This document shows positions 1 to 58,844 of a stretch of DNA of 58,844 nucleotides, piece after piece. The position numbers and the translations under genes are program-made. Positions within the stretch are counted from its first letter, which is position 1. Every line of letters begins with the position of its first letter. Source of the DNA: a virus (lineage: Duplodnaviria > Caudoviricetes); the IMG/VR virus record IMGVR_UViG_3300031463_000546, positions 1 through 58,844 of that record; one strand, written 5' to 3'. The notes beneath the pieces are model-generated. The model saw only the letters and a program-made list of their open reading frames with translations, was not told the origin of the DNA and did no database searches.

Positions 1-1941
1 TCAAATATGGATTGCACGATGTGTTACGTTAGTCATCTCGATAGCGGCGCCGGTCACATGGGATGGGTCTGCCTGTGAAAGATCCGACCGGCGCCCTCGG
101 CCCGCGGGGTTGCGCCGGGGGTCTTCGTTGCCGGCTCCGGGGATCAGCCAAAACTCGGCGGTCCCAGTGCGCGTATCCGGATCGAAGTGAATCTTGCGTA
201 GAAATGCACGGACGATCAGGCGCTGCTCCTCGATGGTGCCGGCGAGAAGAACGTTTCGCGCCATGCGGATGCGCTGGCAGGCCAAGCTATACTGCGAGTC
301 GACGGCTTCATCCAGCATTTCGCGCTGGGCTGCTTGCCGGCGGATGGCTTCTTCCTGGCGCTGTAACTCCTCCATCTCCAGGCGCAGTGTTTCCAGATGA
401 GTATTCACAAACTCGCGGTTGACGTCGCTGATGTTGCCCAACACAGTGCTCACCGTCTGGCTGATCTCCCGCTTGCGCGCAGCAATGGATTCCAGTGTCA
501 CCCCGCCTTGTGCCTGCTCCCGCGTGGCGGTGGCTGCCAGTTCCTGCCGGATCATCCCCCGCAGTTCCTCTTCACCCCCGTCATGCAGATAGCGCTGAAT
601 GATGTCATCGATCTGATCGAGTACCCAGTTCTCCAACGTTTCCTGCGAGATGACCGAGCGGTGGCAGACGGCATTACCTTTCGAGACGTAACCGTTACAC
701 GCGTAATAATACGTCTTCACTTTCGTGCCGTCTTTTCGTGGCTTCCCCTTATTGACGGCGTACCCTTGCCAGTAGTGTTGACAGCGGTCGCACTGGATGA
801 GGCCGGTCAGGAGATATCGAGATTTGGCCCCTTGCCCGACGCGGTATGATTGTCCGCTGTGGGTTTTCCGCCGATCTTCCCGCTTGGTGCGGGCCAGTTC
901 GAACTGCTCCCGTGTAATCAACGCCGGATGCGCGGAAGGGATCACGATCCAGTCGTCCTCCCGATTTTGTTCGGCGCCTCCACTGGGGATGCCATGTCGT
1001 CGTACCGCTTTGCCATCAGCAATCTTATGGAATTTGGCAAAGGATAAACGATTCCATACGAGGTCGCCGATGTAGGCCGGGTTGAGTAAAATATCACGGA
1101 TGGTGGTCATCGACCAATCGGCACCATGATAGCGCGACCAGGCTCCACCGCGCGGTGAGCAGATGCCCATGGCATTTAACCGGTCGGCGATCCCTTTGAA
1201 TCCGAGGCCATCACGGGTGTACCAGGTAAAAATGTTGCGGATGGTTTCGACACGCTCGGGATCGCTCGGAGTCAATTTGCACCGGTCGGCCTTGCTGACA
1301 TTGAGCGACTCCCCGCGTTCGACTGCACTGGTCACTTCACCCTGTGCGTTCAGCAACTCTTTACTGCCATCCGGTTGGTAGCGGACGATGGCGCGAATGG
1401 CTCCCGCGCTCGTGTAATAGGCCAGGTCATAGCCATACGGCGGGGTGCCGCCATTCCACCAGCCTTCGTTTATACGGGAAAGTTGGCCGCGGATGGTGAC
1501 CAGCGACAGATCTTTCGATTCCTGCCGCGCCTGCCACTGCTTTACCGGACGCAGCAGGTCATCGGTATCGTCGCCGTTGAACCCCTCGGAGATGTAGACG
1601 ATCTCAATCCCGCGTTTACGTAGGGTGAAGCGGTAATAGCCGGCTTCATCGTTATCCAAACGTCCGAAGCGTTTGACATCGTAGACCAGTACGTATTTGA
1701 ACGGGCATTCCCGTTCCTTTGCATCTTCAATCAGTTCCTGAAAGGCCTTCCGCCCCTCGGTCGACGTGCCGCTGATGGCATCATCGATATAGTAATGCAG
1801 CACTTCATACCCATGTTCTTGTGCATACCGGTCGATGGCTTTCCGCTGGTCGCCGATGGATTGTTCTTGTCGATCCGTCGAGCGGCGCAGATACCCAACT
1901 GCCGGCAGCAAGCCACGGGCTGTCATCGTTGCTACAGTCAT
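1..1941 (-). CDS. Large serine recombinase (integrase)
   Basis: N-terminal YLRRSTDRQEQS catalytic motif, DVKRFGR, recombinase domain (GGTPPYGY; ILLNPAYIG), Zn ribbon LLTGLIQCDRC...YYAC, coiled coil. Confidence 0.95.
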   Translation of the reverse strand: MTVATMTARGLLPAVGYLRRSTDRQEQSIGDQRKAIDRYAQEHGYEVLHYYIDDAISGTSTEGRKAFQELIEDAKERECPFKYVLVYDVKRFGRLDNDEAGYYRFTLRKRGIEIVYISEGFNGDDTDDLLRPVKQWQARQESKDLSLVTIRGQLSRINEGWWNGGTPPYGYDLAYYTSAGAIRAIVRYQPDGSKELLNAQGEVTSAVERGESLNVSKADRCKLTPSDPERVETIRNIFTWYTRDGLGFKGIADRLNAMGICSPRGGAWSRYHGADWSMTTIRDILLNPAYIGDLVWNRLSFAKFHKIADGKAVRRHGIPSGGAEQNREDDWIVIPSAHPALITREQFELARTKREDRRKTHSGQSYRVGQGAKSRYLLTGLIQCDRCQHYWQGYAVNKGKPRKDGTKVKTYYYACNGYVSKGNAVCHRSVISQETLENWVLDQIDDIIQRYLHDGGEEELRGMIRQELAATATREQAQGGVTLESIAARKREISQTVSTVLGNISDVNREFVNTHLETLRLEMEELQRQEEAIRRQAAQREMLDEAVDSQYSLACQRIRMARNVLLAGTIEEQRLIVRAFLRKIHFDPDTRTGTAEFWLIPGAGNEDPRRNPAGRGRRSDLSQADPSHVTGAAIEMTNVTHRAIHI

Positions 1942-2192
1942 TCGTCATTCCCTTCTACGTATGATGGTCCTGCATTCATCGCTCCGGAGGGCGAACAAGT
2001 CAAGTCGCGTGGTGGAAGCGGGTTATCTGGTTGACCCATACGAACTGCGATACTTGCAAGCAGTCGCAAAGCCCCCCTCATCGAATCCCGCTGTGACGGC
2101 ATGGCCGGCGTCATTGTCGCATGCATTGAGAATCGCTCCGCGACTTCCAGGCTCGACTGCGAAGATTTTTGTCGTTTACTACCGATAGGCAT
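1938..2192 (-). CDS. Small hypothetical protein coupled to the integrase
   Basis: GGGGGA RBS before ATG 2192; stop overlaps integrase start (ATGA); no recognisable domain. Confidence 0.4.
   Translation of the reverse strand: MPIGSKRQKSSQSSLEVAERFSMHATMTPAMPSQRDSMRGALRLLASIAVRMGQPDNPLPPRDLTCSPSGAMNAGPSYVEGNDE
1972..2004 (-). promoter_or_regulatory. Putative promoter motif CTTGACT-N13-GAGCGATGAATG upstream of integrase
   Basis: TTGACT -35-like box; similar motifs precede the tyrosine recombinase and amidoligase genes. Confidence 0.5.
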
Positions 2193-2220
2193 ATCAATTC
2201 CCCCATGTCATCTCTCAAGC

Positions 2221-2511
2221 TCAATCCAAAATCGTCAGCATTACACGTTCAAGGCTCGGGATACGCAGCGTGGCACCCACCGGCAAGTCGAGCGGAAAGC
2301 AAATGTCATTCCAATCACAGATGATCCACCAGAGCGTGGCATCACCCAGATACTGATAGGCCAGCAAATCGATCCGATCTCCGTCCATCACGATATGGAA
2401 GCGGTCGTCCGACTGCGGTGTGGTGTCAGCTTGGGGGCGATTACCCAGGAATTTCGTCTCGCCATCCTGGTAGATCACGCAGTCTCGATAGCGCGAGCGG
2501 TCATTGATCAT
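2221..2511 (-). CDS. LysM-like / tail protein X baseplate protein
   Basis: HIVMDGDRIDLLAYQYLGDATLWWIICDWN...G.TLRIP pattern; position after tube initiator. Confidence 0.85.
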   Translation of the reverse strand: MINDRSRYRDCVIYQDGETKFLGNRPQADTTPQSDDRFHIVMDGDRIDLLAYQYLGDATLWWIICDWNDICFPLDLPVGATLRIPSLERVMLTILD

Positions 2512-2975
2512 CGTCTCACCTCACTGGCATTTACGGATTGTGTCACTATCTCTTCCAGCGTCACCTCGACATCGGCGCGTTGCGGCAGCAGCGTCGTCGG
2601 ATCGAAAAGATAGCTGTAATGCGCACGCACCTCGCGCACGAGACACGGCGTGCCGGGATACAGCTCTCCGAAAAAGAACAGCACCTGGTGCGGCGCTTGT
2701 TTCAGCATCGTGCCGGCGTGCGTCGGATAGAGCAGCGCCTGCAGCCAGGCGACCTGTTTCTTCACGTCTTTCTGGTAGAAGATCGCGGTGAAGCTGATTT
2801 TCCGGGCATCACCGGCGATAAACTGATAGCGTGGGTGACTCATCCCCGGCACCACCAGCGTGGCATAACTGGTCGATTTGCTGTCCACGATATCATTCGG
2901 ATTGTATTGAAATGCCAGTCGTTCACGGGTGATGGCATCGACCAGATATGCTGTTAAGGGTTTCGTCTGTGCCAT
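2508..2975 (-). CDS. Tail tube initiator / CIS-tube-like protein
   Basis: FQYNP...PG..HP.YQF..G..R..SF; LLPQRADVEVTLEE; directly downstream of TMP. Confidence 0.75.
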   Translation of the reverse strand: MAQTKPLTAYLVDAITRERLAFQYNPNDIVDSKSTSYATLVVPGMSHPRYQFIAGDARKISFTAIFYQKDVKKQVAWLQALLYPTHAGTMLKQAPHQVLFFFGELYPGTPCLVREVRAHYSYLFDPTTLLPQRADVEVTLEEIVTQSVNASEVRR

Positions 2976-2983
2976 CCGTTACC

Positions 2984-5900
2984 TCACCGATTGTCGTAAT
3001 TACGGATTCGACGTTCCTGCATATCGCGATAGACCGCACGTGCAATCTCCCGGCCATCTAATGTAACTACCATGTCCCCCGGCGTTTGCCCACCAAGCGC
3101 ATCCAGCTTGCTGGCAATCAACTCCAACAAATCACGCATCGGCTCACTGGCAGATTGCGTGGATGCCGACTGCTGTAGCGGACGTATGGGCACCGGTGTG
3201 ATCGGACGCACGACTGGCGTGCCTGCCGTGACCGGTGCCAAAGTCGGCGGTATCACCGACGGCAGGTTGTTGCCAAACGCAAACGCCTGCTGCATGGCCA
3301 ACGCCGGCAGATGCGAGGCTTTGGCGATCCCCCGGCTCATGGTGTCGAGCACCGAGAAACCGGACTGTGAGAGCGTGGACAGTGGACCCAACTCCGCATC
3401 GGAGTGCGGCAGTAGTTTGCCCAGTTTCCCGAGTCCGGCTTTCAATGCCTCGAACGGCGCACTCACCGCTGAACGTATGCCGTCCGCCAGCGTGCTCATC
3501 AACTTCTTCCCGGCATCCAGCGCATTCGGCAGCAGATTAGCCAAGCCTGATGTAATATGCTGGAATGCCCCCGACCCGGCGTTCTTCACGCCGTCCCACG
3601 CGGATACCGCCCAGCCTTTGATCGATGCCCAGGTCGATGATGCCACGCCACGGATGGATGCCCAGACTCCCACGATCGTGGCACCCACCGTTTGCATGGC
3701 GTGCCCCAGCCAGGGATATTGCGCACTGATCTGACTCACCGCCATCGACGATGCCGCTTTGCAGCGATCCCATAACGAGCCGTGCCCGTTGGCGATGGTG
3801 TTCCAGGCGTTCGAGGCGATGGATTTCGCCAACTCCAGATTCGTCGCATGGAAGTTCACATACGACGAGACGCCGGATTTGATACCGTCCCAGGCCTGGC
3901 TGGCGCCGGATTTGATGCCGTTCCACGCCGTGCTGCACCAGTTCCCGATAGTCGATGCACCCGCCTTCACGCCATCCCAGATGGCGCTGCCCGCGCTTTT
4001 GATCCATCCCCACACCGCTCCCAGGAAGCCCTTGATCCTATCCCAGTTCTTATACACCGCCAACGCGATCCAGCCGAGTGGTCCCGCGACGACCGCGAGG
4101 ATGGTCGGTCCCCAGGTTTTCAGGAACGACACGACTCCCGTGAACACCGACACCGCCGTATGCTTCAGCCCATGCCAACAGCCCAGCAGGAAGGCTTTTA
4201 TGTGATCCCAATTCTTCCAGACCAGGATGCCGATGCCGATCAACGCGGCAATCGCCAGGCAGATGAGGCCGATGGGGCCGGTGGCGATAGTCATCGCCAT
4301 CCCGAAGGCCGTCGTCGCCGCCGTTGCGATCCACGTCGCCGCCGCCCCCGCCAGCATGATCCCACGCTGAATAAGCAAGGCGGCGTTGGCTGCCACAGTA
4401 CGCGCCTGGAGCGCCACCCACTGCGCCCCTTGCGCCACCAGTACGCCGACAGCACGCCAGGCGGCTACGGCGTATTGTGCGGTACTCACGGTCGCCATCC
4501 GTATGGCCTGCCAGGCGCTGGTGATCCCGCCGATGAAATTCGACCAGGACGTACTGACGATGGTCTGGAGCTGGGTGATGGTCCGCACCAGGCTGATCGA
4601 GCCGGCCATTTGCAAGCCCATGACGAAATTGCTGATAATCCGCGCGCCGGCGATGGTCGCCTGAATCCCGGTCTGGATCAGCGCCGGTCCGAAGATCGTC
4701 CCCAGCACTATCGCTGCCCACTTCACGACGGTGGCGATGGTGCCCCAATGCCTGACAAACACATTGCTGACGACCGTCATGCCTTCCCGCAGCCACCCGA
4801 ACGCCATCACCAATCCACGCACAACTTGCACGATGCCAGTGATGACCCAGACCACCCCGGATAACACCATAACGATGACCTGACCGATGAAGCCTAGCAC
4901 CCCGCCGACCACCTGTCCGAATGTCCGCCAGCTCCCCGTGGTGCCTGCGACTTCCACCTTGACCGATTGCACGATGCCAAAGACACGCCCTAACGCGGTG
5001 AAGAGGCCAACGAATGCGTGCACCAGCGCGGAGACGGACGGTTCGATGATCGCGCGAATCTTCCCAAAGAAACTGCTGAATCCTTGCCAGAGCCCGACGA
5101 GAAACGCACGCACGCGCGCATAGACTTGAAAGACGGTCACCACGAAGTTGAAGAGTCCGGATCGCTGCAGTTGTGCGGCGATGCTCGCGCTCATCGTGCC
5201 GGTTTCTCCGTTGAAGCTTGAGATGAGCTGCGACAATCCCAGGAAGACCGCTTTGATATTCGTCCAGGCGGTCATCACCACATCGCGAATGCCAGCGAAG
5301 TTCGTTATCCATGCCTGGCGAAGCAGCCAGACGGCGACGATGACTCCGGCGATGATGAGCATGGCAGGCAGCAATGATGTACTGACCGCTCCCATGGCGC
5401 CGGCGAGAATCGGGCCAATCGTCGCCAGTCCGGTCTGGATGGCGGGGATCAACAGGCCGAGTGAGCCGATGGCCGCAATAGACCCGCCGACCACCAGCAA
5501 TAACGCGCCCAGTCCCAGCGTGGCAGCCAGGATGCCGCGTACCAATCCGGGATGCGCCCGCGCCCAATCCTGCAGCCGCAACACCACGAACTGCACCCCT
5601 TGCAACAGCGGGGCAAAGACGGGAAGCATGGTGTTGCCGGCGATTTCCGCCAGATTCTTCATCTGCTGGGTTGCCAGCTTCAACCCGGAGCCGATATCGC
5701 TGGTCATCGCCCGTGCCATCTCTTCGGTCACGGCGGTGCCGCCCTGCATCGCCTGGCGTACCCCATCGATGTTGACTTTCAGGGTGTCCATCCCCTGCAT
5801 CATCTGGGTCAGGAAACGGATCGACTCTTCCGAGCCGAACGCTTTCTGCAACTGCATCTGCGTGGTGACGCTGGCCAGATCCGGGAATTTGCGCTTGATC

Positions 5901-6718
5901 GCTTCCAGGATGGGGATGATACCGAGCATATGTCCCTGGGCATCGGTGAAGGTCAGCCCCAGTTCCTGCCCGGCCTTGCCGACCTTTTGCACGAAGTACT
6001 TATACAGCGTGCCTGCTTCCGCCCCTGGCATGGTCGTCTGCATCTGGCCGAGGATCGCGAGTTGCTCTTCCAACGGGACGTTCGCGGATGCGGCGATGGC
6101 GCCGATATTGCGGATGGCTTCCGCCATCTGTGCCCCGTTCGTTTTGAAGGCCGCCACGGTCTGCGCCATGCCGCCGGAGAACATCCTCGCCCAGTCCATG
6201 TCCGTCATGTCTTTGGCCAGCGGCTTGTAGATGCCATAGCCGGTGGTGAAGGCGCTGACCATTTCCGCGACACTGGCCTTCGTCGCCGATGCAGTCAACG
6301 CGGCCGCCGCGGTGAAGTCGCCGACCGCGGCATCGGAGAGATTGGCCAGTGCGCCTTTGACTTCATAACAAGTGCCGATGAATTCGCCTTTCGTCGCCCC
6401 CGACCACTGGTTGGTGAAGCGCTCGGCGGCAGCGGCGATGGCATCCAGGTCTTTCACGCCCTCGGATTTCAACCCGGCCAACCCGCTTTGCGTCGCCATG
6501 GTCGCGGCGACCAGTCCGGATGGAATGGCTATCATCGCCACGCCGGCCCCCATGAGCGTCGCGCCTTGCTGGATCAACTCCATGTTGTGCGAGATGCGTT
6601 GACTCGATGCGGCGATGGTGGCATCCAGCGATTGCATGGACGACTGCACACGGCCCGCATTTTGCGAGAACGCATCCTTCATGGAGACGAGGATACCGAG
6701 GCCGAGATCCTCCATCAT
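2984..6718 (-). CDS. Tail tape measure protein
   Basis: ~1240 aa, Ala/Gly-rich, TP901-type core (GAEAGT), Trp-periodic repeats, hydrophobic segments, VTLDGREIA end; start placed at ATG 6718 overlapping upstream TGA. Confidence 0.93.
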   Translation of the reverse strand: MMEDLGLGILVSMKDAFSQNAGRVQSSMQSLDATIAASSQRISHNMELIQQGATLMGAGVAMIAIPSGLVAATMATQSGLAGLKSEGVKDLDAIAAAAERFTNQWSGATKGEFIGTCYEVKGALANLSDAAVGDFTAAAALTASATKASVAEMVSAFTTGYGIYKPLAKDMTDMDWARMFSGGMAQTVAAFKTNGAQMAEAIRNIGAIAASANVPLEEQLAILGQMQTTMPGAEAGTLYKYFVQKVGKAGQELGLTFTDAQGHMLGIIPILEAIKRKFPDLASVTTQMQLQKAFGSEESIRFLTQMMQGMDTLKVNIDGVRQAMQGGTAVTEEMARAMTSDIGSGLKLATQQMKNLAEIAGNTMLPVFAPLLQGVQFVVLRLQDWARAHPGLVRGILAATLGLGALLLVVGGSIAAIGSLGLLIPAIQTGLATIGPILAGAMGAVSTSLLPAMLIIAGVIVAVWLLRQAWITNFAGIRDVVMTAWTNIKAVFLGLSQLISSFNGETGTMSASIAAQLQRSGLFNFVVTVFQVYARVRAFLVGLWQGFSSFFGKIRAIIEPSVSALVHAFVGLFTALGRVFGIVQSVKVEVAGTTGSWRTFGQVVGGVLGFIGQVIVMVLSGVVWVITGIVQVVRGLVMAFGWLREGMTVVSNVFVRHWGTIATVVKWAAIVLGTIFGPALIQTGIQATIAGARIISNFVMGLQMAGSISLVRTITQLQTIVSTSWSNFIGGITSAWQAIRMATVSTAQYAVAAWRAVGVLVAQGAQWVALQARTVAANAALLIQRGIMLAGAAATWIATAATTAFGMAMTIATGPIGLICLAIAALIGIGILVWKNWDHIKAFLLGCWHGLKHTAVSVFTGVVSFLKTWGPTILAVVAGPLGWIALAVYKNWDRIKGFLGAVWGWIKSAGSAIWDGVKAGASTIGNWCSTAWNGIKSGASQAWDGIKSGVSSYVNFHATNLELAKSIASNAWNTIANGHGSLWDRCKAASSMAVSQISAQYPWLGHAMQTVGATIVGVWASIRGVASSTWASIKGWAVSAWDGVKNAGSGAFQHITSGLANLLPNALDAGKKLMSTLADGIRSAVSAPFEALKAGLGKLGKLLPHSDAELGPLSTLSQSGFSVLDTMSRGIAKASHLPALAMQQAFAFGNNLPSVIPPTLAPVTAGTPVVRPITPVPIRPLQQSASTQSASEPMRDLLELIASKLDALGGQTPGDMVVTLDGREIARAVYRDMQERRIRNYDNR

Positions 6719-8379
6719 GCGGAGCCTCCCCGGTACTCTTCCCAGACGGCGCCGGGGGATTGGCCCAGCCACGGCTGCAGGTTCAACCCAGCCATCAGCC
6801 GGTCGCTCACGCTCACGGGGAGGGTCAGCAGGCGTGTCGCCCCGTCGTCATCGACCGCGGTGAAGCGTAAGGTGTAATCACCAGGCACGGCATAGGCGTG
6901 TGCCAGGGGATCGCCACTGGCATATCCGGTCGTCGTCGTCCCATCACCCCAGTCCAGTTGCAGGTTGGTAACCGCTCCGTCTGCATCATCTGCCAGCGCC
7001 AATACCGAGAGCTGGCAACCAGCCTCCGGTCGGGCATAGAGGGTGCAGGTGGGCGCCTCGTTCTCGACGATGATTTCCGCCTGGTGCTGGGCGCTGGCCC
7101 CTTCGGAGTCCGTCACCTCGACGGTCAGCCAGTATCGCCCATGGGTCGGGTAGGTGTAGCTCGCTTCCTGCCCGAGCACCCCGGCACGCCAGCCGGCGCC
7201 ATTGCCGGGGAGATACCGCCAACTCACAATGGCCGTGTCGTCGGACGAGGAGGACGCATTGATGTGGAGCGTGCGGTGATCGGCATCGACACGGGTGGTG
7301 AACGCACACGTCGGTGACTGATTCGGCGCAATCACCACCTGGGTGATTGCACTGTCGGTCATCGTCCCCTCACAGTCCGTCACCCGCGCAAATACGTTGA
7401 AGGTGCCGCCGGTGGCCGCATAGGTATGCGAAGACGGCAGACCAGGACCACAGTGAGAGGTGACCGGACCATCCGTGCGTCCTTCCCAGTAGATGCACAA
7501 ATCCGTGAATGATACCCCGTCGCCCTCGCTGACCAGCGGGGTGATCGTGACCGTGCGCCGGTTGATCGTGACGTCGGTCAGGGAACAGATCGGCGGAATC
7601 TTTGCGGCGATGACCACGTTGGCCGGTGTTGCCGGCTGTGCCAATCCCTCGTTATCCGTCGCCGTGGCCTGGATGGTGAAGGTGCCACCGGTGCTCGGAT
7701 AGGTGTGGGTATATCCCTGCCCGCTGACGCAGCCGCTCGTTTGCGGACTGCCATCACCCCAGGTGATGACCAGGGTGCTGATCGTGCCATCGGGATCGCT
7801 GGCCACCGGTGTAGCAGTCACCGTGCGATGATCGATACTGGTGGTCAGCGAACATGTCGGTGGACGATTCACCGCATAGGCCTGGGAGGCGACCCCGCTG
7901 GTGGTGAACCCGGTTTTCAACGCGATGACTTTGACCGTGGTATCCGCCTGCAGCGACAGTGATCCCGACAGGATCGCTGACGTGCCATTGGGCGTCGAGC
8001 CATCGGTGGTATACCGTAATGTCACCCCGGTCGTCGCACAGGATACCGTGACGGTGAGTGGTGCCGCATACGTGCTGCCGGTATATGGCGCTGATCCGGT
8101 CCCGAAGGTCGGTGTGGCACATAGTAGCGTATAGACCGCGGTGGCGACACCCGAATTGGTGTAGCTGGCTTTTTCCGCCATCGCCTTCACGGTGGTCGTA
8201 GCGGTGATATTTAACGGGCTGCTGTAGACAGGCGACCCGACCGTTGGGGTCGAGCCATCGGTGGTATAGTGAATGGTGGCGCCGGACGTCGCACAACTCA
8301 ACGACAGACTGAAGCTATTGTTATACGTGCCGGCAACGGTGCCGAAGGTCGGGTCGGCCACCACGGGCGGTGAACACAT
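6715..8379 (-). CDS. Ig-like repeat protein: 2 chitobiase/Fn3-associated domains + about 4 PKD domains
   Basis: Two YTTDGSTP motifs; WGDG...HTY...G.f...TD.eG repeats; GAGGAG RBS. Confidence 0.8.
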   Translation of the reverse strand: MCSPPVVADPTFGTVAGTYNNSFSLSLSCATSGATIHYTTDGSTPTVGSPVYSSPLNITATTTVKAMAEKASYTNSGVATAVYTLLCATPTFGTGSAPYTGSTYAAPLTVTVSCATTGVTLRYTTDGSTPNGTSAILSGSLSLQADTTVKVIALKTGFTTSGVASQAYAVNRPPTCSLTTSIDHRTVTATPVASDPDGTISTLVITWGDGSPQTSGCVSGQGYTHTYPSTGGTFTIQATATDNEGLAQPATPANVVIAAKIPPICSLTDVTINRRTVTITPLVSEGDGVSFTDLCIYWEGRTDGPVTSHCGPGLPSSHTYAATGGTFNVFARVTDCEGTMTDSAITQVVIAPNQSPTCAFTTRVDADHRTLHINASSSSDDTAIVSWRYLPGNGAGWRAGVLGQEASYTYPTHGRYWLTVEVTDSEGASAQHQAEIIVENEAPTCTLYARPEAGCQLSVLALADDADGAVTNLQLDWGDGTTTTGYASGDPLAHAYAVPGDYTLRFTAVDDDGATRLLTLPVSVSDRLMAGLNLQPWLGQSPGAVWEEYRGGSA

Positions 8380-8385
8380 GCCGTC

Positions 8386-11067
8386 TTACTCCTCGCTCAA
8401 TGTGCAGGTTTGCGAGACGGTGGTGACCGCCCCATCATCGTCTACAACGGTCAGCAGTACGGAATAGGTTCCTGCCGTTGTGTAGTGGTGCGTAAATAGT
8501 GCTTGGGGGAGTGCAGGTGATATGGTTCCATCACCCCAATCCAGGGTGGCGCGCATCACGATGCCATCCGGATCGGAGAAATCGATCTCGGCGTCGCAAC
8601 GGAAGCCTGTCGCGGTCAGCGAGAGGGTGGCCTGTGGCGGTTGATTCGCCAGGTTGACCGGACAGATCACCTGCTGACCATCACCCGATCCGGTCGTCGT
8701 TTCGATGGTGATCGTCCTGTCGTCCGTGTAATGAGCCAACGTACGATACCGGCTGGTTTGCCCGATGATTCCGTCGCGCCACCCTTGATCATCGCCGGGA
8801 TTCCAGCGCCATCCGATCACCGGCTCACCGTCGCTCGTTTCGGCAGGTGCGGTGATGATCAGCGTCTGATGGTCACACGAGCGATCTGCCGTGGTATAGA
8901 CGAGCAGGCGCTTCGTGGCGGCATCGAGGACGGTGAGATACCCCTCGAATCCGTTCATCGAACTGTAGGTCGGGATGGATTCGCCGGCATCCGGAGCAGG
9001 GAGCACGTCGAGCAGACTGTCATCGGGCGCCAGCAGAAAGATGCGATCACCTTGTCCATCCGGTCTCGTGCAGTGGCAGTAGAGGTGCCCGAACAGTTTC
9101 GTTAGATTCATCGGGATCTCATCGGCCTGCCAGAGGCCGAGAATGCGCCGGAGGAACACGCCGTCCGGTGAAAACACCTTAATGCAGCGGTTGGCCGTGT
9201 CGGTGACATACACCAATCCGTCGTTGACGGTAATCCCATACGGTTGGCCTGGCACCTTGTCGTCATCAATCGCGGCACTCCAACTCCGGCAGCATTCTCC
9301 CTCGGGGGTATAGCAGAAAATCCGGTTGGCGCCCGAGTCACTGATATACAACAATCCGTCGGCTTCCGTCATCCCGGTGACATCGGTGAAAAGGCCGTCG
9401 CCAAACGTGCGGAGCACCTCGCCGGTGACCCCGGATATGACCTGTATAGCGGTATGCGTGGTCACATGGGGATTGCCGTACCAGAGGATGAAATGCGAGT
9501 CCCGGTCGACCGCCACTGGTGCAATCACCCGCTCCAGTAATCGGCCATCGAGCGGCGCATACCGGGAGATCACCGTCGATTGGGCATCATCGAGTGCTGA
9601 CCCGATCACGTAGAGTGTCGAGTACGCACGGCGAACTGCCCATGGCCGGCAGCCTTCCATTGGCAATTCCTGGGTCAGGGGCGACGCCAGCGACCCGCCG
9701 TGTTCCAGGGCAACGGCAGTGCGCACATCCGGTGGTACCGCAACAGTGAGATCAGTCACCCCGCTGCAGATGCCCGCGAAACCTGGAGCAGATGCCTGCA
9801 CCTGGAACACACCGGCGGCAGTGTAGGTATGGCAGACGGTCTGCTCATCGTAGCTGCTTCCTGCAGGGATGATGACGTCAGTTTGCTCCCCGTCCCCCCA
9901 ATCGAGAAGCAACGGGATGCTCTCAGCAGCATGATCGATGACCGATGTGATTTGCAGTGTCACCGTCGCGCCTTTTAGCGCATTGACTGCGACATGGCAC
10001 TGGAGTCTGGAGCGGCGAGTAAAATGCTGCGTCACCACCGGTGATGCAAGCTGTCCACCAGAGGCGTTATGCGTGGCCATGGCGATGATTGTTTGCCCAC
10101 CGGCAATGGCTATCGGCATGGTAAACTGCTCCGGGGTGACAGGCAGGCCTGTGGGGTCAGTGCCGTCGGTGGTGATCCAGCACATGGATGCCGGGGGCGA
10201 GAGCTGGGGGAGAATCATATCGGTTTGCCCGGGCGCGATGGTAAAGATCGGCGCTGCACAGGTTTCGATACGTTGCGGTAGACTGCTTGTTCGCTGTCCG
10301 CAGCAGTTGCTTGCCACCACGGTAATTGTTCTGGGTGCCGAGGATCGATAGGTGTGGTGTGCCCATGCCCCCGGATGGCATCCGCTGGTCAGGCAGCGCT
10401 GGCCATCATCATTGAGCTCATCCCAATCGATGGTGATATCGCTGATGGCGTCGCCATCCGTGGTGGTATCCGCTTCGACCAGGATCGACAACGTCCTGTC
10501 CAGCGTGAACCAGTCGGCAATACGGCAGGTAGGCGGATCACATGCGACCAACAAGGGGACTGTCGCCACCGCGTATTCACCACGATCATCCTGCACCGTG
10601 AGCGTGATCGTCCGCTCACCGGATGCCATATAGCAATGCTGATATGTCTGGTCGCTGGTGATCTCGGTTTGCCGGGCACCGTCTCCCCAATCCAATACGA
10701 CCTCGGTGACGATGCCGACCGGTGTCGAGAAGGTAGGGATCACCATCGCGCACAGACCAGTCTGCATGTGGCACAATGATACCTGCGGACGAATCGGCTC
10801 CAGCACCAGGGGCACTTGCTGGCTGACGGTATCGCCATCCATGCCGATGACTTCTACCGTCAACGGCAGCGATCCAGCGACCGTCGGATGGTATTGATAG
10901 GTAAACTCTTTGCCGGGAATCCCGGTGTGCCAGCCCGACCCATCACCCGGATCGATACGCCACCAGGCGATCTGCGGCGAGGCATTCACCCGCACTGCGA
11001 TGCGGCGCTGTTCCACATCCACCTGCAGGGTGAACGCACACAGCGCACCGAACACTTCCGCTGACAT
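8386..11067 (-). CDS. PKD-domain + NHL-repeat (beta-propeller) protein
   Basis: Several (L)DWGDG PKD motifs, ITTDGTDP, NHL repeats (PYGITVNDGLVYVTDTANRCIKVFSPDG). Confidence 0.8.
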   Translation of the reverse strand: MSAEVFGALCAFTLQVDVEQRRIAVRVNASPQIAWWRIDPGDGSGWHTGIPGKEFTYQYHPTVAGSLPLTVEVIGMDGDTVSQQVPLVLEPIRPQVSLCHMQTGLCAMVIPTFSTPVGIVTEVVLDWGDGARQTEITSDQTYQHCYMASGERTITLTVQDDRGEYAVATVPLLVACDPPTCRIADWFTLDRTLSILVEADTTTDGDAISDITIDWDELNDDGQRCLTSGCHPGAWAHHTYRSSAPRTITVVASNCCGQRTSSLPQRIETCAAPIFTIAPGQTDMILPQLSPPASMCWITTDGTDPTGLPVTPEQFTMPIAIAGGQTIIAMATHNASGGQLASPVVTQHFTRRSRLQCHVAVNALKGATVTLQITSVIDHAAESIPLLLDWGDGEQTDVIIPAGSSYDEQTVCHTYTAAGVFQVQASAPGFAGICSGVTDLTVAVPPDVRTAVALEHGGSLASPLTQELPMEGCRPWAVRRAYSTLYVIGSALDDAQSTVISRYAPLDGRLLERVIAPVAVDRDSHFILWYGNPHVTTHTAIQVISGVTGEVLRTFGDGLFTDVTGMTEADGLLYISDSGANRIFCYTPEGECCRSWSAAIDDDKVPGQPYGITVNDGLVYVTDTANRCIKVFSPDGVFLRRILGLWQADEIPMNLTKLFGHLYCHCTRPDGQGDRIFLLAPDDSLLDVLPAPDAGESIPTYSSMNGFEGYLTVLDAATKRLLVYTTADRSCDHQTLIITAPAETSDGEPVIGWRWNPGDDQGWRDGIIGQTSRYRTLAHYTDDRTITIETTTGSGDGQQVICPVNLANQPPQATLSLTATGFRCDAEIDFSDPDGIVMRATLDWGDGTISPALPQALFTHHYTTAGTYSVLLTVVDDDGAVTTVSQTCTLSEE

Positions 11068-11096
11068 ATCACTCCTTGCGACGTGTTACGTCGAAC

Positions 11097-11240
11097 TCAC
11101 CGGCGGAATTGCTCGCGCTCATACGCCAACTGGCGGTCGAGCGCTTCCACGAATTCCGCGCGCCGGCGTAATGACAGCCGGCGTATCTCCTCAAAGCCCC
11201 AGGGCAGGCCGCCATAGCCGAGGAAGAAGGCATCTTGCAT
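11097..11240 (-). CDS. Tail chaperone C-terminal (gpT-like) segment, 47 aa, not in ORF track
   Basis: MQDAFFLGYGGLPWGFEEIRRLSLRRRAEFVEALDRQLAYEREQFRR*; lies in -1 frame, open from the slippery site. Confidence 0.75.
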   Translation of the reverse strand: MQDAFFLGYGGLPWGFEEIRRLSLRRRAEFVEALDRQLAYEREQFRR

Positions 11241-11914
11241 CAGCGACCGTTCGGGAAGAAAAAACCGGCATCGCCTTCCACCCGGATGCGGATTGGTTGC
11301 CCGCAGTGTTCACAGGCGGTATCCACGGTGGTGTCGATACCGCCGTCGACGGCCAGCATCGCCTGCCGGAGTGCCTGGCGATCCTTCAACGACATTTCGG
11401 TCACCGTCTTTCTGGTGGGGGCTTTGCCGTCGATGTCCAGGATGCGGATAAGCATGCCCTGTGAGATGGTCGCCTCGGGCAAGGCCGCCAATCGTTTTTC
11501 TTTGTGACCATCGAGATAGCCGAAGCGCACAACTTGCCCGGAGCCGGGGAGTGTGCAGGTGAATTCTCGTTCCGTCGGATACGGCGTGACCGGCAAGTCC
11601 GCCAGGTTGACGGATAATAAACTGATCCCCTGGCAATTCGCATTGGGGCACGCCAACCGTAACGTCATCTCATCGCCGAGAGAGATCTGCCGGAGTTTCA
11701 CCAGAATGAATAGACGATCCCCCGCCAGCAGGTCGAGGACATCCTGTGGACTGACCTCCGACTTCTCGCCCAGGTGCACCAGGCAGTTGCGCAGCAATTG
11801 ATTGACGGCATCGCCGGAGCGCAGCAGCTTGCCATTGGTGAGCAGCTCCTCCTCGGCGCCAGTCAACTCGCGCAGTTCACAGGGGATGCCACTCGGTAAA
11901 GTATAGGGATACAT
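11240..11914 (-). CDS. Tail assembly chaperone / T4 gp26-like baseplate hub assembly protein
   Basis: Follows tube gene; DR.fiL..LR..S.G, CPNANC and CEHCG motifs, ends FFFP. Confidence 0.75.
   Translation of the reverse strand: MYPYTLPSGIPCELRELTGAEEELLTNGKLLRSGDAVNQLLRNCLVHLGEKSEVSPQDVLDLLAGDRLFILVKLRQISLGDEMTLRLACPNANCQGISLLSVNLADLPVTPYPTEREFTCTLPGSGQVVRFGYLDGHKEKRLAALPEATISQGMLIRILDIDGKAPTRKTVTEMSLKDRQALRQAMLAVDGGIDTTVDTACEHCGQPIRIRVEGDAGFFFPNGR
11258..11264 (-). other. Candidate -1 ribosomal frameshift heptamer T TTT TTC
   Basis: GGT TTT TTC fits X XXY YYZ in frame; -1 frame reads without stop into 11097..11240. Confidence 0.7.
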
Positions 11915-11923
11915 GTCTTCTCC

Positions 11924-12391
11924 TTAATCCCAGTATTGGTAGGCCAGGGACAGCTTCTCGATGTTGTTGTCGGTCTTGCCGCCTTCGAGCTCGTCGTAGT
12001 CCAGCGATTTGATCCAGGCGCCGTGAATGTGCCAGCGGCGGGTTTCGATCCCCGCCCGGTCGTACTGCACGATGTCGAGATCGCGCAGGTACATGTCCGG
12101 GGTGCCGCCGATACCCAGCGTGGGATCGCCCACTTGCAACAGCCACTGCCGCGCGGCATCGTCGGAGCCGTCAGCCAGCGTCCCTTTCTCGAGGCTGAGC
12201 GCGTCGAACTTCATGCGCCCGGCCACCTTCTCATCGAAGAGCGACCCGGCGGGCGCGAAACTGACCTCCTCGAACTCCGTCTTCGGGAGCGAGCATTTCT
12301 GAAAGAGCGCCACATCGAACCCGTTGATCTCGATGGCGAATTGCCAGTTCTGATACAGGTTGTGCGGCGTGGTCGCGACTTGTAATGGCAT
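11924..12391 (-). CDS. Tail tube protein (T4 gp19-like)
   Basis: F.IEI.G...A.F..CS, GRMKFD.LSLEKG, RW....AW, IEKLSLAY. Confidence 0.9.
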   Translation of the reverse strand: MPLQVATTPHNLYQNWQFAIEINGFDVALFQKCSLPKTEFEEVSFAPAGSLFDEKVAGRMKFDALSLEKGTLADGSDDAARQWLLQVGDPTLGIGGTPDMYLRDLDIVQYDRAGIETRRWHIHGAWIKSLDYDELEGGKTDNNIEKLSLAYQYWD

Positions 12392-12402
12392 GGTGCATTC
12401 TC

Positions 12403-12837
12403 CTAACGGACTCGTCGGCCCGAATTAGCGTCGATGACGACGGATTGGGATGGTGCTGTGCGCGCCGGGGGCGGCACGGAGGACGAAGCGGCCGTGGACG
12501 CATGTTGCGTGTTTCGCTTCCCGAGCGTGTCGGTGGCCGTGTGCCCCGCGCCGTTCCCCAGCGCATTGCGACGGAGCGTCAACTCGCAACTGTATCCGCC
12601 GCTATCGATGCGATGCCGGACGGCTTCGACGTAGTAGACGCCGGAGAATTTCCGTCCCACCCCCCGCATTTCAATATTCTGCTTGGCTCGCAACGTCGGC
12701 AGACCGATGGTCGTTGCTTCCGCCGTGACGTGCCGAAGTTCCCCAGTGACGAAAGCCTGCTCGGCGGCAGGTTGTGTCTTCGCCGTGCCTGTTGACGGCG
12801 TAATCTTTCCCGCGCGCTGTCCAGCCGGTGTGCCCAT
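12403..12837 (-). CDS. Late control D / baseplate hub, C-terminal half
   Basis: TIGLPTLRAK..IE.RGVGRKFSG.YYVEAVRH.I...GY.CEL is the typical gpD C-terminus. Confidence 0.8.
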   Translation of the reverse strand: MGTPAGQRAGKITPSTGTAKTQPAAEQAFVTGELRHVTAEATTIGLPTLRAKQNIEMRGVGRKFSGVYYVEAVRHRIDSGGYSCELTLRRNALGNGAGHTATDTLGKRNTQHASTAASSSVPPPARTAPSQSVVIDANSGRRVR

Positions 12838-12863
12838 CGTGCTCTCCCATGGGTGCGATCACC

Positions 12864-13226
12864 TCACCGCATCACCGGTGTGGGAAACAGCGCGAGCAGA
12901 TTCGACAGCACCGCATAGATGAAGCGATGCACGGTCAACTCCGTCGCCGGTTCGAACGCGATCAATGCGCGCGAATCCCCGTACAGGACCATAGTGACAT
13001 GTCCCTTCAATCGGGATGGCACCATCGCGAACCAGCGCGACGCATCGAGCACCGGCCATCCATCTGTGCCGTTTTCGAATCCAATGCTGCCGCAGAGTCG
13101 TGCCGGGGCGAAACATTCGTCACCGAACCAGGCCAGGCTCGCGGCGTCCTCTTCGGCTGCCGTGGCGAAATACCAGGGATTGCCGTTTCCCCACCGCTCC
13201 AGCACTTCAGGATATGTCAGACTCAT
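12864..13226 (-). CDS. Hypothetical protein between the two hub halves
   Basis: AGGAG RBS before ATG 13226; fills the gap; no recognisable domain. Confidence 0.55.
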   Translation of the reverse strand: MSLTYPEVLERWGNGNPWYFATAAEEDAASLAWFGDECFAPARLCGSIGFENGTDGWPVLDASRWFAMVPSRLKGHVTMVLYGDSRALIAFEPATELTVHRFIYAVLSNLLALFPTPVMR

Positions 13227-13236
13227 CGGCCAGCTC

Positions 13237-14097
13237 CTATCGCACCGGCTTGCCGGTATTCGCATCGATGACCACCGGATGGGATGGTGGTCCCTGCGTC
13301 AAGGCGGATTTGTTCCCGAGTACTGGGCGATCCGGGGTTGACGCATTATCTGCTTTTGCTATCGCCGACTTTTTGGCTTTCGGATCGACGCCGACCGCTT
13401 TGGCCGATTGCCCACCGGTCGCATTTCCCTGGGTCTGGGTCTGCGGACGAAACGACCGTAAGATCCCTTTCCGGCTGGTGAAATATTCCAAGGCCAACAC
13501 CGGAGGCTTCTCCAACCCGCGCGGGTGGAAGTGCAACTCTTCCCCCTCGACATAGAACACATAGCCAGTCGTCCCCTTGCCGTCGGCAGCTCGTGCGGTC
13601 TTCGCCAGGTGCGCCAACCATTGCGCGTCCGACAATTTGCTCTGATGCAGCCGCGGGAACCGGTCGATACTCGGCGTGACCACCGGCATCAGGCCATGTT
13701 CATTCGCGATGGTGTTCGCGATGTCGCTCGCGCGAATGCCGCCCGAGTGTTCCCACACCCGCTGCACCTGCTCGGTAGACAACTTGCACGCCTTGTCATA
13801 CGCCTTGATGGTGATCGTCGGCGCTCCCGATTCCGGGAAGTCGTAGCCGATCTCCTTGATCACCGCCACTCGGGTCGGCGAGAGATTATCCGCATACCCG
13901 AAGCGCACCCGCACTTCATGACCTTCCTGCAGCGAGGGATGATCGATCCATTGCAAATACGGATCGGTCAACGTCACTTCCAGCAAATCCATCTCTTTTT
14001 CGTGATCCTCATAAGTGAAGGAGATCAGGTCACCGGACAGATCAAGGGAGAGACGATGGCCTTCGATATCGAGCAGCACGATGGGTGCCTGCGTCAT
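13237..14097 (-). CDS. Late control D / baseplate hub (P2 gpD-like), N-terminal half
   Basis: SFTYED...D.LE.TL.D, V.FGY, Q...SD.QWL..LA, GY.FYVEG..LHF. Confidence 0.85.
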   Translation of the reverse strand: MTQAPIVLLDIEGHRLSLDLSGDLISFTYEDHEKEMDLLEVTLTDPYLQWIDHPSLQEGHEVRVRFGYADNLSPTRVAVIKEIGYDFPESGAPTITIKAYDKACKLSTEQVQRVWEHSGGIRASDIANTIANEHGLMPVVTPSIDRFPRLHQSKLSDAQWLAHLAKTARAADGKGTTGYVFYVEGEELHFHPRGLEKPPVLALEYFTSRKGILRSFRPQTQTQGNATGGQSAKAVGVDPKAKKSAIAKADNASTPDRPVLGNKSALTQGPPSHPVVIDANTGKPVR

Positions 14098-14157
14098 GCC
14101 TGATCTCCTTCATGCCACCACTTACGCATGAGACCGGAAAATCTACGAACTCCCACG

Positions 14158-14183
14158 AAAAAAAGCGCGCATCGCTGCGCGCT
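14158..14183 (-). terminator. Intrinsic terminator-like hairpin in the leader of the minus-strand tail arm
   Basis: 8-bp stem AGCGCGCA/TGCGCGCT, GCGA loop, U-tract on minus strand. Confidence 0.65.
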
Positions 14184-14211
14184 CTCCCCGAAATGCCCCT
14201 GCCTGATGGTC

Positions 14212-14231
14212 CATCGTGAAATTTCACGATG
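14212..14231. promoter_or_regulatory. Perfect 20-bp palindrome CATCGTGAAATTTCACGATG (operator-like)
   Basis: Exact reverse complement of itself; lies in divergent intergenic region. Confidence 0.75.
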
Positions 14232-14313
14232 CGACGCCAACTTTTTTCCAACTTTTTTCACGCTCGAATTAGGTCCATTTCGCTCCCTGACTGCCCGTCA
14301 CACCGGGCATCTC

Positions 14314-14327
14314 CGTGAAATTTCACG
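14314..14327. promoter_or_regulatory. Second operator-like copy CGTGAAATTTCACG
   Basis: Identical 14-bp core palindrome about 100 bp from the first. Confidence 0.72.
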
Positions 14328-14419
14328 AGTAACGGGTGAGGCCTCGGTGCCACACCGTTCCTGCGCCCTCCCGGATGACGCGTCAACGCCGGGCCTCCAT
14401 CTCACTCAAGGAGGCCGAC

Positions 14420-15061
14420 ATGGCTGACCCGACCTTCACGTATGACCTCGATCCGGTCATGGTGCATAAAGTGGAGTATTTCGCGCACTTGCTGCGCCGT
14501 TGTCTCAGACTGTCCGAAGACGATTACCAGGATTATCGCCAGGAGCTGTATCTCCATGCGATTCGTCGCACCCCGCGTTATGACCCCAGGAAAAGCGGAT
14601 GGGCGAAATTCATGGAGTGCGTGGTGCATGCCCAGGCCGTGACCATCATGCGCCGGCATACCTATCGGATTGAGCGAGAAATTTCATACAGCCGCTATCT
14701 CCCGGCAGACGGCGTGTTCGATACCGACAATGTCCTCGTGTCACGGCTGGACGGCGTTCCCGTCACCGATGACCAGGAGTTGATGACGACGCATCGGCAA
14801 GGGGCGGAAACCGACAATATCGATGCCGCCATCGTCATTAACGAGGCGCTCACCGCGTTGGCCCCGCATCTCCAACACATCGCGCGCCTGTTGATGGCCG
14901 GCTATCGCACCAGCGACATCGCGCGCGAACTGGAGATGCCGTATACCTCGATACACCACCAGGTGCAGCGCGTGCGCCAGCTCCTCGCCGCGCAAGGCGT
15001 CACATTTTTCCCGGTGCAGGTTCGTAAGAATCCCCGACCCGCGCGTAAGAGGGACAAGTAG
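14420..15061 (+). CDS. Sigma-70/ECF-like factor with C-terminal HTH
   Basis: D..D..QE...YDP.K region-2-like; L..L...L.M.GY...DIAREL region-4 HTH; AAGGAGG RBS. Confidence 0.75.
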   Translation: MADPTFTYDLDPVMVHKVEYFAHLLRRCLRLSEDDYQDYRQELYLHAIRRTPRYDPRKSGWAKFMECVVHAQAVTIMRRHTYRIEREISYSRYLPADGVFDTDNVLVSRLDGVPVTDDQELMTTHRQGAETDNIDAAIVINEALTALAPHLQHIARLLMAGYRTSDIARELEMPYTSIHHQVQRVRQLLAAQGVTFFPVQVRKNPRPARKRDK

Positions 15062-15082
15062 CGACAACCGACACGGAGTGCC

Positions 15083-16096
15083 ATGACCACGCATCCCATT
15101 CTCACCACCTATTCGTTCTGGAACAGCTATCGCAATTGCCCGCGGGCATGTGCCTGGCGGTATGTCGAGGAGCTGGCGCCGATTGAGCGGAGTCTTTCCC
15201 TGCGCTTCGGCACGATGATCCACCAGTGCCTGGAATGCTGGCACCTGCGCCGCGATCTGGGTGAGACGCTGGAGTTGATCGAGCGGGCCTGCTTAATACA
15301 CCAGCAGTCGCCGGAAGTGCGTGCTGCCCAACACCTGGCGACCGCCATGATGCTGGGCTATGCCATGCGGTATCCCGAGGAATCGTTTCGCGTCGTGGCG
15401 CTGGAGAAAACCTTCGCCGGCCCGCTCTATAACCCGGAGACCGGCAAACCATCACGGACCTTCGTGTTGGCGGGCAAGGTGGATGGCATCGTCCAGATCG
15501 AGGGTGAACTGTTCCTGCTGGAACACAAGACCGCCGCCACGCTCGACAGCGAGTATCTGGAGAAGCTGTGGATGGATTTCCAGATCCTGCTCTACGCCTA
15601 CGCATTGGAACGGTATTGGGGGCTCCGCATCGCCGGCGTCATCTACAACATCCTCGTCAAAGCCAAACTGCGCCAGGGACAGGGGGAAACCGAGGCGGAA
15701 TTCCGCCAGCGCGTGGTGGATCTGTCGGCGAGGAACAAATCCGGCAAATCCACCGCACAGCGGAAATACCCCGAGACAGACGCCGATTATCAGGGACGGT
15801 TACGCGCGAAGTATACCGACGCCAGCATGTTCCACCGGGAGATGATCTATTTTTCCCGCGAGCAGTTGGCGGAGGTTGAAGCGGAACTCTGGCTCCTTTC
15901 CCAACAGTTCCTGCAGGCGCGGCGGCACGGCTGGTTCTTCCGCAACACCGGCTATTGCTTTCATTACGGCTCCCCCTGCGCCTACTACCCGCTGTGCCGG
16001 GCAAACGGCGCAGCGCACATCATCGCCAACCTCTACGAGCGTCGTCCGCCGCACGAGGAACTGCAGCCCTCGCATGACACCGATCCCGTATTTTGA
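15083..16096 (+). CDS. PD-(D/E)XK RecB-like exonuclease
   Basis: CPR...GT.IH..LE; GKVDG; EHKT; Q...Y; C-terminal Cys cluster. Confidence 0.88.
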   Translation: MTTHPILTTYSFWNSYRNCPRACAWRYVEELAPIERSLSLRFGTMIHQCLECWHLRRDLGETLELIERACLIHQQSPEVRAAQHLATAMMLGYAMRYPEESFRVVALEKTFAGPLYNPETGKPSRTFVLAGKVDGIVQIEGELFLLEHKTAATLDSEYLEKLWMDFQILLYAYALERYWGLRIAGVIYNILVKAKLRQGQGETEAEFRQRVVDLSARNKSGKSTAQRKYPETDADYQGRLRAKYTDASMFHREMIYFSREQLAEVEAELWLLSQQFLQARRHGWFFRNTGYCFHYGSPCAYYPLCRANGAAHIIANLYERRPPHEELQPSHDTDPVF

Positions 16097-16114
16097 GCTG
16101 AAAGGAGCCGTCCC

Positions 16115-16831
16115 ATGGGTGTCTTGCCGACACACAAAACCCCCGCACGCACTGACCTTGCCGACTTGACCGTGCTCATTTACGGAGCGCCGAAGATCGG
16201 CAAATCGACCTTTTGCAGCCAGGGTGACCACGCGTTGTTCCTGGCGACGGAGGCCGGACTGAACCATCTGGACACCTATCAGGTGCCCGTCGCGAGCTGG
16301 CTGGAGTTGCAGGAAGCCTGTGCGGAAATCGCCGCCGGGCAACACGACTTCCGCACGGTCATCATCGACACCATCGATAACGCCTTGCACATGTGCGAAC
16401 ACTACATTTGCGAGCGTCATGGGATCAAGCATCCCTCGGATTTAGAGTACGGCAAGGGATACGCGCTGGTGACCAATGAGTTCACCCGCGTATTGACCAA
16501 GCTCTCGCTGCTGCCGTATGGCCTCTATCTGATCAGTCATGCCGAACAGATCGAGGTGAAGACGCGCACGGACAAATACAAAAAGTGGGTGCCGTCCCTG
16601 GGCGGGAAAGCGCGCAAAGCGGTGCTCTCGCTGATGGACATCATCCTGTACGCGGACATCGAAGATGCCGTGGATGCCGAGGGGCATCCCATCGAGCTCC
16701 GCGTCCTGCGTACGAAACCCACGACAGGCTATGAGGCGGGAGATCGCACCGGACGTCTGCCCGATACGCTCCCGCTCGATTATCAGGCATTCGTCGATGC
16801 CTTCAACGTCGATCCCTTCCGGGATCAATAA
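16115..16831 (+). CDS. AAA_24 / Sak4-like single-strand annealing ATPase
   Basis: YGAPKIGKST Walker A; VIIDTID Walker B; YGKGY. Confidence 0.88.
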   Translation: MGVLPTHKTPARTDLADLTVLIYGAPKIGKSTFCSQGDHALFLATEAGLNHLDTYQVPVASWLELQEACAEIAAGQHDFRTVIIDTIDNALHMCEHYICERHGIKHPSDLEYGKGYALVTNEFTRVLTKLSLLPYGLYLISHAEQIEVKTRTDKYKKWVPSLGGKARKAVLSLMDIILYADIEDAVDAEGHPIELRVLRTKPTTGYEAGDRTGRLPDTLPLDYQAFVDAFNVDPFRDQ

Positions 16832-16869
16832 TCCCCCACACACTGACCAACGACAAGGAGACCAATGAC

Positions 16870-17364
16870 ATGAGTATGTATGAATTCGACCAGGATCTGG
16901 CCAACATGCAGCACACCTGGGAAGAGAGCGATCCCATGGAAAAGAAATCCTTCGAGGATGTGCCATCGGGACGGTACCAGGCCTATATCGATAAGCTGTA
17001 CCTTGATCGCGCCAAGACCAGCAGGCGACTGCTGCTGAAATGGGAGCTGGTCATTGCCGCGGGACCGTATCAGGGACGTCGCCTGTTCCGCAACAACACC
17101 ATGGAAACCCCGGACAACCTGCGCTGGCTGAAGACCGACTTGCTGTCGGTCGGGCTGGAGTTAGGCCAACTCGCTGATCTGCCGGCGAAACTGCCGGCTC
17201 TCATCGGGGTGCTGCTGGATATCAACGTCTCGATCAAAGGCGATGGCGATCAGGCACGCACCAACGTCTACATCAACAAACGCGTGGATCGCGATGGCGC
17301 TCTGCCGGCAGCCACACCGACCGTGACGCCGAAGGGAGGCAGCAGTGGACTCTCGCGCTTCTAA
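16870..17364 (+). CDS. DUF669-like ssDNA-binding protein
   Basis: FEDVPSGRY...I..GPYQGR.LF; typical position after Sak4. Confidence 0.7.
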   Translation: MSMYEFDQDLANMQHTWEESDPMEKKSFEDVPSGRYQAYIDKLYLDRAKTSRRLLLKWELVIAAGPYQGRRLFRNNTMETPDNLRWLKTDLLSVGLELGQLADLPAKLPALIGVLLDINVSIKGDGDQARTNVYINKRVDRDGALPAATPTVTPKGGSSGLSRF

Positions 17365-17824
17365 ACCCATCGTGGTGATCGATACGCGAGAACAGCGCCC
17401 GTATAGCTTTAGTGAGCATCGTGTGGGGGGTGTCGCGCATGCGGCGCTCCCCGCGGGGGATTACAGCCTTCAAGGCTACGAGACGCAGATCGCGGTCGAG
17501 CGGAAATCGCTGGACGACTATATCAGCACCATCATTCATGCGCAGGATCGCTTCGGGCGGGAACTGGCATTGCTGAAGACGTATCCGCGCGCCTGGATTG
17601 TGGTCGAGGCGTCGCTGGATGACATCCTGCAGGGACGGTACCAGTCGCGTGCTCACCCACAGTCACTGTTGGCATTAACGGCATCATTGATGACGACCAT
17701 CGGCATTCCGGTGCTCTTCGCCGCCGACCGGCCCAGCGCACCTGCGCTGGTGGAAGAACTGCTACTGCAATGGCATGAGCGACAGGAGAGGAGGATGCAT
17801 GAGCGCACCGGCGACCGCCCATGA
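17345..17824 (+). CDS. ERCC4-domain nuclease (possible resolvase)
   Basis: IDTREQ, GDYS, VERKSLDD. Confidence 0.9.
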   Translation: MDSRASKPIVVIDTREQRPYSFSEHRVGGVAHAALPAGDYSLQGYETQIAVERKSLDDYISTIIHAQDRFGRELALLKTYPRAWIVVEASLDDILQGRYQSRAHPQSLLALTASLMTTIGIPVLFAADRPSAPALVEELLLQWHERQERRMHERTGDRP

Positions 17825-20033
17825 GGAAGAAATCACCGTCCGCGGCGCCGTTGTCCATCTGTTCTACCAGTCGCCCACATTCACCACCGGCGTATTGAAA
17901 TCGCCCAGCAATGGCAAAGTGAAATTCTCCGGGAAGTTCATGGTGTCAGAAGGTGACGAGGTGAGTCTGGTCGGGCACTGGGCACAGCATCCGAAATACG
18001 GACTCCAGTTTTCTGCCGTGGGGTTGCGGCAGGAGTTGCCCATCGACGCGGAGGGATTGGCGCAGTACCTGGCGACCGAGACGGCCTTTCGCGGCATCGG
18101 CCCGGAGAAAGCGCGGCGCATCGCGGAAACTTTCGGCGACACGTTCGATTACGTCATTCGTGAGGAGCCATGGCGGGTGGCACAGGTAGCACATCTCCCT
18201 GCGAAGACGCTGGAAGCGTTGCGCACGGCTTGGATGCAGCGCGCGGAGGTGAACGCGTTGAGCGCCTGGCTGGGGGCTTTCGGTCTGACACATCGGCAAA
18301 TCACCAGGCTGGTTGAGGAGTTGGGGCACAATGCCAAAGCCCTCCTGCAGGATAACCCGTATGAGCTGTGCCGCCTGCTGCCGGGACTGGGCTTTGCCCG
18401 CGTCGATGAGATGGCGCAGAAACTCGGGGTGGTGAAAGAGCATCCCGCCCGCATGGCGGCGGTGTTTCGTCATCTGCTGATGAAGGCCGAACAGGACGGG
18501 CATTGCTGGGTGGAAGAGAACGTGCTGCTCTACGAAGCGTTTAAAACGCTCTGCCTGGATTCGCTGCAGGCGCGGGTCATCATCAGCGAGCAACTGGATC
18601 GTGAAGTGGAGGCCGGTCGGCTGTTCCGCTATGACGGGGGCGGGCGCGATGTCGTCGCGCTGCCGACCCTGGCACATCGCGAATTGGCAATCATCCGGCA
18701 ATTGCTGGCCAGTGTCACGGATGAAGGCGCACCGCCACCGGCATGGGAGATACTCCTGGACCGGGAAGCGTCAGATTTGCATCCGACACAGCGACAGGCC
18801 GCGCTGATGGCCTTGCGCCATCGGATCTCCGTCATCGCCGGGGCAGCAGGCAGCGGTAAGTCCTATACCATTGCAGCCATCCACCGGGTGCTGTCGCAGG
18901 TGGTCGATGATGTGGCCCTTGCCACGCCCACCGGCAAGGCGGCGAAACGGTTGGAGCAGCTCTGTGGCACCGAGGCGAAAACCTTGCATCGGTTGCTTGA
19001 ATACAACACGATCACCTGGGGACGCAGTCACGATGCCCCGCTGGAGCAGGACGTGGTGATCGTTGATGAGGTGAGCATGTGCGATGTGCATCTGATGTGG
19101 CGCCTGCTCGATGCCATCGATCTCACGCGCACCAGGCTCATTCTCGTCGGTGATCCGAATCAGTTGCCGCCGGTGGGCCCGGGCAATCTCCTGCGCGATC
19201 TGCTCCAGCGCCGAGTCGTGCCGACGGTGGTGCTCGATCAGGTCGTCCGACAAGCCGGCACGCTCAAGGACAACTGCACGGCGATCCTGCGCGGCGAGGT
19301 GCGGGCGACCGCGGATGGCACGAACGGCGTGTTGCGCCCCTGGTATCTCATCGACGATTGCCGGGGTGAAGAGGCGGTGCTGGAGACACTGGAAGCGATC
19401 ATGCGGGATGTCGTACCCCGCTTGGGCCTCAATCCGGTGCGGGACGTGCAGGTGCTCACCCCAACCAACAAGGGGCCACTCGGCACGCGTGCCTTAAATG
19501 TCCTGCTGCAGCGTGTGTTGCAGGAGCAACTGTATGGCATTCGCGTGCCGCCGACCCCAGAGCATCGCCGCCCGGAGTTCTACCTCGGCGACAAGATCAT
19601 GCAGGTGCGCAACAACTATGGCCTGGAGGTCATGAACGGCGCCATCGGCGTGGTCAAGGATATTGTGTTCGAGGAAGAGCGACCTGGCCAGACGGTCGAG
19701 AAGCTCGTCCTCGATTTTGACGGTCATGTCATCACCATCCCCCGGCTCTCCGAGGCGGCGGATGATGTGATGCTGGCCTACGCCTCGACGGTGCATAAAT
19801 GCCAGGGATCGGAATTCCCGGTCGTCATCGCCATTGTGCATCGCGGGCAGTCGTTCATGCTGAACCGCAACTTGCTCTATACCGCGGTCACCCGCGCGCG
19901 CACCTCGGCCATCCTGCTGGGGGACGCGGTCGGCGTGCGCCGCGCCATCGATAAACGCGACGTGGATCATCGAAAGACCTTCCTGGGGTTGGTCGATCTG
20001 GAGGCCATGCGTCGGGAAGGAGACCAGGGATGA
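17799..20033 (+). CDS. recD2: RecD2-like SF1B helicase
   Basis: HhH GIGP, NPY.L, GAAGSGKS, PTGKAAKRL, VDEVSM, GDPNQLPPVG, AYASTVHKCQGSEF, YTAVTRAR. Confidence 0.92.
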   Translation: MSAPATAHEEEITVRGAVVHLFYQSPTFTTGVLKSPSNGKVKFSGKFMVSEGDEVSLVGHWAQHPKYGLQFSAVGLRQELPIDAEGLAQYLATETAFRGIGPEKARRIAETFGDTFDYVIREEPWRVAQVAHLPAKTLEALRTAWMQRAEVNALSAWLGAFGLTHRQITRLVEELGHNAKALLQDNPYELCRLLPGLGFARVDEMAQKLGVVKEHPARMAAVFRHLLMKAEQDGHCWVEENVLLYEAFKTLCLDSLQARVIISEQLDREVEAGRLFRYDGGGRDVVALPTLAHRELAIIRQLLASVTDEGAPPPAWEILLDREASDLHPTQRQAALMALRHRISVIAGAAGSGKSYTIAAIHRVLSQVVDDVALATPTGKAAKRLEQLCGTEAKTLHRLLEYNTITWGRSHDAPLEQDVVIVDEVSMCDVHLMWRLLDAIDLTRTRLILVGDPNQLPPVGPGNLLRDLLQRRVVPTVVLDQVVRQAGTLKDNCTAILRGEVRATADGTNGVLRPWYLIDDCRGEEAVLETLEAIMRDVVPRLGLNPVRDVQVLTPTNKGPLGTRALNVLLQRVLQEQLYGIRVPPTPEHRRPEFYLGDKIMQVRNNYGLEVMNGAIGVVKDIVFEEERPGQTVEKLVLDFDGHVITIPRLSEAADDVMLAYASTVHKCQGSEFPVVIAIVHRGQSFMLNRNLLYTAVTRARTSAILLGDAVGVRRAIDKRDVDHRKTFLGLVDLEAMRREGDQG

Positions 20034-20359
20034 CGGACGTGTATTATATTGCCTTCATTGTGGAGCGTGACATCACCGCGGGACGAGATGTGGTGGTGGA
20101 AGCCGGTGTTGATTTACTGGCCGGCCCATTTCCTACGCTACAGGATGCCGCAGCAGCGATGCGCGAGACATGTGTGCGACACCCCACACTCTCGGCGTTC
20201 GCCGCGCTGGCCGCCTGCATCTCGGTGCAGGGACAACGCCGACCATCCGCCTGCATCAGCATTATCCCCGTGCGGCAGGACCACTGCGTCCGCTATAACG
20301 CACGGCATGCCGCGGCACTGCCGTGGCCTCCGCCACCCATTTCGGCGCGGGCGGCATAA
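20030..20359 (+). CDS. Hypothetical protein
   Basis: ATGA overlap with helicase; fills gap. Confidence 0.45.
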   Translation: MTDVYYIAFIVERDITAGRDVVVEAGVDLLAGPFPTLQDAAAAMRETCVRHPTLSAFAALAACISVQGQRRPSACISIIPVRQDHCVRYNARHAAALPWPPPPISARAA

Positions 20360-20387
20360 CACCCATCGCAATAAGACAGGAGAAATT

Positions 20388-23300
20388 ATGACAACACTTT
20401 CGCAGGAGGTGCGGGCGTATTATGCCCAGATCACCTCCGCCGATATCGGAACGGTCGCCCGCATCGTGATGGGCGACCATATCACGGGAGAGTCAGGGGA
20501 TACGATCTTCTGCAATTGCCCGATGCATGCTTCGATCAGCGGTAAATCCCTGCACATTGAACTGGAGAAGCAACTCTGGCGCTGTTGGGGATGCGGCATC
20601 AGCGGTGATGTGCTGCAACTCGTGGAACTCGCACGACATGGCGTGGTCACCAGTGGCGTGGCCGGCCAGATGACGGAAACCCATCGCGATGCTCGCGACT
20701 GGCTCGCGGAGCATCTTGGCTTGCCCAAGCTGGCCCATCTGGGGCTCTCCGATGACGAGATCGCCGTGTTGGAAGCACGGCAAGTGACACTACACAAAGC
20801 GCGAGCGGTGTTGACGCAGGCTGCCGCCTGGTACCACGAGCAGTTGCTGGCGCATCCCGAGGTGGTGGCGTGGCTACAGGAGCAATACGCCTTTACCCCT
20901 GAAGTGCTGGAGCGCTTCACCATCGGATACGCCGGCGTCAGCGGGTTGCGCGATCATCTCTACGCGCAAGGCTTCACGACAGAGGAGGTATTGGCCAGCG
21001 GGCTGTTCATGCCTAATGAGACCGGTGACGAGTCGAAGGTGGTGCCGTTCTTCAATCAACGGGTGATGTTTCCGTATTTCGCACAAGGGAAGGCTGCATA
21101 TTTCATCGGGCGTGCCACCCCCTGGACGCCGAAGGATGAATGGGAACTCGGAAGAAAATACAAAAAGCTCTTCACCCATGATCCAAAGAAACGGCCATGG
21201 ATCGCTGCCGGCATTGAGAACGATCGGCTCTACCACGAAGATGCGCTATTGCGCCGCCCGGAGCAGGTCATCATCACGGAAGGCATCACCGATTGTATAA
21301 CGCTGATCGCGCATGGCTTCGTCAGCATCAGTCCGGTGACGATTACCATTCGCCATGAAGATTGGGTGCGCATCATCCCAAAGCTTCGTGGGGTAAAAGA
21401 AGTCATTATCTGTCAGGACAACGAATTGTCCGGTGCCGGCTGGAAAGGCGCACTGGGTACGGCCAAACAATTGGAAGCGGCGGGGATCGCCTGTCGCATC
21501 GCCGAGTTGCCGCTCGATGCGACCCAGCGGGAGGCACGCACCCAGTTGCACGCACGCTTCGGCGTCACCGATGCCGTGGGACAGAAGGCGTTGGCGAATT
21601 CACTGACGAATCGGCCCGAGGAGGAACGGGTGGAGGCCCAGCGGTTGCTGGAAGCCGCGAAGGTCGATGTCTGCTCGTATTTTGTCGCCGGCCACACCGC
21701 TGAAGAATTCAGCGCGATCCTGCAGGATGCACGCTCACCATTGGAATGCGCCATCGACACCCTCACACCAGAGATGCCGGCGCGAGAACGGGATGACGCA
21801 CTGACCATGATCTTCCGGCAAGTCGCCACCCGTCCGGTCGTGGAACACACTCGCTTACTGCAGGCGATCCGCCAGCGTCTGGGCAAAGCGGCGGTGGGCA
21901 TGGGGGAATTGCGCACCGTGCTCAAAGATGCTCAGCGTACGAGCCGTGAGGAACATCGTGCACAGGCACAAGCCACGACGGACGAGACGCCGGTCTATAC
22001 CGATGGACGCCGGTCGTATTACCTGGTAGACAACGGCATCGTGCGCGAGCGCAGCCGGGAGACGGCACAGGGACCGGTCTCGACTCGCGAAATCCTCTCC
22101 AACTTCCATATCAAGATTCACCGGGAGCGCATCACGGAAGCGAAAGAACCCAACCCGGATGGCAGCGTAGCGCTGCGCACCCTCCTCTATGGTGAGATCA
22201 TCGGCAAGGATTGGACGAAGCCCCTGCAGGTGGAAGCGGATCATTGGGGATCGAATGCGCGGCTGGCCAGCCAGATCACCGGCAGTTGTGGCCCCCGCGC
22301 CATCTTTGCCACCGGAGAACTGGATGAAGTGCGCATGGTGTCCTCGGCGTTGTCCGGCGCCTTCGAGTGCGATACGCTGAGCAACTTCTTCGGCTATCAC
22401 CCGAACGGCGGCTTCCTGACACCGCTCCTGAGTATTCGCGATGGCGAGATCCGTGAGAATGCCGATCTGGGCGTCCACGTCGAGATGGATGCCGAGTATA
22501 CCATCGCACGCATGCTGGAGTTGGCCCCGGCGTCCGTGGATGAGGTGCGGGAGTTGGTGACGCACCTGCTGACGGATTTCCTGCACATCTGCCCGCTTGA
22601 TGTCATGTTGCCGTTGCTGTCGCATGCCTTCCTGGGACCGGTACTCTTCAGCGGGCCATTACTGGATCAGGGGTTCATGCCGTTCACCCTCTTCATCAAC
22701 GGCTCCTCAGGGAAAGGCAAAACGGAAACGTCCTTACTGGCGCAGTGTCTCTGGGGCCGCTTCTTCACGAAAGAAAAGATGGGCGCCTTTGGCTCGACCC
22801 CGGAGAGCAACCGGCAGGAGGCCGCGCGCAATCGCGGCGGACTGTGGTTCATGGATGACTTCCGCCGGCAGAAACTCGGCACCCAGTATCCCAATGCCGT
22901 GCGCATCCTGTGTGACTACGCCGACTTGCAAGCGCGCCGGCGAGCGACTCCCGGCTCGAAGATGATCGTCTCGCATCCGGCGAAATGCATGCTCATCGTC
23001 AACGGGGAAGATTTGCCGTACAGCGAGCCGGCAGTCATTGCTCGCATGCTCATTGTCGATTATCACCGGTATGACGATACCGTCCGCTTTATGCGCTGCA
23101 AGGACATGGCGCATCAGTATCGCAAGGTGCCGGCGCATTTCATCGCCTGGTGGCAACGGCAGGACCCGGTGTATTGGATCAGCCGCGCGAACGCGGCACG
23201 CAACAGCTTCCAAGCCTTCCTGGTCAGCGAAGGGTTGAATGGCGACAACTCGACCCGCCTGGCTTCGAATGCGGCGCTGTCGCTCATCGGCCTGGAAGCC

Positions 23301-23831
23301 TTCCGAGATTTCGTCTACAGCCTCGATCTGGACCCAGATGCGTTGGCGGGCTGTGATCTCTGCGTCGAGCACACCACGGTCCTGCAGGACATGCTGCGCC
23401 GCATGAGTCGTCTGGTGACGGACGTGCGACCCGCCGATATCTTCATCCACACGCTGATGCAGTTGCTGGCGGCGGGACGTGTGCGTCTACTCGATGGCTA
23501 TCAGGATGATCCGCGAGACACCAATATCAAAGTCGTCGGTCATTACCGACGCGACATCGGCATGGTGTATCTCTATCCCACCATCGCCACTGGCGAGGTG
23601 CGTGAGGCCTATCGCCGGGGTGAGGAACATAACCTCAACTGGGAGACGATGACCATCGGCAAGCAACTGGTGGAAGACGGATACCTTGTCGAGGAGGATG
23701 CGACCTGCCGGCAACGCAAAGCGCGGGTGCCGGGTGCTGGCCGTGCCGAGAACCCACGTCGCGTCTGGCGGTTGAAGCTCGCCAAATTCGAAGAGCAGCT
23801 CCGGCAGTATCAGCAGGGGCACGACGAGTAG
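20388..23831 (+). CDS. DnaG-type primase fused to P-loop helicase-like domain
   Basis: CPMH...CWGC Zn finger; TOPRIM ITEG..D and QDNE; GSSGKGKT Walker A, FMDD Walker B; AGGAG RBS. Confidence 0.88.
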   Translation: MTTLSQEVRAYYAQITSADIGTVARIVMGDHITGESGDTIFCNCPMHASISGKSLHIELEKQLWRCWGCGISGDVLQLVELARHGVVTSGVAGQMTETHRDARDWLAEHLGLPKLAHLGLSDDEIAVLEARQVTLHKARAVLTQAAAWYHEQLLAHPEVVAWLQEQYAFTPEVLERFTIGYAGVSGLRDHLYAQGFTTEEVLASGLFMPNETGDESKVVPFFNQRVMFPYFAQGKAAYFIGRATPWTPKDEWELGRKYKKLFTHDPKKRPWIAAGIENDRLYHEDALLRRPEQVIITEGITDCITLIAHGFVSISPVTITIRHEDWVRIIPKLRGVKEVIICQDNELSGAGWKGALGTAKQLEAAGIACRIAELPLDATQREARTQLHARFGVTDAVGQKALANSLTNRPEEERVEAQRLLEAAKVDVCSYFVAGHTAEEFSAILQDARSPLECAIDTLTPEMPARERDDALTMIFRQVATRPVVEHTRLLQAIRQRLGKAAVGMGELRTVLKDAQRTSREEHRAQAQATTDETPVYTDGRRSYYLVDNGIVRERSRETAQGPVSTREILSNFHIKIHRERITEAKEPNPDGSVALRTLLYGEIIGKDWTKPLQVEADHWGSNARLASQITGSCGPRAIFATGELDEVRMVSSALSGAFECDTLSNFFGYHPNGGFLTPLLSIRDGEIRENADLGVHVEMDAEYTIARMLELAPASVDEVRELVTHLLTDFLHICPLDVMLPLLSHAFLGPVLFSGPLLDQGFMPFTLFINGSSGKGKTETSLLAQCLWGRFFTKEKMGAFGSTPESNRQEAARNRGGLWFMDDFRRQKLGTQYPNAVRILCDYADLQARRRATPGSKMIVSHPAKCMLIVNGEDLPYSEPAVIARMLIVDYHRYDDTVRFMRCKDMAHQYRKVPAHFIAWWQRQDPVYWISRANAARNSFQAFLVSEGLNGDNSTRLASNAALSLIGLEAFRDFVYSLDLDPDALAGCDLCVEHTTVLQDMLRRMSRLVTDVRPADIFIHTLMQLLAAGRVRLLDGYQDDPRDTNIKVVGHYRRDIGMVYLYPTIATGEVREAYRRGEEHNLNWETMTIGKQLVEDGYLVEEDATCRQRKARVPGAGRAENPRRVWRLKLAKFEEQLRQYQQGHDE

Positions 23832-24147
23832 TCTTGCCAACGTGACCTATGGCCACGGGGGGATGGATGGCACATATCTGAATCCCGTGGCCAGTCCGGC
23901 AGCTCGACCGCGCGACCGGTCCTGCTGCTGTTGCCGCTCGCCTCCTACATATGCGCCATCGCGAAAGAGAGACCAATACCCCCTCACAGGATGAAGCAGA
24001 AAGATTTCTCGCGCTCTTCGTAATTTCCTCAGGCTCATGCGTATAGGGATGCATGATGGGGCTTCGGCATGCGTCGGAGCCAGTACTGAGGAAAGGAGCG
24101 GACGTGTCCCGTGCGATCAGCCATATAGCACTATCTACATGATAGGC

Positions 24148-24287
24148 GTGAAAAAAAGAAAAAGTTCCTGCTCTCTGCTCAACCCTTTTATATTACGTGA
24201 CGTAACCCCCCTACCTCCCCTAGTCCGTAAAGAGAGAAGAGAGAGAAGAGAGAGTCTTCCTCTTAATAGAAATTTTCTTTTTTTCAC
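24148..24287. repeat. AT-rich region bracketed by 15-bp inverted repeat, with AG repeats (candidate origin)
   Basis: GTGAAAAAAAGAAAA 24148-24162 / TTTTCTTTTTTTCAC 24273-24287; TTACGTGACGTAA dyad; AGAGAGAAG-type repeats at 24231-24254. Confidence 0.6.
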
Positions 24288-24347
24288 ACGCTATACGAGG
24301 CTGTAGTGATTTATACGCGGGAAAGCCACACGCTCCAGGAGCGCTGT

Positions 24348-25454
24348 ATGACAACAGGCTGCCTATTTGAAGAATTCCTTCCAACATCGATCATGCCCGA
24401 ACCAGTGGCATCATCGGTGCCAGCCGCGCCTGCCATGCCAGCGCCGTTCTATGCGACCGATCTCAATCGGCTTGATGGTTCAGTATCACTGGAAGACGAC
24501 GATCTCACTCAGGATGGCAAATGCTATCGGCGTCTTTCCCCGGAGTATTACGCCTGGCTGCGCGCCCAAATGGAAGTGGCGCGTGAACGGCATGCGCGTG
24601 GGCTCTTGCCCGATGTCCATTACCAGGCGCTGCGCGACCGCTTTAACGCCATGCACGATGCGGCTATTTCCTGTTTCGGGGAAGCTGCGTTATTACAAGC
24701 CATCGAGCATGGGAATGTCACGGCGTATACGCCACCGAGCGTGCGCATCAGTCGCGCGGCCTCTGTGCTCTTCAGCGATGTCGAAGGTCGTGAGCGCTGG
24801 ATGCCAGAGGAGTCGAGGGTCGAGTGCCCGATGCCGGTTCCGACGGTACCGCAGGCACCACCAGCCGTCACCATGCCCGCACCACAGACTCGACGCTTCG
24901 TGCAATCCTGCGCCGGCGACTGGTCAGGCTGGATCGTCACCGAGCATCCCGCGGATGAGTGGTTCCCCAATGGCTGGGCCGATATCGTCACCACCGATGG
25001 GCAACCGGGACAAGTCGATCTGCGCTACCTGCTCGATGCTCATGGGACACCGCTGGTCGAGTCACCACGGTATACGCCGTATGAACTTCGGGCGATGGAG
25101 TTGGCGCGGAACGAACGCCCGGAAGACTTTGACGATCTGGTCGCCTCGCTGCCCATCCTGTCCTATTCCATTCCCGGTGACTGGCGCTTCGAGGAATCAC
25201 CATCGTTCGATGATTTCCTGAAGGTCAACGACATCCGTGATGATGCTCATGTACTCGGTTGGACAGATGCCGATCTCTTTCAGACCAGCGGTAATCTGAA
25301 ATTTCCCTATGGTCAGGATTACGGTCTCGTCTGTTTCATCCATGGGCGCACCGCAGGCGAAATCACTGCCGACGCGATTACCCTGGTGCCAGAGAAATCC
25401 TGCGGCGCGGTCTTAACGTTTCAGCGTCCTCACCGGGCTGCGAAGGAGGCATGA
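24348..25454 (+). CDS. Hypothetical phage protein
   Basis: AGGAG RBS; ~368 aa; coupled to next gene. Confidence 0.7.
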   Translation: MTTGCLFEEFLPTSIMPEPVASSVPAAPAMPAPFYATDLNRLDGSVSLEDDDLTQDGKCYRRLSPEYYAWLRAQMEVARERHARGLLPDVHYQALRDRFNAMHDAAISCFGEAALLQAIEHGNVTAYTPPSVRISRAASVLFSDVEGRERWMPEESRVECPMPVPTVPQAPPAVTMPAPQTRRFVQSCAGDWSGWIVTEHPADEWFPNGWADIVTTDGQPGQVDLRYLLDAHGTPLVESPRYTPYELRAMELARNERPEDFDDLVASLPILSYSIPGDWRFEESPSFDDFLKVNDIRDDAHVLGWTDADLFQTSGNLKFPYGQDYGLVCFIHGRTAGEITADAITLVPEKSCGAVLTFQRPHRAAKEA

Positions 25455-25834
25455 CCATGGGACGCTCCGTGAAGCGCTATCAGAATGCCGCCAAACTCCT
25501 GCCAAAGGCACTGCTCCAGGAACTCCAGCACTATGCCGCCGGCAAGATGCTCTACGTCCCGTATCCCATTTCGCGTCGGGATTTTAATCGGCTGAAAGTG
25601 TTGGACTTACGCACGCAAGGCTATTCCCTGAACCAGATCGCCTTTCGCACGGGCATGACCCGGCAAGGCGTCTGCCGGATACTGCGCCAGGACCGTCAAC
25701 GGGCGCTGGCCATCATGAACATGCTCTATGAAGGTCGCGAGGGTGAGCACGGCGATGAAGCGATCAATCGCGATTCTGGCGAAACGCCTCCCTCCCGCCA
25801 AACGGCTTCCTTCAAAAGCACGGAGAACGAATGA
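25451..25834 (+). CDS. Mor/CD3324-like transcription regulator (possible late activator)
   Basis: YQNAAKLLPKALLQELQHYAAGKMLYVP + HTH (GYSLNQIA). Confidence 0.72.
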   Translation: MTMGRSVKRYQNAAKLLPKALLQELQHYAAGKMLYVPYPISRRDFNRLKVLDLRTQGYSLNQIAFRTGMTRQGVCRILRQDRQRALAIMNMLYEGREGEHGDEAINRDSGETPPSRQTASFKSTENE

Positions 25835-26394
25835 CCCGCAAGACTCCTCCAAAACCGAAGACCATCGAGGCGTTGCCAACCGATGATGCCGAGCATGTTC
25901 GCACCTGGCAGCGTGCCACGGGCCGGAAGCCCGGTGATGAGACGAATGCGCCGCATCCGTATCGCGCTAAGCTGCAACACGGCATCTTTGCCAACCGCAT
26001 CTTTGGCGCCGAGGAGATGGCGTTGTTCACGGCGATGATCGACATCTTCCGCGAGGAGACGGCGTTCAACGGCAGCGGTGATATGGTGCAGTTGGAACTC
26101 TTCTGCATCTACTGCCTGAAGATCACGCGGGCGTTGATGGCCGAACAGTGGGATGCGGTCGAGCGGCTGGACCGGATGATCCGCTCCCACATGATGGACC
26201 TGAAACTGACGAGGAAGATGCGCGAGGGTGATGGGCCGGCAGACGGCACCCCCAGTCCGCTGGATTACGCCATGCAGTTGGTGGAGCGGGCACGGCAGCG
26301 ACAGCAGGAATTGGCTGGTACGGATGAGGTGTCTGCGAAAACGCCGGAAACATTGCAGAGAACATCCGACGATGAGAGTGAGGGTCACGCGTGA
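25831..26394 (+). CDS. Probable terminase small subunit
   Basis: KLQHGIFA motif, helical, upstream of TerL. Confidence 0.55.
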   Translation: MTRKTPPKPKTIEALPTDDAEHVRTWQRATGRKPGDETNAPHPYRAKLQHGIFANRIFGAEEMALFTAMIDIFREETAFNGSGDMVQLELFCIYCLKITRALMAEQWDAVERLDRMIRSHMMDLKLTRKMREGDGPADGTPSPLDYAMQLVERARQRQQELAGTDEVSAKTPETLQRTSDDESEGHA

Positions 26395-26614
26395 ATCGGC
26401 TGGTGTTTCCGAGAGAGATTGCAGAGAAGAACTGTTCTCCGCAATGTGGCGATGCCGGCTCCGGTGTTCCTGCTCGCAAGATGACAATGCCTGTCGCATG
26501 TATCATGGCCGAGATGTGTTCTTCTCCGGCATGTTCGTGGAGTGTCATGAGAGTGTCGAAGTCTGTCGGTGCCTGTCAGATGGGGTCATCAGATGGGAAC
26601 CGGATCGCCAGACG

Positions 26615-26663
26615 GATGACCGAAGATGACAGGCAGGGTCATTCGCTGTCATCTCCGGTCATC
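26615..26663. repeat. 18-bp inverted repeat (17/18) just downstream of tyrosine recombinase
   Basis: GATGACCGAAGATGACAG / CTGTCATCTCCGGTCATC with 13-nt spacer. Confidence 0.7.
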
Positions 26664-26675
26664 GCCGGTCAAGCA

Positions 26676-27560
26676 TCACAATCGCTCCAGCGCCTCTTCC
26701 AGCGTGCCGTCCACCAGGTGTGTGTAGATCTCGGTGGTGGCGATATTGCGATGGCCGAGGGCGCGCTGGACGACCAGCAAATCCCCGGTGCGGCTGTACA
26801 GCCGCGTGGCGAACGTGTGGCGCAAGCCGTGCGGCGAGATGGCCTTCTCGATGCCGGCTTCCTGGAGCCAGTGCTCAAAGCGATAGCCCACCTGCCGAGG
26901 CGACAAACGTGTTCCCCGCTGGCTGATGAACAGTGCCGGACAGGATTCTCCCTGCTTCCTGCGCCACTGGAGATAGGCACGCAGGACGCCACGCAGGTGT
27001 GTGTTCAGGAATTTGACCTGGGGCTGTCCGCCCTTCGCCCGGCGGATATGCAGGTGCTTCGCGTCCAGATTGACATCCTCGATGTCCAGCGCGACCAGCT
27101 CCTGCAGGCGGATGCCGGTGGCCAGGAAGGTCTCGATGAGCGCGCGGTCGCGTTTGGCGATCTCGCTGTGCCGACCGGTCAGGCATTTCACCAGGCGCCG
27201 CACTTCCGAGTCGGTGAGGAAGGCCGGTGGCGTGCGTGGTGCCCGCTGCAGATGGATGCCGAGTGCGGGATTCTCGGTGATGTGTCCCGTGTCGAGCGCC
27301 CAGGTGAAGAAGGCGCGGACGGCGGCACGGCCTCGATTGAGTGTGGCCGGCGCTTTCGGTGTTCCCGAGGGGCTGGTGGTTAGTGTGGGATCGGATAGGG
27401 TGGCGGTGAGTTTCGCCGCGGTGATGTCCGCGATGCCCATGTCACCCAGCCGGTTGAAGACGTGCTGCAGGTCATGGGTGTAGATGGCGACGGTTTTCTC
27501 CGACCGTCCCTGTGCCTGTTGGTGTGTGCAAAAGGCGTTGAGCGCCTGGTCGAGTGTCAT
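26676..27560 (-). CDS. XerC/D-family tyrosine recombinase
   Basis: TGIRLQEL, K in RRAKGG, HGLRHTFAT, LGH...TTEIY: complete R-K-H-R-H-Y set; AAGGAGG RBS. Confidence 0.93.
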   Translation of the reverse strand: MTLDQALNAFCTHQQAQGRSEKTVAIYTHDLQHVFNRLGDMGIADITAAKLTATLSDPTLTTSPSGTPKAPATLNRGRAAVRAFFTWALDTGHITENPALGIHLQRAPRTPPAFLTDSEVRRLVKCLTGRHSEIAKRDRALIETFLATGIRLQELVALDIEDVNLDAKHLHIRRAKGGQPQVKFLNTHLRGVLRAYLQWRRKQGESCPALFISQRGTRLSPRQVGYRFEHWLQEAGIEKAISPHGLRHTFATRLYSRTGDLLVVQRALGHRNIATTEIYTHLVDGTLEEALERL

Positions 27561-27581
27561 CGGTGAAGTCCTCCTTCTCCG

Positions 27582-27614
27582 CAATGAACGCTCGGAAGGC
27601 GCGATGGAGTCAAG
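27582..27614 (-). promoter_or_regulatory. Putative promoter motif CTTGACT-N14-GAGCGTTCATTG
   Basis: Similar to motifs at 1972-2004 and 55919-55952. Confidence 0.5.
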
Positions 27615-27673
27615 TCCGATGAGTCAGCAAATCGTGATGTGTGGAACGTGCGGCGAAGCAGCGGAGATGCGGC

Positions 27674-29224
27674 ATGTCGGATGATCTTCGCAAAGCCGCG
27701 GTGCAGATGCCCGAAGCGGATCGGCGGTTACTGGAAACGGTATTCGCCGATACCGTCGTCTGGGGGGAGACGGTGCTGCTCAATCGCGACGGATCACCCC
27801 GGCGCTATTGGGAACACCAGGTGAACGATCTGCGCTGCACCGCCCGCAACATCATCCATCTCGATGGCCGGGACGTGGGGAAGACCATTGTACTCTCCAC
27901 CGATGCGCTCTACTTCGCCACCACGACCGCAGGCGTGTCCGGGCTGATCGCCGCTCCCCATCAGGGACAGCTCGATACCATCATCGAGGAGATCGAGTAC
28001 CAGCTCGATGCCAGCCCGCTGCTGCGCTCGCATCTGGCCGTCAACGCCTTCGGCAAGCCGAAGATTCAGCGCAAGCCGTATTTCCGCGTGGAGTTCAAAA
28101 ACAACTCGGTGTTGTATTTTCGCCCGGCGGGCAATTATGGGGAAGCGTTCCGTTCGCTGCACGTCGAGCGCGTCTGGGTCGATGAAGGAGCCTGGCTCAC
28201 CGAATCGGCGTGGAAGGCGCTCCGGCAATGCTTGAAGGCCGGGGGACGCATGCGGATTTACTCGACCCCGAACGGCATCCGCACCAGCACCTATTACCGG
28301 CTGACCTTCTCGGATCAATTTACGCAGTTCCGCTGGCCCTCCTGGCTCAATCCCAATTGGACGACGGAGCGCGAACAGGAGCTGGTCGAGTTCTATGGTG
28401 GGCGCGATACTGCCGGCTGGCAGCACGAGGTCGCCGGCGAACACGGCAAACCCAGCTATGGCGCCTTCAATCAGGAACAGTTCGATGCCGCTTGCCAGGA
28501 GATTATCGAGTATCGCACCGTGCGCATCACCGGTGACGATCTGTCCGGCTGCCAGGACAATGAGCAGCTTTTCGATTTGCTGGAAGCGATGCTGGACCTG
28601 GTGCCGCAAGCCGGCGTGTTCTGGATCGGCGCCGACCTGGGGTATACCAACGACCCCACGGAGATCGTCGTGTTCCAGGATGCCTCCGGGGAGAAGCCGG
28701 TGGCCAGCCTGGTGCTCCGTATCCACTGTGAACACGTGGCTTATCCCATATTGTCTATGTTGGTCTCGCTCCTGGAGCGCTACTTCACGCCGGCGGGCAT
28801 CGGCATCGACAACGGCGGGAACGGCGGCGCGGTGGTGCAGGAACTGTTGACGCTGGACGCCTATCGTACGCTGAATCTCAGCGGTCGCCTGCGTGGGGTC
28901 GATTTCGGCGGGGTGACCACACTGCCCACCCCGGATGGGGGTGAAGTGCGCAAACGCACCAAGGAACTGATGACCTCCATCATCAACGGCATGCTCCAGC
29001 GCCGGGAGATTCGTTTCCCGCATGGCGATCTGGAACTGCAGGATCAATTCACCACCCATACCTATTCGATGACCAACAACGCGGTGGTCTACTCGAAAGG
29101 CAACGATCACATCATCGACGCGGTGCGCTGCGCCGTGCTGGTGCGGGAACTGGGACGACTCAACCTTGGCGAGACGCAGTCGGTCTGCGTCAGCCCATTG
29201 CTCACGGCTCCGATTTTCTATTGA
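27674..29224 (+). CDS. Terminase large subunit
   Basis: GRDVGKT Walker A, VWVDEG Walker B, YSTPNG, nuclease GADLG...DH..DA. Confidence 0.92.
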   Translation: MSDDLRKAAVQMPEADRRLLETVFADTVVWGETVLLNRDGSPRRYWEHQVNDLRCTARNIIHLDGRDVGKTIVLSTDALYFATTTAGVSGLIAAPHQGQLDTIIEEIEYQLDASPLLRSHLAVNAFGKPKIQRKPYFRVEFKNNSVLYFRPAGNYGEAFRSLHVERVWVDEGAWLTESAWKALRQCLKAGGRMRIYSTPNGIRTSTYYRLTFSDQFTQFRWPSWLNPNWTTEREQELVEFYGGRDTAGWQHEVAGEHGKPSYGAFNQEQFDAACQEIIEYRTVRITGDDLSGCQDNEQLFDLLEAMLDLVPQAGVFWIGADLGYTNDPTEIVVFQDASGEKPVASLVLRIHCEHVAYPILSMLVSLLERYFTPAGIGIDNGGNGGAVVQELLTLDAYRTLNLSGRLRGVDFGGVTTLPTPDGGEVRKRTKELMTSIINGMLQRREIRFPHGDLELQDQFTTHTYSMTNNAVVYSKGNDHIIDAVRCAVLVRELGRLNLGETQSVCVSPLLTAPIFY

Positions 29225-29235
29225 CAAGGACACTC

Positions 29236-30708
29236 ATGGCCAAATCACGATACCGCACATCGCAGCAGACGACCGGCGCAGTGGCGCAGCCGTTGCCCCA
29301 CGCGAGCGCCGCCACCATCGACGGCTCAGCGTTCATCAGTGTCACGCCCACCGATCCGATCCCGGTCACCTGGGAAGAGCGCGCACGACGAGCGTGGACC
29401 TACTATATCGAGGAGCCACTGGTGAAGAACTGCGTCAACTCCTGGCGCTCCTTTGCCGTGGGCGACGAGATCAAGCTGGCCAGCGATGATGAGGTAGTGA
29501 AGGAGGCGGTGAACGAATTGCACGACCGGCTGGCGCTCTCCACCTTCGTCAAGGATATGATCCTGCAATTGCTGGTGAAAGGCGACGCGGTCGGCTTCAA
29601 ACGTTACCGCCAGGATGGGCGCGATGTCGAGGGGATCACCTGCGTCAATCCCACCTCGGTGAAAGTGAAGTATGCGCAAGGCACGCTGATGGAGATGCAA
29701 CAGTACCCGGAGGACGCGCCTGCCGCCGGCGACGGCCTGTCGCTGCCCGTCGAACAGGTGATCCATCTGCGCTGGGATGCGCCGCCGTTCTCTCCGCGAG
29801 GCAATAGCCTGGTGCTGCCCGCCTTCCAGTCCATCGAACTGCTGCGCGATTACCGCAAGGCCGAGCAGGCCATCGCCAAACGCTGGGCCACGCCATTCCG
29901 CCTCATCAAGGTCGGCGGGGCCTACAACCAGCGCGTGATTACCCCTGACCAGAAGATGCTTCAGGACATCCGCGACATGGTCAACAAGATGGACATGAAG
30001 TCGGGCCTGGTGGTGCCGTTCTACGTGGGGGTGGAGACGCATGGCGCCGAGGGAACCGTGCTCAATGTCGAGGAGAAGGTGAAGGAAGTCAAGGAGGACA
30101 TCATCGTCGCGCTGGGGTTGTCCCGCTCGCTGGTGACCGGCGATGGCCCGAATTATGCCACGGCGTCCGTCTCCATGCAGAAGATGCTGGTGATGATTCG
30201 TGAGATCAAACAAATCGCCCGGCAGCTCCTCGACTGGGTGGTGGATGACTGGCTCGCGCTCAGCGGCCATGAGGATGCCACCGTCCAGTATCTCTTCAAC
30301 GATCTCGATCCGAACGACGCGGTCGATATCAAGAAGCTGTTGCTCGAACTCTACGACCGCAAGCTCATCTCCCGCGCCAGCCTGCAGGTGAAGATGGAAC
30401 TGGACCCGGATGTCGAGGCGGCCAACCGCGCGCAGGAGAAGCCGGGCATCGACGTGCTGGACGAGAAGCAGGCGAAGCCTATCGTCGATATGGTCACGCT
30501 CGGTGTGCTCGACGTGGATGAAGCGCGGAGTTTTCTGGGGCTGGGGCCGAAGGCGACCACGCCGGAGACAGCCTCCGCGCGTGCTGTTGCCGATGACGTC
30601 ATCTGTGACGAGTGCCGGCATTTCGAGGACGCGGAAAATCGCTGCGCGGTGCAGCGGCAGGAGACCACCTTCGAGACGCGCGCCTGCCGGTTCTTCGACC
30701 GGAAGTAA
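29236..30708 (+). CDS. Portal protein
   Basis: Position after TerL, ~490 aa; VIHLR...PRG.S; NYATA; Cys-rich C-tail. Confidence 0.85.
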   Translation: MAKSRYRTSQQTTGAVAQPLPHASAATIDGSAFISVTPTDPIPVTWEERARRAWTYYIEEPLVKNCVNSWRSFAVGDEIKLASDDEVVKEAVNELHDRLALSTFVKDMILQLLVKGDAVGFKRYRQDGRDVEGITCVNPTSVKVKYAQGTLMEMQQYPEDAPAAGDGLSLPVEQVIHLRWDAPPFSPRGNSLVLPAFQSIELLRDYRKAEQAIAKRWATPFRLIKVGGAYNQRVITPDQKMLQDIRDMVNKMDMKSGLVVPFYVGVETHGAEGTVLNVEEKVKEVKEDIIVALGLSRSLVTGDGPNYATASVSMQKMLVMIREIKQIARQLLDWVVDDWLALSGHEDATVQYLFNDLDPNDAVDIKKLLLELYDRKLISRASLQVKMELDPDVEAANRAQEKPGIDVLDEKQAKPIVDMVTLGVLDVDEARSFLGLGPKATTPETASARAVADDVICDECRHFEDAENRCAVQRQETTFETRACRFFDRK

Positions 30709-30719
30709 GGGGCGAATCC

Positions 30720-33700
30720 ATGCCGGTCGAAACCACATCACAACACGACCTGATTCGCCAGGCCGTCGCGCAGAGCCTGCATGCGCGGAATCGCTATGTC
30801 GAACAGGTCGTGAACGATCTCACCGATGAGCTGGTTTCCGCACGCGAGCAGGTGGCCGCGGCGATCCTGCGCTACAAATCCCTCGGCTCTCTGCCGGACA
30901 ACAAGCTGGCAGGATTGAAGGGACTGGAACGGCTGGACACTGACATCAAAGGCATCATGACCCAGCTCAAGCGGTCACAGACCGTCCGTTGTCGCACGGA
31001 GGCGAAAGCCGCTTTCCGGCTCGGGGTGTACCACGGCATCGAGGAATTCGCCACCGCGCAACTACCGGTGTATCGTGACCTCACCGCTGATGGGCTGGAC
31101 AAGCTCACCACCAAAGCCTTCCAGATCGTCGATACCGATGCGCTGGACTTTCTGGCGAACTACACCACCACGCTGGTCGGTGACGTGAACCGGGAGACGA
31201 CCGATGGCATCATGCGGACCATCCGCGGCGCCATCGCCACCGGCAAAGGGGTGGATGACATCGTACGCGACCTCGGTGAGGTGGTGAAGGATCAGGAGTC
31301 CTTCCGCCATGCCGGGACAAAAGTGTTCAGCAAGGCGCAGTATCGCATGGAGGTGATTGCCCGCACCGAGGTGCTGCGCGCGCATAACCTGGGCAAACTC
31401 AAATTCCACCAGGCGGTCGGCATCCAGCAGTTGGAGTGGTTCACCATGGATGACGAGCGCATGTGCCCCATCTGCCGAGATCTGGACGGAAAGCCTTTTC
31501 CCATCGACGAATTCCCCGCGCAACCGGCGCATCCCCAATGCCGGTGCGGACATTATCCAGTCTGGCCGTTGGTGATCTGCGGACAAGGCGTGCTGGCAGC
31601 GAGTGCCGCTCCGAAGACCGGCGACGCCTGTATCCTGCCGCCGCAGAGTATCGAGGGGATGGCCGCGGCCCAGGCCGAGGAGCAGAAGACCCTCAAAGCG
31701 GCGTTCGAAGGTGGCGACCCCGCGAAGCTTGGTGCGCTCACCATGAAGCAGGTACAGACACTGGCCAAGCAGCAGGGAGTCGCCATCGCGCGCACCAAGG
31801 CAGATTTCCTCAAGCTGCTCGCGGATAAAGGGGTGGATGGCAGTGGGCTGTCGGGGAAGGCGCTGGAGGCGATGCTCAAGCAGTATGGCATCGGCGCGCT
31901 CCGCAGCAAGGATGAATTGGTCGCGCTGCTGGTGCAGAAACAAGCGGCGTTTATCCAGGCCCAACTCCAGGCGCAACTGTTGAAGGAGGCGGCGCAGTCG
32001 GCTACCGGGCTTGAGTCGATGACGGTGAAAGATCTGCAGGATCTGGCCGTAAAGAAGGGTCTCTCGCTGAACATGACCAAAGCCGACGTCATCGCCTTGC
32101 TCGATCAGTTGGAACCGGGCGTCGATCACAGTGGATTATCCGGGCAGGCACTAATCACTGCAAAGAAACAGTTCCATATCGGCCCACTCAAAAACAAGGC
32201 GCAGCTCATTAAGGCGCTTCAGCAGGTGGCCGGCAAGGAGATGGCACAGCAAGCTATACAGGATACCCAGCAGGCGGCAGTGACGGCAGCGACCAACGCG
32301 TTGAAAGAGGCTGCCGGAAAAGTCATACTCCCGGCGACTCCGAGCAATTTTGCACCGTTCCTTGAACAACTTGCTGCCGCTGAACAGGCGCTGGTCAACA
32401 GCCCCACCGTGCCGCAGGAGGTGATCCAGCAGATCGCCACCGAGCTCTCCGCGAAGAAGCTGGCGTTCCAGCAGCAGGTACTATCCCTTGGCGCTTCAGA
32501 CGTGAAAAAGATCGCGCAGGCGGCAAAAATTCCGAAATACCAGTGGGCGACCAAAGACGAACTCGTCACGCTGATGACCGAAACCTCGCCGGCGAAGCTC
32601 GATCCGGTGAAGCAATCCATCGCCGACAAATGGGCCAAGTGGAACACCCAGCAGCAGGCGCACAAGGTTGGGAAAGTCACCGCACAGGCGCAACTGGAAG
32701 CCCAGCAAGCCGCGGAAGCCGCCGCCGCCAAGGCGAAATCCCTCCTGCAGGACAAAGTCGATGCCGTGATGCATCCCGGCGCTGCCGGGGAATCGCTCGA
32801 TGCCTATGTCACGGCGATGCAGGAATTGAAATCAGCACTCGCGGCACAGGCCGGCATACTCTCGCCGGATGATCTGGCGCACTACTCCGGTGTCACGCAG
32901 GTGTTGCATGGCTGGGGCATCTCCCACTTACAGGAGATGAAAGTTGCCGATCTAAAGAAGCTGGCGCAGGCGAAGAAATTTCCGAATTGGGCCTTTGCCA
33001 ATAAGGACCAGCTTGTGACGCTGCTGTCGGCGTCGGATGAATCAGCCAAGCAGGATGTGTTGCAGGCGCTGGCCACCAAGGTTGCCGGGTATGGGAAAGC
33101 GACGCCTTCCCTGAAATCCGGTAAAGCGCTGGCGGCAGAGTTGGCCACACCCGATACGCCAACGATTCAAATTGGCACGTCCGCTTATGCTCAGGTGGAT
33201 GCGCAGTGGACGAATATCGCCGTCCATCCCGACCGCCATTTTACCTTCGCGCGTGACGCCAAAGATCTGGGTGGCGTTCATCCGAAGCAGATCTATCGTG
33301 ATCCGGATGGTCACGAATGGCTCTTTAAGCCCATTGAGAAGGCGTCGGATGGCTTCCTCGCTGATGCCGATGAGATGACATACCGTGTCTCTCGCCTGCT
33401 CGATCCCAACGCCATCGAGGTGCGCAAGGTGACGTTGAACGGGCAACGCGGCACCATCCAGCGCATGAAGTCAGGATTGCAGGCTCAGAAAAATTATGAC
33501 GGCATGGACCCGGCGTCGATCCCCCCGGAGGAACTGGCGCAACTGCTCCGGCACCATGTCGTGGACTGGTTGCTCTCCAATCATGATAGCCACAGCGCGA
33601 ATTTCCTGCGGCTCACCGATGGCTCGGTGGTGGCCATCGACCGCGCGCAGGCGTTCAAATACTTCGGACGGGATAAGCTGGACATCGGCTATAACCCGAA

Positions 33701-35804
33701 CAACCTGCCGGAGCATCCCACCACACTCTACAATGCCATCTTCGGGCAAGTGAAAAAGAAGAAGCTGATCGTCGATCCGATGCACACATTGGCGGCAATC
33801 GAACGCGTTGAAGCCATCGATGATGCCGAGTACCTGGCACTCTTACGGCCGTATGCCCAGGGACGACCGGAGGGGACCGAGGCGTTCCTGCAGGCGGCAT
33901 TGGAACGGAAGCATGCGCTCCGTGCCGACTTCGAAGGGTTCTATCAAGGCGTCCTGGGTGATAAAACCTTCAGCTTTGAGCAGTTGGTAAAGGCGCGGGC
34001 TAAGCAAACCACCACGGTACTCTCCAAAGAACTGGAAGACGCGGTGAGCACCATCGTGGAGAAAGAATCGTGGCAAGGGGTCGTGATTCCGTTCGACCGC
34101 GACATGGTGGAAGATGTGCAACTCCATCTGTTCACCGAGCGTGTGCCGGGGCGCCGTGGGAAGGTGGATCACCGCACCGTCTATCGGCTGAAGCTGCGTC
34201 CGGACAAACAGCAGCGTATGCTCGATGCCATCGAGATGGTTCAGAAAGGGGAGAGCGGTCTCCCGCGAGCTGGTGATCCCCTGATCGATGACGTGTATTA
34301 CACCCGCATCCTGAATGGCGTGCGCACGGTCAATGCCCATCTGGAACGCGGAGGGAAATTCAACACGTCAAAACTCGATCCGGCCCTTGCGTGTGAAGCG
34401 GAACTACGCACGCTGCTCAATGCTGACCGGATCGAAGTGCGGGACATGGCAGCGCATTACCTGAAGACCATCGATGAGTTGACCATCTTCGCGCGTGGCG
34501 GCGCCACCCCCTCGGGGCGCGTCTCGCAGTTCGAAATGTTCCGCGTGCTGCCCGGGCGCGTGAGTGTGCCAAAGATGACCGGGCCGACGTTCCGTGTAAC
34601 GGAAGGCATCGTGCAGTTCGACCAGCGAATGTGTGTCGAGGGGCATATCGAACTGAAAGCCACCGATAAACGTGTCGGACAACTGTTCAAAGGCAATCTG
34701 CCGAAAACCGGCAAGCAATACACGCTGGAGTATGACGACGGCACGAAGATTCGCGTGCGCCCCTTTGCTACTGACCATTACGACGAGCACTATATTCAGC
34801 CGGGGCAAAACTATTATGCCATCTCCGGCGATATCGAAATCATCGTGCCGGGGAAAGGCACGCCGGAACAGGTGGAGCAGACCTTTGAGAAGCTGCGTCA
34901 ACTCGGCCTGCCCGCGGAAGTGGCGCCCCCCGAATACCAGGAATACCTGTATCTGCACCAGGTGGCGGTCGCCAATAATTTGCATACTTCGGATGTCGGC
35001 TACCAGCAGATGATGCGCCAACTGGAGGCACGGAATGCGCCGATCAGTGAGCGGGTCGAGGAAATGGTGGCGTATTGGAACACACGCCTCAAGGTGAAGG
35101 ATGTGCGGAAGCTGGCCCGGTATAATCCTGCCGGCGAGTATCAGCTCGATACGAGCGAGCGGCGAAAGGGAAACATGGTCGGATATCGGCGCACCTTTCG
35201 TTTCGACCTCGATGTCGAGAAAGAGATGCGCGGGTATAACTTGATCCACCAGGTCGTCGGCGGTGCGGCGGATGAGTATGTGAAGATGGTCGACCTGGCG
35301 CTCTCGCATAACGGATCGCTGCTCTCCACCACGGAGAAGCTACGCATCGGAGTACCGCCGGGGGGCATGTCGCCGGAAGCGGATATGGGTTCCGGTGGGG
35401 CGAATTATGTCTTTACCCGCTGGCGACCCGATCCCCGCGGCGCCAAGTCGTTCCGCGAGATGGGCTTCTACTTGAGGCCCGGTGTGGTGCAGCGCACGGA
35501 CACCATCGTATATGCCACCGACCATTACGGACGGTGTTACGGGAAATTCGTCGAGACGCACCGGGAGACGTCGCCGGCGCGGTGGAAGCGCATTGCCGAG
35601 ACCAGCCGGAATAACGAAACGATCATCAAGCAGAACGTGACGCTGCTTGACAATCTCGACTGTATCGTGTTGGATTCAGCCAGCGCCAAGCAACAGATGA
35701 TCGCCATATTCCAGAAGCATGGCGTGACCGCGTTGCCGGACGGACGGAAGATCGAAGAGATCATTCACATCATCCCCGGCGCGAGGAGAGGATATACGGG
35801 ATGA
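30720..35804 (+). CDS. MuF minor head protein fused to HeH repeats, HipA/PI3-4K-like kinase and ART-like domain (polymorphic toxin-like)
   Basis: IARTE, D.R.CPIC..LDG, PAHPQCRC (MuF); six LxxMTVxxL..K.EL-type repeats; LGGVH..WLFKP..DWLLSNHDSH..N..IDRAQAF; LIH..LLS..GGANYVFTR. Confidence 0.88.
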   Translation: MPVETTSQHDLIRQAVAQSLHARNRYVEQVVNDLTDELVSAREQVAAAILRYKSLGSLPDNKLAGLKGLERLDTDIKGIMTQLKRSQTVRCRTEAKAAFRLGVYHGIEEFATAQLPVYRDLTADGLDKLTTKAFQIVDTDALDFLANYTTTLVGDVNRETTDGIMRTIRGAIATGKGVDDIVRDLGEVVKDQESFRHAGTKVFSKAQYRMEVIARTEVLRAHNLGKLKFHQAVGIQQLEWFTMDDERMCPICRDLDGKPFPIDEFPAQPAHPQCRCGHYPVWPLVICGQGVLAASAAPKTGDACILPPQSIEGMAAAQAEEQKTLKAAFEGGDPAKLGALTMKQVQTLAKQQGVAIARTKADFLKLLADKGVDGSGLSGKALEAMLKQYGIGALRSKDELVALLVQKQAAFIQAQLQAQLLKEAAQSATGLESMTVKDLQDLAVKKGLSLNMTKADVIALLDQLEPGVDHSGLSGQALITAKKQFHIGPLKNKAQLIKALQQVAGKEMAQQAIQDTQQAAVTAATNALKEAAGKVILPATPSNFAPFLEQLAAAEQALVNSPTVPQEVIQQIATELSAKKLAFQQQVLSLGASDVKKIAQAAKIPKYQWATKDELVTLMTETSPAKLDPVKQSIADKWAKWNTQQQAHKVGKVTAQAQLEAQQAAEAAAAKAKSLLQDKVDAVMHPGAAGESLDAYVTAMQELKSALAAQAGILSPDDLAHYSGVTQVLHGWGISHLQEMKVADLKKLAQAKKFPNWAFANKDQLVTLLSASDESAKQDVLQALATKVAGYGKATPSLKSGKALAAELATPDTPTIQIGTSAYAQVDAQWTNIAVHPDRHFTFARDAKDLGGVHPKQIYRDPDGHEWLFKPIEKASDGFLADADEMTYRVSRLLDPNAIEVRKVTLNGQRGTIQRMKSGLQAQKNYDGMDPASIPPEELAQLLRHHVVDWLLSNHDSHSANFLRLTDGSVVAIDRAQAFKYFGRDKLDIGYNPNNLPEHPTTLYNAIFGQVKKKKLIVDPMHTLAAIERVEAIDDAEYLALLRPYAQGRPEGTEAFLQAALERKHALRADFEGFYQGVLGDKTFSFEQLVKARAKQTTTVLSKELEDAVSTIVEKESWQGVVIPFDRDMVEDVQLHLFTERVPGRRGKVDHRTVYRLKLRPDKQQRMLDAIEMVQKGESGLPRAGDPLIDDVYYTRILNGVRTVNAHLERGGKFNTSKLDPALACEAELRTLLNADRIEVRDMAAHYLKTIDELTIFARGGATPSGRVSQFEMFRVLPGRVSVPKMTGPTFRVTEGIVQFDQRMCVEGHIELKATDKRVGQLFKGNLPKTGKQYTLEYDDGTKIRVRPFATDHYDEHYIQPGQNYYAISGDIEIIVPGKGTPEQVEQTFEKLRQLGLPAEVAPPEYQEYLYLHQVAVANNLHTSDVGYQQMMRQLEARNAPISERVEEMVAYWNTRLKVKDVRKLARYNPAGEYQLDTSERRKGNMVGYRRTFRFDLDVEKEMRGYNLIHQVVGGAADEYVKMVDLALSHNGSLLSTTEKLRIGVPPGGMSPEADMGSGGANYVFTRWRPDPRGAKSFREMGFYLRPGVVQRTDTIVYATDHYGRCYGKFVETHRETSPARWKRIAETSRNNETIIKQNVTLLDNLDCIVLDSASAKQQMIAIFQKHGVTALPDGRKIEEIIHIIPGARRGYTG

Positions 35805-36277
35805 AACCGATTGCGCCTACGGATACCGACAAGCCGATGGAAACGCTCATCGCGTGCATCGAGGAACTCAACGCCGGTGGCTCGGACGGTAAACTCGTCT
35901 GGTCGGATGGCTTTGCCATATCACTCGGCGTCATCGTGCGTGTTGAGATCAAAATGGTCGATGATCCACGCTACTTCTTCCTCGCCCATGCCGTCCTCGG
36001 TTTCGAAGAGGGTGGTGAGCACCATGGCGGCGTCCATGTGCATAAGATCGTCAACTGGTATGCCGATGATCCGCCACTCGAATTTGCGGTGATCGATACC
36101 GAGGGACGCACATTGGAGTTCTGGCTGATTGAACCGAGCTGCCAACCAGAAGAGGCTCAAGCATATGCGGCATGGCGTGAACAGATGGATCGCCAATCCG
36201 AGATGCGTGATGCCGCCTATACGCGAATGCGTGAAGCGTTGGAAAGTATGGCGCGTGAGTGGCCGGAGGATTACTAA
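35801..36277 (+). CDS. Acidic hypothetical protein, candidate immunity 1
   Basis: ATGA-coupled to MuF gene; small, acidic. Confidence 0.6.
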   Translation: MKPIAPTDTDKPMETLIACIEELNAGGSDGKLVWSDGFAISLGVIVRVEIKMVDDPRYFFLAHAVLGFEEGGEHHGGVHVHKIVNWYADDPPLEFAVIDTEGRTLEFWLIEPSCQPEEAQAYAAWREQMDRQSEMRDAAYTRMREALESMAREWPEDY

Positions 36278-36279
36278 GC

Positions 36280-36648
36280 ATGAAAGTGGAGTATTACATC
36301 GAGTATGCGCTCAAGCACGATTCGACTGATAGGTATTACTACAAGCCCATCGGCGTCTGGGCACATGGCCTGGGGGGAGGCTTGAACGTGTATGGCCTAT
36401 ATCTTCCCGAGGAAACCGAAGCCCAGGAACGTGCTGATTGGATCATCAACGATCTGGTCGAGCAGGAGGTGGTGACGCTCCCGGAGGATTGGCTTCGGCG
36501 AAAAGCCGCGAGCATTGGACTCTACCAGGGAGATGTTTCTCCGATCTACTTCACCGAGGGATTACACGCAGATGATGTGGCGGAACGCGTGCTGGCGTTG
36601 ATTATGGCTGGGGGGCCGATTGGCGATCCACCGTTGCCTTCCGCATAA
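36280..36648 (+). CDS. Acidic hypothetical protein, candidate immunity 2
   Basis: GGAGG RBS; directly follows previous gene. Confidence 0.6.
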   Translation: MKVEYYIEYALKHDSTDRYYYKPIGVWAHGLGGGLNVYGLYLPEETEAQERADWIINDLVEQEVVTLPEDWLRRKAASIGLYQGDVSPIYFTEGLHADDVAERVLALIMAGGPIGDPPLPSA

Positions 36649-36888
36649 TGCCATCGTCTGTTGGTATAACCGCGATAGAGGTAGCAACCTACTCAGTGAT
36701 ATCCCCGAGTCAATCGGCATAAATGACAATTTGTAGAGAGCTACCTCTTAGTCACTATACAGGATTTAGTACTGGCGATATAATTCCGATGTCTTTGGGC
36801 AGCAACGCCCTACGCAAAATTGAGGCACTCGGCTGGTCCAGACATCGGTAATAAGATATCGCACTACATGGTGAAGGAGGCAATTTTT

Positions 36889-37350
36889 ATGAGTAGGGTA
36901 ACCGCTCTGAAGTTCACAACGCGAGGCTTCAGCGTTGTCACGCTCGAGGGGACACGAACAACCCCCACTTGTGTTACTAATAAGGCGTTACTCTATCCTA
37001 CTAGCCATGATACATCGAGACTGATGGACTGGTGTGAAACCCAATTCAATCTGCTAATTGACCAGGAAATCCCTGACAGAGTCGCTTATAAGTTGGTAAC
37101 CTCCCTATCAGCACACGACCAAATATTCCACGTCTACTACGCACTAGGCGTGCTCCACCTTGTTTGTCATAAAAAAGAATTGGAGATCCAGCACGTTACT
37201 CCGTCTAGCTTATCTGCCAGATGTTTCGGCCTTCAACAAGGCACTGACATGGACAGCTATATTGCCTCGTTATTCACTGGTCGCCCGTCTCCTTGGAATA
37301 GTGAGATTCGGGAAACAGCTTTAATTGCCTTGTCGAGGTTAGGACGATGA
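36889..37350 (+). CDS. RuvC/RNase H-fold-like protein, acidic catalytic residues apparently lost
   Basis: LIDQEIPDRVAYK...ALGVLHL...IQHVTPSSL mirrors RuvC layout; AAGGAGG RBS; AT-richer. Confidence 0.55.
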   Translation: MSRVTALKFTTRGFSVVTLEGTRTTPTCVTNKALLYPTSHDTSRLMDWCETQFNLLIDQEIPDRVAYKLVTSLSAHDQIFHVYYALGVLHLVCHKKELEIQHVTPSSLSARCFGLQQGTDMDSYIASLFTGRPSPWNSEIRETALIALSRLGR

Positions 37351-38360
37351 CTTCAGGCTACACAGATATCGGAAAATACCAAAGAATTGAGAGACTAGGT
37401 GGTGGTTATTTCGGCGATGTTTATAGGGTATATGATCGCGCGTTAGATACCCAGAGAGCGCTTAAAGTAATCCCGGAAGATCCAAGCCATCCTCGGGATA
37501 TTGAATTATGGGAGGCACAGCTCCTAGAAGTATGCAAACACAAACACATCGTTGAAGTAAAGGAAGCAGATCTTGCAGACGTTGATGGAATTCCCAGCGT
37601 TATCATTGCATGCGAATTGATGCCAAGAGGATCTGTCGATGACCTGTTAGAGAATAACTTTATATCGGTATATTCGTCTGCTGATATTATTACTCAAGCA
37701 CTGTTCGGTTTAGCGCACTTACACGCAGCAGGAATCTTACACTGCGACTTAAAACCAGGGAATTTACTGATTGGCGATAGTGGAGTGATAAAATTATCTG
37801 ATTTCGGGTTGGCTGTTTCGTGTGGTGACACACCAGACCATTTTTACACTATGCATAAAGCTCCCGAATTAATTCTCGGTGAGGCTCCATCCGAACTGAC
37901 CGATGTTTATGCAGCCGGAGTCACCTTATTTCGCTTACTGAATGGTGTTTATGATATCGCAGCTATACTACCCACGAACTTTAATGAGGCAATTACTCGT
38001 GGCCGTTTCCCTGATAGGTCAGCTTACTTGCCACATATACCTGAAAGAGTAAAACGCATATGCAATCGAGCAATGCATATAGATAAGACAAAACGGTTTC
38101 AGAGTGCAGATGGGTTTCGCCAAGCACTCGAGGGACTCCCATGGAGTATTGACTGGCATAAGATCAGTGACACTGAATGGCATGGAATAAAATCCGACGT
38201 GCAATATACTATAGAGGTATTTGAAAAGCGTACTGGATGGTGCCTTGATTTCAAACGTAATAATAGACGAATTATTGATTATTGCGGATCAAGGTTACCG
38301 TCTGAGATGGACGCTGTTTCTGCTTTGTATGAGATGATACGCACTACAACATTGAGTTAG
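37347..38360 (+). CDS. Hanks-type Ser/Thr protein kinase
   Basis: LGGGYFGDVY, ALK, HCDLKPGN, DFG, APE, DVYAAG. Confidence 0.95.
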   Translation: MTSGYTDIGKYQRIERLGGGYFGDVYRVYDRALDTQRALKVIPEDPSHPRDIELWEAQLLEVCKHKHIVEVKEADLADVDGIPSVIIACELMPRGSVDDLLENNFISVYSSADIITQALFGLAHLHAAGILHCDLKPGNLLIGDSGVIKLSDFGLAVSCGDTPDHFYTMHKAPELILGEAPSELTDVYAAGVTLFRLLNGVYDIAAILPTNFNEAITRGRFPDRSAYLPHIPERVKRICNRAMHIDKTKRFQSADGFRQALEGLPWSIDWHKISDTEWHGIKSDVQYTIEVFEKRTGWCLDFKRNNRRIIDYCGSRLPSEMDAVSALYEMIRTTTLS

Positions 38361-38580
38361 GTATCCACCATTGAAGGATCATTATGGCGATTAACATTCC
38401 TGTCAATTTGTAACTGAATAACACTGCCAACATGTTTGCTTCTGTACCGTATGACCATGCACCAATTCAACTTGTGTATTTCCCTCCTGCCTAATTAGCC
38501 ACGTCACTTTCCACAACGTTTACGTATGTAAGCCAGCGCATGTAAGCGCTCTCCCAGCATCTATTCTCAAGGTATTTCTG

Positions 38581-38730
38581 ATACATGTCTTTGCCACCGA
38601 CCGAGAGCGCCTGGCCTTTCTGTTCGTATATTACGACCGCCTCTGGTCCGAGGAAGATGCGGTCGATATCACGCTGCTAGCAGAAGAGCTACAAGTGATC
38701 GAGGAAAAATTCTTCCCTAGCATTTCGTAA
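38581..38730 (+). pseudogene. Degenerate copy of the 5' end of the MTase-protease gene
   Basis: IHVFATDRERLAFL...AVDITLLAEEL vs MHTFATDLDRIVFL...SVDITTEEL; begins ATA rather than ATG. Confidence 0.6.
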
Positions 38731-38796
38731 TATTTGCTGCCTCAAACGTATGAGGGTGCATGTAGGGGTGTTTACACCCCGCCAGAGATCACTCAC

Positions 38797-41700
38797 ATGC
38801 ACACCTTCGCTACCGACCTGGATCGTATAGTCTTCCTCCTGGAAGCCGATGCCGACCTGCATGGCTTCCTCGGCCTGACCGCCGAGGGAGCCACACAGGA
38901 GCCGTCGGTTGACATCACCACCGAGGAACTCCCCGAGGGTGAACGTCCGAAGTACATCACCAACTACATCGGGAGCAAGCAGAAACTCGTCGAGTGGATC
39001 TGGAAGCATACCCCGGATGGCATCGCCTCGGTGCTCGATGGGTTCAGCGGGTCGAGTGTGGTCGCCTATATGTACAAGACCAAGGGGCTGCGAGTGGTCG
39101 CCAATGACCGGCTGCGCTACGCCTATCACGCCGCGCGGGCCATCGTTGAGAATGATGACACCCGCATCAGCAGCGAGGAACTGAACACGCTCCTGCAGCC
39201 CAACGCGAAAGCCGCCACCTTTGTGCAGGACAACTTCAAAGGGTTGTTCTTCGCCAACGGCGTGCATGCGATCATCGACCAGGTGCGCGCCAATATCGAC
39301 GCGGTCTCCGGTTACAAAAAAGACATTGCCCTCTTCGCCCTCGGTAAAACGTGCATGTCCGGCAAGGGGGGATTCGGACACTTCTCCAGCAGCACCGATT
39401 ACGGCAAACGGCAGGATACCCCGGATGAATTCAAACAGCGCTTCGCCAAAAACGTCGCCCGCATCAACGCACTGGTATTCAGCAACGGCAAAGACTGCAA
39501 GGCGAACCAGAAAGACATCAACGCCCTGCTACCCGAGGTGAAGGTCGATCTCGCGTATTTCGATCCACCGTATGCTACCGAGTTCAGCACCACCAATTAC
39601 GAGAAATCCTACCATTTCGTCGAAGGGTTGATGAGCTACTGGGATGGGTTGGAGATCAAAGCTGATACAAAGACGCATCACTACGTCACCGATCACCAGA
39701 CGGTGACCAAGGCAAATGCCAATGCTTTCTTCGCTGAGTTCCTGGCCAATGCCAAGCAGATCCCGCATTGGCTGATTTCCTATCGGGATCATGCCTATCC
39801 GAACGAAACGGAGATGCGTCAGATCATCGCCGACACCGGCAAGGATGTCAGCCTGCGCTCGCACGACCATCATTATTCGATCTCCTCGCGGCATGGCGAT
39901 GCGTCCGATGCCAAGGAGTACCTGTTCATCTGTGCGCATGATACCGGCGCGAAGGCTAAGGCTGATGAAGAAGCGGGGGATTTCGAAACGTCCGGGGAGT
40001 TGGATCATCTGGAACTCCTTACCTGCATGGCGGGTAAAGACGATGACCCTGTGCGGGTCACCGGCTACATGGGCTCTAAGTACGTCATGCTTGGGTGGAT
40101 CGCCCGGCAAGTACCGAAGGAGGCGAAGTCCATTCTCGATGCCTTCAGTGGCGGGGCGAATGTCGCCTACCACTTCAAACGCCAGGGGCTGAAGGTGGTC
40201 GCCAACGACCTGCTGCGCTATCCCTATCACCTGGCGCGCGCGGTGGTCGAGAACAGCCATGAAACGCTCACCGATGACGATATCGAGCGCATCCTCGCGC
40301 CGAATGCCGATGCCGGGGATTTCATCGTGCGCACCTTCCACGGTTACTACTATTCGAAGCCGGTGCTGGCGTGGCTAGACCAGGTATGGGCGAACATCCA
40401 GAAACTGCCCGGCTACAAGAAAGACCTGGCGCTGGCGACCCTCGGCACCACGGTGAAGGCGAAATCCGCTTTCGGACAGTTCAACCGTTCGAAGAAAAAT
40501 TCGAAAGCCTCGCTGGATGCTGACGCTGGTCTGTCCAATTCCCAATTGACCAATGTGCCAGTCTCCGAGTTCGTGGCGACCTTTCGCAAAACCGCCAAAC
40601 GGCTCAACAGCCTGGTATTCGATAACAGCCAGGAGTGTAAAGCGACGAATCTCGATGCGGTCGAGGCCGTGCAGAAAGTTGGCGCCGATGTGCTCTATCT
40701 CGATCCGCCGTATGTCACCGAGTTCAATCGGAACGATTACGAGAACGATCTGCATTTCGTTGAAGGTTTGATGACCCGCTGGGCCGACAAGGAGATTCTC
40801 GACAACGGGCGTCGGAGCTATCCGTCGCGCACCACCTTCACACGGGAGTCGATGCAGGAGTTGATGGCGTCGCTGGCGCGCGAGTCGCGCGGCAAGTATG
40901 ACACGGTGCTCCTCTCCTATCGCGATAAAGCCTTCCCCGCTGAAGCGGACATCCAGCGCATCTTCGCCGAACACTACGGACTGGTACGCCGGAAAGCCAT
41001 GGAGGTGGAGTACAACATGGCGCGCACCTATGGCGCCGGCGGTCAATTCGCAAAAGAACTGCTCTTCGTCTCCTCGAAGCCGCGCCAGGCGGCGAAGACG
41101 GCGCAGGCCGATCACCGCCCGGCCAATTGCCATACCAGCGTGCCCGTGGACATTCATCTCTCGACGGAAGGCCAGGCAACAACACCCGGGTCGGGTGATC
41201 CACGTTTCACTTGCATCCTCTGCCGGGTCGGCACGAACAAGAACGGCGACCACTTCCTCGCTGAAGAGCTGGCTAGCCGCTACGTGACTGCCGTCAACAA
41301 AAAAGTCGACCTGCAGCACTCGCAGGATGTCACCGATATCGTCGGCGGCATTGTCGGCTCGGATTACATCGAAGATGACGCCGGGGGCCGGGTCGAGTGC
41401 GTCGGCGAGTTGTATGTCCAAGATGCGCCCAATGCGCAGTTGGCCTACCGGCTGATGAAGTCCGGCATCATCGCACAGGTCTCGATGGAGTGCGATTACA
41501 CCGAAGGCGAATGCTCGGTCTGCGGGAAGCGGGCGCAATCGAAAAACGATTACTGCCTGCATCTGCGTAAGTACAAAGGCGGCGACTTCCAGGGTCAGCC
41601 CGTCTATGAAATTCTGCATGGCGTGACGTTCACCGGTCTCGGTCTGCTCGACCGCAAAGGGGCCGACGAAAATGCACGCATCACCCAGGTGGCCTCGCAG

Positions 41701-42306
41701 GGGGCCGACATCCCGGAAGGAGACACAATGGACGAACCGATCCGCGACGCGGCTGACAGCGAGGCCGCCAAAAAATCCACGCCGCCCGCGGGAGGCGGCA
41801 CACCGCCGGCAGATCCTGCCGCACAACTCAAGGCGCTGGAGCAGGAGAACAAGCAACTGAAGCAACAGGTTGTTGATCTGCAAAAGCAAGTCGACGAACT
41901 GCTGGCCGCACAGAAAGCCGCCGCCAATCGTGCCAAAGCCCAGGCGCTGGTGCGCAAGCTGGAACGCCAGGGGCTGAAGTTCGGCACCGACGAGGAGAAG
42001 GATGTCGAAATCGGTCGGTTGGCTGGCCTCTCCGATGAGGCATTTGCCGCCAGCGAAGCCGCTTATGGTCGTATGGCACAGGCCATGCCCGGCAAAACGG
42101 ATGCCAGTGATAAGACCAGTCAGGCCGACAAAGCCGATTGTGCTTGCGACAAGAGTAAAGCCACCGAGCAGATCACCCCGCCGTTGAAAACGGATGCCGG
42201 GGTGCGCCCGCTGGACGTCGATGACCGGAATGACTCGCTGGAAGAGCAACTGAAACGTGGCTTCCAGCAAGCGTATGACGAGCGCATCGCCCGCGTACAG
42301 AGTTAA
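38797..42306 (+). CDS. Tandem N6-adenine DNA methyltransferases fused to prohead protease and scaffold
   Basis: YIGSK/DGFSGS/DPPY and YMGSK/DAFSGG/DPPY; then NKNGD.F, DLQH, VSMEC..CSVC, GAD..A.I; coiled-coil tail; lies immediately before decoration and capsid genes. Confidence 0.88.
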   Translation: MHTFATDLDRIVFLLEADADLHGFLGLTAEGATQEPSVDITTEELPEGERPKYITNYIGSKQKLVEWIWKHTPDGIASVLDGFSGSSVVAYMYKTKGLRVVANDRLRYAYHAARAIVENDDTRISSEELNTLLQPNAKAATFVQDNFKGLFFANGVHAIIDQVRANIDAVSGYKKDIALFALGKTCMSGKGGFGHFSSSTDYGKRQDTPDEFKQRFAKNVARINALVFSNGKDCKANQKDINALLPEVKVDLAYFDPPYATEFSTTNYEKSYHFVEGLMSYWDGLEIKADTKTHHYVTDHQTVTKANANAFFAEFLANAKQIPHWLISYRDHAYPNETEMRQIIADTGKDVSLRSHDHHYSISSRHGDASDAKEYLFICAHDTGAKAKADEEAGDFETSGELDHLELLTCMAGKDDDPVRVTGYMGSKYVMLGWIARQVPKEAKSILDAFSGGANVAYHFKRQGLKVVANDLLRYPYHLARAVVENSHETLTDDDIERILAPNADAGDFIVRTFHGYYYSKPVLAWLDQVWANIQKLPGYKKDLALATLGTTVKAKSAFGQFNRSKKNSKASLDADAGLSNSQLTNVPVSEFVATFRKTAKRLNSLVFDNSQECKATNLDAVEAVQKVGADVLYLDPPYVTEFNRNDYENDLHFVEGLMTRWADKEILDNGRRSYPSRTTFTRESMQELMASLARESRGKYDTVLLSYRDKAFPAEADIQRIFAEHYGLVRRKAMEVEYNMARTYGAGGQFAKELLFVSSKPRQAAKTAQADHRPANCHTSVPVDIHLSTEGQATTPGSGDPRFTCILCRVGTNKNGDHFLAEELASRYVTAVNKKVDLQHSQDVTDIVGGIVGSDYIEDDAGGRVECVGELYVQDAPNAQLAYRLMKSGIIAQVSMECDYTEGECSVCGKRAQSKNDYCLHLRKYKGGDFQGQPVYEILHGVTFTGLGLLDRKGADENARITQVASQGADIPEGDTMDEPIRDAADSEAAKKSTPPAGGGTPPADPAAQLKALEQENKQLKQQVVDLQKQVDELLAAQKAAANRAKAQALVRKLERQGLKFGTDEEKDVEIGRLAGLSDEAFAASEAAYGRMAQAMPGKTDASDKTSQADKADCACDKSKATEQITPPLKTDAGVRPLDVDDRNDSLEEQLKRGFQQAYDERIARVQS
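41728..42306 (+). CDS. Nested in-frame scaffolding protein (internal start)
   Basis: AAGGAG RBS then ATG 41728 in frame; coiled coil LKALEQENKQLKQQV. Confidence 0.65.
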   Translation: MDEPIRDAADSEAAKKSTPPAGGGTPPADPAAQLKALEQENKQLKQQVVDLQKQVDELLAAQKAAANRAKAQALVRKLERQGLKFGTDEEKDVEIGRLAGLSDEAFAASEAAYGRMAQAMPGKTDASDKTSQADKADCACDKSKATEQITPPLKTDAGVRPLDVDDRNDSLEEQLKRGFQQAYDERIARVQS

Positions 42307-42327
42307 ATCACGAGAGGAGATTCATCC

Positions 42328-42690
42328 ATGTCCTATATTACTCCGGTCCATCAGGGGCTGTGCTATGGCGACGGGACGCTGCAAGGTGCGGGCGCGCTCG
42401 GGCAGGTGGTGCGCCTGGTTGGCAACGACCGCTTCGCCGATAACACCGATCCCGCGCTAAAGAGCTTCGGCATGCTGGCCAAAGACTACAAGGACGGCGA
42501 CATGCCGGGCGTCTACTGCAACGGCGGCGTCTATGAGACCGATGTGTTCGACGGCACGATTCAGGCTGGTGACGATCTGAAGGTGTCGACAAACGGCAAG
42601 CTTTCCGCCGGCGTGCAACAAGGCGAACAGATCATCGCCCGCGCCATCGCCGTCGAGGGTGGTCTGCTGAAGTTCCGGCTGTGGCTGTAA
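42328..42690 (+). CDS. Head decoration/cement protein
   Basis: 120 aa Gly-rich beta protein between scaffold and capsid. Confidence 0.65.
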   Translation: MSYITPVHQGLCYGDGTLQGAGALGQVVRLVGNDRFADNTDPALKSFGMLAKDYKDGDMPGVYCNGGVYETDVFDGTIQAGDDLKVSTNGKLSAGVQQGEQIIARAIAVEGGLLKFRLWL

Positions 42691-42706
42691 AGGAGACTTG
42701 CCAGTA

Positions 42707-43825
42707 ATGAAAACGACCATGAATCAAGCGTATATGGCGAAAATGGCGCAGTTGATGAGCCAGGCGCTGGAATCCCCCGAGGGGATGCGCGCGCTGGCGG
42801 CCGCCATTGCCGCGCCTATCGAGCAGGAGATCGCCCGCAAGGAAATCTCATCGCTACTCCTCACCCAGCACACGTTGCCGAAGGGGGAGCGCCCGCTGTA
42901 TCAGAAGAAGCCGCGTGTAAAAGCCTACTGGATTTCCACCGAAGGGGAGATCCGCGAGCAGCAACTCGGGCAGGATGAGGTGGAATTCGGCACCAACCGC
43001 ATCCACTCGAACCCGATGGTGGATGTGTCGGTGCTGAAAAACGGCAATATCGGCACGTTGATGGATATCCAGCAGGCGGCCGCCGACGAGATCCGCAAGG
43101 AGATCGACAAGCGCACCATCAACGTGGTGTCCGCGGCGGTGCCCAGCGCCAACACCATCGAGGTGGCAGGCAGCGTCATCACCGAAGCGGCGCTCAACGA
43201 GGCCATTTCCATTCTGGAAGACCTGGAACTGTCGGCCAAATACATCGTCATGCGCGGGAGGCGCTTCAACGATCTGCGCGGTTGGGATCTCGATCCGCAG
43301 ACGCAAAACGAGTTGCGCACCAAGGGTGTGATCAAAAACTACGGCACCGGCGGCATCCTGCTCACCGCGTCTGCGGCGCTGAATGAAGTGCTCATTCTCC
43401 CGGAGGATGAAGTCGGCAAAATGCCGATCCGCGAGACGCTGAAAACCGAGGCTATCGACCGCAAAGAGCGGTTTAAAACCGGCTGGTTGGTCTGGTCGGA
43501 ACTCGGGCAAGGCATCCTGCGCCCGGATATCCTGGTGAAGATCAAGCTGCTCGGGGTGAACAATCCGCCCACCGTGGGGTTGAGCAATCCAGCCGCGGTG
43601 AACCTGCAGGTGTCTGTGGTGCCGACCGCCTCCGATGGCGATACCGGTTTGGCCAATCTGCTCATTCTCTGGGGTGATGGCGAGAAGACGGATGCCGTGA
43701 CCAGCGGACAAGTCACCCAGCACGACTATGCGTTGGCTGGAACGTATCGTATCACGCTGGTCGCCACCGACACCTCCGGGCAGACGGCCACCACGACGAA
43801 GATGGTCACCGTGACCGCTGGATAA
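42707..43825 (+). CDS. Major capsid protein (HK97 fold) with C-terminal PKD domain
   Basis: Position and size; after VKIKL comes NNPPT...WGDG...HDY..AGTY.ITL.ATD. Confidence 0.82.
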   Translation: MKTTMNQAYMAKMAQLMSQALESPEGMRALAAAIAAPIEQEIARKEISSLLLTQHTLPKGERPLYQKKPRVKAYWISTEGEIREQQLGQDEVEFGTNRIHSNPMVDVSVLKNGNIGTLMDIQQAAADEIRKEIDKRTINVVSAAVPSANTIEVAGSVITEAALNEAISILEDLELSAKYIVMRGRRFNDLRGWDLDPQTQNELRTKGVIKNYGTGGILLTASAALNEVLILPEDEVGKMPIRETLKTEAIDRKERFKTGWLVWSELGQGILRPDILVKIKLLGVNNPPTVGLSNPAAVNLQVSVVPTASDGDTGLANLLILWGDGEKTDAVTSGQVTQHDYALAGTYRITLVATDTSGQTATTTKMVTVTAG

Positions 43826-43835
43826 GGGGAATCCG

Positions 43836-44138
43836 ATGTCGTACGTCATCCGTAACCTTCATCCCTCCGTGATCCACATCCCGGATGCCAGGCTGCGCCT
43901 GAATGCCGGGCAGACGGCGGTGATGGAGACCCTTACCCCGCAGATCGAGACGTTGCTGGTGAATCGGACGCTGGAGATCATGGCCAGTAACTCCGATTCG
44001 CCAGAGGCGATAATGCCGGTCGATGGGGAGTGTATTGCTTCCGAAGTCACGGAACCTGCCATGCCGGCAATCGCAGAGAAGAAGAACAGAAAATCCGTGA
44101 CAGCGACAAAATCGGAGCAGAGTGATGACGCTCAGTGA
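43836..44138 (+). CDS. Hypothetical protein
   Basis: GGGGA RBS; in head-neck operon. Confidence 0.65.
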   Translation: MSYVIRNLHPSVIHIPDARLRLNAGQTAVMETLTPQIETLLVNRTLEIMASNSDSPEAIMPVDGECIASEVTEPAMPAIAEKKNRKSVTATKSEQSDDAQ

Positions 44139-44580
44139 ACTCGTGCAGGCGATGCGAATCGATCTCGGCGACACAGAAAGCGAACTCTTCGGGGATATGG
44201 CGCTGGAGCGGTGTGTGATTCGGGCGATCTACCCCGTGGGCCAGGATGCGGGACAACCGCTGAAGATGGTCAATGGGGAAATCGCCCCCGAACCGGATGG
44301 CAATAGCGCGGAGGTGCTGCTGCTCCTCGCGGAGAGTTACGCGTGCGGCGTGATGCGCGGCAAAACCGCGAACGGGGTCAACATCAGCTCCGGCGATAAA
44401 CGGGTGGATCGCAGTACGCAAGCCAAGCACTGGGCCGACCTGGAAGCCGATTTATTGGCGCGATACCGGCAGCGCATCACGGAGATGACGGGCGGTGAGT
44501 TCTTCATCACCCCGCCACCGCTGCGCCCTGTTATGTACGAGCAAGGCTGTGAGGTGATCGAGTATGAGCTCAGTGAGTGA
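44122..44580 (+). CDS. Head-tail connector (adaptor)
   Basis: Synteny; helical N-terminus, ISSGD..VDR strand. Confidence 0.6.
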   Translation: MMTLSELVQAMRIDLGDTESELFGDMALERCVIRAIYPVGQDAGQPLKMVNGEIAPEPDGNSAEVLLLLAESYACGVMRGKTANGVNISSGDKRVDRSTQAKHWADLEADLLARYRQRITEMTGGEFFITPPPLRPVMYEQGCEVIEYELSE

Positions 44581-44926
44581 GGCGGAACAGCGGCAGGCTG
44601 TCGCGGACGTGCGGACCATCATCCTGGCTGCCGGGCAGCGGGCCATGGTCATGCGGGAGATGTCCGGTGAGCGACTGTACGGTGCCGATGATGCCGAGTA
44701 TGCCATGATCGGCACGATCCCGGTGGAATGCGTGCCCACCCCGCCCGAGGAGCTGGCGCAGAAGATCGACGGCACGGCGAATGTGCTGGCGGATGCGGAT
44801 GTGCAGGCGAAAGATCATCTGACTATCGGGGGCCTGCCGTATCGAGTGCAGGCGGTGCGTGAGGAGCGCTGGTTTGGCGTGGTCACGCACAAAGTGTTGT
44901 CACTGGTGCGGTTTCATGGGCGTTGA
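44564..44926 (+). CDS. Head closure protein
   Basis: Synteny; DHLTIGG..YRVQAV beta-barrel pattern. Confidence 0.6.
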   Translation: MSSVSEAEQRQAVADVRTIILAAGQRAMVMREMSGERLYGADDAEYAMIGTIPVECVPTPPEELAQKIDGTANVLADADVQAKDHLTIGGLPYRVQAVREERWFGVVTHKVLSLVRFHGR

Positions 44927-45407
44927 ATTGTTTGGCGATTGGGAGCGCGTGCGGCATCTGCTGGAAGATCAACCCGGCGCGCGCCTGGCGCTGGCCATCC
45001 GGCAGGCCACAGTGAAAGCCGCCATCCTGCTGGTGCGGGAAATCCAGCGTGGCATTCGCAGCCAGGCGCCGGGCGGACAGCCTTTCGTGCAATTGGCGGC
45101 ATCGACCATTACCCGCAAGCATTCGAGCAAGGCATTGATCGACACGGGTTTCCTGATCAATTCGATCTCGCATCGCATCCTGAAGGATCAGGCGTTCGTC
45201 GGGTTGCTGAAGACGACAGTGTATCGTGATGGCGAGTCGGTGGCGAATATCGGGGCGGTCATGGAGTACGGCGCGACCATCCCCATGCCGAACGGGGTGA
45301 CGATCATCATCCCTGCCCGTCCCTTTCTGCACCCGGTGATGGCGCAGCATAAGGATGCGATTCTCGATCTCTATCGCGATGCATTACGGTCGGCATTGTT
45401 GGAGTAA
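44916..45407 (+). CDS. Virion morphogenesis / tail completion protein (Mu gpG, HK97 gp10-like)
   Basis: LAASTI.RK...LIDTG.L.NSI; EYGA; IPARPFL. Confidence 0.85.
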   Translation: MGVELFGDWERVRHLLEDQPGARLALAIRQATVKAAILLVREIQRGIRSQAPGGQPFVQLAASTITRKHSSKALIDTGFLINSISHRILKDQAFVGLLKTTVYRDGESVANIGAVMEYGATIPMPNGVTIIIPARPFLHPVMAQHKDAILDLYRDALRSALLE

Positions 45408-45417
45408 AGGGAGTGCG

Positions 45418-45957
45418 ATGGACACCATCCGCCTAACGACTGAAGCGTTGATCCGTCTCTTCCAAGCCGAGATCGATCCGCACACGCTGCTGGTGGCCGC
45501 CGATGATGTGTTCGAAGCCACCGAGGTGCCGGCGCTGCTGCTCCAGGGGCCGACGCCGGTGGAGGATGCGCGACGGCGCACGCTGGCGCAGTGGACGGAG
45601 CGGGATCAGGCGGCGATGTCCTTTCGCCGTGGGCGCTATCCCCGGCTCTATCACCTGGAGTTCGAATTGGTGGCGTCCGCGGGCGATGAACGGAGCTTAC
45701 TCACGCTCATCGGCAAGGTCGCGGCGCTCTACCAGCGGATACCGCTGCTGACGGTGCCGGATATGGGTGCGCTCCCGCTGACGGAAGTGACGCCGCTTGG
45801 AGGCGGGCGGCGTGTGAATTTATCGAATCTGCGCCAGGCGTCGGGTCGCCTGCGCATCGAGGATTGTCCGGTCGGCGATGCGGACGCCTTGCAGACGGAA
45901 ACGGGATCTCTCATCGGGACACCCACCATCGCCGTAGATTTCGGAGGACGGGAATGA
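45418..45957 (+). CDS. Tail terminator-like protein
   Basis: Synteny just upstream of sheath; ~180 aa. Confidence 0.55.
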   Translation: MDTIRLTTEALIRLFQAEIDPHTLLVAADDVFEATEVPALLLQGPTPVEDARRRTLAQWTERDQAAMSFRRGRYPRLYHLEFELVASAGDERSLLTLIGKVAALYQRIPLLTVPDMGALPLTEVTPLGGGRRVNLSNLRQASGRLRIEDCPVGDADALQTETGSLIGTPTIAVDFGGRE

Positions 45958-46175
45958 CGGTCGTACTCAATAAGCTGTTTCAGCCGCTGACCTATCAGAC
46001 GGCGAGTGGCGCCGGATTGCACCTGCCGCCGCGGGGGCGGGTCGAGTTGCCAGAACGTGAAGTGTCCGAGGAACTGCGCCGGGCGGCGCAACGCAGATTC
46101 ATCGTCCTGGATGCGGAAACGCCGACCGCCGGTGATCCCGTCGACTCGGCGGACACCGGGACAAAGGAGGGCTGA
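45954..46175 (+). CDS. Small hypothetical protein
   Basis: GGAGG RBS, ATGA overlap. Confidence 0.6.
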   Translation: MTVVLNKLFQPLTYQTASGAGLHLPPRGRVELPEREVSEELRRAAQRRFIVLDAETPTAGDPVDSADTGTKEG

Positions 46176-46179
46176 TTCC

Positions 46180-47709
46180 ATGCCGAGTTATTTCTCACCG
46201 GGCATTTATCCCCGTGAAATCGACTTTTCCTTTTACGTGAAGCAGATCTCCACCAGCGCCTGCGCCATGGTAGGTGTGACCGAGCGCGGTCCTGTCAATG
46301 AGCCGACGCTGGTGACGAGTTGGGAGCAGTTCCTGCACACCTTCGGCGGCTATCTCGCCGCCGGGTACCTGGTGTATGCCGCACGCGCCTTCTTCGATAA
46401 TGGCGGTTCGGTGCTCTGGGTCACGCGCATCGCACATGCCACCGATCCGACGAAACCCGAGACACTGGTTGCAGTGCCGGCGACCGTCACGTTGAAAGAT
46501 CGTGCGGGGACGCCGGTCAATACGCTGACGATCACGGCGGCGTCGCCGGGCACGTGGGGACGGAAGCTTTCGATCACCGTGCAGGACGGCACGCGTAATC
46601 CGACCACCGAGTTTACCCTGCTGGTGAAGGAAAACGGCGTGGTCAGTGAAGTCTACGCCGACCTGTCGCTGGACGAAACGAAGGCGAACTACGTTGAGTT
46701 GATGATCAATGGGAAGTCCGACAGCATTCTCGCCGCGGACAAACAGAGCGCAACCGCATCTCCCGCGAACCGTCCGGCAACCGGAACATTCGCGCTGACC
46801 GGTGGCGACGATGGCCTGACCGGGCTGACCGACCAGGATTATATCGGCGATCCTGGTGTGCATACCGGACTCTATGCTTTCGACTCCGTCGAGGCGTTGA
46901 ACCTGCTGTGCGTGCCCGGGGTTACCACGGCCACGGTGATTATCGCCGGCCTCACGTATGCGGAGAACCGGAAAGATGTGCTCTTCCTGGCCGATGCGCC
47001 ATTTGGCATTCCCCCACAGGAAGCGCTGGATTTTCGTAAAGGCACGGGAACGTACAATCACGCGGCGTTCGATTCGTCGTATGGCGCGCTCTACTACCCA
47101 TGGCTGCGCATTACCGATCCGCTGACCAATACGGCGAAGTATGTGCCGCCCACCGGCGCGGTGGCCGGTTGTATCGCACGTTCCGACCAGAAGGCGGCGG
47201 TCTGGTCTGCCCCGGCGGGGATCGACCGGGGCCGGATACGGAACGTGTTGGGGCTGGGCTATATCACCAACCGTTCCGAGCGTGATGTGCTCTATCCGGA
47301 AGGCATCAACTGCATCGCCTCGCTCCCAGATGCCGGCATTTGCCTGTGGGGCCAGAAAACGCTGCAGGAGCTCTCATCGGCGACGGATCGGGTGAATGTG
47401 CGCCGGCTGATGATGCACATCGAGAAAGCGGTGGCTAAATCCTCGCAGTTCGTGGTCTTCGAACCGAATATCAAGGCCACCTGGCGCGCGCTCATTCGGC
47501 TGGTCACCCCTTTCCTGCAGGACATCAAGGACAAAGGCGGGCTGTATGACTTCGCCGTGCAATGCGACGAAGAGACCAATACCCCGGCGGTCATCGACCG
47601 CAACGAACTCGTCTGCCGCGTCTTTGCGAAACCGACGAAGACCGCCGAGTTCATCGAACTGAACTTCATCCTGACCGCCACCGGCGGCGATTTCAAAGAA
47701 CTGATCTAA
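46180..47709 (+). CDS. Contractile tail sheath protein
   Basis: SPGIY..E.D, GP...P.LVTSW..F...FG, YYPW, APAG, WG.KT, VNVRRL, VFEPN, P.K.AEFI. Confidence 0.96.
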   Translation: MPSYFSPGIYPREIDFSFYVKQISTSACAMVGVTERGPVNEPTLVTSWEQFLHTFGGYLAAGYLVYAARAFFDNGGSVLWVTRIAHATDPTKPETLVAVPATVTLKDRAGTPVNTLTITAASPGTWGRKLSITVQDGTRNPTTEFTLLVKENGVVSEVYADLSLDETKANYVELMINGKSDSILAADKQSATASPANRPATGTFALTGGDDGLTGLTDQDYIGDPGVHTGLYAFDSVEALNLLCVPGVTTATVIIAGLTYAENRKDVLFLADAPFGIPPQEALDFRKGTGTYNHAAFDSSYGALYYPWLRITDPLTNTAKYVPPTGAVAGCIARSDQKAAVWSAPAGIDRGRIRNVLGLGYITNRSERDVLYPEGINCIASLPDAGICLWGQKTLQELSSATDRVNVRRLMMHIEKAVAKSSQFVVFEPNIKATWRALIRLVTPFLQDIKDKGGLYDFAVQCDEETNTPAVIDRNELVCRVFAKPTKTAEFIELNFILTATGGDFKELI

Positions 47710-47721
47710 AGGAGGCATTCC

Positions 47722-47886
47722 ATGGCAACAGCCTACTGTCTGAAGTGCAAATGCACGCGGGAGATCAACGATCCCCGTTATGAGACGCTGAAGAACGGCA
47801 CACTCGCGGTGAAGGGGGTGTGTCCGATCTGCAGCAAGCCGATCTCCCGCATTCTGGGCAAGGCCGAGAAAGGAACCACACGATGA
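47722..47886 (+). CDS. Small Zn-ribbon protein (DUF5679-like), 54 aa, not in ORF track
   Basis: MATAYCLKCKCTREINDPRYETLKNGTLAVKGVCPICSKPISRILG...; AAGGAGG RBS. Confidence 0.75.
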   Translation: MATAYCLKCKCTREINDPRYETLKNGTLAVKGVCPICSKPISRILGKAEKGTTR

Positions 47887-48476
47887 ATTTGCTAATCTAC
47901 CTCGACCCGGGGCATGGCGAAGGCGTCACCGGTCAACGCGACCCGGGAGCCATTGGGCCTACCGGATTGACGGAAAATGAGGTGACGTTCGATGTGGCTA
48001 AACGCCTTGGGCATCTGCTCCGTGAACAAGGTGTGGAGACGCTGGGCGTTACGCTGACAGCCGCCCGCGATGACGAGAATCTCAACGAAGCGATCAAGGC
48101 GGCGAACGCCGCGGGGGTGCACCTGTTTGTCTCCCTGCACTGCAACTCGGCGACCACACCGTCCGCGCATGGTGTGGAAGTCTGGCATGGTGGGGGCAGT
48201 ACCGCCGAGAAAGTGGCCAACACGGTGCTGGCACGCATCATGACGGAATTCACCGGCGGCCAGGGCGCCTGGCTCAACGGGCGCGTGTTGCCGTTGACCA
48301 GCCGGGGTGCCAAACACGGCACCTTCGCCGTGCTCCGCAACACGCACATGCCGGCCATCCTGGTGGAGATGGCCTTCATTTCCAATCGCCAGGAAGAAGG
48401 CTGGCTGTGCGACGCGAGCGTGCGGCAGCAGTTCGCGCAGGCCATCGCGGATGGCATTCTCGACACACTAACATAA
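47883..48476 (+). CDS. Endolysin, N-acetylmuramoyl-L-alanine amidase (Amidase_3)
   Basis: LDPGHG..DPGA..E, SLHCN, PAILVEMAFISN. Confidence 0.93.
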   Translation: MNLLIYLDPGHGEGVTGQRDPGAIGPTGLTENEVTFDVAKRLGHLLREQGVETLGVTLTAARDDENLNEAIKAANAAGVHLFVSLHCNSATTPSAHGVEVWHGGGSTAEKVANTVLARIMTEFTGGQGAWLNGRVLPLTSRGAKHGTFAVLRNTHMPAILVEMAFISNRQEEGWLCDASVRQQFAQAIADGILDTLT

Positions 48477-48492
48477 GAAAGGACGGCAAGCA

Positions 48493-48807
48493 ATGAGTAT
48501 TTTCCATTTTGTGATCACCCATGGGGACGCCTTCGTTACCCTCCTGGTGGCGCTGATCGGCGTGTTGAAGTTGACGGCCTGGGGGAAGGCGAACGCCGAA
48601 GCGTTGGCGTTGCTCGTGGATGTCATCGAGCAGAAGAACAGCACGGACATTAAGCAGACGGTGGCCGCCTTGCACGGTGACCTATCCGGGGTGGCCCAGG
48701 ATGCGTTGGACGATGCCGTTAATACCGCAGATGCGAAAAAGAAGGCGCTGCCGACGATCTTGCGCGTGTGTCGTGAGGTGTTCCGTGGGCTGTTTCCCGT
48801 GCGCTGA
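48493..48807 (+). CDS. Holin-like membrane protein
   Basis: N-terminal hydrophobic segment; follows endolysin. Confidence 0.5.
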   Translation: MSIFHFVITHGDAFVTLLVALIGVLKLTAWGKANAEALALLVDVIEQKNSTDIKQTVAALHGDLSGVAQDALDDAVNTADAKKKALPTILRVCREVFRGLFPVR

Positions 48808-48813
48808 ATAGGA

Positions 48814-49407
48814 GTGACCATGCTGGACATCCCGCGACAGGATGAGGAACCGGGTGACCGGGGACGCTGGTATGGCAAGTATCGGGCGTTCGTACGGGAC
48901 AACCGCGACCCGGAACGGCTGGGGCGTCTGCGTCTGGAGATTCCTGCCGTGTTGGGGACGGGGACGGACGCCTGGTCTGAGTGGGCCAGTCCGTGCTTTC
49001 CCTATGGTGGGAATCCCGACTGCGGTCTCTATCTCATTCCCGAGATGGGTGCCTCCGTGTGGGCGGAATTCGAAGGCGGCGATGTCCAGGCGCCGATCTG
49101 GAGCGGGGTGTGGTTGGCGGGATCGAATCCCGGTGAAATGCCGGCGGAAGCGGCCGCCAACCCCACGTCCTGCAACGTGTTGAAAACCGCTGCCGGGCAC
49201 ACCATCCTGCTGGAAGATGCCACGGGGCAGCAGCGGGTGCTGATTCGGGATGCCGGCGGGCAGCATCTGTTGCTGGACGTGGCTGGGTTACGGGTGGAAT
49301 TGGTGAGCGCGGGAGAGATCGTCATTCGTGACGGATCGGGCAGTGAAATCGTGTTCTCCGGTGGGGCGATTCAGATCAAAGCCGCGGGACAGGTATCCAT
49401 TAATTGA
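48814..49407 (+). CDS. Baseplate spike gpV / gp5 OB-fold protein
   Basis: YGKYRAFV.DN.DP..LGR, WA.PC, P..GA.VW.EFEGGD...PIW.G. Confidence 0.92.
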   Translation: MTMLDIPRQDEEPGDRGRWYGKYRAFVRDNRDPERLGRLRLEIPAVLGTGTDAWSEWASPCFPYGGNPDCGLYLIPEMGASVWAEFEGGDVQAPIWSGVWLAGSNPGEMPAEAAANPTSCNVLKTAAGHTILLEDATGQQRVLIRDAGGQHLLLDVAGLRVELVSAGEIVIRDGSGSEIVFSGGAIQIKAAGQVSIN

Positions 49408-49412
49408 GGTGA

Positions 49413-49775
49413 ATGATGGCAGAACAGACACAGGACACGGAGATGACCCCGGGCACCGTCGCGTTGACGTTCGAGCGCTGGCATTCCGAGTTTCGCGCCT
49501 TGCTGGAAGAGCACCGCCGGGACATCCAGACGCGCCTGGAGCGCATCGAGAAAGAACTGGATCGCAAATCCGATAAGGAGACGGTCGAGCTGATGATCAG
49601 CGGTGTGCGCGAGGATCTGCGCCGGCATGCCGAGGATATCAAGTGCCTCTATGTCGGCATGAGCACGAAAGTCAGTGCGGAGACGATGTGGAAAGTCGCC
49701 GGCCTGGCGCTGTCGGTCGGTGGCATCATCGCGGGGATCGTCTCGTTTCTGCTGCATTTGCTGGTGAAACGCTGA
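49413..49775 (+). CDS. Coiled-coil protein with C-terminal TM helix (possible lysis accessory)
   Basis: RLERIEKEL coil; VAGLALSVGGIIAGIVSFLL. Confidence 0.55.
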   Translation: MMAEQTQDTEMTPGTVALTFERWHSEFRALLEEHRRDIQTRLERIEKELDRKSDKETVELMISGVREDLRRHAEDIKCLYVGMSTKVSAETMWKVAGLALSVGGIIAGIVSFLLHLLVKR

Positions 49776-50032
49776 TGCCGGCCATTGCACGCATCGGCGA
49801 CGCCATCTCTCATGGCGGAACGATTGTTGGTGGTGCGGAACGCGTCTGTGTCGAAGGTGAACCTGCCGCGCGACAAGGCGATCCGGTGCGCTGTGACCAA
49901 CATGGCATGCAGACGATTACCGGGGGGTCCTCGACCGTCCTGGTCGAAGGCAAACCCCTCGCGCGGGTAGGAGATACGGTGTCCTGTGGGGCGACGATCA
50001 CGAGTGGCGCCGGTACGGTGCAGGCGGACTAA
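49775..50032 (+). CDS. PAAR spike-tip protein
   Basis: ARIGD..SHGG, EPAARQGD...C..HG, PLARVGD..SCGA. Confidence 0.93.
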   Translation: MPAIARIGDAISHGGTIVGGAERVCVEGEPAARQGDPVRCDQHGMQTITGGSSTVLVEGKPLARVGDTVSCGATITSGAGTVQAD

Positions 50033-50035
50033 GCG

Positions 50036-50432
50036 ATGACGGACATTCTCGGCCAGGGGTGCAAATTCCCCTTTCCAGTTCGGCAAGTTGACCGGCGCCA
50101 CAGTGACCTCCACCGCCACGTCGCGCGATCAGCAACACATTCACGAGAGCATCCGGCAAATCCTCGGCACGCCTCGAGGCACGCGTTTCCTGCTCCCCGA
50201 ATTCGGCAGTCGCCTGCAGGAGTTTCTGTTCGAAGGGAATGACGCCATCCTGCGCGGGCTGGTGCGCCACGAGGTGACCGAGGTGTTGGCACGCTGGGAA
50301 CCGCGCATCATCGTGGACGATGTCCAGGTGACCACCGATGAGCATGCCGTGGTGGTGACGATCCAGTACCGGCTGATCGCTTCGCAAGTATCGGGCAATT
50401 ATGTCTATCCGTTCTACCGGGAGAACGCATGA
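50036..50432 (+). pseudogene. gp25/gpW baseplate wedge gene with apparent +1 frameshift near 50072
   Basis: MTDILGQGCKFPF in one frame; HIHESIRQILGT..G.R...PEFGSRL...WEPRI in +1 frame. Confidence 0.7.
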
Positions 50433-51850
50433 GTACAGGGCGTGCACGTCTGCCCTATATTAATAAGGATTACGACGCGATGCGCCGAGAGCTGTTGGCG
50501 CGCATCCCGCAACTCACCGACCGCTGGACGGATTTCAACGAATCCGATCTCGGGATTGTGCTGCTGGAACTCTTCGCCGGCGTCGGCGATATGCTGGCCT
50601 ATTACCTCGATGCGCAAGCCGCCGAGTGCTATCTGCCCACCGCGCGGCGTCGCCAGAGCATCATCGATCTCTGTGCGCTTGTCGCCTATCGTCTGCACGG
50701 CCCGGTGGCCGCCACCACGCAATTGCGATTTACGCTCGCGCAGCCGGCAACGAAGCCCATCACCATTCTCGCCGGCACCGTCTGTCGCGTGCCCGCGGAT
50801 GGTGAGAGTGATGCGATTCCCTTCGAGACAATGATGGATGTCACCATTCCTGCCGGACAAACGACGGGAGAGGTGGACGCCTGGCAAGGCACGCGGCAGA
50901 TCGATACCGCGCAGGCGACCGGTCAGGCGCTGCAGCGGGTGACGTTGAGTAAGACGGAAGTCGCTCACGGGTCGGTGACAGTATCCGTTGATGGGATCGC
51001 CTGGCAGACGGTCGCGCATTTCGCGGACAGCGGTCCCACGGATCGACATGTCCGCCTTGATCGCGATGGCCTTGATCGGACCACGCTGCGCTTTGGCGAC
51101 GGCAAGGCGGGAGCCATCCCCGGTGCCGAACAGACCATCATCGTCAGTTATCTGGTGACCGGCGGTCCGGTGGGAAATCTGGCGCCGGATCGAATCACGG
51201 AATTGCCGACCTCCAATATGGTCAACGGGCAACCCGTGACCATCGCGGTGACCAATCCGATTTCCGCCACCGGCGGTACCGAGGCCGAGACGATGGAACA
51301 CGCACGCATGGTTGCCCCAGAAACGGTGCGCTCTACCTGGAAAGCCGTGACGAAAGCCGATTACCTCGCGCTCTGCGAAGCGTTCCCCGGCGTGGCCAAG
51401 GCGCAAATCCTCGACTTGAACGACGATCCCACGCTGCGAGTCTATACCGTGCGCATCATCATCGCCCCGGAAGGTGGCGGGCTGGCGTCACCTTCGCTGA
51501 AAGCGGCGTTGCTGGCCTTCCTGGAAGCACGCCGCATGGTGACGGTGGAAGTGACGCTGGACGATCCTGTGTACCGTGCGGTCCCGGTGCAGGCTGATCT
51601 CTATACCTATCCGGGTGAACGGGCTGACGAGGTGCGGCAACGTGCCGAGATAGCATTGAGCGAGTATTTCGCATTCGAGCGGCAAGTGTTCGGGCAGGCG
51701 GTGTATCACTCTGATCTCGTTGCTTTGCTTGATGGCGTGCCCGGTGTCAGTCATGTGACGCTGCGCCAACCGGAAGGTGATGTGGTGCTCGGGGCGCGAG
51801 AGTTGGCGACGTTGGGCACGGTGACGCTGAATATCCGTGGGGTGCAGTGA
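50429..51850 (+). CDS. Baseplate J-like protein
   Basis: KDY...WTDFNESDLG..LLEL, FGDG..G.IP, GG...ET, AVT..DY. Confidence 0.92.
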   Translation: MSTGRARLPYINKDYDAMRRELLARIPQLTDRWTDFNESDLGIVLLELFAGVGDMLAYYLDAQAAECYLPTARRRQSIIDLCALVAYRLHGPVAATTQLRFTLAQPATKPITILAGTVCRVPADGESDAIPFETMMDVTIPAGQTTGEVDAWQGTRQIDTAQATGQALQRVTLSKTEVAHGSVTVSVDGIAWQTVAHFADSGPTDRHVRLDRDGLDRTTLRFGDGKAGAIPGAEQTIIVSYLVTGGPVGNLAPDRITELPTSNMVNGQPVTIAVTNPISATGGTEAETMEHARMVAPETVRSTWKAVTKADYLALCEAFPGVAKAQILDLNDDPTLRVYTVRIIIAPEGGGLASPSLKAALLAFLEARRMVTVEVTLDDPVYRAVPVQADLYTYPGERADEVRQRAEIALSEYFAFERQVFGQAVYHSDLVALLDGVPGVSHVTLRQPEGDVVLGARELATLGTVTLNIRGVQ

Positions 51851-52545
51851 TGCCCACATTCGCGGAACGATTGCGCGATCTGTTGCCGGATCTGTACCTG
51901 CTGGAGGATGCCACGAACGACCTGTGGACGCTCCTGCAAGTTGTCGGCGCCACGGGAGATGAACTGCAGCAGGCCATCGAACGCCTGCCGGCAGTCGCCT
52001 CTGCCGGTACCTGTCCGCTGGACTTCCTGCCGTATCTGGCGGCGCTGGTCGGGTATGCTTATGATTCGCTCGCAGATCCGGAACGGCAGCGTCTCGGCAT
52101 ATTGGAAGCACTGGAGCGGTATCGCCGGCAAGGCACACTGGCCGCGCTCTCGCGCGAGCTGATCGCATATGGCTGGCAAGGTGAAATTCTCGAAACGCAT
52201 CAGCGGGTGATGCGTCTGAATCGCCGCGGTCGATTGAATCGCCAGCGTCTGCCCGGCCCGCACTACAACCTGGGCGTGTTTCAGATCGATAGCCTGACGC
52301 TCGATGAAGGCATTGCCGAGATCGTCGCCCGGCATCAGCCTGCCGGGACACGTGGGTGGATTCGCCAGGGGCATCCGTTGCTCTCGACCGGATCATATAT
52401 CCCCGCCGTGGCAGCAACCATCACGTTGGAAATCCGGGAACGGACGCTGTCGCACTGGCAATTCGGTTTGAATCGCAGCGCATTGAACGGCGCCGATCCC
52501 CTGACGCGATCCACCCTCGATGGTGGAGAACTGACCACTGTGTAA
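51847..52545 (+). CDS. Baseplate/tail protein I (P2 gpI-like)
   Basis: LLP.LY..ED, CP.DFLPYLA.LVG, YRRQGT, PAGT. Confidence 0.8.
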   Translation: MMPTFAERLRDLLPDLYLLEDATNDLWTLLQVVGATGDELQQAIERLPAVASAGTCPLDFLPYLAALVGYAYDSLADPERQRLGILEALERYRRQGTLAALSRELIAYGWQGEILETHQRVMRLNRRGRLNRQRLPGPHYNLGVFQIDSLTLDEGIAEIVARHQPAGTRGWIRQGHPLLSTGSYIPAVAATITLEIRERTLSHWQFGLNRSALNGADPLTRSTLDGGELTTV

Positions 52546-52558
52546 AGGAGACGGAAGC

Positions 52559-53092
52559 ATGGCAGATGGGATTATCACACGGCAGGGACGCATCTTGCTG
52601 GCGCGCATGCTGCACGGCGATTTGCTGGCTGGCATCACACACTGCGCGCTGGGTGATGGGGATGCCGGTTTCACTGATCCGCTGCATCCCCCGCTGCCGT
52701 CGGTGAACCAGACGGGATTATGCCACGAGTGGGTGCGAAAAACGGCGGATCGCCGTGCCTATCTGGTGGAAGATCCTGCCGGCGCGCTGGTGGTTAACGG
52801 GGTGTCGTATCGCGAAACGACGGAGCCAACGCCCATCCTTGGAGTGTACTTTCGCTTTGATGAGGGGGAAGCCAACGGGGTGCCCATCAGGGAATATGGC
52901 TTCTTTGGCGGTAGGGTGAGTTACGTTGCGTCCGCACCGGGCGCCGTGGCGGTCGGGGGTGTGTACAATGCCACGACCAATCCGGATGGACAGGTGCTCA
53001 CTCCCGGTTATCTTTACGAAGTCTGGACGATCCCCGACGTGGTGAAGACCGATGCCATGCAACTGCAACTGGTCGGCGTGATTGGATTGTAA
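52559..53092 (+). CDS. Tail fibre attachment / collar protein
   Basis: IT..GR..LA, ALGDG, EANG..IREYG.F. Confidence 0.7.
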   Translation: MADGIITRQGRILLARMLHGDLLAGITHCALGDGDAGFTDPLHPPLPSVNQTGLCHEWVRKTADRRAYLVEDPAGALVVNGVSYRETTEPTPILGVYFRFDEGEANGVPIREYGFFGGRVSYVASAPGAVAVGGVYNATTNPDGQVLTPGYLYEVWTIPDVVKTDAMQLQLVGVIGL

Positions 53093-53101
53093 GGAGACGA
53101 G

Positions 53102-54781
53102 ATGACGATTTCACGCGAGACATTCGATCCCGCGAAGCGCTATAAACGGATTCGCTTTCATGAAGACCGGGATCTGCTGGATTCCGAGATGAATGAGCTG
53201 CAGGAGATCGCGGCCCATGCACAACGGCAACTGTTCGATGTGTTGTTCGTACAGGGAGCCATCCTCGATGGCCTGGCGGCCAGTGTCGATGGTCATGTGG
53301 TGACACTCACCGACGGTCATGTCTACATCGATGGTTCGTTGGAGGAAGTAGCTGGCGCCACGCTGAACTTCGATCCAGCGCGAACCACGGGCACGGATAC
53401 CGTGTGGGTGGAAATCCTGCGTTCCGTCGTGGACATCGGTCAGGATACTGAATTGCTGAATCCGCTGACCGGGGAGCCGACAGCGGAACGCGAGCGATGG
53501 ACGGCCTTTCTCCAGACGCGGGATACCGGCAGTGATCCCTTACCTCCTGGTTCTATCGGGCGCAGCACAGCGGCGATTTATTCCTTTGATCGAGCCACCG
53601 GAACGATCACGCCATATGTGGCTGGTACTCTCGGACATGACGACACCACGCGCCTGAATGCCCATATCGGGCATGGCGGGGCCAGCCAGCATCCTGTCGC
53701 GACTGTCAACCAGGATGGATTTATGAGTGCGGCGGATAAAGCAGCGCTGGGCAATCATATCGGTGAGGGAGGTGCGCAACATCCCGTCGCGACACCGACA
53801 GTGGCGGGTTTTCTGTCGCCGACGGACAAGGCCAAATTGGATGGCATCCAGGCGGGGGCAAAAGCCGGTGGGCGTTCCGCCACACTAGTGGTAGCGGCGG
53901 CGAATGCCAGTGCGGCCTCGAAAGCCGTCGCGGATTACGTCTGCGATGGCGTGGACGACCAGGTGGAACTCAACGCGGCGCGCGCCGCGCTCCAGGCTCT
54001 CGGCGGTGGCAAACTGGTGCTAACCGAAGGAACATTCACATTCTCCGATGTGCTGAAACTCTGTTCCAACCTGCTCATCGAAGGCCAGGGACAGGCGACG
54101 TTGCTCAAGGTGTCCGTGCCGCAATATTTCAACTGGGGGATGATCACCGTCAGCAATTCCGTCGAACCAAATCCGAAGAATATCACCATCCGTGATTTGG
54201 CCTTCGATGGCAGCCGTCCGGCACTTCCCCCCAACAGCAATGGGGCATCGGCGATCAACTTCAGCGGAGTTGACGGCGGGTTGCTGGAGAATCTGGACGC
54301 CGCGCATTTTCAATATGCCGGCACGGCGATCTATGTGGCCGGCAGTACGAATGTCATCGTACGGCATTGCCGCTCACACGATAACGACGGTTGTGGCATC
54401 ATGCTGCACACGTCCTGTCGCCACTGCCTGGTAGAAGGCAATGTCTTTTACCGCAACGGCATCCATGGTATCTCGCTGCCCATCGCGTACGATTGCGCCA
54501 TCGTGAATAACCTGTGCTGGAACAACAGCCTGGCAGCAGATAACAGCTATTCGAATATCTACCTGGGGAACGACACCGCCTGGTGCAATATTCAGGGGAA
54601 CACCTGCCGCTATCACGATACCGCCGTGCGGCCCAAGGCGGGAATCGAAATCGTGAACGGCACGGGGACGTTGAAAAATCTGGTGACGAACAACGATTTG
54701 ATGAACGGCGGCGTGACCCCCTTCATCAACAGCGCCCCGAGCACCGTAACGACATCCGGCAATCGCGTCGGCACGTATTAA
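53102..54781 (+). CDS. Tail fibre/spike 1 with right-handed beta-helix (putative depolymerase)
   Basis: FDP.K.Y.RI.F...R.LL.SE.NELQ anchor; ADYVCDGVDDQVELN; Asn/Gly-rich parallel beta-helix repeats. Confidence 0.85.
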   Translation: MTISRETFDPAKRYKRIRFHEDRDLLDSEMNELQEIAAHAQRQLFDVLFVQGAILDGLAASVDGHVVTLTDGHVYIDGSLEEVAGATLNFDPARTTGTDTVWVEILRSVVDIGQDTELLNPLTGEPTAERERWTAFLQTRDTGSDPLPPGSIGRSTAAIYSFDRATGTITPYVAGTLGHDDTTRLNAHIGHGGASQHPVATVNQDGFMSAADKAALGNHIGEGGAQHPVATPTVAGFLSPTDKAKLDGIQAGAKAGGRSATLVVAAANASAASKAVADYVCDGVDDQVELNAARAALQALGGGKLVLTEGTFTFSDVLKLCSNLLIEGQGQATLLKVSVPQYFNWGMITVSNSVEPNPKNITIRDLAFDGSRPALPPNSNGASAINFSGVDGGLLENLDAAHFQYAGTAIYVAGSTNVIVRHCRSHDNDGCGIMLHTSCRHCLVEGNVFYRNGIHGISLPIAYDCAIVNNLCWNNSLAADNSYSNIYLGNDTAWCNIQGNTCRYHDTAVRPKAGIEIVNGTGTLKNLVTNNDLMNGGVTPFINSAPSTVTTSGNRVGTY

Positions 54782-54793
54782 GGAGCCAACCGC

Positions 54794-55870
54794 ATGAGCA
54801 TCTCGCGTGACACCTTCGATCCCACGAAGAATTACCGGCGTATCCGCTACCACCAGCGACGCGATCTGCTGGATTCCGAACTGAACGAACAGCAGGACAT
54901 CGCCTTGCATGAGCAACAGCAGCTCTTCGATACCCTCTTCGCGCAAGGCGCCATCACGCAGGGACTGCAGCCCACGGTGAATGGCGCGGTGGTAACGCTG
55001 ACAGCCGGAAACGTGTATGTCGATGGGCATCTCGTCACGGTGCCGGGCGCAACCCTGCAATACGATGGCGCGAAGGTGACGGGGACGGATTACGTCTGGC
55101 TGGAGGTCCTGTGCCTGGTGGTTGATGCATCGGAAGACGCCTCCCTGATAAATCCAACCACCGGCGAACCAACGGCGGAACGTGAGCAATGGGTGGCGAC
55201 GGTACATGCCAGCGATCCCTCCGGTGATCCGTTTCCGGAACATGCCCTGGGACGCACGGTGGTTGCCATTTATGACTTCCATCGCGATACCGGGCAAGTG
55301 TTGCCCAGCGTGACTCGTCCATGGCATCCGGAAGATGCCGCCCGTCTGGATGGGCATATCGGACAGGGTGGTGATGAGCAGCACCCCGTGGCCACGGAAC
55401 AGGAAGCCGGATTTCTGAGTGCCGCAGATAAAACGAAACTTGACAGCCTCCTTGCCGGAGGAGTGCCGGTCGGCGCCGTGATGGCGTTTGCGACCCTGAT
55501 CTTGCCGGGAGGGTGGTTGGAGTGCAACGGTGCGCTGATCAGTCGCCAAACATATGCGGCGTTATTTGCGGCCATCGGCACCACCTTCGGAGCCGGGAAT
55601 GGTGTGACCACCTTTGCGCTCCCCGATCTGCGCGGGGAATTTGTCCGTGGTTGGGACCATGGGCGTGGAGTCGATCCGGGACGCGCATTCGGGGGAGAGC
55701 AAGACCATGCATTCTTGCAACATGGCCAGCACGTGGGCGGGATCGGGAATTATCCGGGATACGTGTCGCTGGAAGATGGGCAGGATACCCCCAACTATCC
55801 ACTCGTCAGCATTGGGGGCACGGAAACCCGTCCGCGCAACGTGGCGTTGGTCTACTGCATCAAGTATTGA
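54794..55870 (+). CDS. Tail fibre 2 with tail-collar domain
   Basis: Same N-terminal anchor; VPVGAV..PGGWLECNG..TTFALPDLRGEFVRGWD..ETRPRNVAL..CIKY. Confidence 0.9.
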   Translation: MSISRDTFDPTKNYRRIRYHQRRDLLDSELNEQQDIALHEQQQLFDTLFAQGAITQGLQPTVNGAVVTLTAGNVYVDGHLVTVPGATLQYDGAKVTGTDYVWLEVLCLVVDASEDASLINPTTGEPTAEREQWVATVHASDPSGDPFPEHALGRTVVAIYDFHRDTGQVLPSVTRPWHPEDAARLDGHIGQGGDEQHPVATEQEAGFLSAADKTKLDSLLAGGVPVGAVMAFATLILPGGWLECNGALISRQTYAALFAAIGTTFGAGNGVTTFALPDLRGEFVRGWDHGRGVDPGRAFGGEQDHAFLQHGQHVGGIGNYPGYVSLEDGQDTPNYPLVSIGGTETRPRNVALVYCIKY

Positions 55871-55918
55871 CCGGTCAGCACAGTCTCGAATTGTTTTGCG
55901 AAAATACGCACCACATGC

Positions 55919-55952
55919 CTTGACTTCATCGGCCAGTGTGAGTGATTCATTG
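55919..55952 (+). promoter_or_regulatory. Putative promoter motif CTTGACT-N14-GAGTGATTCATTG
   Basis: Third copy of motif, upstream of amidoligase RBS. Confidence 0.5.
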
Positions 55953-55995
55953 GGTGTGCACACACGGATGTGTGCATATCGAAAGGAGAGACACA

Positions 55996-56961
55996 ATGGC
56001 CGTAACAATCAACGATATCCGGTTTGGCCTGGAAATTGAAACGGTGGGTCGCACCCGCCACGAGGTGGCGAAAGCGATCCAGAGCGTGGTCGGGGGAACG
56101 GTCACGCATGTCGGCGTCCCTGCATGCTATGATCCCCACCAGGTGATCGATGCCCGTGGGTTGGAGTGGAAGGTGGTGGCTGACAGCAGCCTGACCAATG
56201 TCCCCGCGGACTTACGCGCGGAGGTGGTCACCCCGATCCTGAGCTACGACGACATCCCCCTGCTGCAGGAGGTGGTGCGCGCCATCCGCCAGGCTGGTGC
56301 CCGCTGTGATGAAAAGTGTGGGCTGCACCTGCACTTGAGCCATCCCAATGTCACCGCGAAGGCGCTGGCCAATCTCGCGAAAACGATCTACAAGCAGGAA
56401 GAGCTGATTTACGCTGCACTCGGAGTGACCCAGGAGCGCATGGAACGGTACTGCCGACCGCTGAACGCCACTTTTATCGAGCGCATAACGCGCATCACCC
56501 CGAAAACCTTTGACCAGCTCAATCGCCAGTGGTACGGGAAATACAACCCGACCCCACAACGCTACGACAGCAGCCGCTACGCGATCCTGAACCTGAACGC
56601 CTTCTTCCTGCGCGGGGCCGTGGAGATGAGAGCCTACGCGGGCAGCCTCCACGCCGGCAAGGTGAAAGCCGCCATCCAGTTCGGCATGGCGCTCTTCGCC
56701 AAAGCCCTCAACACGCAGGCGGCGTCGGCGAAGAAACGCAAATACGATCCCGCATCGGCGAAATACGATTTCCGCGTGTTTCTGATCAGCGCCCTCAGCA
56801 TGAATGGTGACGAATTTAAAACCGCAAGGAAGCATCTGCTGACGCTTATGCCGGGAGACAGCGCATTCAAATATGGCAGGCCAACCGGCAAAGCCGGCAA
56901 GGCCAAAAAAACCGAAGAGACGACCGGGGCTGGAGCCGAGATGCTCCAGCCCTCGTGCTAA
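55996..56961 (+). CDS. Putative amidoligase (COOH-NH2 ligase, Amidoligase_2)
   Basis: FGLEIE, W.VV.DSSL, EVVTPIL, CGLHLH, RY..LN, VE.R...G.LH. Confidence 0.9.
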   Translation: MAVTINDIRFGLEIETVGRTRHEVAKAIQSVVGGTVTHVGVPACYDPHQVIDARGLEWKVVADSSLTNVPADLRAEVVTPILSYDDIPLLQEVVRAIRQAGARCDEKCGLHLHLSHPNVTAKALANLAKTIYKQEELIYAALGVTQERMERYCRPLNATFIERITRITPKTFDQLNRQWYGKYNPTPQRYDSSRYAILNLNAFFLRGAVEMRAYAGSLHAGKVKAAIQFGMALFAKALNTQAASAKKRKYDPASAKYDFRVFLISALSMNGDEFKTARKHLLTLMPGDSAFKYGRPTGKAGKAKKTEETTGAGAEMLQPSC

Positions 56962-56975
56962 GAGAGGAGAGGATC

Positions 56976-57215
56976 ATGGAGAAAAAACTGATATTGATCA
57001 GCGCCGCTGTGTTCGAAGGACTGGAAGCCGTCCGGCAATGCGGCGCCACCAACATGCTCGACCGCCCGAGAGTGATCGAGATCGCCGAGATGATGGGTTA
57101 TGACGAGACCGCCGAATGGCTGCGCGAGAACAGGAATCTGTACGCCCAAGGCATCTTCCAGGGGTTTCGAGTTATCGAGGAAGGAGAAGCGCCATGTGCG
57201 GACTCTGCGGAGTGA
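56976..57215 (+). CDS. DUF5049-like small protein
   Basis: LEAVR..G.TNMLD...V..IA..MG; GAGGAG RBS. Confidence 0.72.
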   Translation: MEKKLILISAAVFEGLEAVRQCGATNMLDRPRVIEIAEMMGYDETAEWLRENRNLYAQGIFQGFRVIEEGEAPCADSAE

Positions 57216-57994
57216 TCATAGGTAGGCACTCAAAGCGTCGCGCGAGTGAGATGGATGCGCTGGCCGATACCTTCATCCGGCTATTGCTTTGCTCGGAACA
57301 CCGAGGTCAGCATGCCACCGGTGTCGCCTGGGTGAAACGTGATGGCGCCATGCAAGTAGCAAAAGAGCCACTGCCTGCACGGTCATTCATCCAAGGTGAG
57401 GCATTTATCGACTGGCTGCTTGGCATCGACCGGCAGGTAACCTACCTGATGGGACATACACGTTGGCCGTCCCGTGGGAGCGTAACGAATACAGCGGAAA
57501 ATCACCCTATCAGCACGCCCCCCATCCTGCTGACCCACAACGGCACGATCACCGATCATGCCCGGCATTTCCGCCGGCTCGGGTTACCCCGCACCACCCA
57601 GGTGGACAGTGAACTGCTTGCCCGCCTGGCACAACACAATACCGCTTATAATAGTATCGACGTCGAAGGCTTCTTGGCCGGTTTGACCCAGTTAGAGGGG
57701 AGTATGAGCGCCGCACTGGTCGCCACCAGCCGCCCGGATGAGATATTGCTGCTGAAAGGCAACATGCCGCTCGAAGTCCGTTTCCACAGACGAAGACATC
57801 TACTCATCTATGCGTCTGAGTCCCGTATCCTCGATATGGCTATTGATAACGAGACAGGGTGGGAAGAGATGCCAATAGCTCCAGGTGAAGCGCTGGCGAT
57901 CAGTACTACTGCGATATACGACCCATGCCGGCATCAGTTTACTTTTCAGGGAATGGCACGACAAGCAACATGGATGCGTTATACTGGAGCATAG
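57194..57994 (+). CDS. Class II (Ntn) glutamine amidotransferase
   Basis: MCGLCG N-terminal Cys, RG..ATG, GHTR, NHP, HNGTI, DSE. Confidence 0.9.
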   Translation: MCGLCGVIIGRHSKRRASEMDALADTFIRLLLCSEHRGQHATGVAWVKRDGAMQVAKEPLPARSFIQGEAFIDWLLGIDRQVTYLMGHTRWPSRGSVTNTAENHPISTPPILLTHNGTITDHARHFRRLGLPRTTQVDSELLARLAQHNTAYNSIDVEGFLAGLTQLEGSMSAALVATSRPDEILLLKGNMPLEVRFHRRRHLLIYASESRILDMAIDNETGWEEMPIAPGEALAISTTAIYDPCRHQFTFQGMARQATWMRYTGA

Positions 57995-58040
57995 AGTCAG
58001 TACTGATTGGAATGATCGCAAGCTTGTGATAAGGACAGTT

Positions 58041-58070
58041 AGACCATGGTGCCCGGTAACACCATGGTCT
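58041..58070. terminator. 11-bp inverted repeat between convergent genes (terminator or att remnant)
   Basis: AGACCATGGTG-8nt-CACCATGGTCT. Confidence 0.55.
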
Positions 58071-58139
58071 TCTTGTATTCAAAACTGTTACAGCCTGACT
58101 TGACTGAACTTTTTATAGCCGGTTTTGCAGATGGAAAAT

Positions 58140-58844
58140 CTATATTCGACTTAGCACAGCAAATAATTCTTCTAGCATGCTTGTGTGCTTTTCGATCTCC
58201 TCAGCAGTTGGGGTGGTAAGGCCATGAACAACGTTGTTCCTAAAACTGCTTACGGCATCAAATGTCTCTCGTGCTTTCGGATCTATTTCAGAGAGAAAGT
58301 CCCTTTTCCAGTAGTATGCGAACTCACCATTCTTCGGTGGAAGCTTTTCTCTGAGTGCCTTCTCGAAAGCCGCCCATTTGATTATAAACTCTCCTAATCT
58401 ATCAAAGCCATCTTTGTAAGTGATGTCAAGGGTATCTCCAAATAGGTTCTCAAACAGAATACGTGCTAATTCTAGATACGTCTCAACTTTTGTATGCTCT
58501 ACGGTTATTCCATTCCCATCGTGGTACATCCTATTCCTAAGCCGATGATACCATTCGATATCATCAAGTGATATACCGATTAGTTTGTCAGAAGCAAATT
58601 CTTCAAGCAGATCAAGCAGTTTGGGAAAAGAATTTGTCGCTTCTTCTAATTGGGTCCTACTTGGGGATTTGGCGCCAGCATCACGAGTCCGTTTAGGCAA
58701 ACCGAGATATGTCTTTATCATCAACTCGACGGCATTATCGATGCTTATCATTGCAATGCGTCGGTCAAAGTCGCCTTTTTGACGGAAATGATCAACAGCA
58801 TGCTGAAGCAACTCTTTAGGCCCATCTGTCCAAGGCTTGGGCAT
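58140..58844 (-). CDS. Protein with two HEPN-like Rx4H motifs
   Basis: DNAVELMIK helix; RNRMYH and RNNVVH; AT-richer than the prophage. Confidence 0.7.
   Translation of the reverse strand: MPKPWTDGPKELLQHAVDHFRQKGDFDRRIAMISIDNAVELMIKTYLGLPKRTRDAGAKSPSRTQLEEATNSFPKLLDLLEEFASDKLIGISLDDIEWYHRLRNRMYHDGNGITVEHTKVETYLELARILFENLFGDTLDITYKDGFDRLGEFIIKWAAFEKALREKLPPKNGEFAYYWKRDFLSEIDPKARETFDAVSSFRNNVVHGLTTPTAEEIEKHTSMLEELFAVLSRI

Follow-up and report, generated by a model that had tools for sequence, protein, structure and literature searches.

One gene of the window (that is, the whole stretch of 58,844 nucleotides analysed here, IMG/VR record IMGVR_UViG_3300031463_000546), located at 30720..35804 on the + strand, encodes a giant protein that we consider, with a probability of about 0.6, to be a virion-packaged polyvalent MuF effector of the MuF/SPP1-gp7 kind, co-ejected with the phage DNA. 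According to the ORF list and its translation, the 1,694 residues that precede the stop codon comprise a MuF part, six HeH-like repeats, a kinase domain, a middle region, and a C-terminal domain that resembles the ADP-ribosyltransferase (ART) DarT. It is the joining of a capsid-anchoring part and DNA-binding-type repeats to a kinase and a DarT-like enzyme that makes this protein look like a two-enzyme weapon injected together with the DNA.

The ORF runs from 30612 to 35804 (+) as one uninterrupted reading frame, and the likely start of the gene is the ATG at 30720, which lies 12 bases past the TAA of the portal ORF (the portal ends at 30708) and is preceded by AAGGGG. Full-length relatives of the protein have 1,693–1,702 residues and show an identity of 70–89%. 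The genes for the large terminase (27641–29224) and the portal (29221–30708) are located immediately upstream, and those for the scaffold and the major head protein are found downstream. The carrier is a sheathed-tail provirus (IMG/VR class 'provirus') that encodes a large serine recombinase at positions 1–1941 of the − strand. When the whole giant protein was compared by sequence search with the solved structures nothing was retrieved at E ≤ 1, and profiles of its parts gave chance-level rows only; likewise, PADLOC detected no DarT and no kinase defence family in either half of the protein.

The MuF core (Phage_Mu_F, PF04233) was detected by Pfam at residues 164–276 (31209..31547, +) with an E value of 1.2e-14 and 55.4 bits versus a cut-off of 29.6, and it is part of a wider head-morphogenesis region of approximately residues 1–330. 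Ten PHROG families of the 'head and packaging' category match the giant protein at E ≤ 2.4e-10, and phrog_6577 spans residues 42–639 with an E value of 9e-141. A motif search revealed six repeats within residues 335–772 (31722..33035, +), located at 31722–31829, 31836–31940, 32004–32111, 32124–32228, 32481–32585 and 32931–33035, with their ends near residues 368, 405, 462, 501, 620 and 770. The first four form a duplicated double unit, given that residues 335–407 and 429–503 align with a score of 137 (z 20.8; 27.2 ± 5.3 in 1,000 shuffles). As for their family, repeat 3 resembles SAP (PF02037; E 9.4e-5, 22.4 bits versus a cut-off of 23.9) and Rho_N (PF07498; E 0.0034), repeats 5 and 6 gave weak Rho_N matches (E 0.12 and 0.024), and repeats 1, 2 and 4 gave no match to the HeH families of Pfam; none of the six exceeds the curated Pfam cut-off for SAP or Rho_N. 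Precomputed matches to PF07498 are present in 9/50 hits and to PF02037 in 3/50, the query itself excluded. The HeH type of these repeats is suggested by sequence only. A preliminary description of this DNA had proposed a MuF domain, now placed above the Pfam cut-off, followed by six HeH/Rho-N repeats at about 31730–33030; the motif search recovered both their number and their position, whereas the family name is backed for just three of the six, by weak SAP or Rho_N matches that all fall below the cut-off.

The next domain, an atypical protein-kinase-like domain, comprises residues 841–1080 (33240..33959, +). Its structural model (pLDDT 90.2) shows a two-lobed kinase fold, which as a predicted structure would belong to the PI3/4K-like branch. 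Foldseek retrieved 335 matches to this model at E ≤ 0.001, and all those among the matches listed are kinases; with VIA-align, the Z scores were 14.1 for CtkA, 13.5 for PI4KII-alpha, 12.5 for MavQ and 10.9 for HipA. The nearest structures, i.e., CtkA from H. pylori, PI4KII-alpha, MavQ from Legionella, Fam20 and HipA, align over approx. 200–230 residues (Z 10.9–14.1), and the phage kinase family retains without exception the catalytic Lys, the D-x-H-x-x-N loop and the metal-binding Asp; however, the kinase of the giant protein is only 10–17% identical to these structures and stays below the cut-offs of the corresponding families, since the isolated domain reached 15.9 bits versus 27.1 with PI3_PI4_kinase (PF00454), in the catalytic-loop region only, and HipA_C (PF07804) gave 21.6 bits versus 30.5 (E 1.8e-4) over 31 residues only. 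The motifs GGVH, LFKP, DWLLSNHDSHSAN and IDRAQAF were all found in the translation. Residues K870 (33327–33329), D956 (33585–33587) and D974 (33639–33641), to which the roles of ATP-binding Lys, catalytic-loop Asp and metal-binding Asp were assigned by their motif position, are invariant in the 112 aligned sequences, and D949 is present in 110 of them; these counts, as well as those given below for the ART domain, refer to sequences that are 20–56% identical to the query. The fold does not reveal to which class the substrate of this kinase belongs (protein, lipid or other).

Between both enzymes, residues 1081–1495 (33960..35204, +) form a middle region in which the secondary structure of both models distinguishes an alpha/beta part, a beta-rich part and a helical bundle. 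No Pfam family was found in this region, and the fold searches gave no confident match (weak VIA-align rows, Z 4–6). Two candidates for the beta-rich part (approx. residues 1292–1375), namely a DnaK substrate-binding domain (Foldseek probability of 0.03–0.4) and a CYTH-like fold (VIA Z of 4.0–4.4), were taken as noise.

The C-terminal domain, residues 1496–1694 (35205..35801, +), gave the cleanest structural result. Its model (pLDDT 89.8) shows the DarT fold, as far as a prediction goes: the first four ranks of VIA-align, out of 48,161 chains, are DarT structures (7omu, Z 11.6; 7omv, 11.3; 8baq, 11.0; and 7yk3, 10.4), aligned over 151–161 of their 200–220 or so residues with an rmsd of 3.1–3.7 Å. 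After DarT, the next match is SopF (Z 6.3), and Tpt1 (Z 6.2) and OspC3, CopC and CteC (Z 4.5–5.4) also appear. The motif H...LLS...GGANYVFTR is present in the domain and conserved in its relatives. Among 103 aligned sequences, S1551, D1555 and D1601 are found in all, E1633 (35616–35618) in 102, R1567 in 99 and H1510 (35247–35249) in 95. In the model, the opening strand of the domain ends with H1510 and a late strand begins with E1633, sites that we take to be the H and E positions of the H-Y-E ARTs. Four elements would be common to the domain and DarT, in the same order: the His that closes the opening strand, a turn G-x-L-x-S, a strand aromatic-x-F-x-R and, late in the domain, a strand led by Glu. 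When a profile of the domain was compared with 11 true DarT sequences using hhalign, the local alignment placed NETIIK (with E1633) on the qAEFLV strand that carries the catalytic Glu of DarT (E 0.069, non-significant), and a forced global alignment placed H1510 on the YH of DarT (E 0.26, also non-significant). The phage domain differs from DarT in that it lacks membership at the sequence level: the Pfam DarT model (PF14487), which detected DarT in 27 of 201 genomes searched, gave no match over the window at E ≤ 10, in agreement with the PADLOC result. The likeness is one of predicted fold only, and a shared fold leaves the substrate unfixed. These results strengthen three proposals of the preliminary description, i.e., a HipA/PI4K-like kinase, now backed by both fold searches and by invariant residues of catalytic type; about 400 residues of unknown nature, which correspond to the three parts of the middle region, none of them confidently matched; and an ART-like C-terminus, which had been presented as its weakest call and is the one with four DarT chains on top.

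A viral structure library also yielded matches to the ART domain among the proteins of baculoviruses and iridoviruses, and these may belong to a DarT-related group; a group described in this way is named in the text of PMC9503650. DarT itself is a toxin of roughly 200 residues paired with the macrodomain protein DarG, whereas the phage domain is the C-terminus of a virion-type protein of 1,694 residues; furthermore, according to PMC9503650 and PMC13645617, DarT serves the host as a defence by modifying the DNA of phages, and the domain reported here is on the phage side.

At E ≤ 1e-3, the module that extends from the kinase to the ART (854 residues) was found in 1,993 representatives of clusters, whose names go no further than 'head morphogenesis' or 'minor capsid' protein, and the exact layout of the giant protein corresponds to a family of hundreds of clusters. 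A domain-wise phmmer search showed that, among the best 150 of the listed hits, 107 have the kinase and the ART, 30 have only the former of these two domains, and 13 only the latter, although these best 150 favour proteins with both parts because the ranking is by total score. In most of the best hits, the kinase, the middle region and the ART are conserved end to end as a block of approx. 850 residues. Between phages with major head proteins that are 68–84% identical, residues 1239–1694 show an identity of 36–39%; a divergent C-terminal part as opposed to conserved head proteins was considered a signature of conflict, and taken as support for the effector reading. Cultured mycobacteriophages have related fusions, i.e., McProf gp54, Onyinye gp16 and Phrappuccino gp195 ('minor capsid and ADP-ribosyltransferase fusion'), with a kinase part 30–35% identical to that of the giant protein (E 1e-28 to 4e-24) that is unannotated in their records; McProf gp54 is also placed between the portal and the scaffold. 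These fusions differ in that their ART is of the Alt/VIP2 type (ADPrib_exo_Tox) instead of DarT-like, and in that they do not have the HeH repeats, the methyltransferase or homologues of ORF-A and ORF-B, the two small ORFs described next.

ORF-A (158 residues; 35801..36277, +) starts by overlapping the stop codon of the giant gene and, as detected with its profile, follows it in 14/14 assessable related loci. ORF-B (about 120 residues; 36259..36648, +) has a conserved Met at 36280, three bases past the stop of ORF-A, and is present in 13/13 assessable related loci; the stops and starts of both ORFs overlap or abut. No match was obtained for ORF-A in Pfam, PHROGs, PADLOC, PDB or the Atlas, nor for ORF-B in Pfam, PHROGs, PADLOC or PDB. 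In particular, Pfam gave no Macro or NADAR match for either ORF at E ≤ 0.001, nor for the relatives of ORF-B at E ≤ 1, limits that leave room for distant versions, and no reversal enzyme of the macrodomain or NADAR type was recognised near the giant gene. The complex prediction between residues 1401–1694 and ORF-A gave a score of 0.00, a 'no answer' that counts neither for nor against binding. Profiles of both ORFs detected nothing beside the ART-only relatives (locus L014 and the Pseudanabaena phage Pan1) or beside those that combine the kinase with another ART (McProf and Onyinye); therefore, their distribution follows that of the phage lineage, or of the methyltransferase, no less than that of either enzyme. 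This methyltransferase is a double D12-class N6-adenine DNA methyltransferase (38734..42306, +; Pfam MethyltransfD12 in two stretches, E 1.5e-44; phrog_27806), which is found downstream of the module in 12/12 assessable related loci.

A layout in which one ORF unites MuF with a kinase fold and an ART fold is that of the polyvalent proteins. The texts of PMC5512222 and PMC5576092 describe MuF proteins as head components located with the portal, and their enzyme fusions are read there as injected effectors; the polyvalent MuF proteins of Iyer et al. 2017 (PMC5512222) combine several effector domains with the head-associated MuF, and are considered injected early effectors. That article lists ARTs, kinases and rare Rho-N/SAP HEH domains; its kinase, however, is described as a truncated Ser/Thr/Tyr-kinase clade without the C-terminal subdomain, found mainly in Verrucomicrobia-Chlamydia and Bacteroidetes, whereas the kinase of the giant protein is PI4K/CtkA/HipA-like and has a full C-lobe. 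The word 'DarT' occurs 0 times in PMC5512222, its supplementary files aside. The MuF polymorphic toxins described by Jamet et al. 2017 (PMC5576092) also begin with MuF, end in a toxin-like part, are directly followed by a small ORF and are carried by temperate phages; according to that text they differ in having usually a single C-terminal toxin (a nuclease, a metallopeptidase, an Alt-type ART or a RelA-like enzyme) instead of two enzyme folds, six repeats and approx. 400 further residues, and 'kinase' occurs 0 times in its main text, the supplementary domain tables aside. The multi-warhead reading of the preliminary description, set against MuF toxins that usually carry one C-terminal toxin, understates what was already established: multi-enzyme polyvalent MuF proteins are a class of their own in PMC5512222, and the layout seen here recurs throughout the family described above. 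Working precedents for an injected ART and for a phage kinase that disarms defences are provided by T4 Alt, a head-packaged and injected ART (PMC9503650), and by the T7 protein kinase, whose phosphorylation of many proteins of the host disables defences (PMC13645617); both are separate small proteins of other families, and the T7 kinase is made after entry and is not packaged.

The mechanism that we infer, which includes the packaging and co-ejection of the protein, the binding of the repeats to DNA, and the activity and targets of both enzymes, would be as follows. The MuF part would seat the protein inside the capsid, beside the portal, and the six HeH-like repeats would tether it to the packaged dsDNA, so that it may leave the capsid with the DNA at infection. 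Both enzymes would then act in the new host within the first minutes, ahead of phage gene expression. The kinase would most likely phosphorylate host proteins. The DarT-like ART would transfer ADP-ribose from NAD+ to some macromolecule of the host; since no known structure is closer to this domain than DarT, DNA is the most likely target. Jointly, the two enzymes may stall host replication or disarm defences. The 'DNA-piggybacking multi-warhead effector' proposed in the preliminary description is a reasonable reading to infer from this protein. Among the points against it, lysogeny would require a temperate phage to contain the harm done by a DNA-modifying toxin that it injects itself, and neither enzyme is placed by a sequence model in a curated family.

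Regarding the target of the ART, it is possible, if somewhat unlikely, that this domain modifies protein or RNA, as T4 Alt/ModB, SopF or Tpt1 do, and that its likeness to DarT reflects no more than common descent within the H-Y-E ARTs. Its next structural neighbours are indeed protein ARTs (SopF, OspC3, CopC and CteC) and the RNA 2'-phosphotransferase Tpt1, SopF, OspC3 and CopC are the only structures in which the helical bundle that precedes the core aligns along with it (163/176 to 418/447 of the model), and the MuF-fused ARTs described in PMC9503650 are of the protein-modifying Alt/VIP2 type or of the N4-ART family; nevertheless, DarT scores approx. 4–5 Z units over every protein or RNA ART, and the same protein has DNA-binding-type repeats and a DNA methyltransferase as a companion. 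The two small ORFs bear on another reading, which we regard as unlikely, in which the giant protein is a classical MuF polymorphic toxin that, whole or as its C-terminal part, is released or delivered to kill or inhibit competing bacteria, and ORF-A and ORF-B make the lysogen immune, either each against one enzyme or both against the ART. The N-terminal MuF, the toxin-like C-terminus, the small ORF directly behind it and the serine-recombinase provirus would all suit such a toxin, as would the regular presence of both ORFs with overlapping or abutting stops and starts, and the text of PMC11699363 describes a prophage ART toxin, Bxa, that is neutralised by two downstream immunity proteins. Against it, both ORFs are missing from the profile results beside L014, Pan1, McProf and Onyinye, and neither resembles a known family of immunity proteins or ADP-ribosylhydrolases. 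We also know of no export or release route for MuF toxins.

The conservation of the kinase-middle-ART block, with 107 of the best 150 listed hits holding both enzymes, could also indicate, instead of two separate weapons aimed at the host, a coupled unit that acts on the phage's own DNA, for instance by modifying or capping the entering DNA against nucleases or restriction. The MuF part and the HeH repeats would place the enzymes on DNA, the DNA methyltransferase is always syntenic, and ARTs of the Tpt1 type are among the structural neighbours. We judge this proposal improbable: the ranking of those 150 hits is biased to two-part proteins and still includes 30 with the kinase only and 13 with the ART only, the mycobacteriophages combine the kinase with another ART and, to our knowledge, no enzyme with a protein-kinase fold phosphorylates DNA. 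Finally, the C-terminal domains could lack catalysis altogether and contribute nothing but mass or scaffolding inside the head, as giant head proteins without known activity exist and neither enzyme reaches a curated sequence cut-off; this seems extremely unlikely, in view of the near-total retention of the catalytic-type positions (K870, D956 and D974 in 112/112, and E1633 in 102/103) at such low identity.

Within the injected-effector reading, a more elaborate scenario can be put forward as a long shot: the injected ART would ADP-ribosylate the unmodified DNA of the host, the double N6-adenine methyltransferase would mark the DNA of the phage and thereby exempt it as a substrate, the kinase would silence defences simultaneously, and ORF-A and ORF-B would restrain both enzymes until packaging. 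If true, the phage would carry a self/non-self pair derived from a toxin of the defence type, and a virus would be running a restriction-modification logic in which ADP-ribosylation replaces cleavage. DarT is known as a bacterial toxin that halts phages through ADP-ribosylation of their DNA; its fold, predicted here for the far end of a phage head protein, suggests that phages may use the same chemistry in the reverse direction, before phage gene expression. Because some two thousand representatives of the module are labelled merely as 'head morphogenesis' or 'minor capsid' proteins, a sizeable set of injected enzymes may be hidden under these names, and the kinase family is also present, without annotation, in cultured mycobacteriophages. 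The idea can be tested with single-domain carriers in culture, McProf and Onyinye for the kinase, and Pan1 for the ART. Among the more distant arrangements, a relative (P0063) shows the order portal-MuF-ART-PolyVal-kinase, and the search for stand-alone ART genes in the viral contigs yielded no clean neighbourhood: one candidate (P0131) led to no locus, and another (P0141) was discarded, as its locus (L032) carries the full module again.

The analysis confirmed that a single giant MuF gene encodes both a kinase and an ART-like end, as the preliminary description had proposed, and supported its domain calls. The gene lies within an ORF spanning positions 30612-35804 (+), and its start is likely, from the sequence context, the ATG at 30720, which sits just behind the TAA of the preceding ORF (ending at 30708) and an AAGGGG stretch; the product would have 1,694 residues. 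That the reading frame is real is shown by full-length relatives with 1,693-1,702 residues and 70-89% identity. The large terminase (27641-29224) lies upstream and the portal (29221-30708) directly upstream; on the 3' side follow, in order, two small ORFs, a 176-aa ORF, a Hanks-type kinase and a 1,190-aa double D12 DNA methyltransferase, and farther downstream the scaffold, the major head protein, the tail sheath and the endolysin. A large serine recombinase is located at the left end of the window, which comprises 58,844 bases, is classed as a provirus in IMG/VR and has a CheckV completeness estimate of 43. The phage is temperate and contractile-tailed, and the giant gene fills its slot for a minor head protein; the likeliest host phylum is Armatimonadota, since several of the named relatives derive from Armatimonadota MAGs. 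The N-terminal half agrees with the MuF domain claimed for it: Phage_Mu_F was detected above its cut-off at residues 164-276 (E 1.2e-14), PHROG adds ten head-and-packaging families, all at E≤2.4e-10, and the profile phrog_6577, of unknown function, spans residues 42-639 (E 9e-141).

The isolated kinase segment gave only sub-threshold Pfam matches, all of them at the catalytic loop (HipA_C, 1.8e-4; PI3_PI4_kinase, 0.013; Fam20C, 0.11). Folding of residues 841-1262 together with 52 relatives gave a model of pLDDT 90.2, which has 335 Foldseek matches to the PDB at E≤0.001, and each one listed is a kinase; PI4KII-alpha is at the top (2.7e-5), and Vps34, HipA, LepB, CtkA and Fam20C are also present. 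A VIA-align comparison covering 48,161 chains gave Z scores of 14.1 for CtkA, 13.5 for PI4KII-alpha, 12.5 for MavQ, 11.9 for Fam20, 11.5 for ATM, 11.1 for actin-fragmin kinase and 10.9 for HipA. K870 (in LFKP), D956 (in NHDSH) and D974 (in IDRAQAF) are each present in 112/112 aligned sequences, D949 in 110 and H955 in 104 of them. The HipA/PI4K-like assignment is thus borne out by the fold and by the three invariant residues, and the model places the kinase in the PI3/4K-like branch, its predicted active site being intact. The substrate class (protein, lipid or other) cannot be read from the fold; by analogy proteins would be favoured, because CtkA, HipA, Fam20 and actin-fragmin kinase all phosphorylate proteins, and because bacteria rarely contain phosphoinositides.

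Residues 1081-1495 comprise, in the models, an alpha/beta part, a beta-rich part and a helical bundle; structure comparison yielded no confident fold assignment for them, in agreement with the roughly 400 residues of unknown nature described earlier. The C-terminal end is better defined. No Pfam family matches residues 1131-1694 at E≤1; residues 1239-1694, folded with 53 relatives, gave a model with a pLDDT of 89.8 and a pTM of 0.84. Against the PDB, Foldseek returned nothing at E≤0.001 for this model, and its best rows are ARTs, i.e., SopF (7.6e-3) and the Thermus DarT (9.5e-3, probability 0.99). In VIA-align, four DarT entries take ranks 1 to 4: 7omu (Z 11.6, 151 residues, rmsd 3.1 A), 7omv (11.3, 155 residues, 3.3 A), 8baq (11.0, 161 residues, 3.5 A) and 7yk3 (10.4, 155 residues, 3.7 A), all aligned over model residues ~258-456, which correspond to protein residues 1496-1694. 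The Z score then drops to 6.3 for SopF, 6.2 for Tpt1, 5.4 for OspC3 and 5.3 for CopC; only in SopF, OspC3 and CopC do the helical bundle and the core align together (Z 5.3-6.3). These searches bear out the ART-like fold that had been claimed.

Across 103 aligned rows S1551, D1555, G1559, D1601 and G1604 are invariant; H1510 is kept in 95/103, R1542 in 101/103, Y1563 in 92/103, F1565 in 95/103, R1567 in 99/103 and E1633 in 102/103. In the model, the domain's first strand ends with H1510 and a late strand opens with E1633, positions that we take to be those of H and E in H-Y-E ARTs. An hhalign register test against 11 true DarT sequences, obtained from PF14487 matches in 27/201 genomes, placed NETIIK over the DarT qAEFLV strand in local mode (E 0.069), and in forced global mode IHQ on YHITH and NGSLLS on G-x-L-x-S (E 0.26); both registers are consistent with a DarT-like reading, neither being significant. 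The Pfam DarT model itself has no match in the whole window at E≤10. Given the VIA-align ranks and the conservation on one side and this absence on the other, the modelled domain has a DarT-like fold and what appears to be an intact active site, but is no member of PF14487. In a viral structure library its best matches are uncharacterised proteins of giant viruses, baculoviruses and iridoviruses, which may belong to the ORF28 group. This group is termed DarT-related in PMC9503650.

Between MuF and kinase, six repeats of ~35 residues were found (335-370, 373-407, 429-464, 469-503, 588-622 and 738-772), the first four being a duplicated double unit (z 20.8 versus 1,000 shuffles). Scanned individually, repeat 3 matches SAP (E 9.4e-5, 22.4 bits against a cut-off of 23.9) and Rho_N (E 0.0034), and repeats 5 and 6 match Rho_N weakly (E 0.12 and 0.024); repeats 1, 2 and 4 have no HeH family match in these scans. 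Precomputed matches to Rho_N exist in 9/50 relatives and to SAP in 3/50, the query excluded. The claimed number of repeats therefore stands, their HeH/Rho-N nature is seen weakly in half of them, and, from the sequence, all six are likely of the HeH type.

Residues 841-1694, searched against 1.84 billion representatives, retrieved 1,993 proteins at E≤1e-3 (1,508 at ≤1e-10 and 475 at ≤1e-30), many aligned end to end and 1,100-1,900 residues long. Domain-wise phmmer on the best 150 of the 1,993, whose ranking by total score is biased towards proteins with both domains, found kinase plus ART in 107, kinase only in 30 and ART only in 13; by single-query detection, MuF is visible in 56. The sources call these proteins nothing more specific than 'head morphogenesis' or 'minor capsid' protein, precomputed Pfam annotation in relatives is limited to MuF, Rho_N, SAP and, in two proteins, ADPrib_exo_Tox, and 14 of 19 kinase-bearing giant proteins scanned have no Pfam family at E≤1e-4. 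Among cultured phages 22 records matched, each over ≤19% of the query. The kinase is contained in gp54 of mycobacteriophage McProf, gp16 of Onyinye and gp195 of Phrappuccino, annotated solely as ART or minor capsid fusions, and the ART domain in the head morphogenesis protein of Pan1. In McProf gp54 a VG15 N-terminus precedes the kinase (~482-724), and an Alt-type ART follows at 1007-1176. The unannotated kinase of McProf gp54 (L002, 1555-5112) and Onyinye gp16 (L034, 3440-7462) is 30-35% identical (E 1e-28 to 2e-24). Protein P0063 (2,799 aa), one of the 19 scanned, is a portal-MuF-ART-PolyVal fusion ending in the kinase, and P0138 (5,839 aa) has the kinase at 5399-5651 followed by a hydrophobic stretch. 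At locus L032 the protein is divided over two ORFs that overlap, one with MuF (489-1358) and one with the HeH-kinase-ART part (1289-4831); an assembly error, a frameshift or a natural split may account for this.

The literature already recognises polyvalent MuF proteins, head-packaged ARTs and MuF polymorphic toxins (PMC5512222, PMC9503650, PMC5576092 and PMC3482391), and the giant protein falls into the first of these classes, as a polyvalent MuF effector. The polyvalent MuF kinase of PMC5512222 is of a different, truncated clade and is not the kinase of the giant protein; a kinase is not mentioned in the main text on MuF polymorphic toxins (PMC5576092), in contrast with the fold found here. 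Among the papers listed as naming both MuF and DarT, only PMC9503650 deals with the subject, in passages that treat the two in separate contexts, and no listed title or abstract describes this module; supplementary domain lists may hold more. The protein carries two enzyme families undescribed for this class and is part of a widespread unannotated family. We infer its delivery, activity and targets; T4 Alt (PMC9503650) and T7 kinase, which disarms defences (PMC13645617), are precedents for the proposed actions, as is Bxa, an ART of a prophage that comes with two immunity proteins (PMC11699363).

Fifteen related loci (L003-L013, L015-L017 and L032) were compared. ORF-A (35801-36277) follows the giant gene in 14/14 loci with sequence there, ORF-B (36259-36648) in 13/13 assessable ones, and the double methyltransferase lies downstream in 12/12. 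None of the three was found at the ART-only loci (L014, Pan1) or at loci with the kinase plus another ART (McProf, Onyinye). Since a single phage lineage, in which the major head proteins share 68-97% identity, supplies all full-module loci, this synteny may reflect descent as much as function. Within this lineage residues 1239-1694 are only 36-39% identical where the major head protein reaches 68-84% and the methyltransferase 48-64%, and for L006, L007, L009 and L012 the same 36-39% stands against 68-82% in the major head protein; the C-terminal part evolves much faster than the surrounding structural genes, a sequence divergence that fits an arms-race role.

Inside the head module, the 1,190-aa methyltransferase (38734-42306) carries two D12-class adenine methyltransferase units; its true start may be near 38797, because BLAST alignments to relatives begin at residue 22. 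Between ORF-B and this gene the related loci carry differing inserts, and here the site is occupied by the 176-aa ORF, which fits no known family, and the Hanks-type Ser/Thr kinase (36820-38360), within the lowest-GC stretch of the window (48% over 36001-38000). The latter matches Pkinase (4.4e-35) and, in PADLOC, PD-T4-6 (2.5e-39) and mad6 (7.5e-45), and has the appearance of a defence gene carried by the prophage at a moron hot spot. At 2984-11067 (-), adjoining the serine recombinase and opposite to the main structural module, three large ORFs carry, respectively, a minor-tail-protein domain, chitobiase/Fn3/PKD and NHL/PKD.

Follow-up and report, generated by a model that had tools for sequence, protein, structure and literature searches.

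What function is served by an AT-rich, two-gene island lying among the late and structural genes of a provirus? The island occupies positions 36649-38733 (plus strand) of the window, which is the whole 58,844-nt stretch of viral DNA that was analysed, and encodes a 153-aa protein with a RuvC fold (gene A) followed by a 337-aa Hanks-type protein kinase (gene B). A first-pass annotation, made from the letters of the DNA, had proposed a candidate defence system composed of a catalytically degenerate RuvC-like protein and a serine/threonine kinase. Our analysis suggests that the island is probably a horizontally acquired pseudo-RuvC and Stk-type kinase cassette, or moron, whose most likely role is defence of the lysogen by abortive infection.

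The island is bordered upstream by the conserved phage gene p129 (36259-36648) and downstream by a methyltransferase fusion gene of 1190 aa (38734-42306), and lies among late and structural genes within the prophage. Its GC content is 0.447, versus 0.592 for the whole window. The GC profile runs at 0.41-0.49 from about 36600 to 38800, with flanks at 0.55-0.64, and GC3 is 0.50 for gene A and 0.36 for the kinase gene, versus 0.73 in the MuF-like gene and 0.74 in the methyltransferase gene that flank the island. A 240-nt leader (36649-36888, plus strand) carries one sigma-70-like site at 36756-36784 (TATACA-17-TATAAT, a 10/12 consensus match) and the ribosome-binding site AAGGAGG at 36874-36880, located 8 nt before the ATG at 36889. 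The late/structural position of the cassette counts against a defence role, and its expression in the lysogen is predicted from this single consensus promoter match; promoter-like sites in the region number three, which is not above shuffled sequences (mean 4.5). The leader also contains two pairs of inverted repeats (36677-36692/36733-36748 and 36781-36794/36840-36853). The TGA stop of gene A (36889-37350, plus strand) overlaps the ATG of gene B (37347-38360, plus strand) in an ATGA, and the AT-richness, separate leader and ATGA coupling that had been remarked upon from the letters are all borne out. Positions 38361-38733 form an AT-rich, non-coding tail in which no plus-strand ORF of at least 40 aa and no convincing terminator were found, and an Rfam search of the island returned no match.

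Gene B scores 121.8 bits against Pfam Pkinase (PF00069; cut-off 31.7, E 4.4e-35) over residues 11-253 and has an HCD catalytic loop and a DFG motif. The first-pass annotation had credited it with all Hanks motifs and a short C-terminal domain, and both are present. Residues G18, G20, K40, E56, H132, D134, K136, N139, D152, F153 and G154, the catalytic ones included, are invariant in 33 kinase relatives. About 80 more conserved residues follow the kinase core, with W270 and W278 invariant and G280 and R307 nearly so in the same 33 relatives. This C-terminal domain (residues 256-337; 38112-38357, plus strand) is modelled by AF2 as a family-specific four-strand beta-meander plus helix (pLDDT 84.5). 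When 20 such domains from window-, R-M- and 933W-type kinases were compared, W270 was invariant and W278 nearly so. The domain has no Pfam family, no Foldseek match in the PDB at E<=0.001 and no meaningful PDB sequence match, and its matches in the Atlas were only kinases of the same kind. Comparison with the WGR domains of PARP1 and PARP3 gave VIA Z values of 5.0-5.4, which the tool classes as common, and Pfam WGR matched 0/20 members. Judged by its residues, gene B retains the full catalytic machinery of a Hanks kinase and adds a C-terminal domain private to its family.

Among catalogued kinases, gene B matches the phrog_2361 serine-threonine kinase at 6e-45. PADLOC, which had been recommended as a check, labelled the kinase core as PD-T4-6/mad6-like (mad6, 7.5e-45; best PD-T4-6 model PDLC04042, 2.5e-39). 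The resemblance to PD-T4-6 and Mad6 is one of the Hanks kinase core, the match being confined to residues 1-264, and no PADLOC model matches the partner protein. PD-T4-6 models score four other pair kinases similarly, at about 97-137 bits, and match housekeeping PASTA kinases as well (PMC11514479). Membership in MADS was rejected, as the NCBIfam MADS6 (NF047741) score of 111.2 bits is far below the equivalog cut-off of 460. The PknB/Stk1 families were likewise rejected on scores far below their cut-offs, as was a T6SS PpkA-like role, the sole such match inspected (H4) being without a partner.

Gene A lies within a longer ORF (36820-37350), the 153-aa form beginning at the ATG at 36889, and the starts of 57 aligned homologues fall within a few residues of this Met. 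The family could be recovered only with an exhaustive HMMER search, since a word-indexed homologue search returned only the self-match and tblastn against 159 Hanks-kinase loci and against plasmids gave no matches. The HMMER search, conducted on a representative library, yielded 88 relatives at E<=1e-3. Taken singly, gene A falls below the cut-offs of Pfam RuvC (PF02075; E 0.11, 12.8 bits, cut-off 22.2) and NCBIfam RuvC (E 0.014, 15.3 bits, cut-off 163). The family profile matches the Deinococcus radiodurans RuvC 7w8d at E 1.3e-9 over its full length (positions 1-150). The AF2 model of gene A has a pLDDT of 95.3, and twelve RuvC chains top its Foldseek ranking, led by 7w8d_B (E 3.2e-11, TM 0.77/0.80). 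The RuvCs of D. radiodurans, T. thermophilus, E. coli and P. aeruginosa were matched at E 3e-11 to 5e-8 with TM 0.74-0.81, and viral RuvC-like resolvases were also matched. The RuvC layout that had been read into this protein was thus recovered by profile and by model (TM 0.77-0.81), and the Foldseek check proposed for an RNase H fold placed RuvC chains first.

The active site is another matter in this alignment. The GIDPG of RuvC is A-L-K-F-T in gene A and the catalytic Glu is the K of A-Y-K when aligned with 7w8d, exactly as had been noted from the letters. At the four catalytic columns gene A has K8, K68, E139 and E142, whereas 32 genuine RuvC segments have D 29/29, E 30/31, D 28/31 and D 29/29 (aligned residues only). 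The suspected degeneracy holds across the family: among 57 members, column 1 is never D and is E in three, column 2 is R or K in 51 and never D or E, and columns 3 and 4 hold mixed residues. A new conserved motif, P-x-W-[DN], is found at the former active-site helix, with W136 present in 52/57 relatives. Gene A therefore shares with RuvC (PF02075) its fold, length, secondary-structure order and profile-level sequence similarity, but differs in its P-x-W-[DN] motif, its below-cut-off Pfam score, its coupling to a kinase throughout and the absence of the catalytic D-E-D/H-D tetrad. The alignments and the predicted structure together indicate that gene A is a RuvC-derived protein in which the fold was kept and the metal-binding tetrad was lost, and because of that loss it should not cut DNA.

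Translation of genes A and B is coupled, and the two are inherited together in several phyla. In the 159 Hanks-kinase loci (L002-L160), the partner profile matched in four, each time directly upstream of the kinase. The C-terminal domain was found in the same four, the remaining 155 having neither; two of the profiles had been built in part from these four positives. In a further locus (L193) the pair overlaps by 4 nt and the partner match reaches 164 bits. One of 401 Bacteroidota genomes has a strong partner match, with the kinase downstream, in a chromosomal islet. Six annotated kinase matches were inspected, and in five a 152-167-aa upstream ORF fits the partner profile (Methylocystis and Novosphingobium plasmids, a Bacillus plasmid, phage SPbetaL7 and Stx1 phage AU6Stx1). 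The first-pass annotation had staked its reading on linkage of the two genes elsewhere, and such linkage was found in several phyla, spanning Bacteroidota, Bacillus, alphaproteobacterial plasmids and Stx phages. No member of the gene A family was detected in 401 Actinomycetota genomes (including the unpublished G323, G179 and G087, which enter no other result), where the profile search gave one weak match in each of 134 genomes, at the level of genuine RuvC and at most 47.7 bits. The predicted complex of kinase and partner scored 0.00 in two runs without controls, a result that speaks neither for nor against binding.

The experimental anchor for the pair is Stk of Stx phage 933W, described as an abortive-infection kinase (Friedman et al. 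2011, Mol Microbiol 82:567, as cited in PMC3681748 and PMC6356687). According to PMC3681748, infection by HK97 activates this kinase, which excludes HK97, and the kinase shows little activity in uninfected cells. Gene B is 28% identical to the 933W-type Stk over residues 20-303. Direct searches with gene A did not pick up the 933W-type partner, and RuvC was not among the PDB matches of the 933W-type partner profile when used by itself; its tie to RuvC runs through its hhalign match to the gene A family (probability 96.0%, E 4e-9, 146 columns). As in gene A, basic residues replace the first two RuvC carboxylates (column 1, R in 26/26; column 2, R in 31/31). The 933W locus further resembles ours in having a 153-aa upstream ORF that overlaps stk, a C-terminal W...W domain in the kinase and a prophage-borne pair. 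A scan of 67 loci with 933W-type partners found the kinase adjacent in 63, a contig-end cut in two and an apparently frameshifted kinase in two, such that a kinase lies downstream in 65/65 informative loci; the set is redundant, 37 loci being 92-93% identical to the query. The two loci differ in location, the window pair filling a cargo slot among the head genes and the 933W pair lying in the immunity region. They also differ in the kinase, where the window protein has an intact glycine loop and reads HCD in place of HFD in the catalytic loop, and in the small ORF after the kinase, which the window locus lacks. By these comparisons both genes are distant homologues of 933W stk and of the ORF before it, and the anchor is a distant one, at 28% kinase identity and with a partner tied by profile-profile comparison only. 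The pair had initially not been recognised as a named system, but both genes have a known relative in the 933W Stk pair. With that correction, the first overall reading held in computational tests of fold, degeneracy, linkage and context; the sensor role that it gave the pseudo-nuclease (for branched DNA or a phage protein) and the effector role that it gave the kinase are proposals. The searchable literature treats 933W Stk as a single gene, and our literature search found no paper on the partner protein.

Sequence comparison and analogy to 933W Stk suggest how a defence role may operate. The kinase would be kept silent in uninfected cells, and infection would be sensed via the pseudo-RuvC and/or the kinase C-terminal domain. 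Either a phage protein or branched DNA from replication or recombination, to which a RuvC-like dimer may still bind, could act as the signal. The freed kinase would then broadly phosphorylate host and/or phage proteins, and growth would stop before phage release, on the 933W Stk model. Kinase-mediated abortive infection is also described for Stk2 of staphylococci (PMC13276650), which shares the Hanks kinase core and the proposed abortive-infection logic and is likened to gene B by description, not by sequence. It is tentatively hypothesized that the pseudo-RuvC, as a resolvase dimer without catalysis, is a structure-specific DNA sensor, of Holliday junctions or forks in phage recombination-dependent replication, or a RuvC decoy for a phage protein, and that it licenses the kinase via the C-terminal domain; we regard this narrower proposal as possible, though doubtful. 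The partner family is mildly basic (median pI 8.8) and the 933W-type partners are about neutral (6.35), values that lend no support to DNA binding.

The genomic setting bears on function as well. In related phage contigs the same p129-methyltransferase junction is either short (56-306 nt) and empty or filled with other cargo, namely AbiEi/AbiEii, MazF/PemK, an Eco57I/MmeI-like methylase or DUF6088, and 0/37 related phages have the gene A/B pair. No p129 relatives were found by pattern scan, and no close phage was found in INPHARED. A prophage moron carrying defence genes had been suggested at the outset, and the AbiE, MazF and R-M cargo of the slot in relatives, together with pairs located in R-M operons, agrees with it; by gene content, the context is that of defence cargo.

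The same cargo favours an alternative in which the pair is a toxin-antitoxin or addiction module, with the kinase as toxin and the pseudo-RuvC as proteinaceous antitoxin, where stabilisation of the element would be the main function and defence secondary. Related phages carry type IV (AbiE) and type II (MazF/PemK) genes in the slot, and in the pair a small upstream gene overlaps a larger enzyme gene by 4 nt. HipBA offers an analogy, in that a small upstream gene is coupled to a downstream growth-arresting kinase, but HipA does not belong to the Hanks kinases, and its partner HipB is a repressor of the HTH type. Neither the HipA nor the HipB family was detected in the pair by Pfam and NCBIfam searches, which also revealed no HTH, RHH or other antitoxin-type DNA-binding domain in gene A, and this counts against the module. 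The near inactivity of 933W Stk in uninfected cells would suit a neutralised toxin, but some pairs are part of type I R-M operons, and another belongs to the 933W immunity region, for which exclusion is reported (PMC3681748 for both points on 933W). We consider an addiction module unlikely as the main function. It overlaps with lysogen defence and does not exclude it.

A second alternative is that the pair guards an R-M or methyltransferase complex in the manner of PrrC, firing when a phage anti-restriction protein blocks the complex, with the window copy guarding the adjacent methyltransferase. Four loci (L083, L089, L194, L199) have the pair inserted in a type I R-M operon, where it separates hsdS from hsdR and the genes overlap or nearly abut, and the R-M-type partner is related to the gene A family (hhalign probability 96.5%, E 9e-10). 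A scan of viral contigs with the R-M-type partner returned the two contigs already known and none further. The place of prrC is the same hsdS-hsdR slot. PrrC provides the paradigm for such a guardian, its gene being embedded within a type IC R-M locus (PMC12707154), and the window pair lies directly upstream of the 1190-aa methyltransferase fusion gene. The abortive-infection genes PrrC/RloC and one pair clade are alike in being embedded in type I R-M loci, but the proteins are unrelated (an anticodon nuclease versus a kinase and pseudo-RuvC), and the window copy, unlike PrrC, is outside any R-M operon. No R-M neighbour is present at the Bacteroidota islet, the Bacillus plasmid, SPbetaL7 or the 933W immunity region. 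Moreover, the window slot takes up cargo of various kinds as a general hotspot, and the methyltransferase may be a neighbour by accident. Guarding of the neighbouring methyltransferase is, on this evidence, improbable.

The cassette could instead serve the phage itself, through host takeover, lysogeny control or counter-defence by phosphorylation of host immunity proteins. This would suit its position among late/structural provirus genes and its many phage homologues (phrog_2361, SPbetaL7, Stx phages). It is not what would be expected of a pair that also resides in plasmid type I R-M operons and a chromosomal islet, that 0/37 related phages need, and whose foreign composition and own leader fit a moron, and we give a phage-serving function as little credence as the guarding of a methyltransferase. 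That gene A is a working phage Holliday-junction resolvase adjoining the kinase by chance is hardly credible, for although it has the fold and profile similarity of RuvC and RuvC-like resolvases are often phage-encoded, its catalytic tetrad is absent (K8, K68; family columns 1-2 degenerate), its Pfam RuvC score is under the gathering cut-off and its linkage is strictly to one kinase type.

Lysogen defence by abortive infection, the reading that we prefer, places the island in one of the least understood branches of bacterial immunity, that of kinase-based abortive infection (933W Stk, Stk2, PD-T4-6). How such kinases stay silent and what triggers them are central questions in this branch, for which the pseudo-RuvC and the C-terminal domain are candidate brake or sensor. 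One kinase superfamily appears always to be coupled to a resolvase-derived pseudo-enzyme and a private C-terminal domain, with a further pair clade occupying the type I R-M slot. If the DNA-sensor or decoy proposal is true, a bacterial immune kinase would be activated by a DNA structure or by a decoy, and the long-known 'single-gene' Stk exclusion would be a two-component system. That system would span four phyla or more and include, in type I R-M operons, a guardian clade like PrrC. Partner and C-terminal domain may also provide a genomic signature by which defence kinases can be told from the housekeeping Hanks kinases caught by PD-T4-6 models. A genome-contig scan with the whole-kinase alignment relied on the generic pattern HRDIKPGN, and most kinases that it recovered were unrelated, and a single metagenome scan with the family-specific alignment of the kinase N-lobe returned one locus.

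The cassette, a RuvC-like gene A followed by a Hanks kinase gene B, occupies a 2.1-kb island of foreign composition (GC 0.447 vs 0.592 for the window, a 58,844-base IMG/VR provirus record) between two conserved phage genes. The first, a 129-aa ORF (p129), ends at 36648; the second, a 1190-aa methyltransferase fusion gene, begins at 38734. Third-position GC is 0.50 in gene A and 0.36 in gene B, compared with 0.73-0.74 in the large flanking genes. Gene A (36889-37350, 153 aa) is preceded by a leader of 240 nt that contains a single sigma-70-like site (36756-36784), and a ribosome-binding-type AAGGAGG is found 8 nt upstream of its ATG. Gene B (37347-38360, 337 aa) is translationally coupled to gene A through an ATGA that contains the stop of one and the start of the other. 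The remaining 373 nt of the island contain no ORF of at least 40 aa, and an Rfam search of the island returned no match. The first-pass annotation of the GC drop, the leader and the ATGA-coupled two-gene layout was right in all details checked. Both genes are flanked by a 12-nt direct repeat (36724-36735 and 38401-38412; 11/12 identical, spacing 1677 nt), which may mark the boundary of an inserted cassette or be due to chance.

Homology of gene A to RuvC was sub-threshold in direct profile searches (Pfam, 12.8 bits against a cut-off of 22.2; NCBIfam, E 0.014), and a word-indexed search with the protein found only itself. At E<=1e-3, an exhaustive HMMER search recovered 88 representatives, almost all of them 145-160 aa long, and a family profile was built from 57 of these. 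This profile matched Deinococcus radiodurans RuvC (7w8d) end to end (E 1.3e-9) and, more weakly, the T. thermophilus and E. coli enzymes. The AlphaFold2 model from the 57-member alignment (pLDDT 95.3) had RuvC chains as its best Foldseek matches in the PDB (E 3e-11 to 1e-7, TM 0.71-0.81) and phage RuvC-like resolvases as its top matches in BFVD. A set of 32 genuine RuvC segments from the searched genomes was aligned to the family profile; among aligned residues, catalytic columns 1-4 held D in 29/29, E in 30/31, D in 28/31 and D in 29/29. In the 57-member family, column 1 instead has N in 22 and K in 11 members, with three E and no D (K8 in the window protein), and column 2 is R (28) or K (23), with no D or E (K68). 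Columns 3 and 4 are mixed, with E139 and E142 in the window protein. Conservation in the family falls instead on G21 and A147 and on a P-x-W-[DN] motif (W136 in 52/57) at the onset of the last helix, beside the former active site. Because the catalytic columns are degenerate and other residues are conserved, gene A is a RuvC-derived pseudo-enzyme that is predicted to be unable to cut, and the comparison with genuine RuvC makes an active resolvase very improbable. Selection has acted on the former active-site region, as shown by the basic residues that replace two old carboxylates and by the conserved Trp motif. As a whole, the family is no more than mildly basic (median pI 8.8; 6.35 for the partners that precede stk in 933W-type phages).

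The kinase is intact. Gene B matches Pfam Pkinase at 121.8 bits, and its catalytic residues are all invariant across 33 relatives of 332-360 aa, with a catalytic loop of HCD rather than HRD. Residues 256-337 (38112-38357) form a conserved additional domain that is private to the pair kinases and belongs to no Pfam family. Modelled alone from 20 sequences of three subfamilies, it is predicted to fold into a meander of four strands and then a helix (pLDDT 84.5), and Foldseek found no match to this model at E<=0.001. The best VIA matches were middling and fell on modules that bind nucleic-acid ends (ASFV ligase N-domain, Z 6.0; PARP1/PARP3 WGR, Z 5.0-5.4); they are a lead only, and no sequence support for a WGR- or ligase-like nature was found with Pfam. 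The RuvC layout and degenerate catalytic positions earlier claimed for the partner, and the complete Hanks motifs and C-terminal domain claimed for the kinase, are all borne out. PADLOC matched gene B to mad6 (E 7.5e-45) and PD-T4-6 (E 2.5e-39), with both matches ending at residue 264, in the kinase core; four other pair kinases scored about equally. PD-T4-6 models are reported, in a study of S. thermophilus, to pick up PASTA-type housekeeping kinases as well (PMC11514479). Membership of gene B in MADS6 or Stk1 was rejected on NCBIfam scores far under the cut-offs.

Linkage of the two genes elsewhere had been proposed as a check, and they strictly co-occurred. A generic kinase pattern retrieved 159 control Hanks-kinase loci (80 genomic, 79 viral). 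Profile searches found the RuvC-like partner in four (L002, L082, L083, L089), each time directly upstream of the kinase, and the C-terminal domain in the identical four; sequences from these went into two of the profiles, so that the informative part is the remaining 155 loci, which had neither. A metagenome contig (L193) encodes a 152-aa partner (164 bits) overlapping a 332-aa kinase by 4 nt. The only match to the partner profile at E<=1e-13 in 401 Bacteroidota genomes (L270; 181 bits) lies in a low-GC islet, 2 nt before a 335-aa kinase. Six annotated kinase matches were inspected, and in five the gene immediately upstream codes for a 'hypothetical protein' of 152-167 aa that is recognised by the partner profile: those of Methylocystis parvus pMpar-1, Novosphingobium pHR1a, a Bacillus plasmid, Bacillus phage SPbetaL7 and Stx1 phage AU6Stx1. 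The sixth, a longer kinase within a type VI secretion cluster, has no partner upstream.

The Stx1 phage connects the window to a studied kinase. Its gene order is cI, a 113-aa ORF, a 153-aa ORF, stk, a 54-aa ORF and N, with the 153-aa ORF overlapping stk by 7 nt. JGI names two of the 31 sequences in the family of this 153-aa ORF 'Holliday junction resolvasome RuvABC endonuclease subunit', and the family aligns with that of gene A over 146 columns (hhalign probability 96.0%, E 4e-9). Arg is invariant at its first two RuvC carboxylate positions, where gene A has K8 and K68. Gene B shares 28% identity with 933W-type Stk over residues 20-303, and the C-terminal domain is common to both. Viral contigs yielded 67 loci with a 933W-type partner, of which 37 share 92-93% identity with the query. 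In 63 the partner has the kinase as its neighbour in the same orientation; two loci end at a contig edge, and in two the kinase match starts at position ~100 of the profile and in a different frame, so that a kinase lies downstream in 65/65 informative loci. The window pair is homologous to the 933W pair, whose kinase is reported to exclude a phage. HK97 gp41 is reportedly the trigger of 933W Stk. Stk is described as a eukaryote-like tyrosine kinase that HK97 infection activates, with a role in exclusion and little activity in uninfected cells (PMC3681748; also PMC6356687).

The surroundings of the pair are of defence type and speak for defence cargo. In 37 related phage contigs (L271-L307), the common order is MuF-like gene, p158, p129 and methyltransferase, and none carries gene A or gene B. 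Many have an empty slot, with 56-306 nt between p129 and the methyltransferase gene, and eight have other inserts of 0.9-5.4 kb. Pfam matches were obtained in seven: AbiEi with AbiEii (L275, L279), AbiEi alone (L283), AbiEi with a PAS-SpoIIE phosphatase (L290), PemK/MazF (L276), a 1040-aa Eco57I/MmeI-like methylase (L287) and DUF6088/AbiEi (L295); the insert of L273 had none. The genes in relatives' inserts (AbiE, PemK/MazF, methylase and DUF6088) make the slot a hotspot for cargo of the abortive-infection, toxin-antitoxin and R-M kinds, and the window cassette is one of its alternative fillings. As for the flanking genes themselves, the N-terminal third of the 1730-aa product of 30612-35804 is a minor head protein of the MuF/SPP1 gp7-like type (phrog_6577, phrog_115), and repeats and unassigned domains make up the more than 1000 residues after it. 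The product of 38734-42306 fuses two methyltransferase-like modules (phrog_56, phrog_27806) to a C-terminal part matching Gordonia, Mycobacterium and Bacillus G phage genes annotated as capsid maturation protease or hypothetical.

Four loci have the pair inside a type I R-M operon, with hsdS on one side, hsdR on the other and the genes overlapping or nearly touching: two IMG/VR contigs (L083, L089) and the Methylocystis and Novosphingobium plasmids (L194, 5516-7053; L199, 4489-6029). An R-M guardian was one alternative considered for the pair, and prrC occupies the same hsdS-hsdR slot. PrrC, encoded within a type IC R-M locus, is described in a review as a guardian sensing restriction inhibition (PMC12707154). 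The R-M-embedded pairs are a distinct clade. Their partners begin MK[VI]LGFR[GS][DN]P, and their kinases have HND and DYG in place of HRD and DFG. Both plasmid operons have an SprT-like protease gene 3' of hsdR, and in that of Methylocystis a GIY-YIG gene separates hsdM from hsdS.

A toxin-antitoxin pair and a phage-serving kinase were also weighed against abortive infection. Under the latter, the kinase would be silent in uninfected cells and freed by infection, gene A and/or the C-terminal domain would act as sensor or brake, and broad phosphorylation by the freed kinase would abort the infection; candidate ligands of gene A are branched DNA, a phage protein or the kinase alone. Prophage kinase-mediated abortive infection (Stk) is already known as a kind. 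A full-text literature search found no description of the pseudo-RuvC as an obligate partner, of the C-terminal domain as a signature, of the clade embedded in R-M operons or of the distant subfamily of the window, and no PADLOC 2.0 model matched the partner.

In the Stx1 phage, the Bacillus plasmid and SPbetaL7 (L197, 3487-3651; L195, 7056-7244; L198, 4068-4250), the next gene 3' of the kinase is an ORF of 54-62 aa that may be a third component in these subfamilies; in the window, no ORF of at least 40 aa follows the kinase. In the Bacteroidota locus, a 238-aa ORF of still lower GC (0.31) lies 3' of the pair (L270, 9238-9954).
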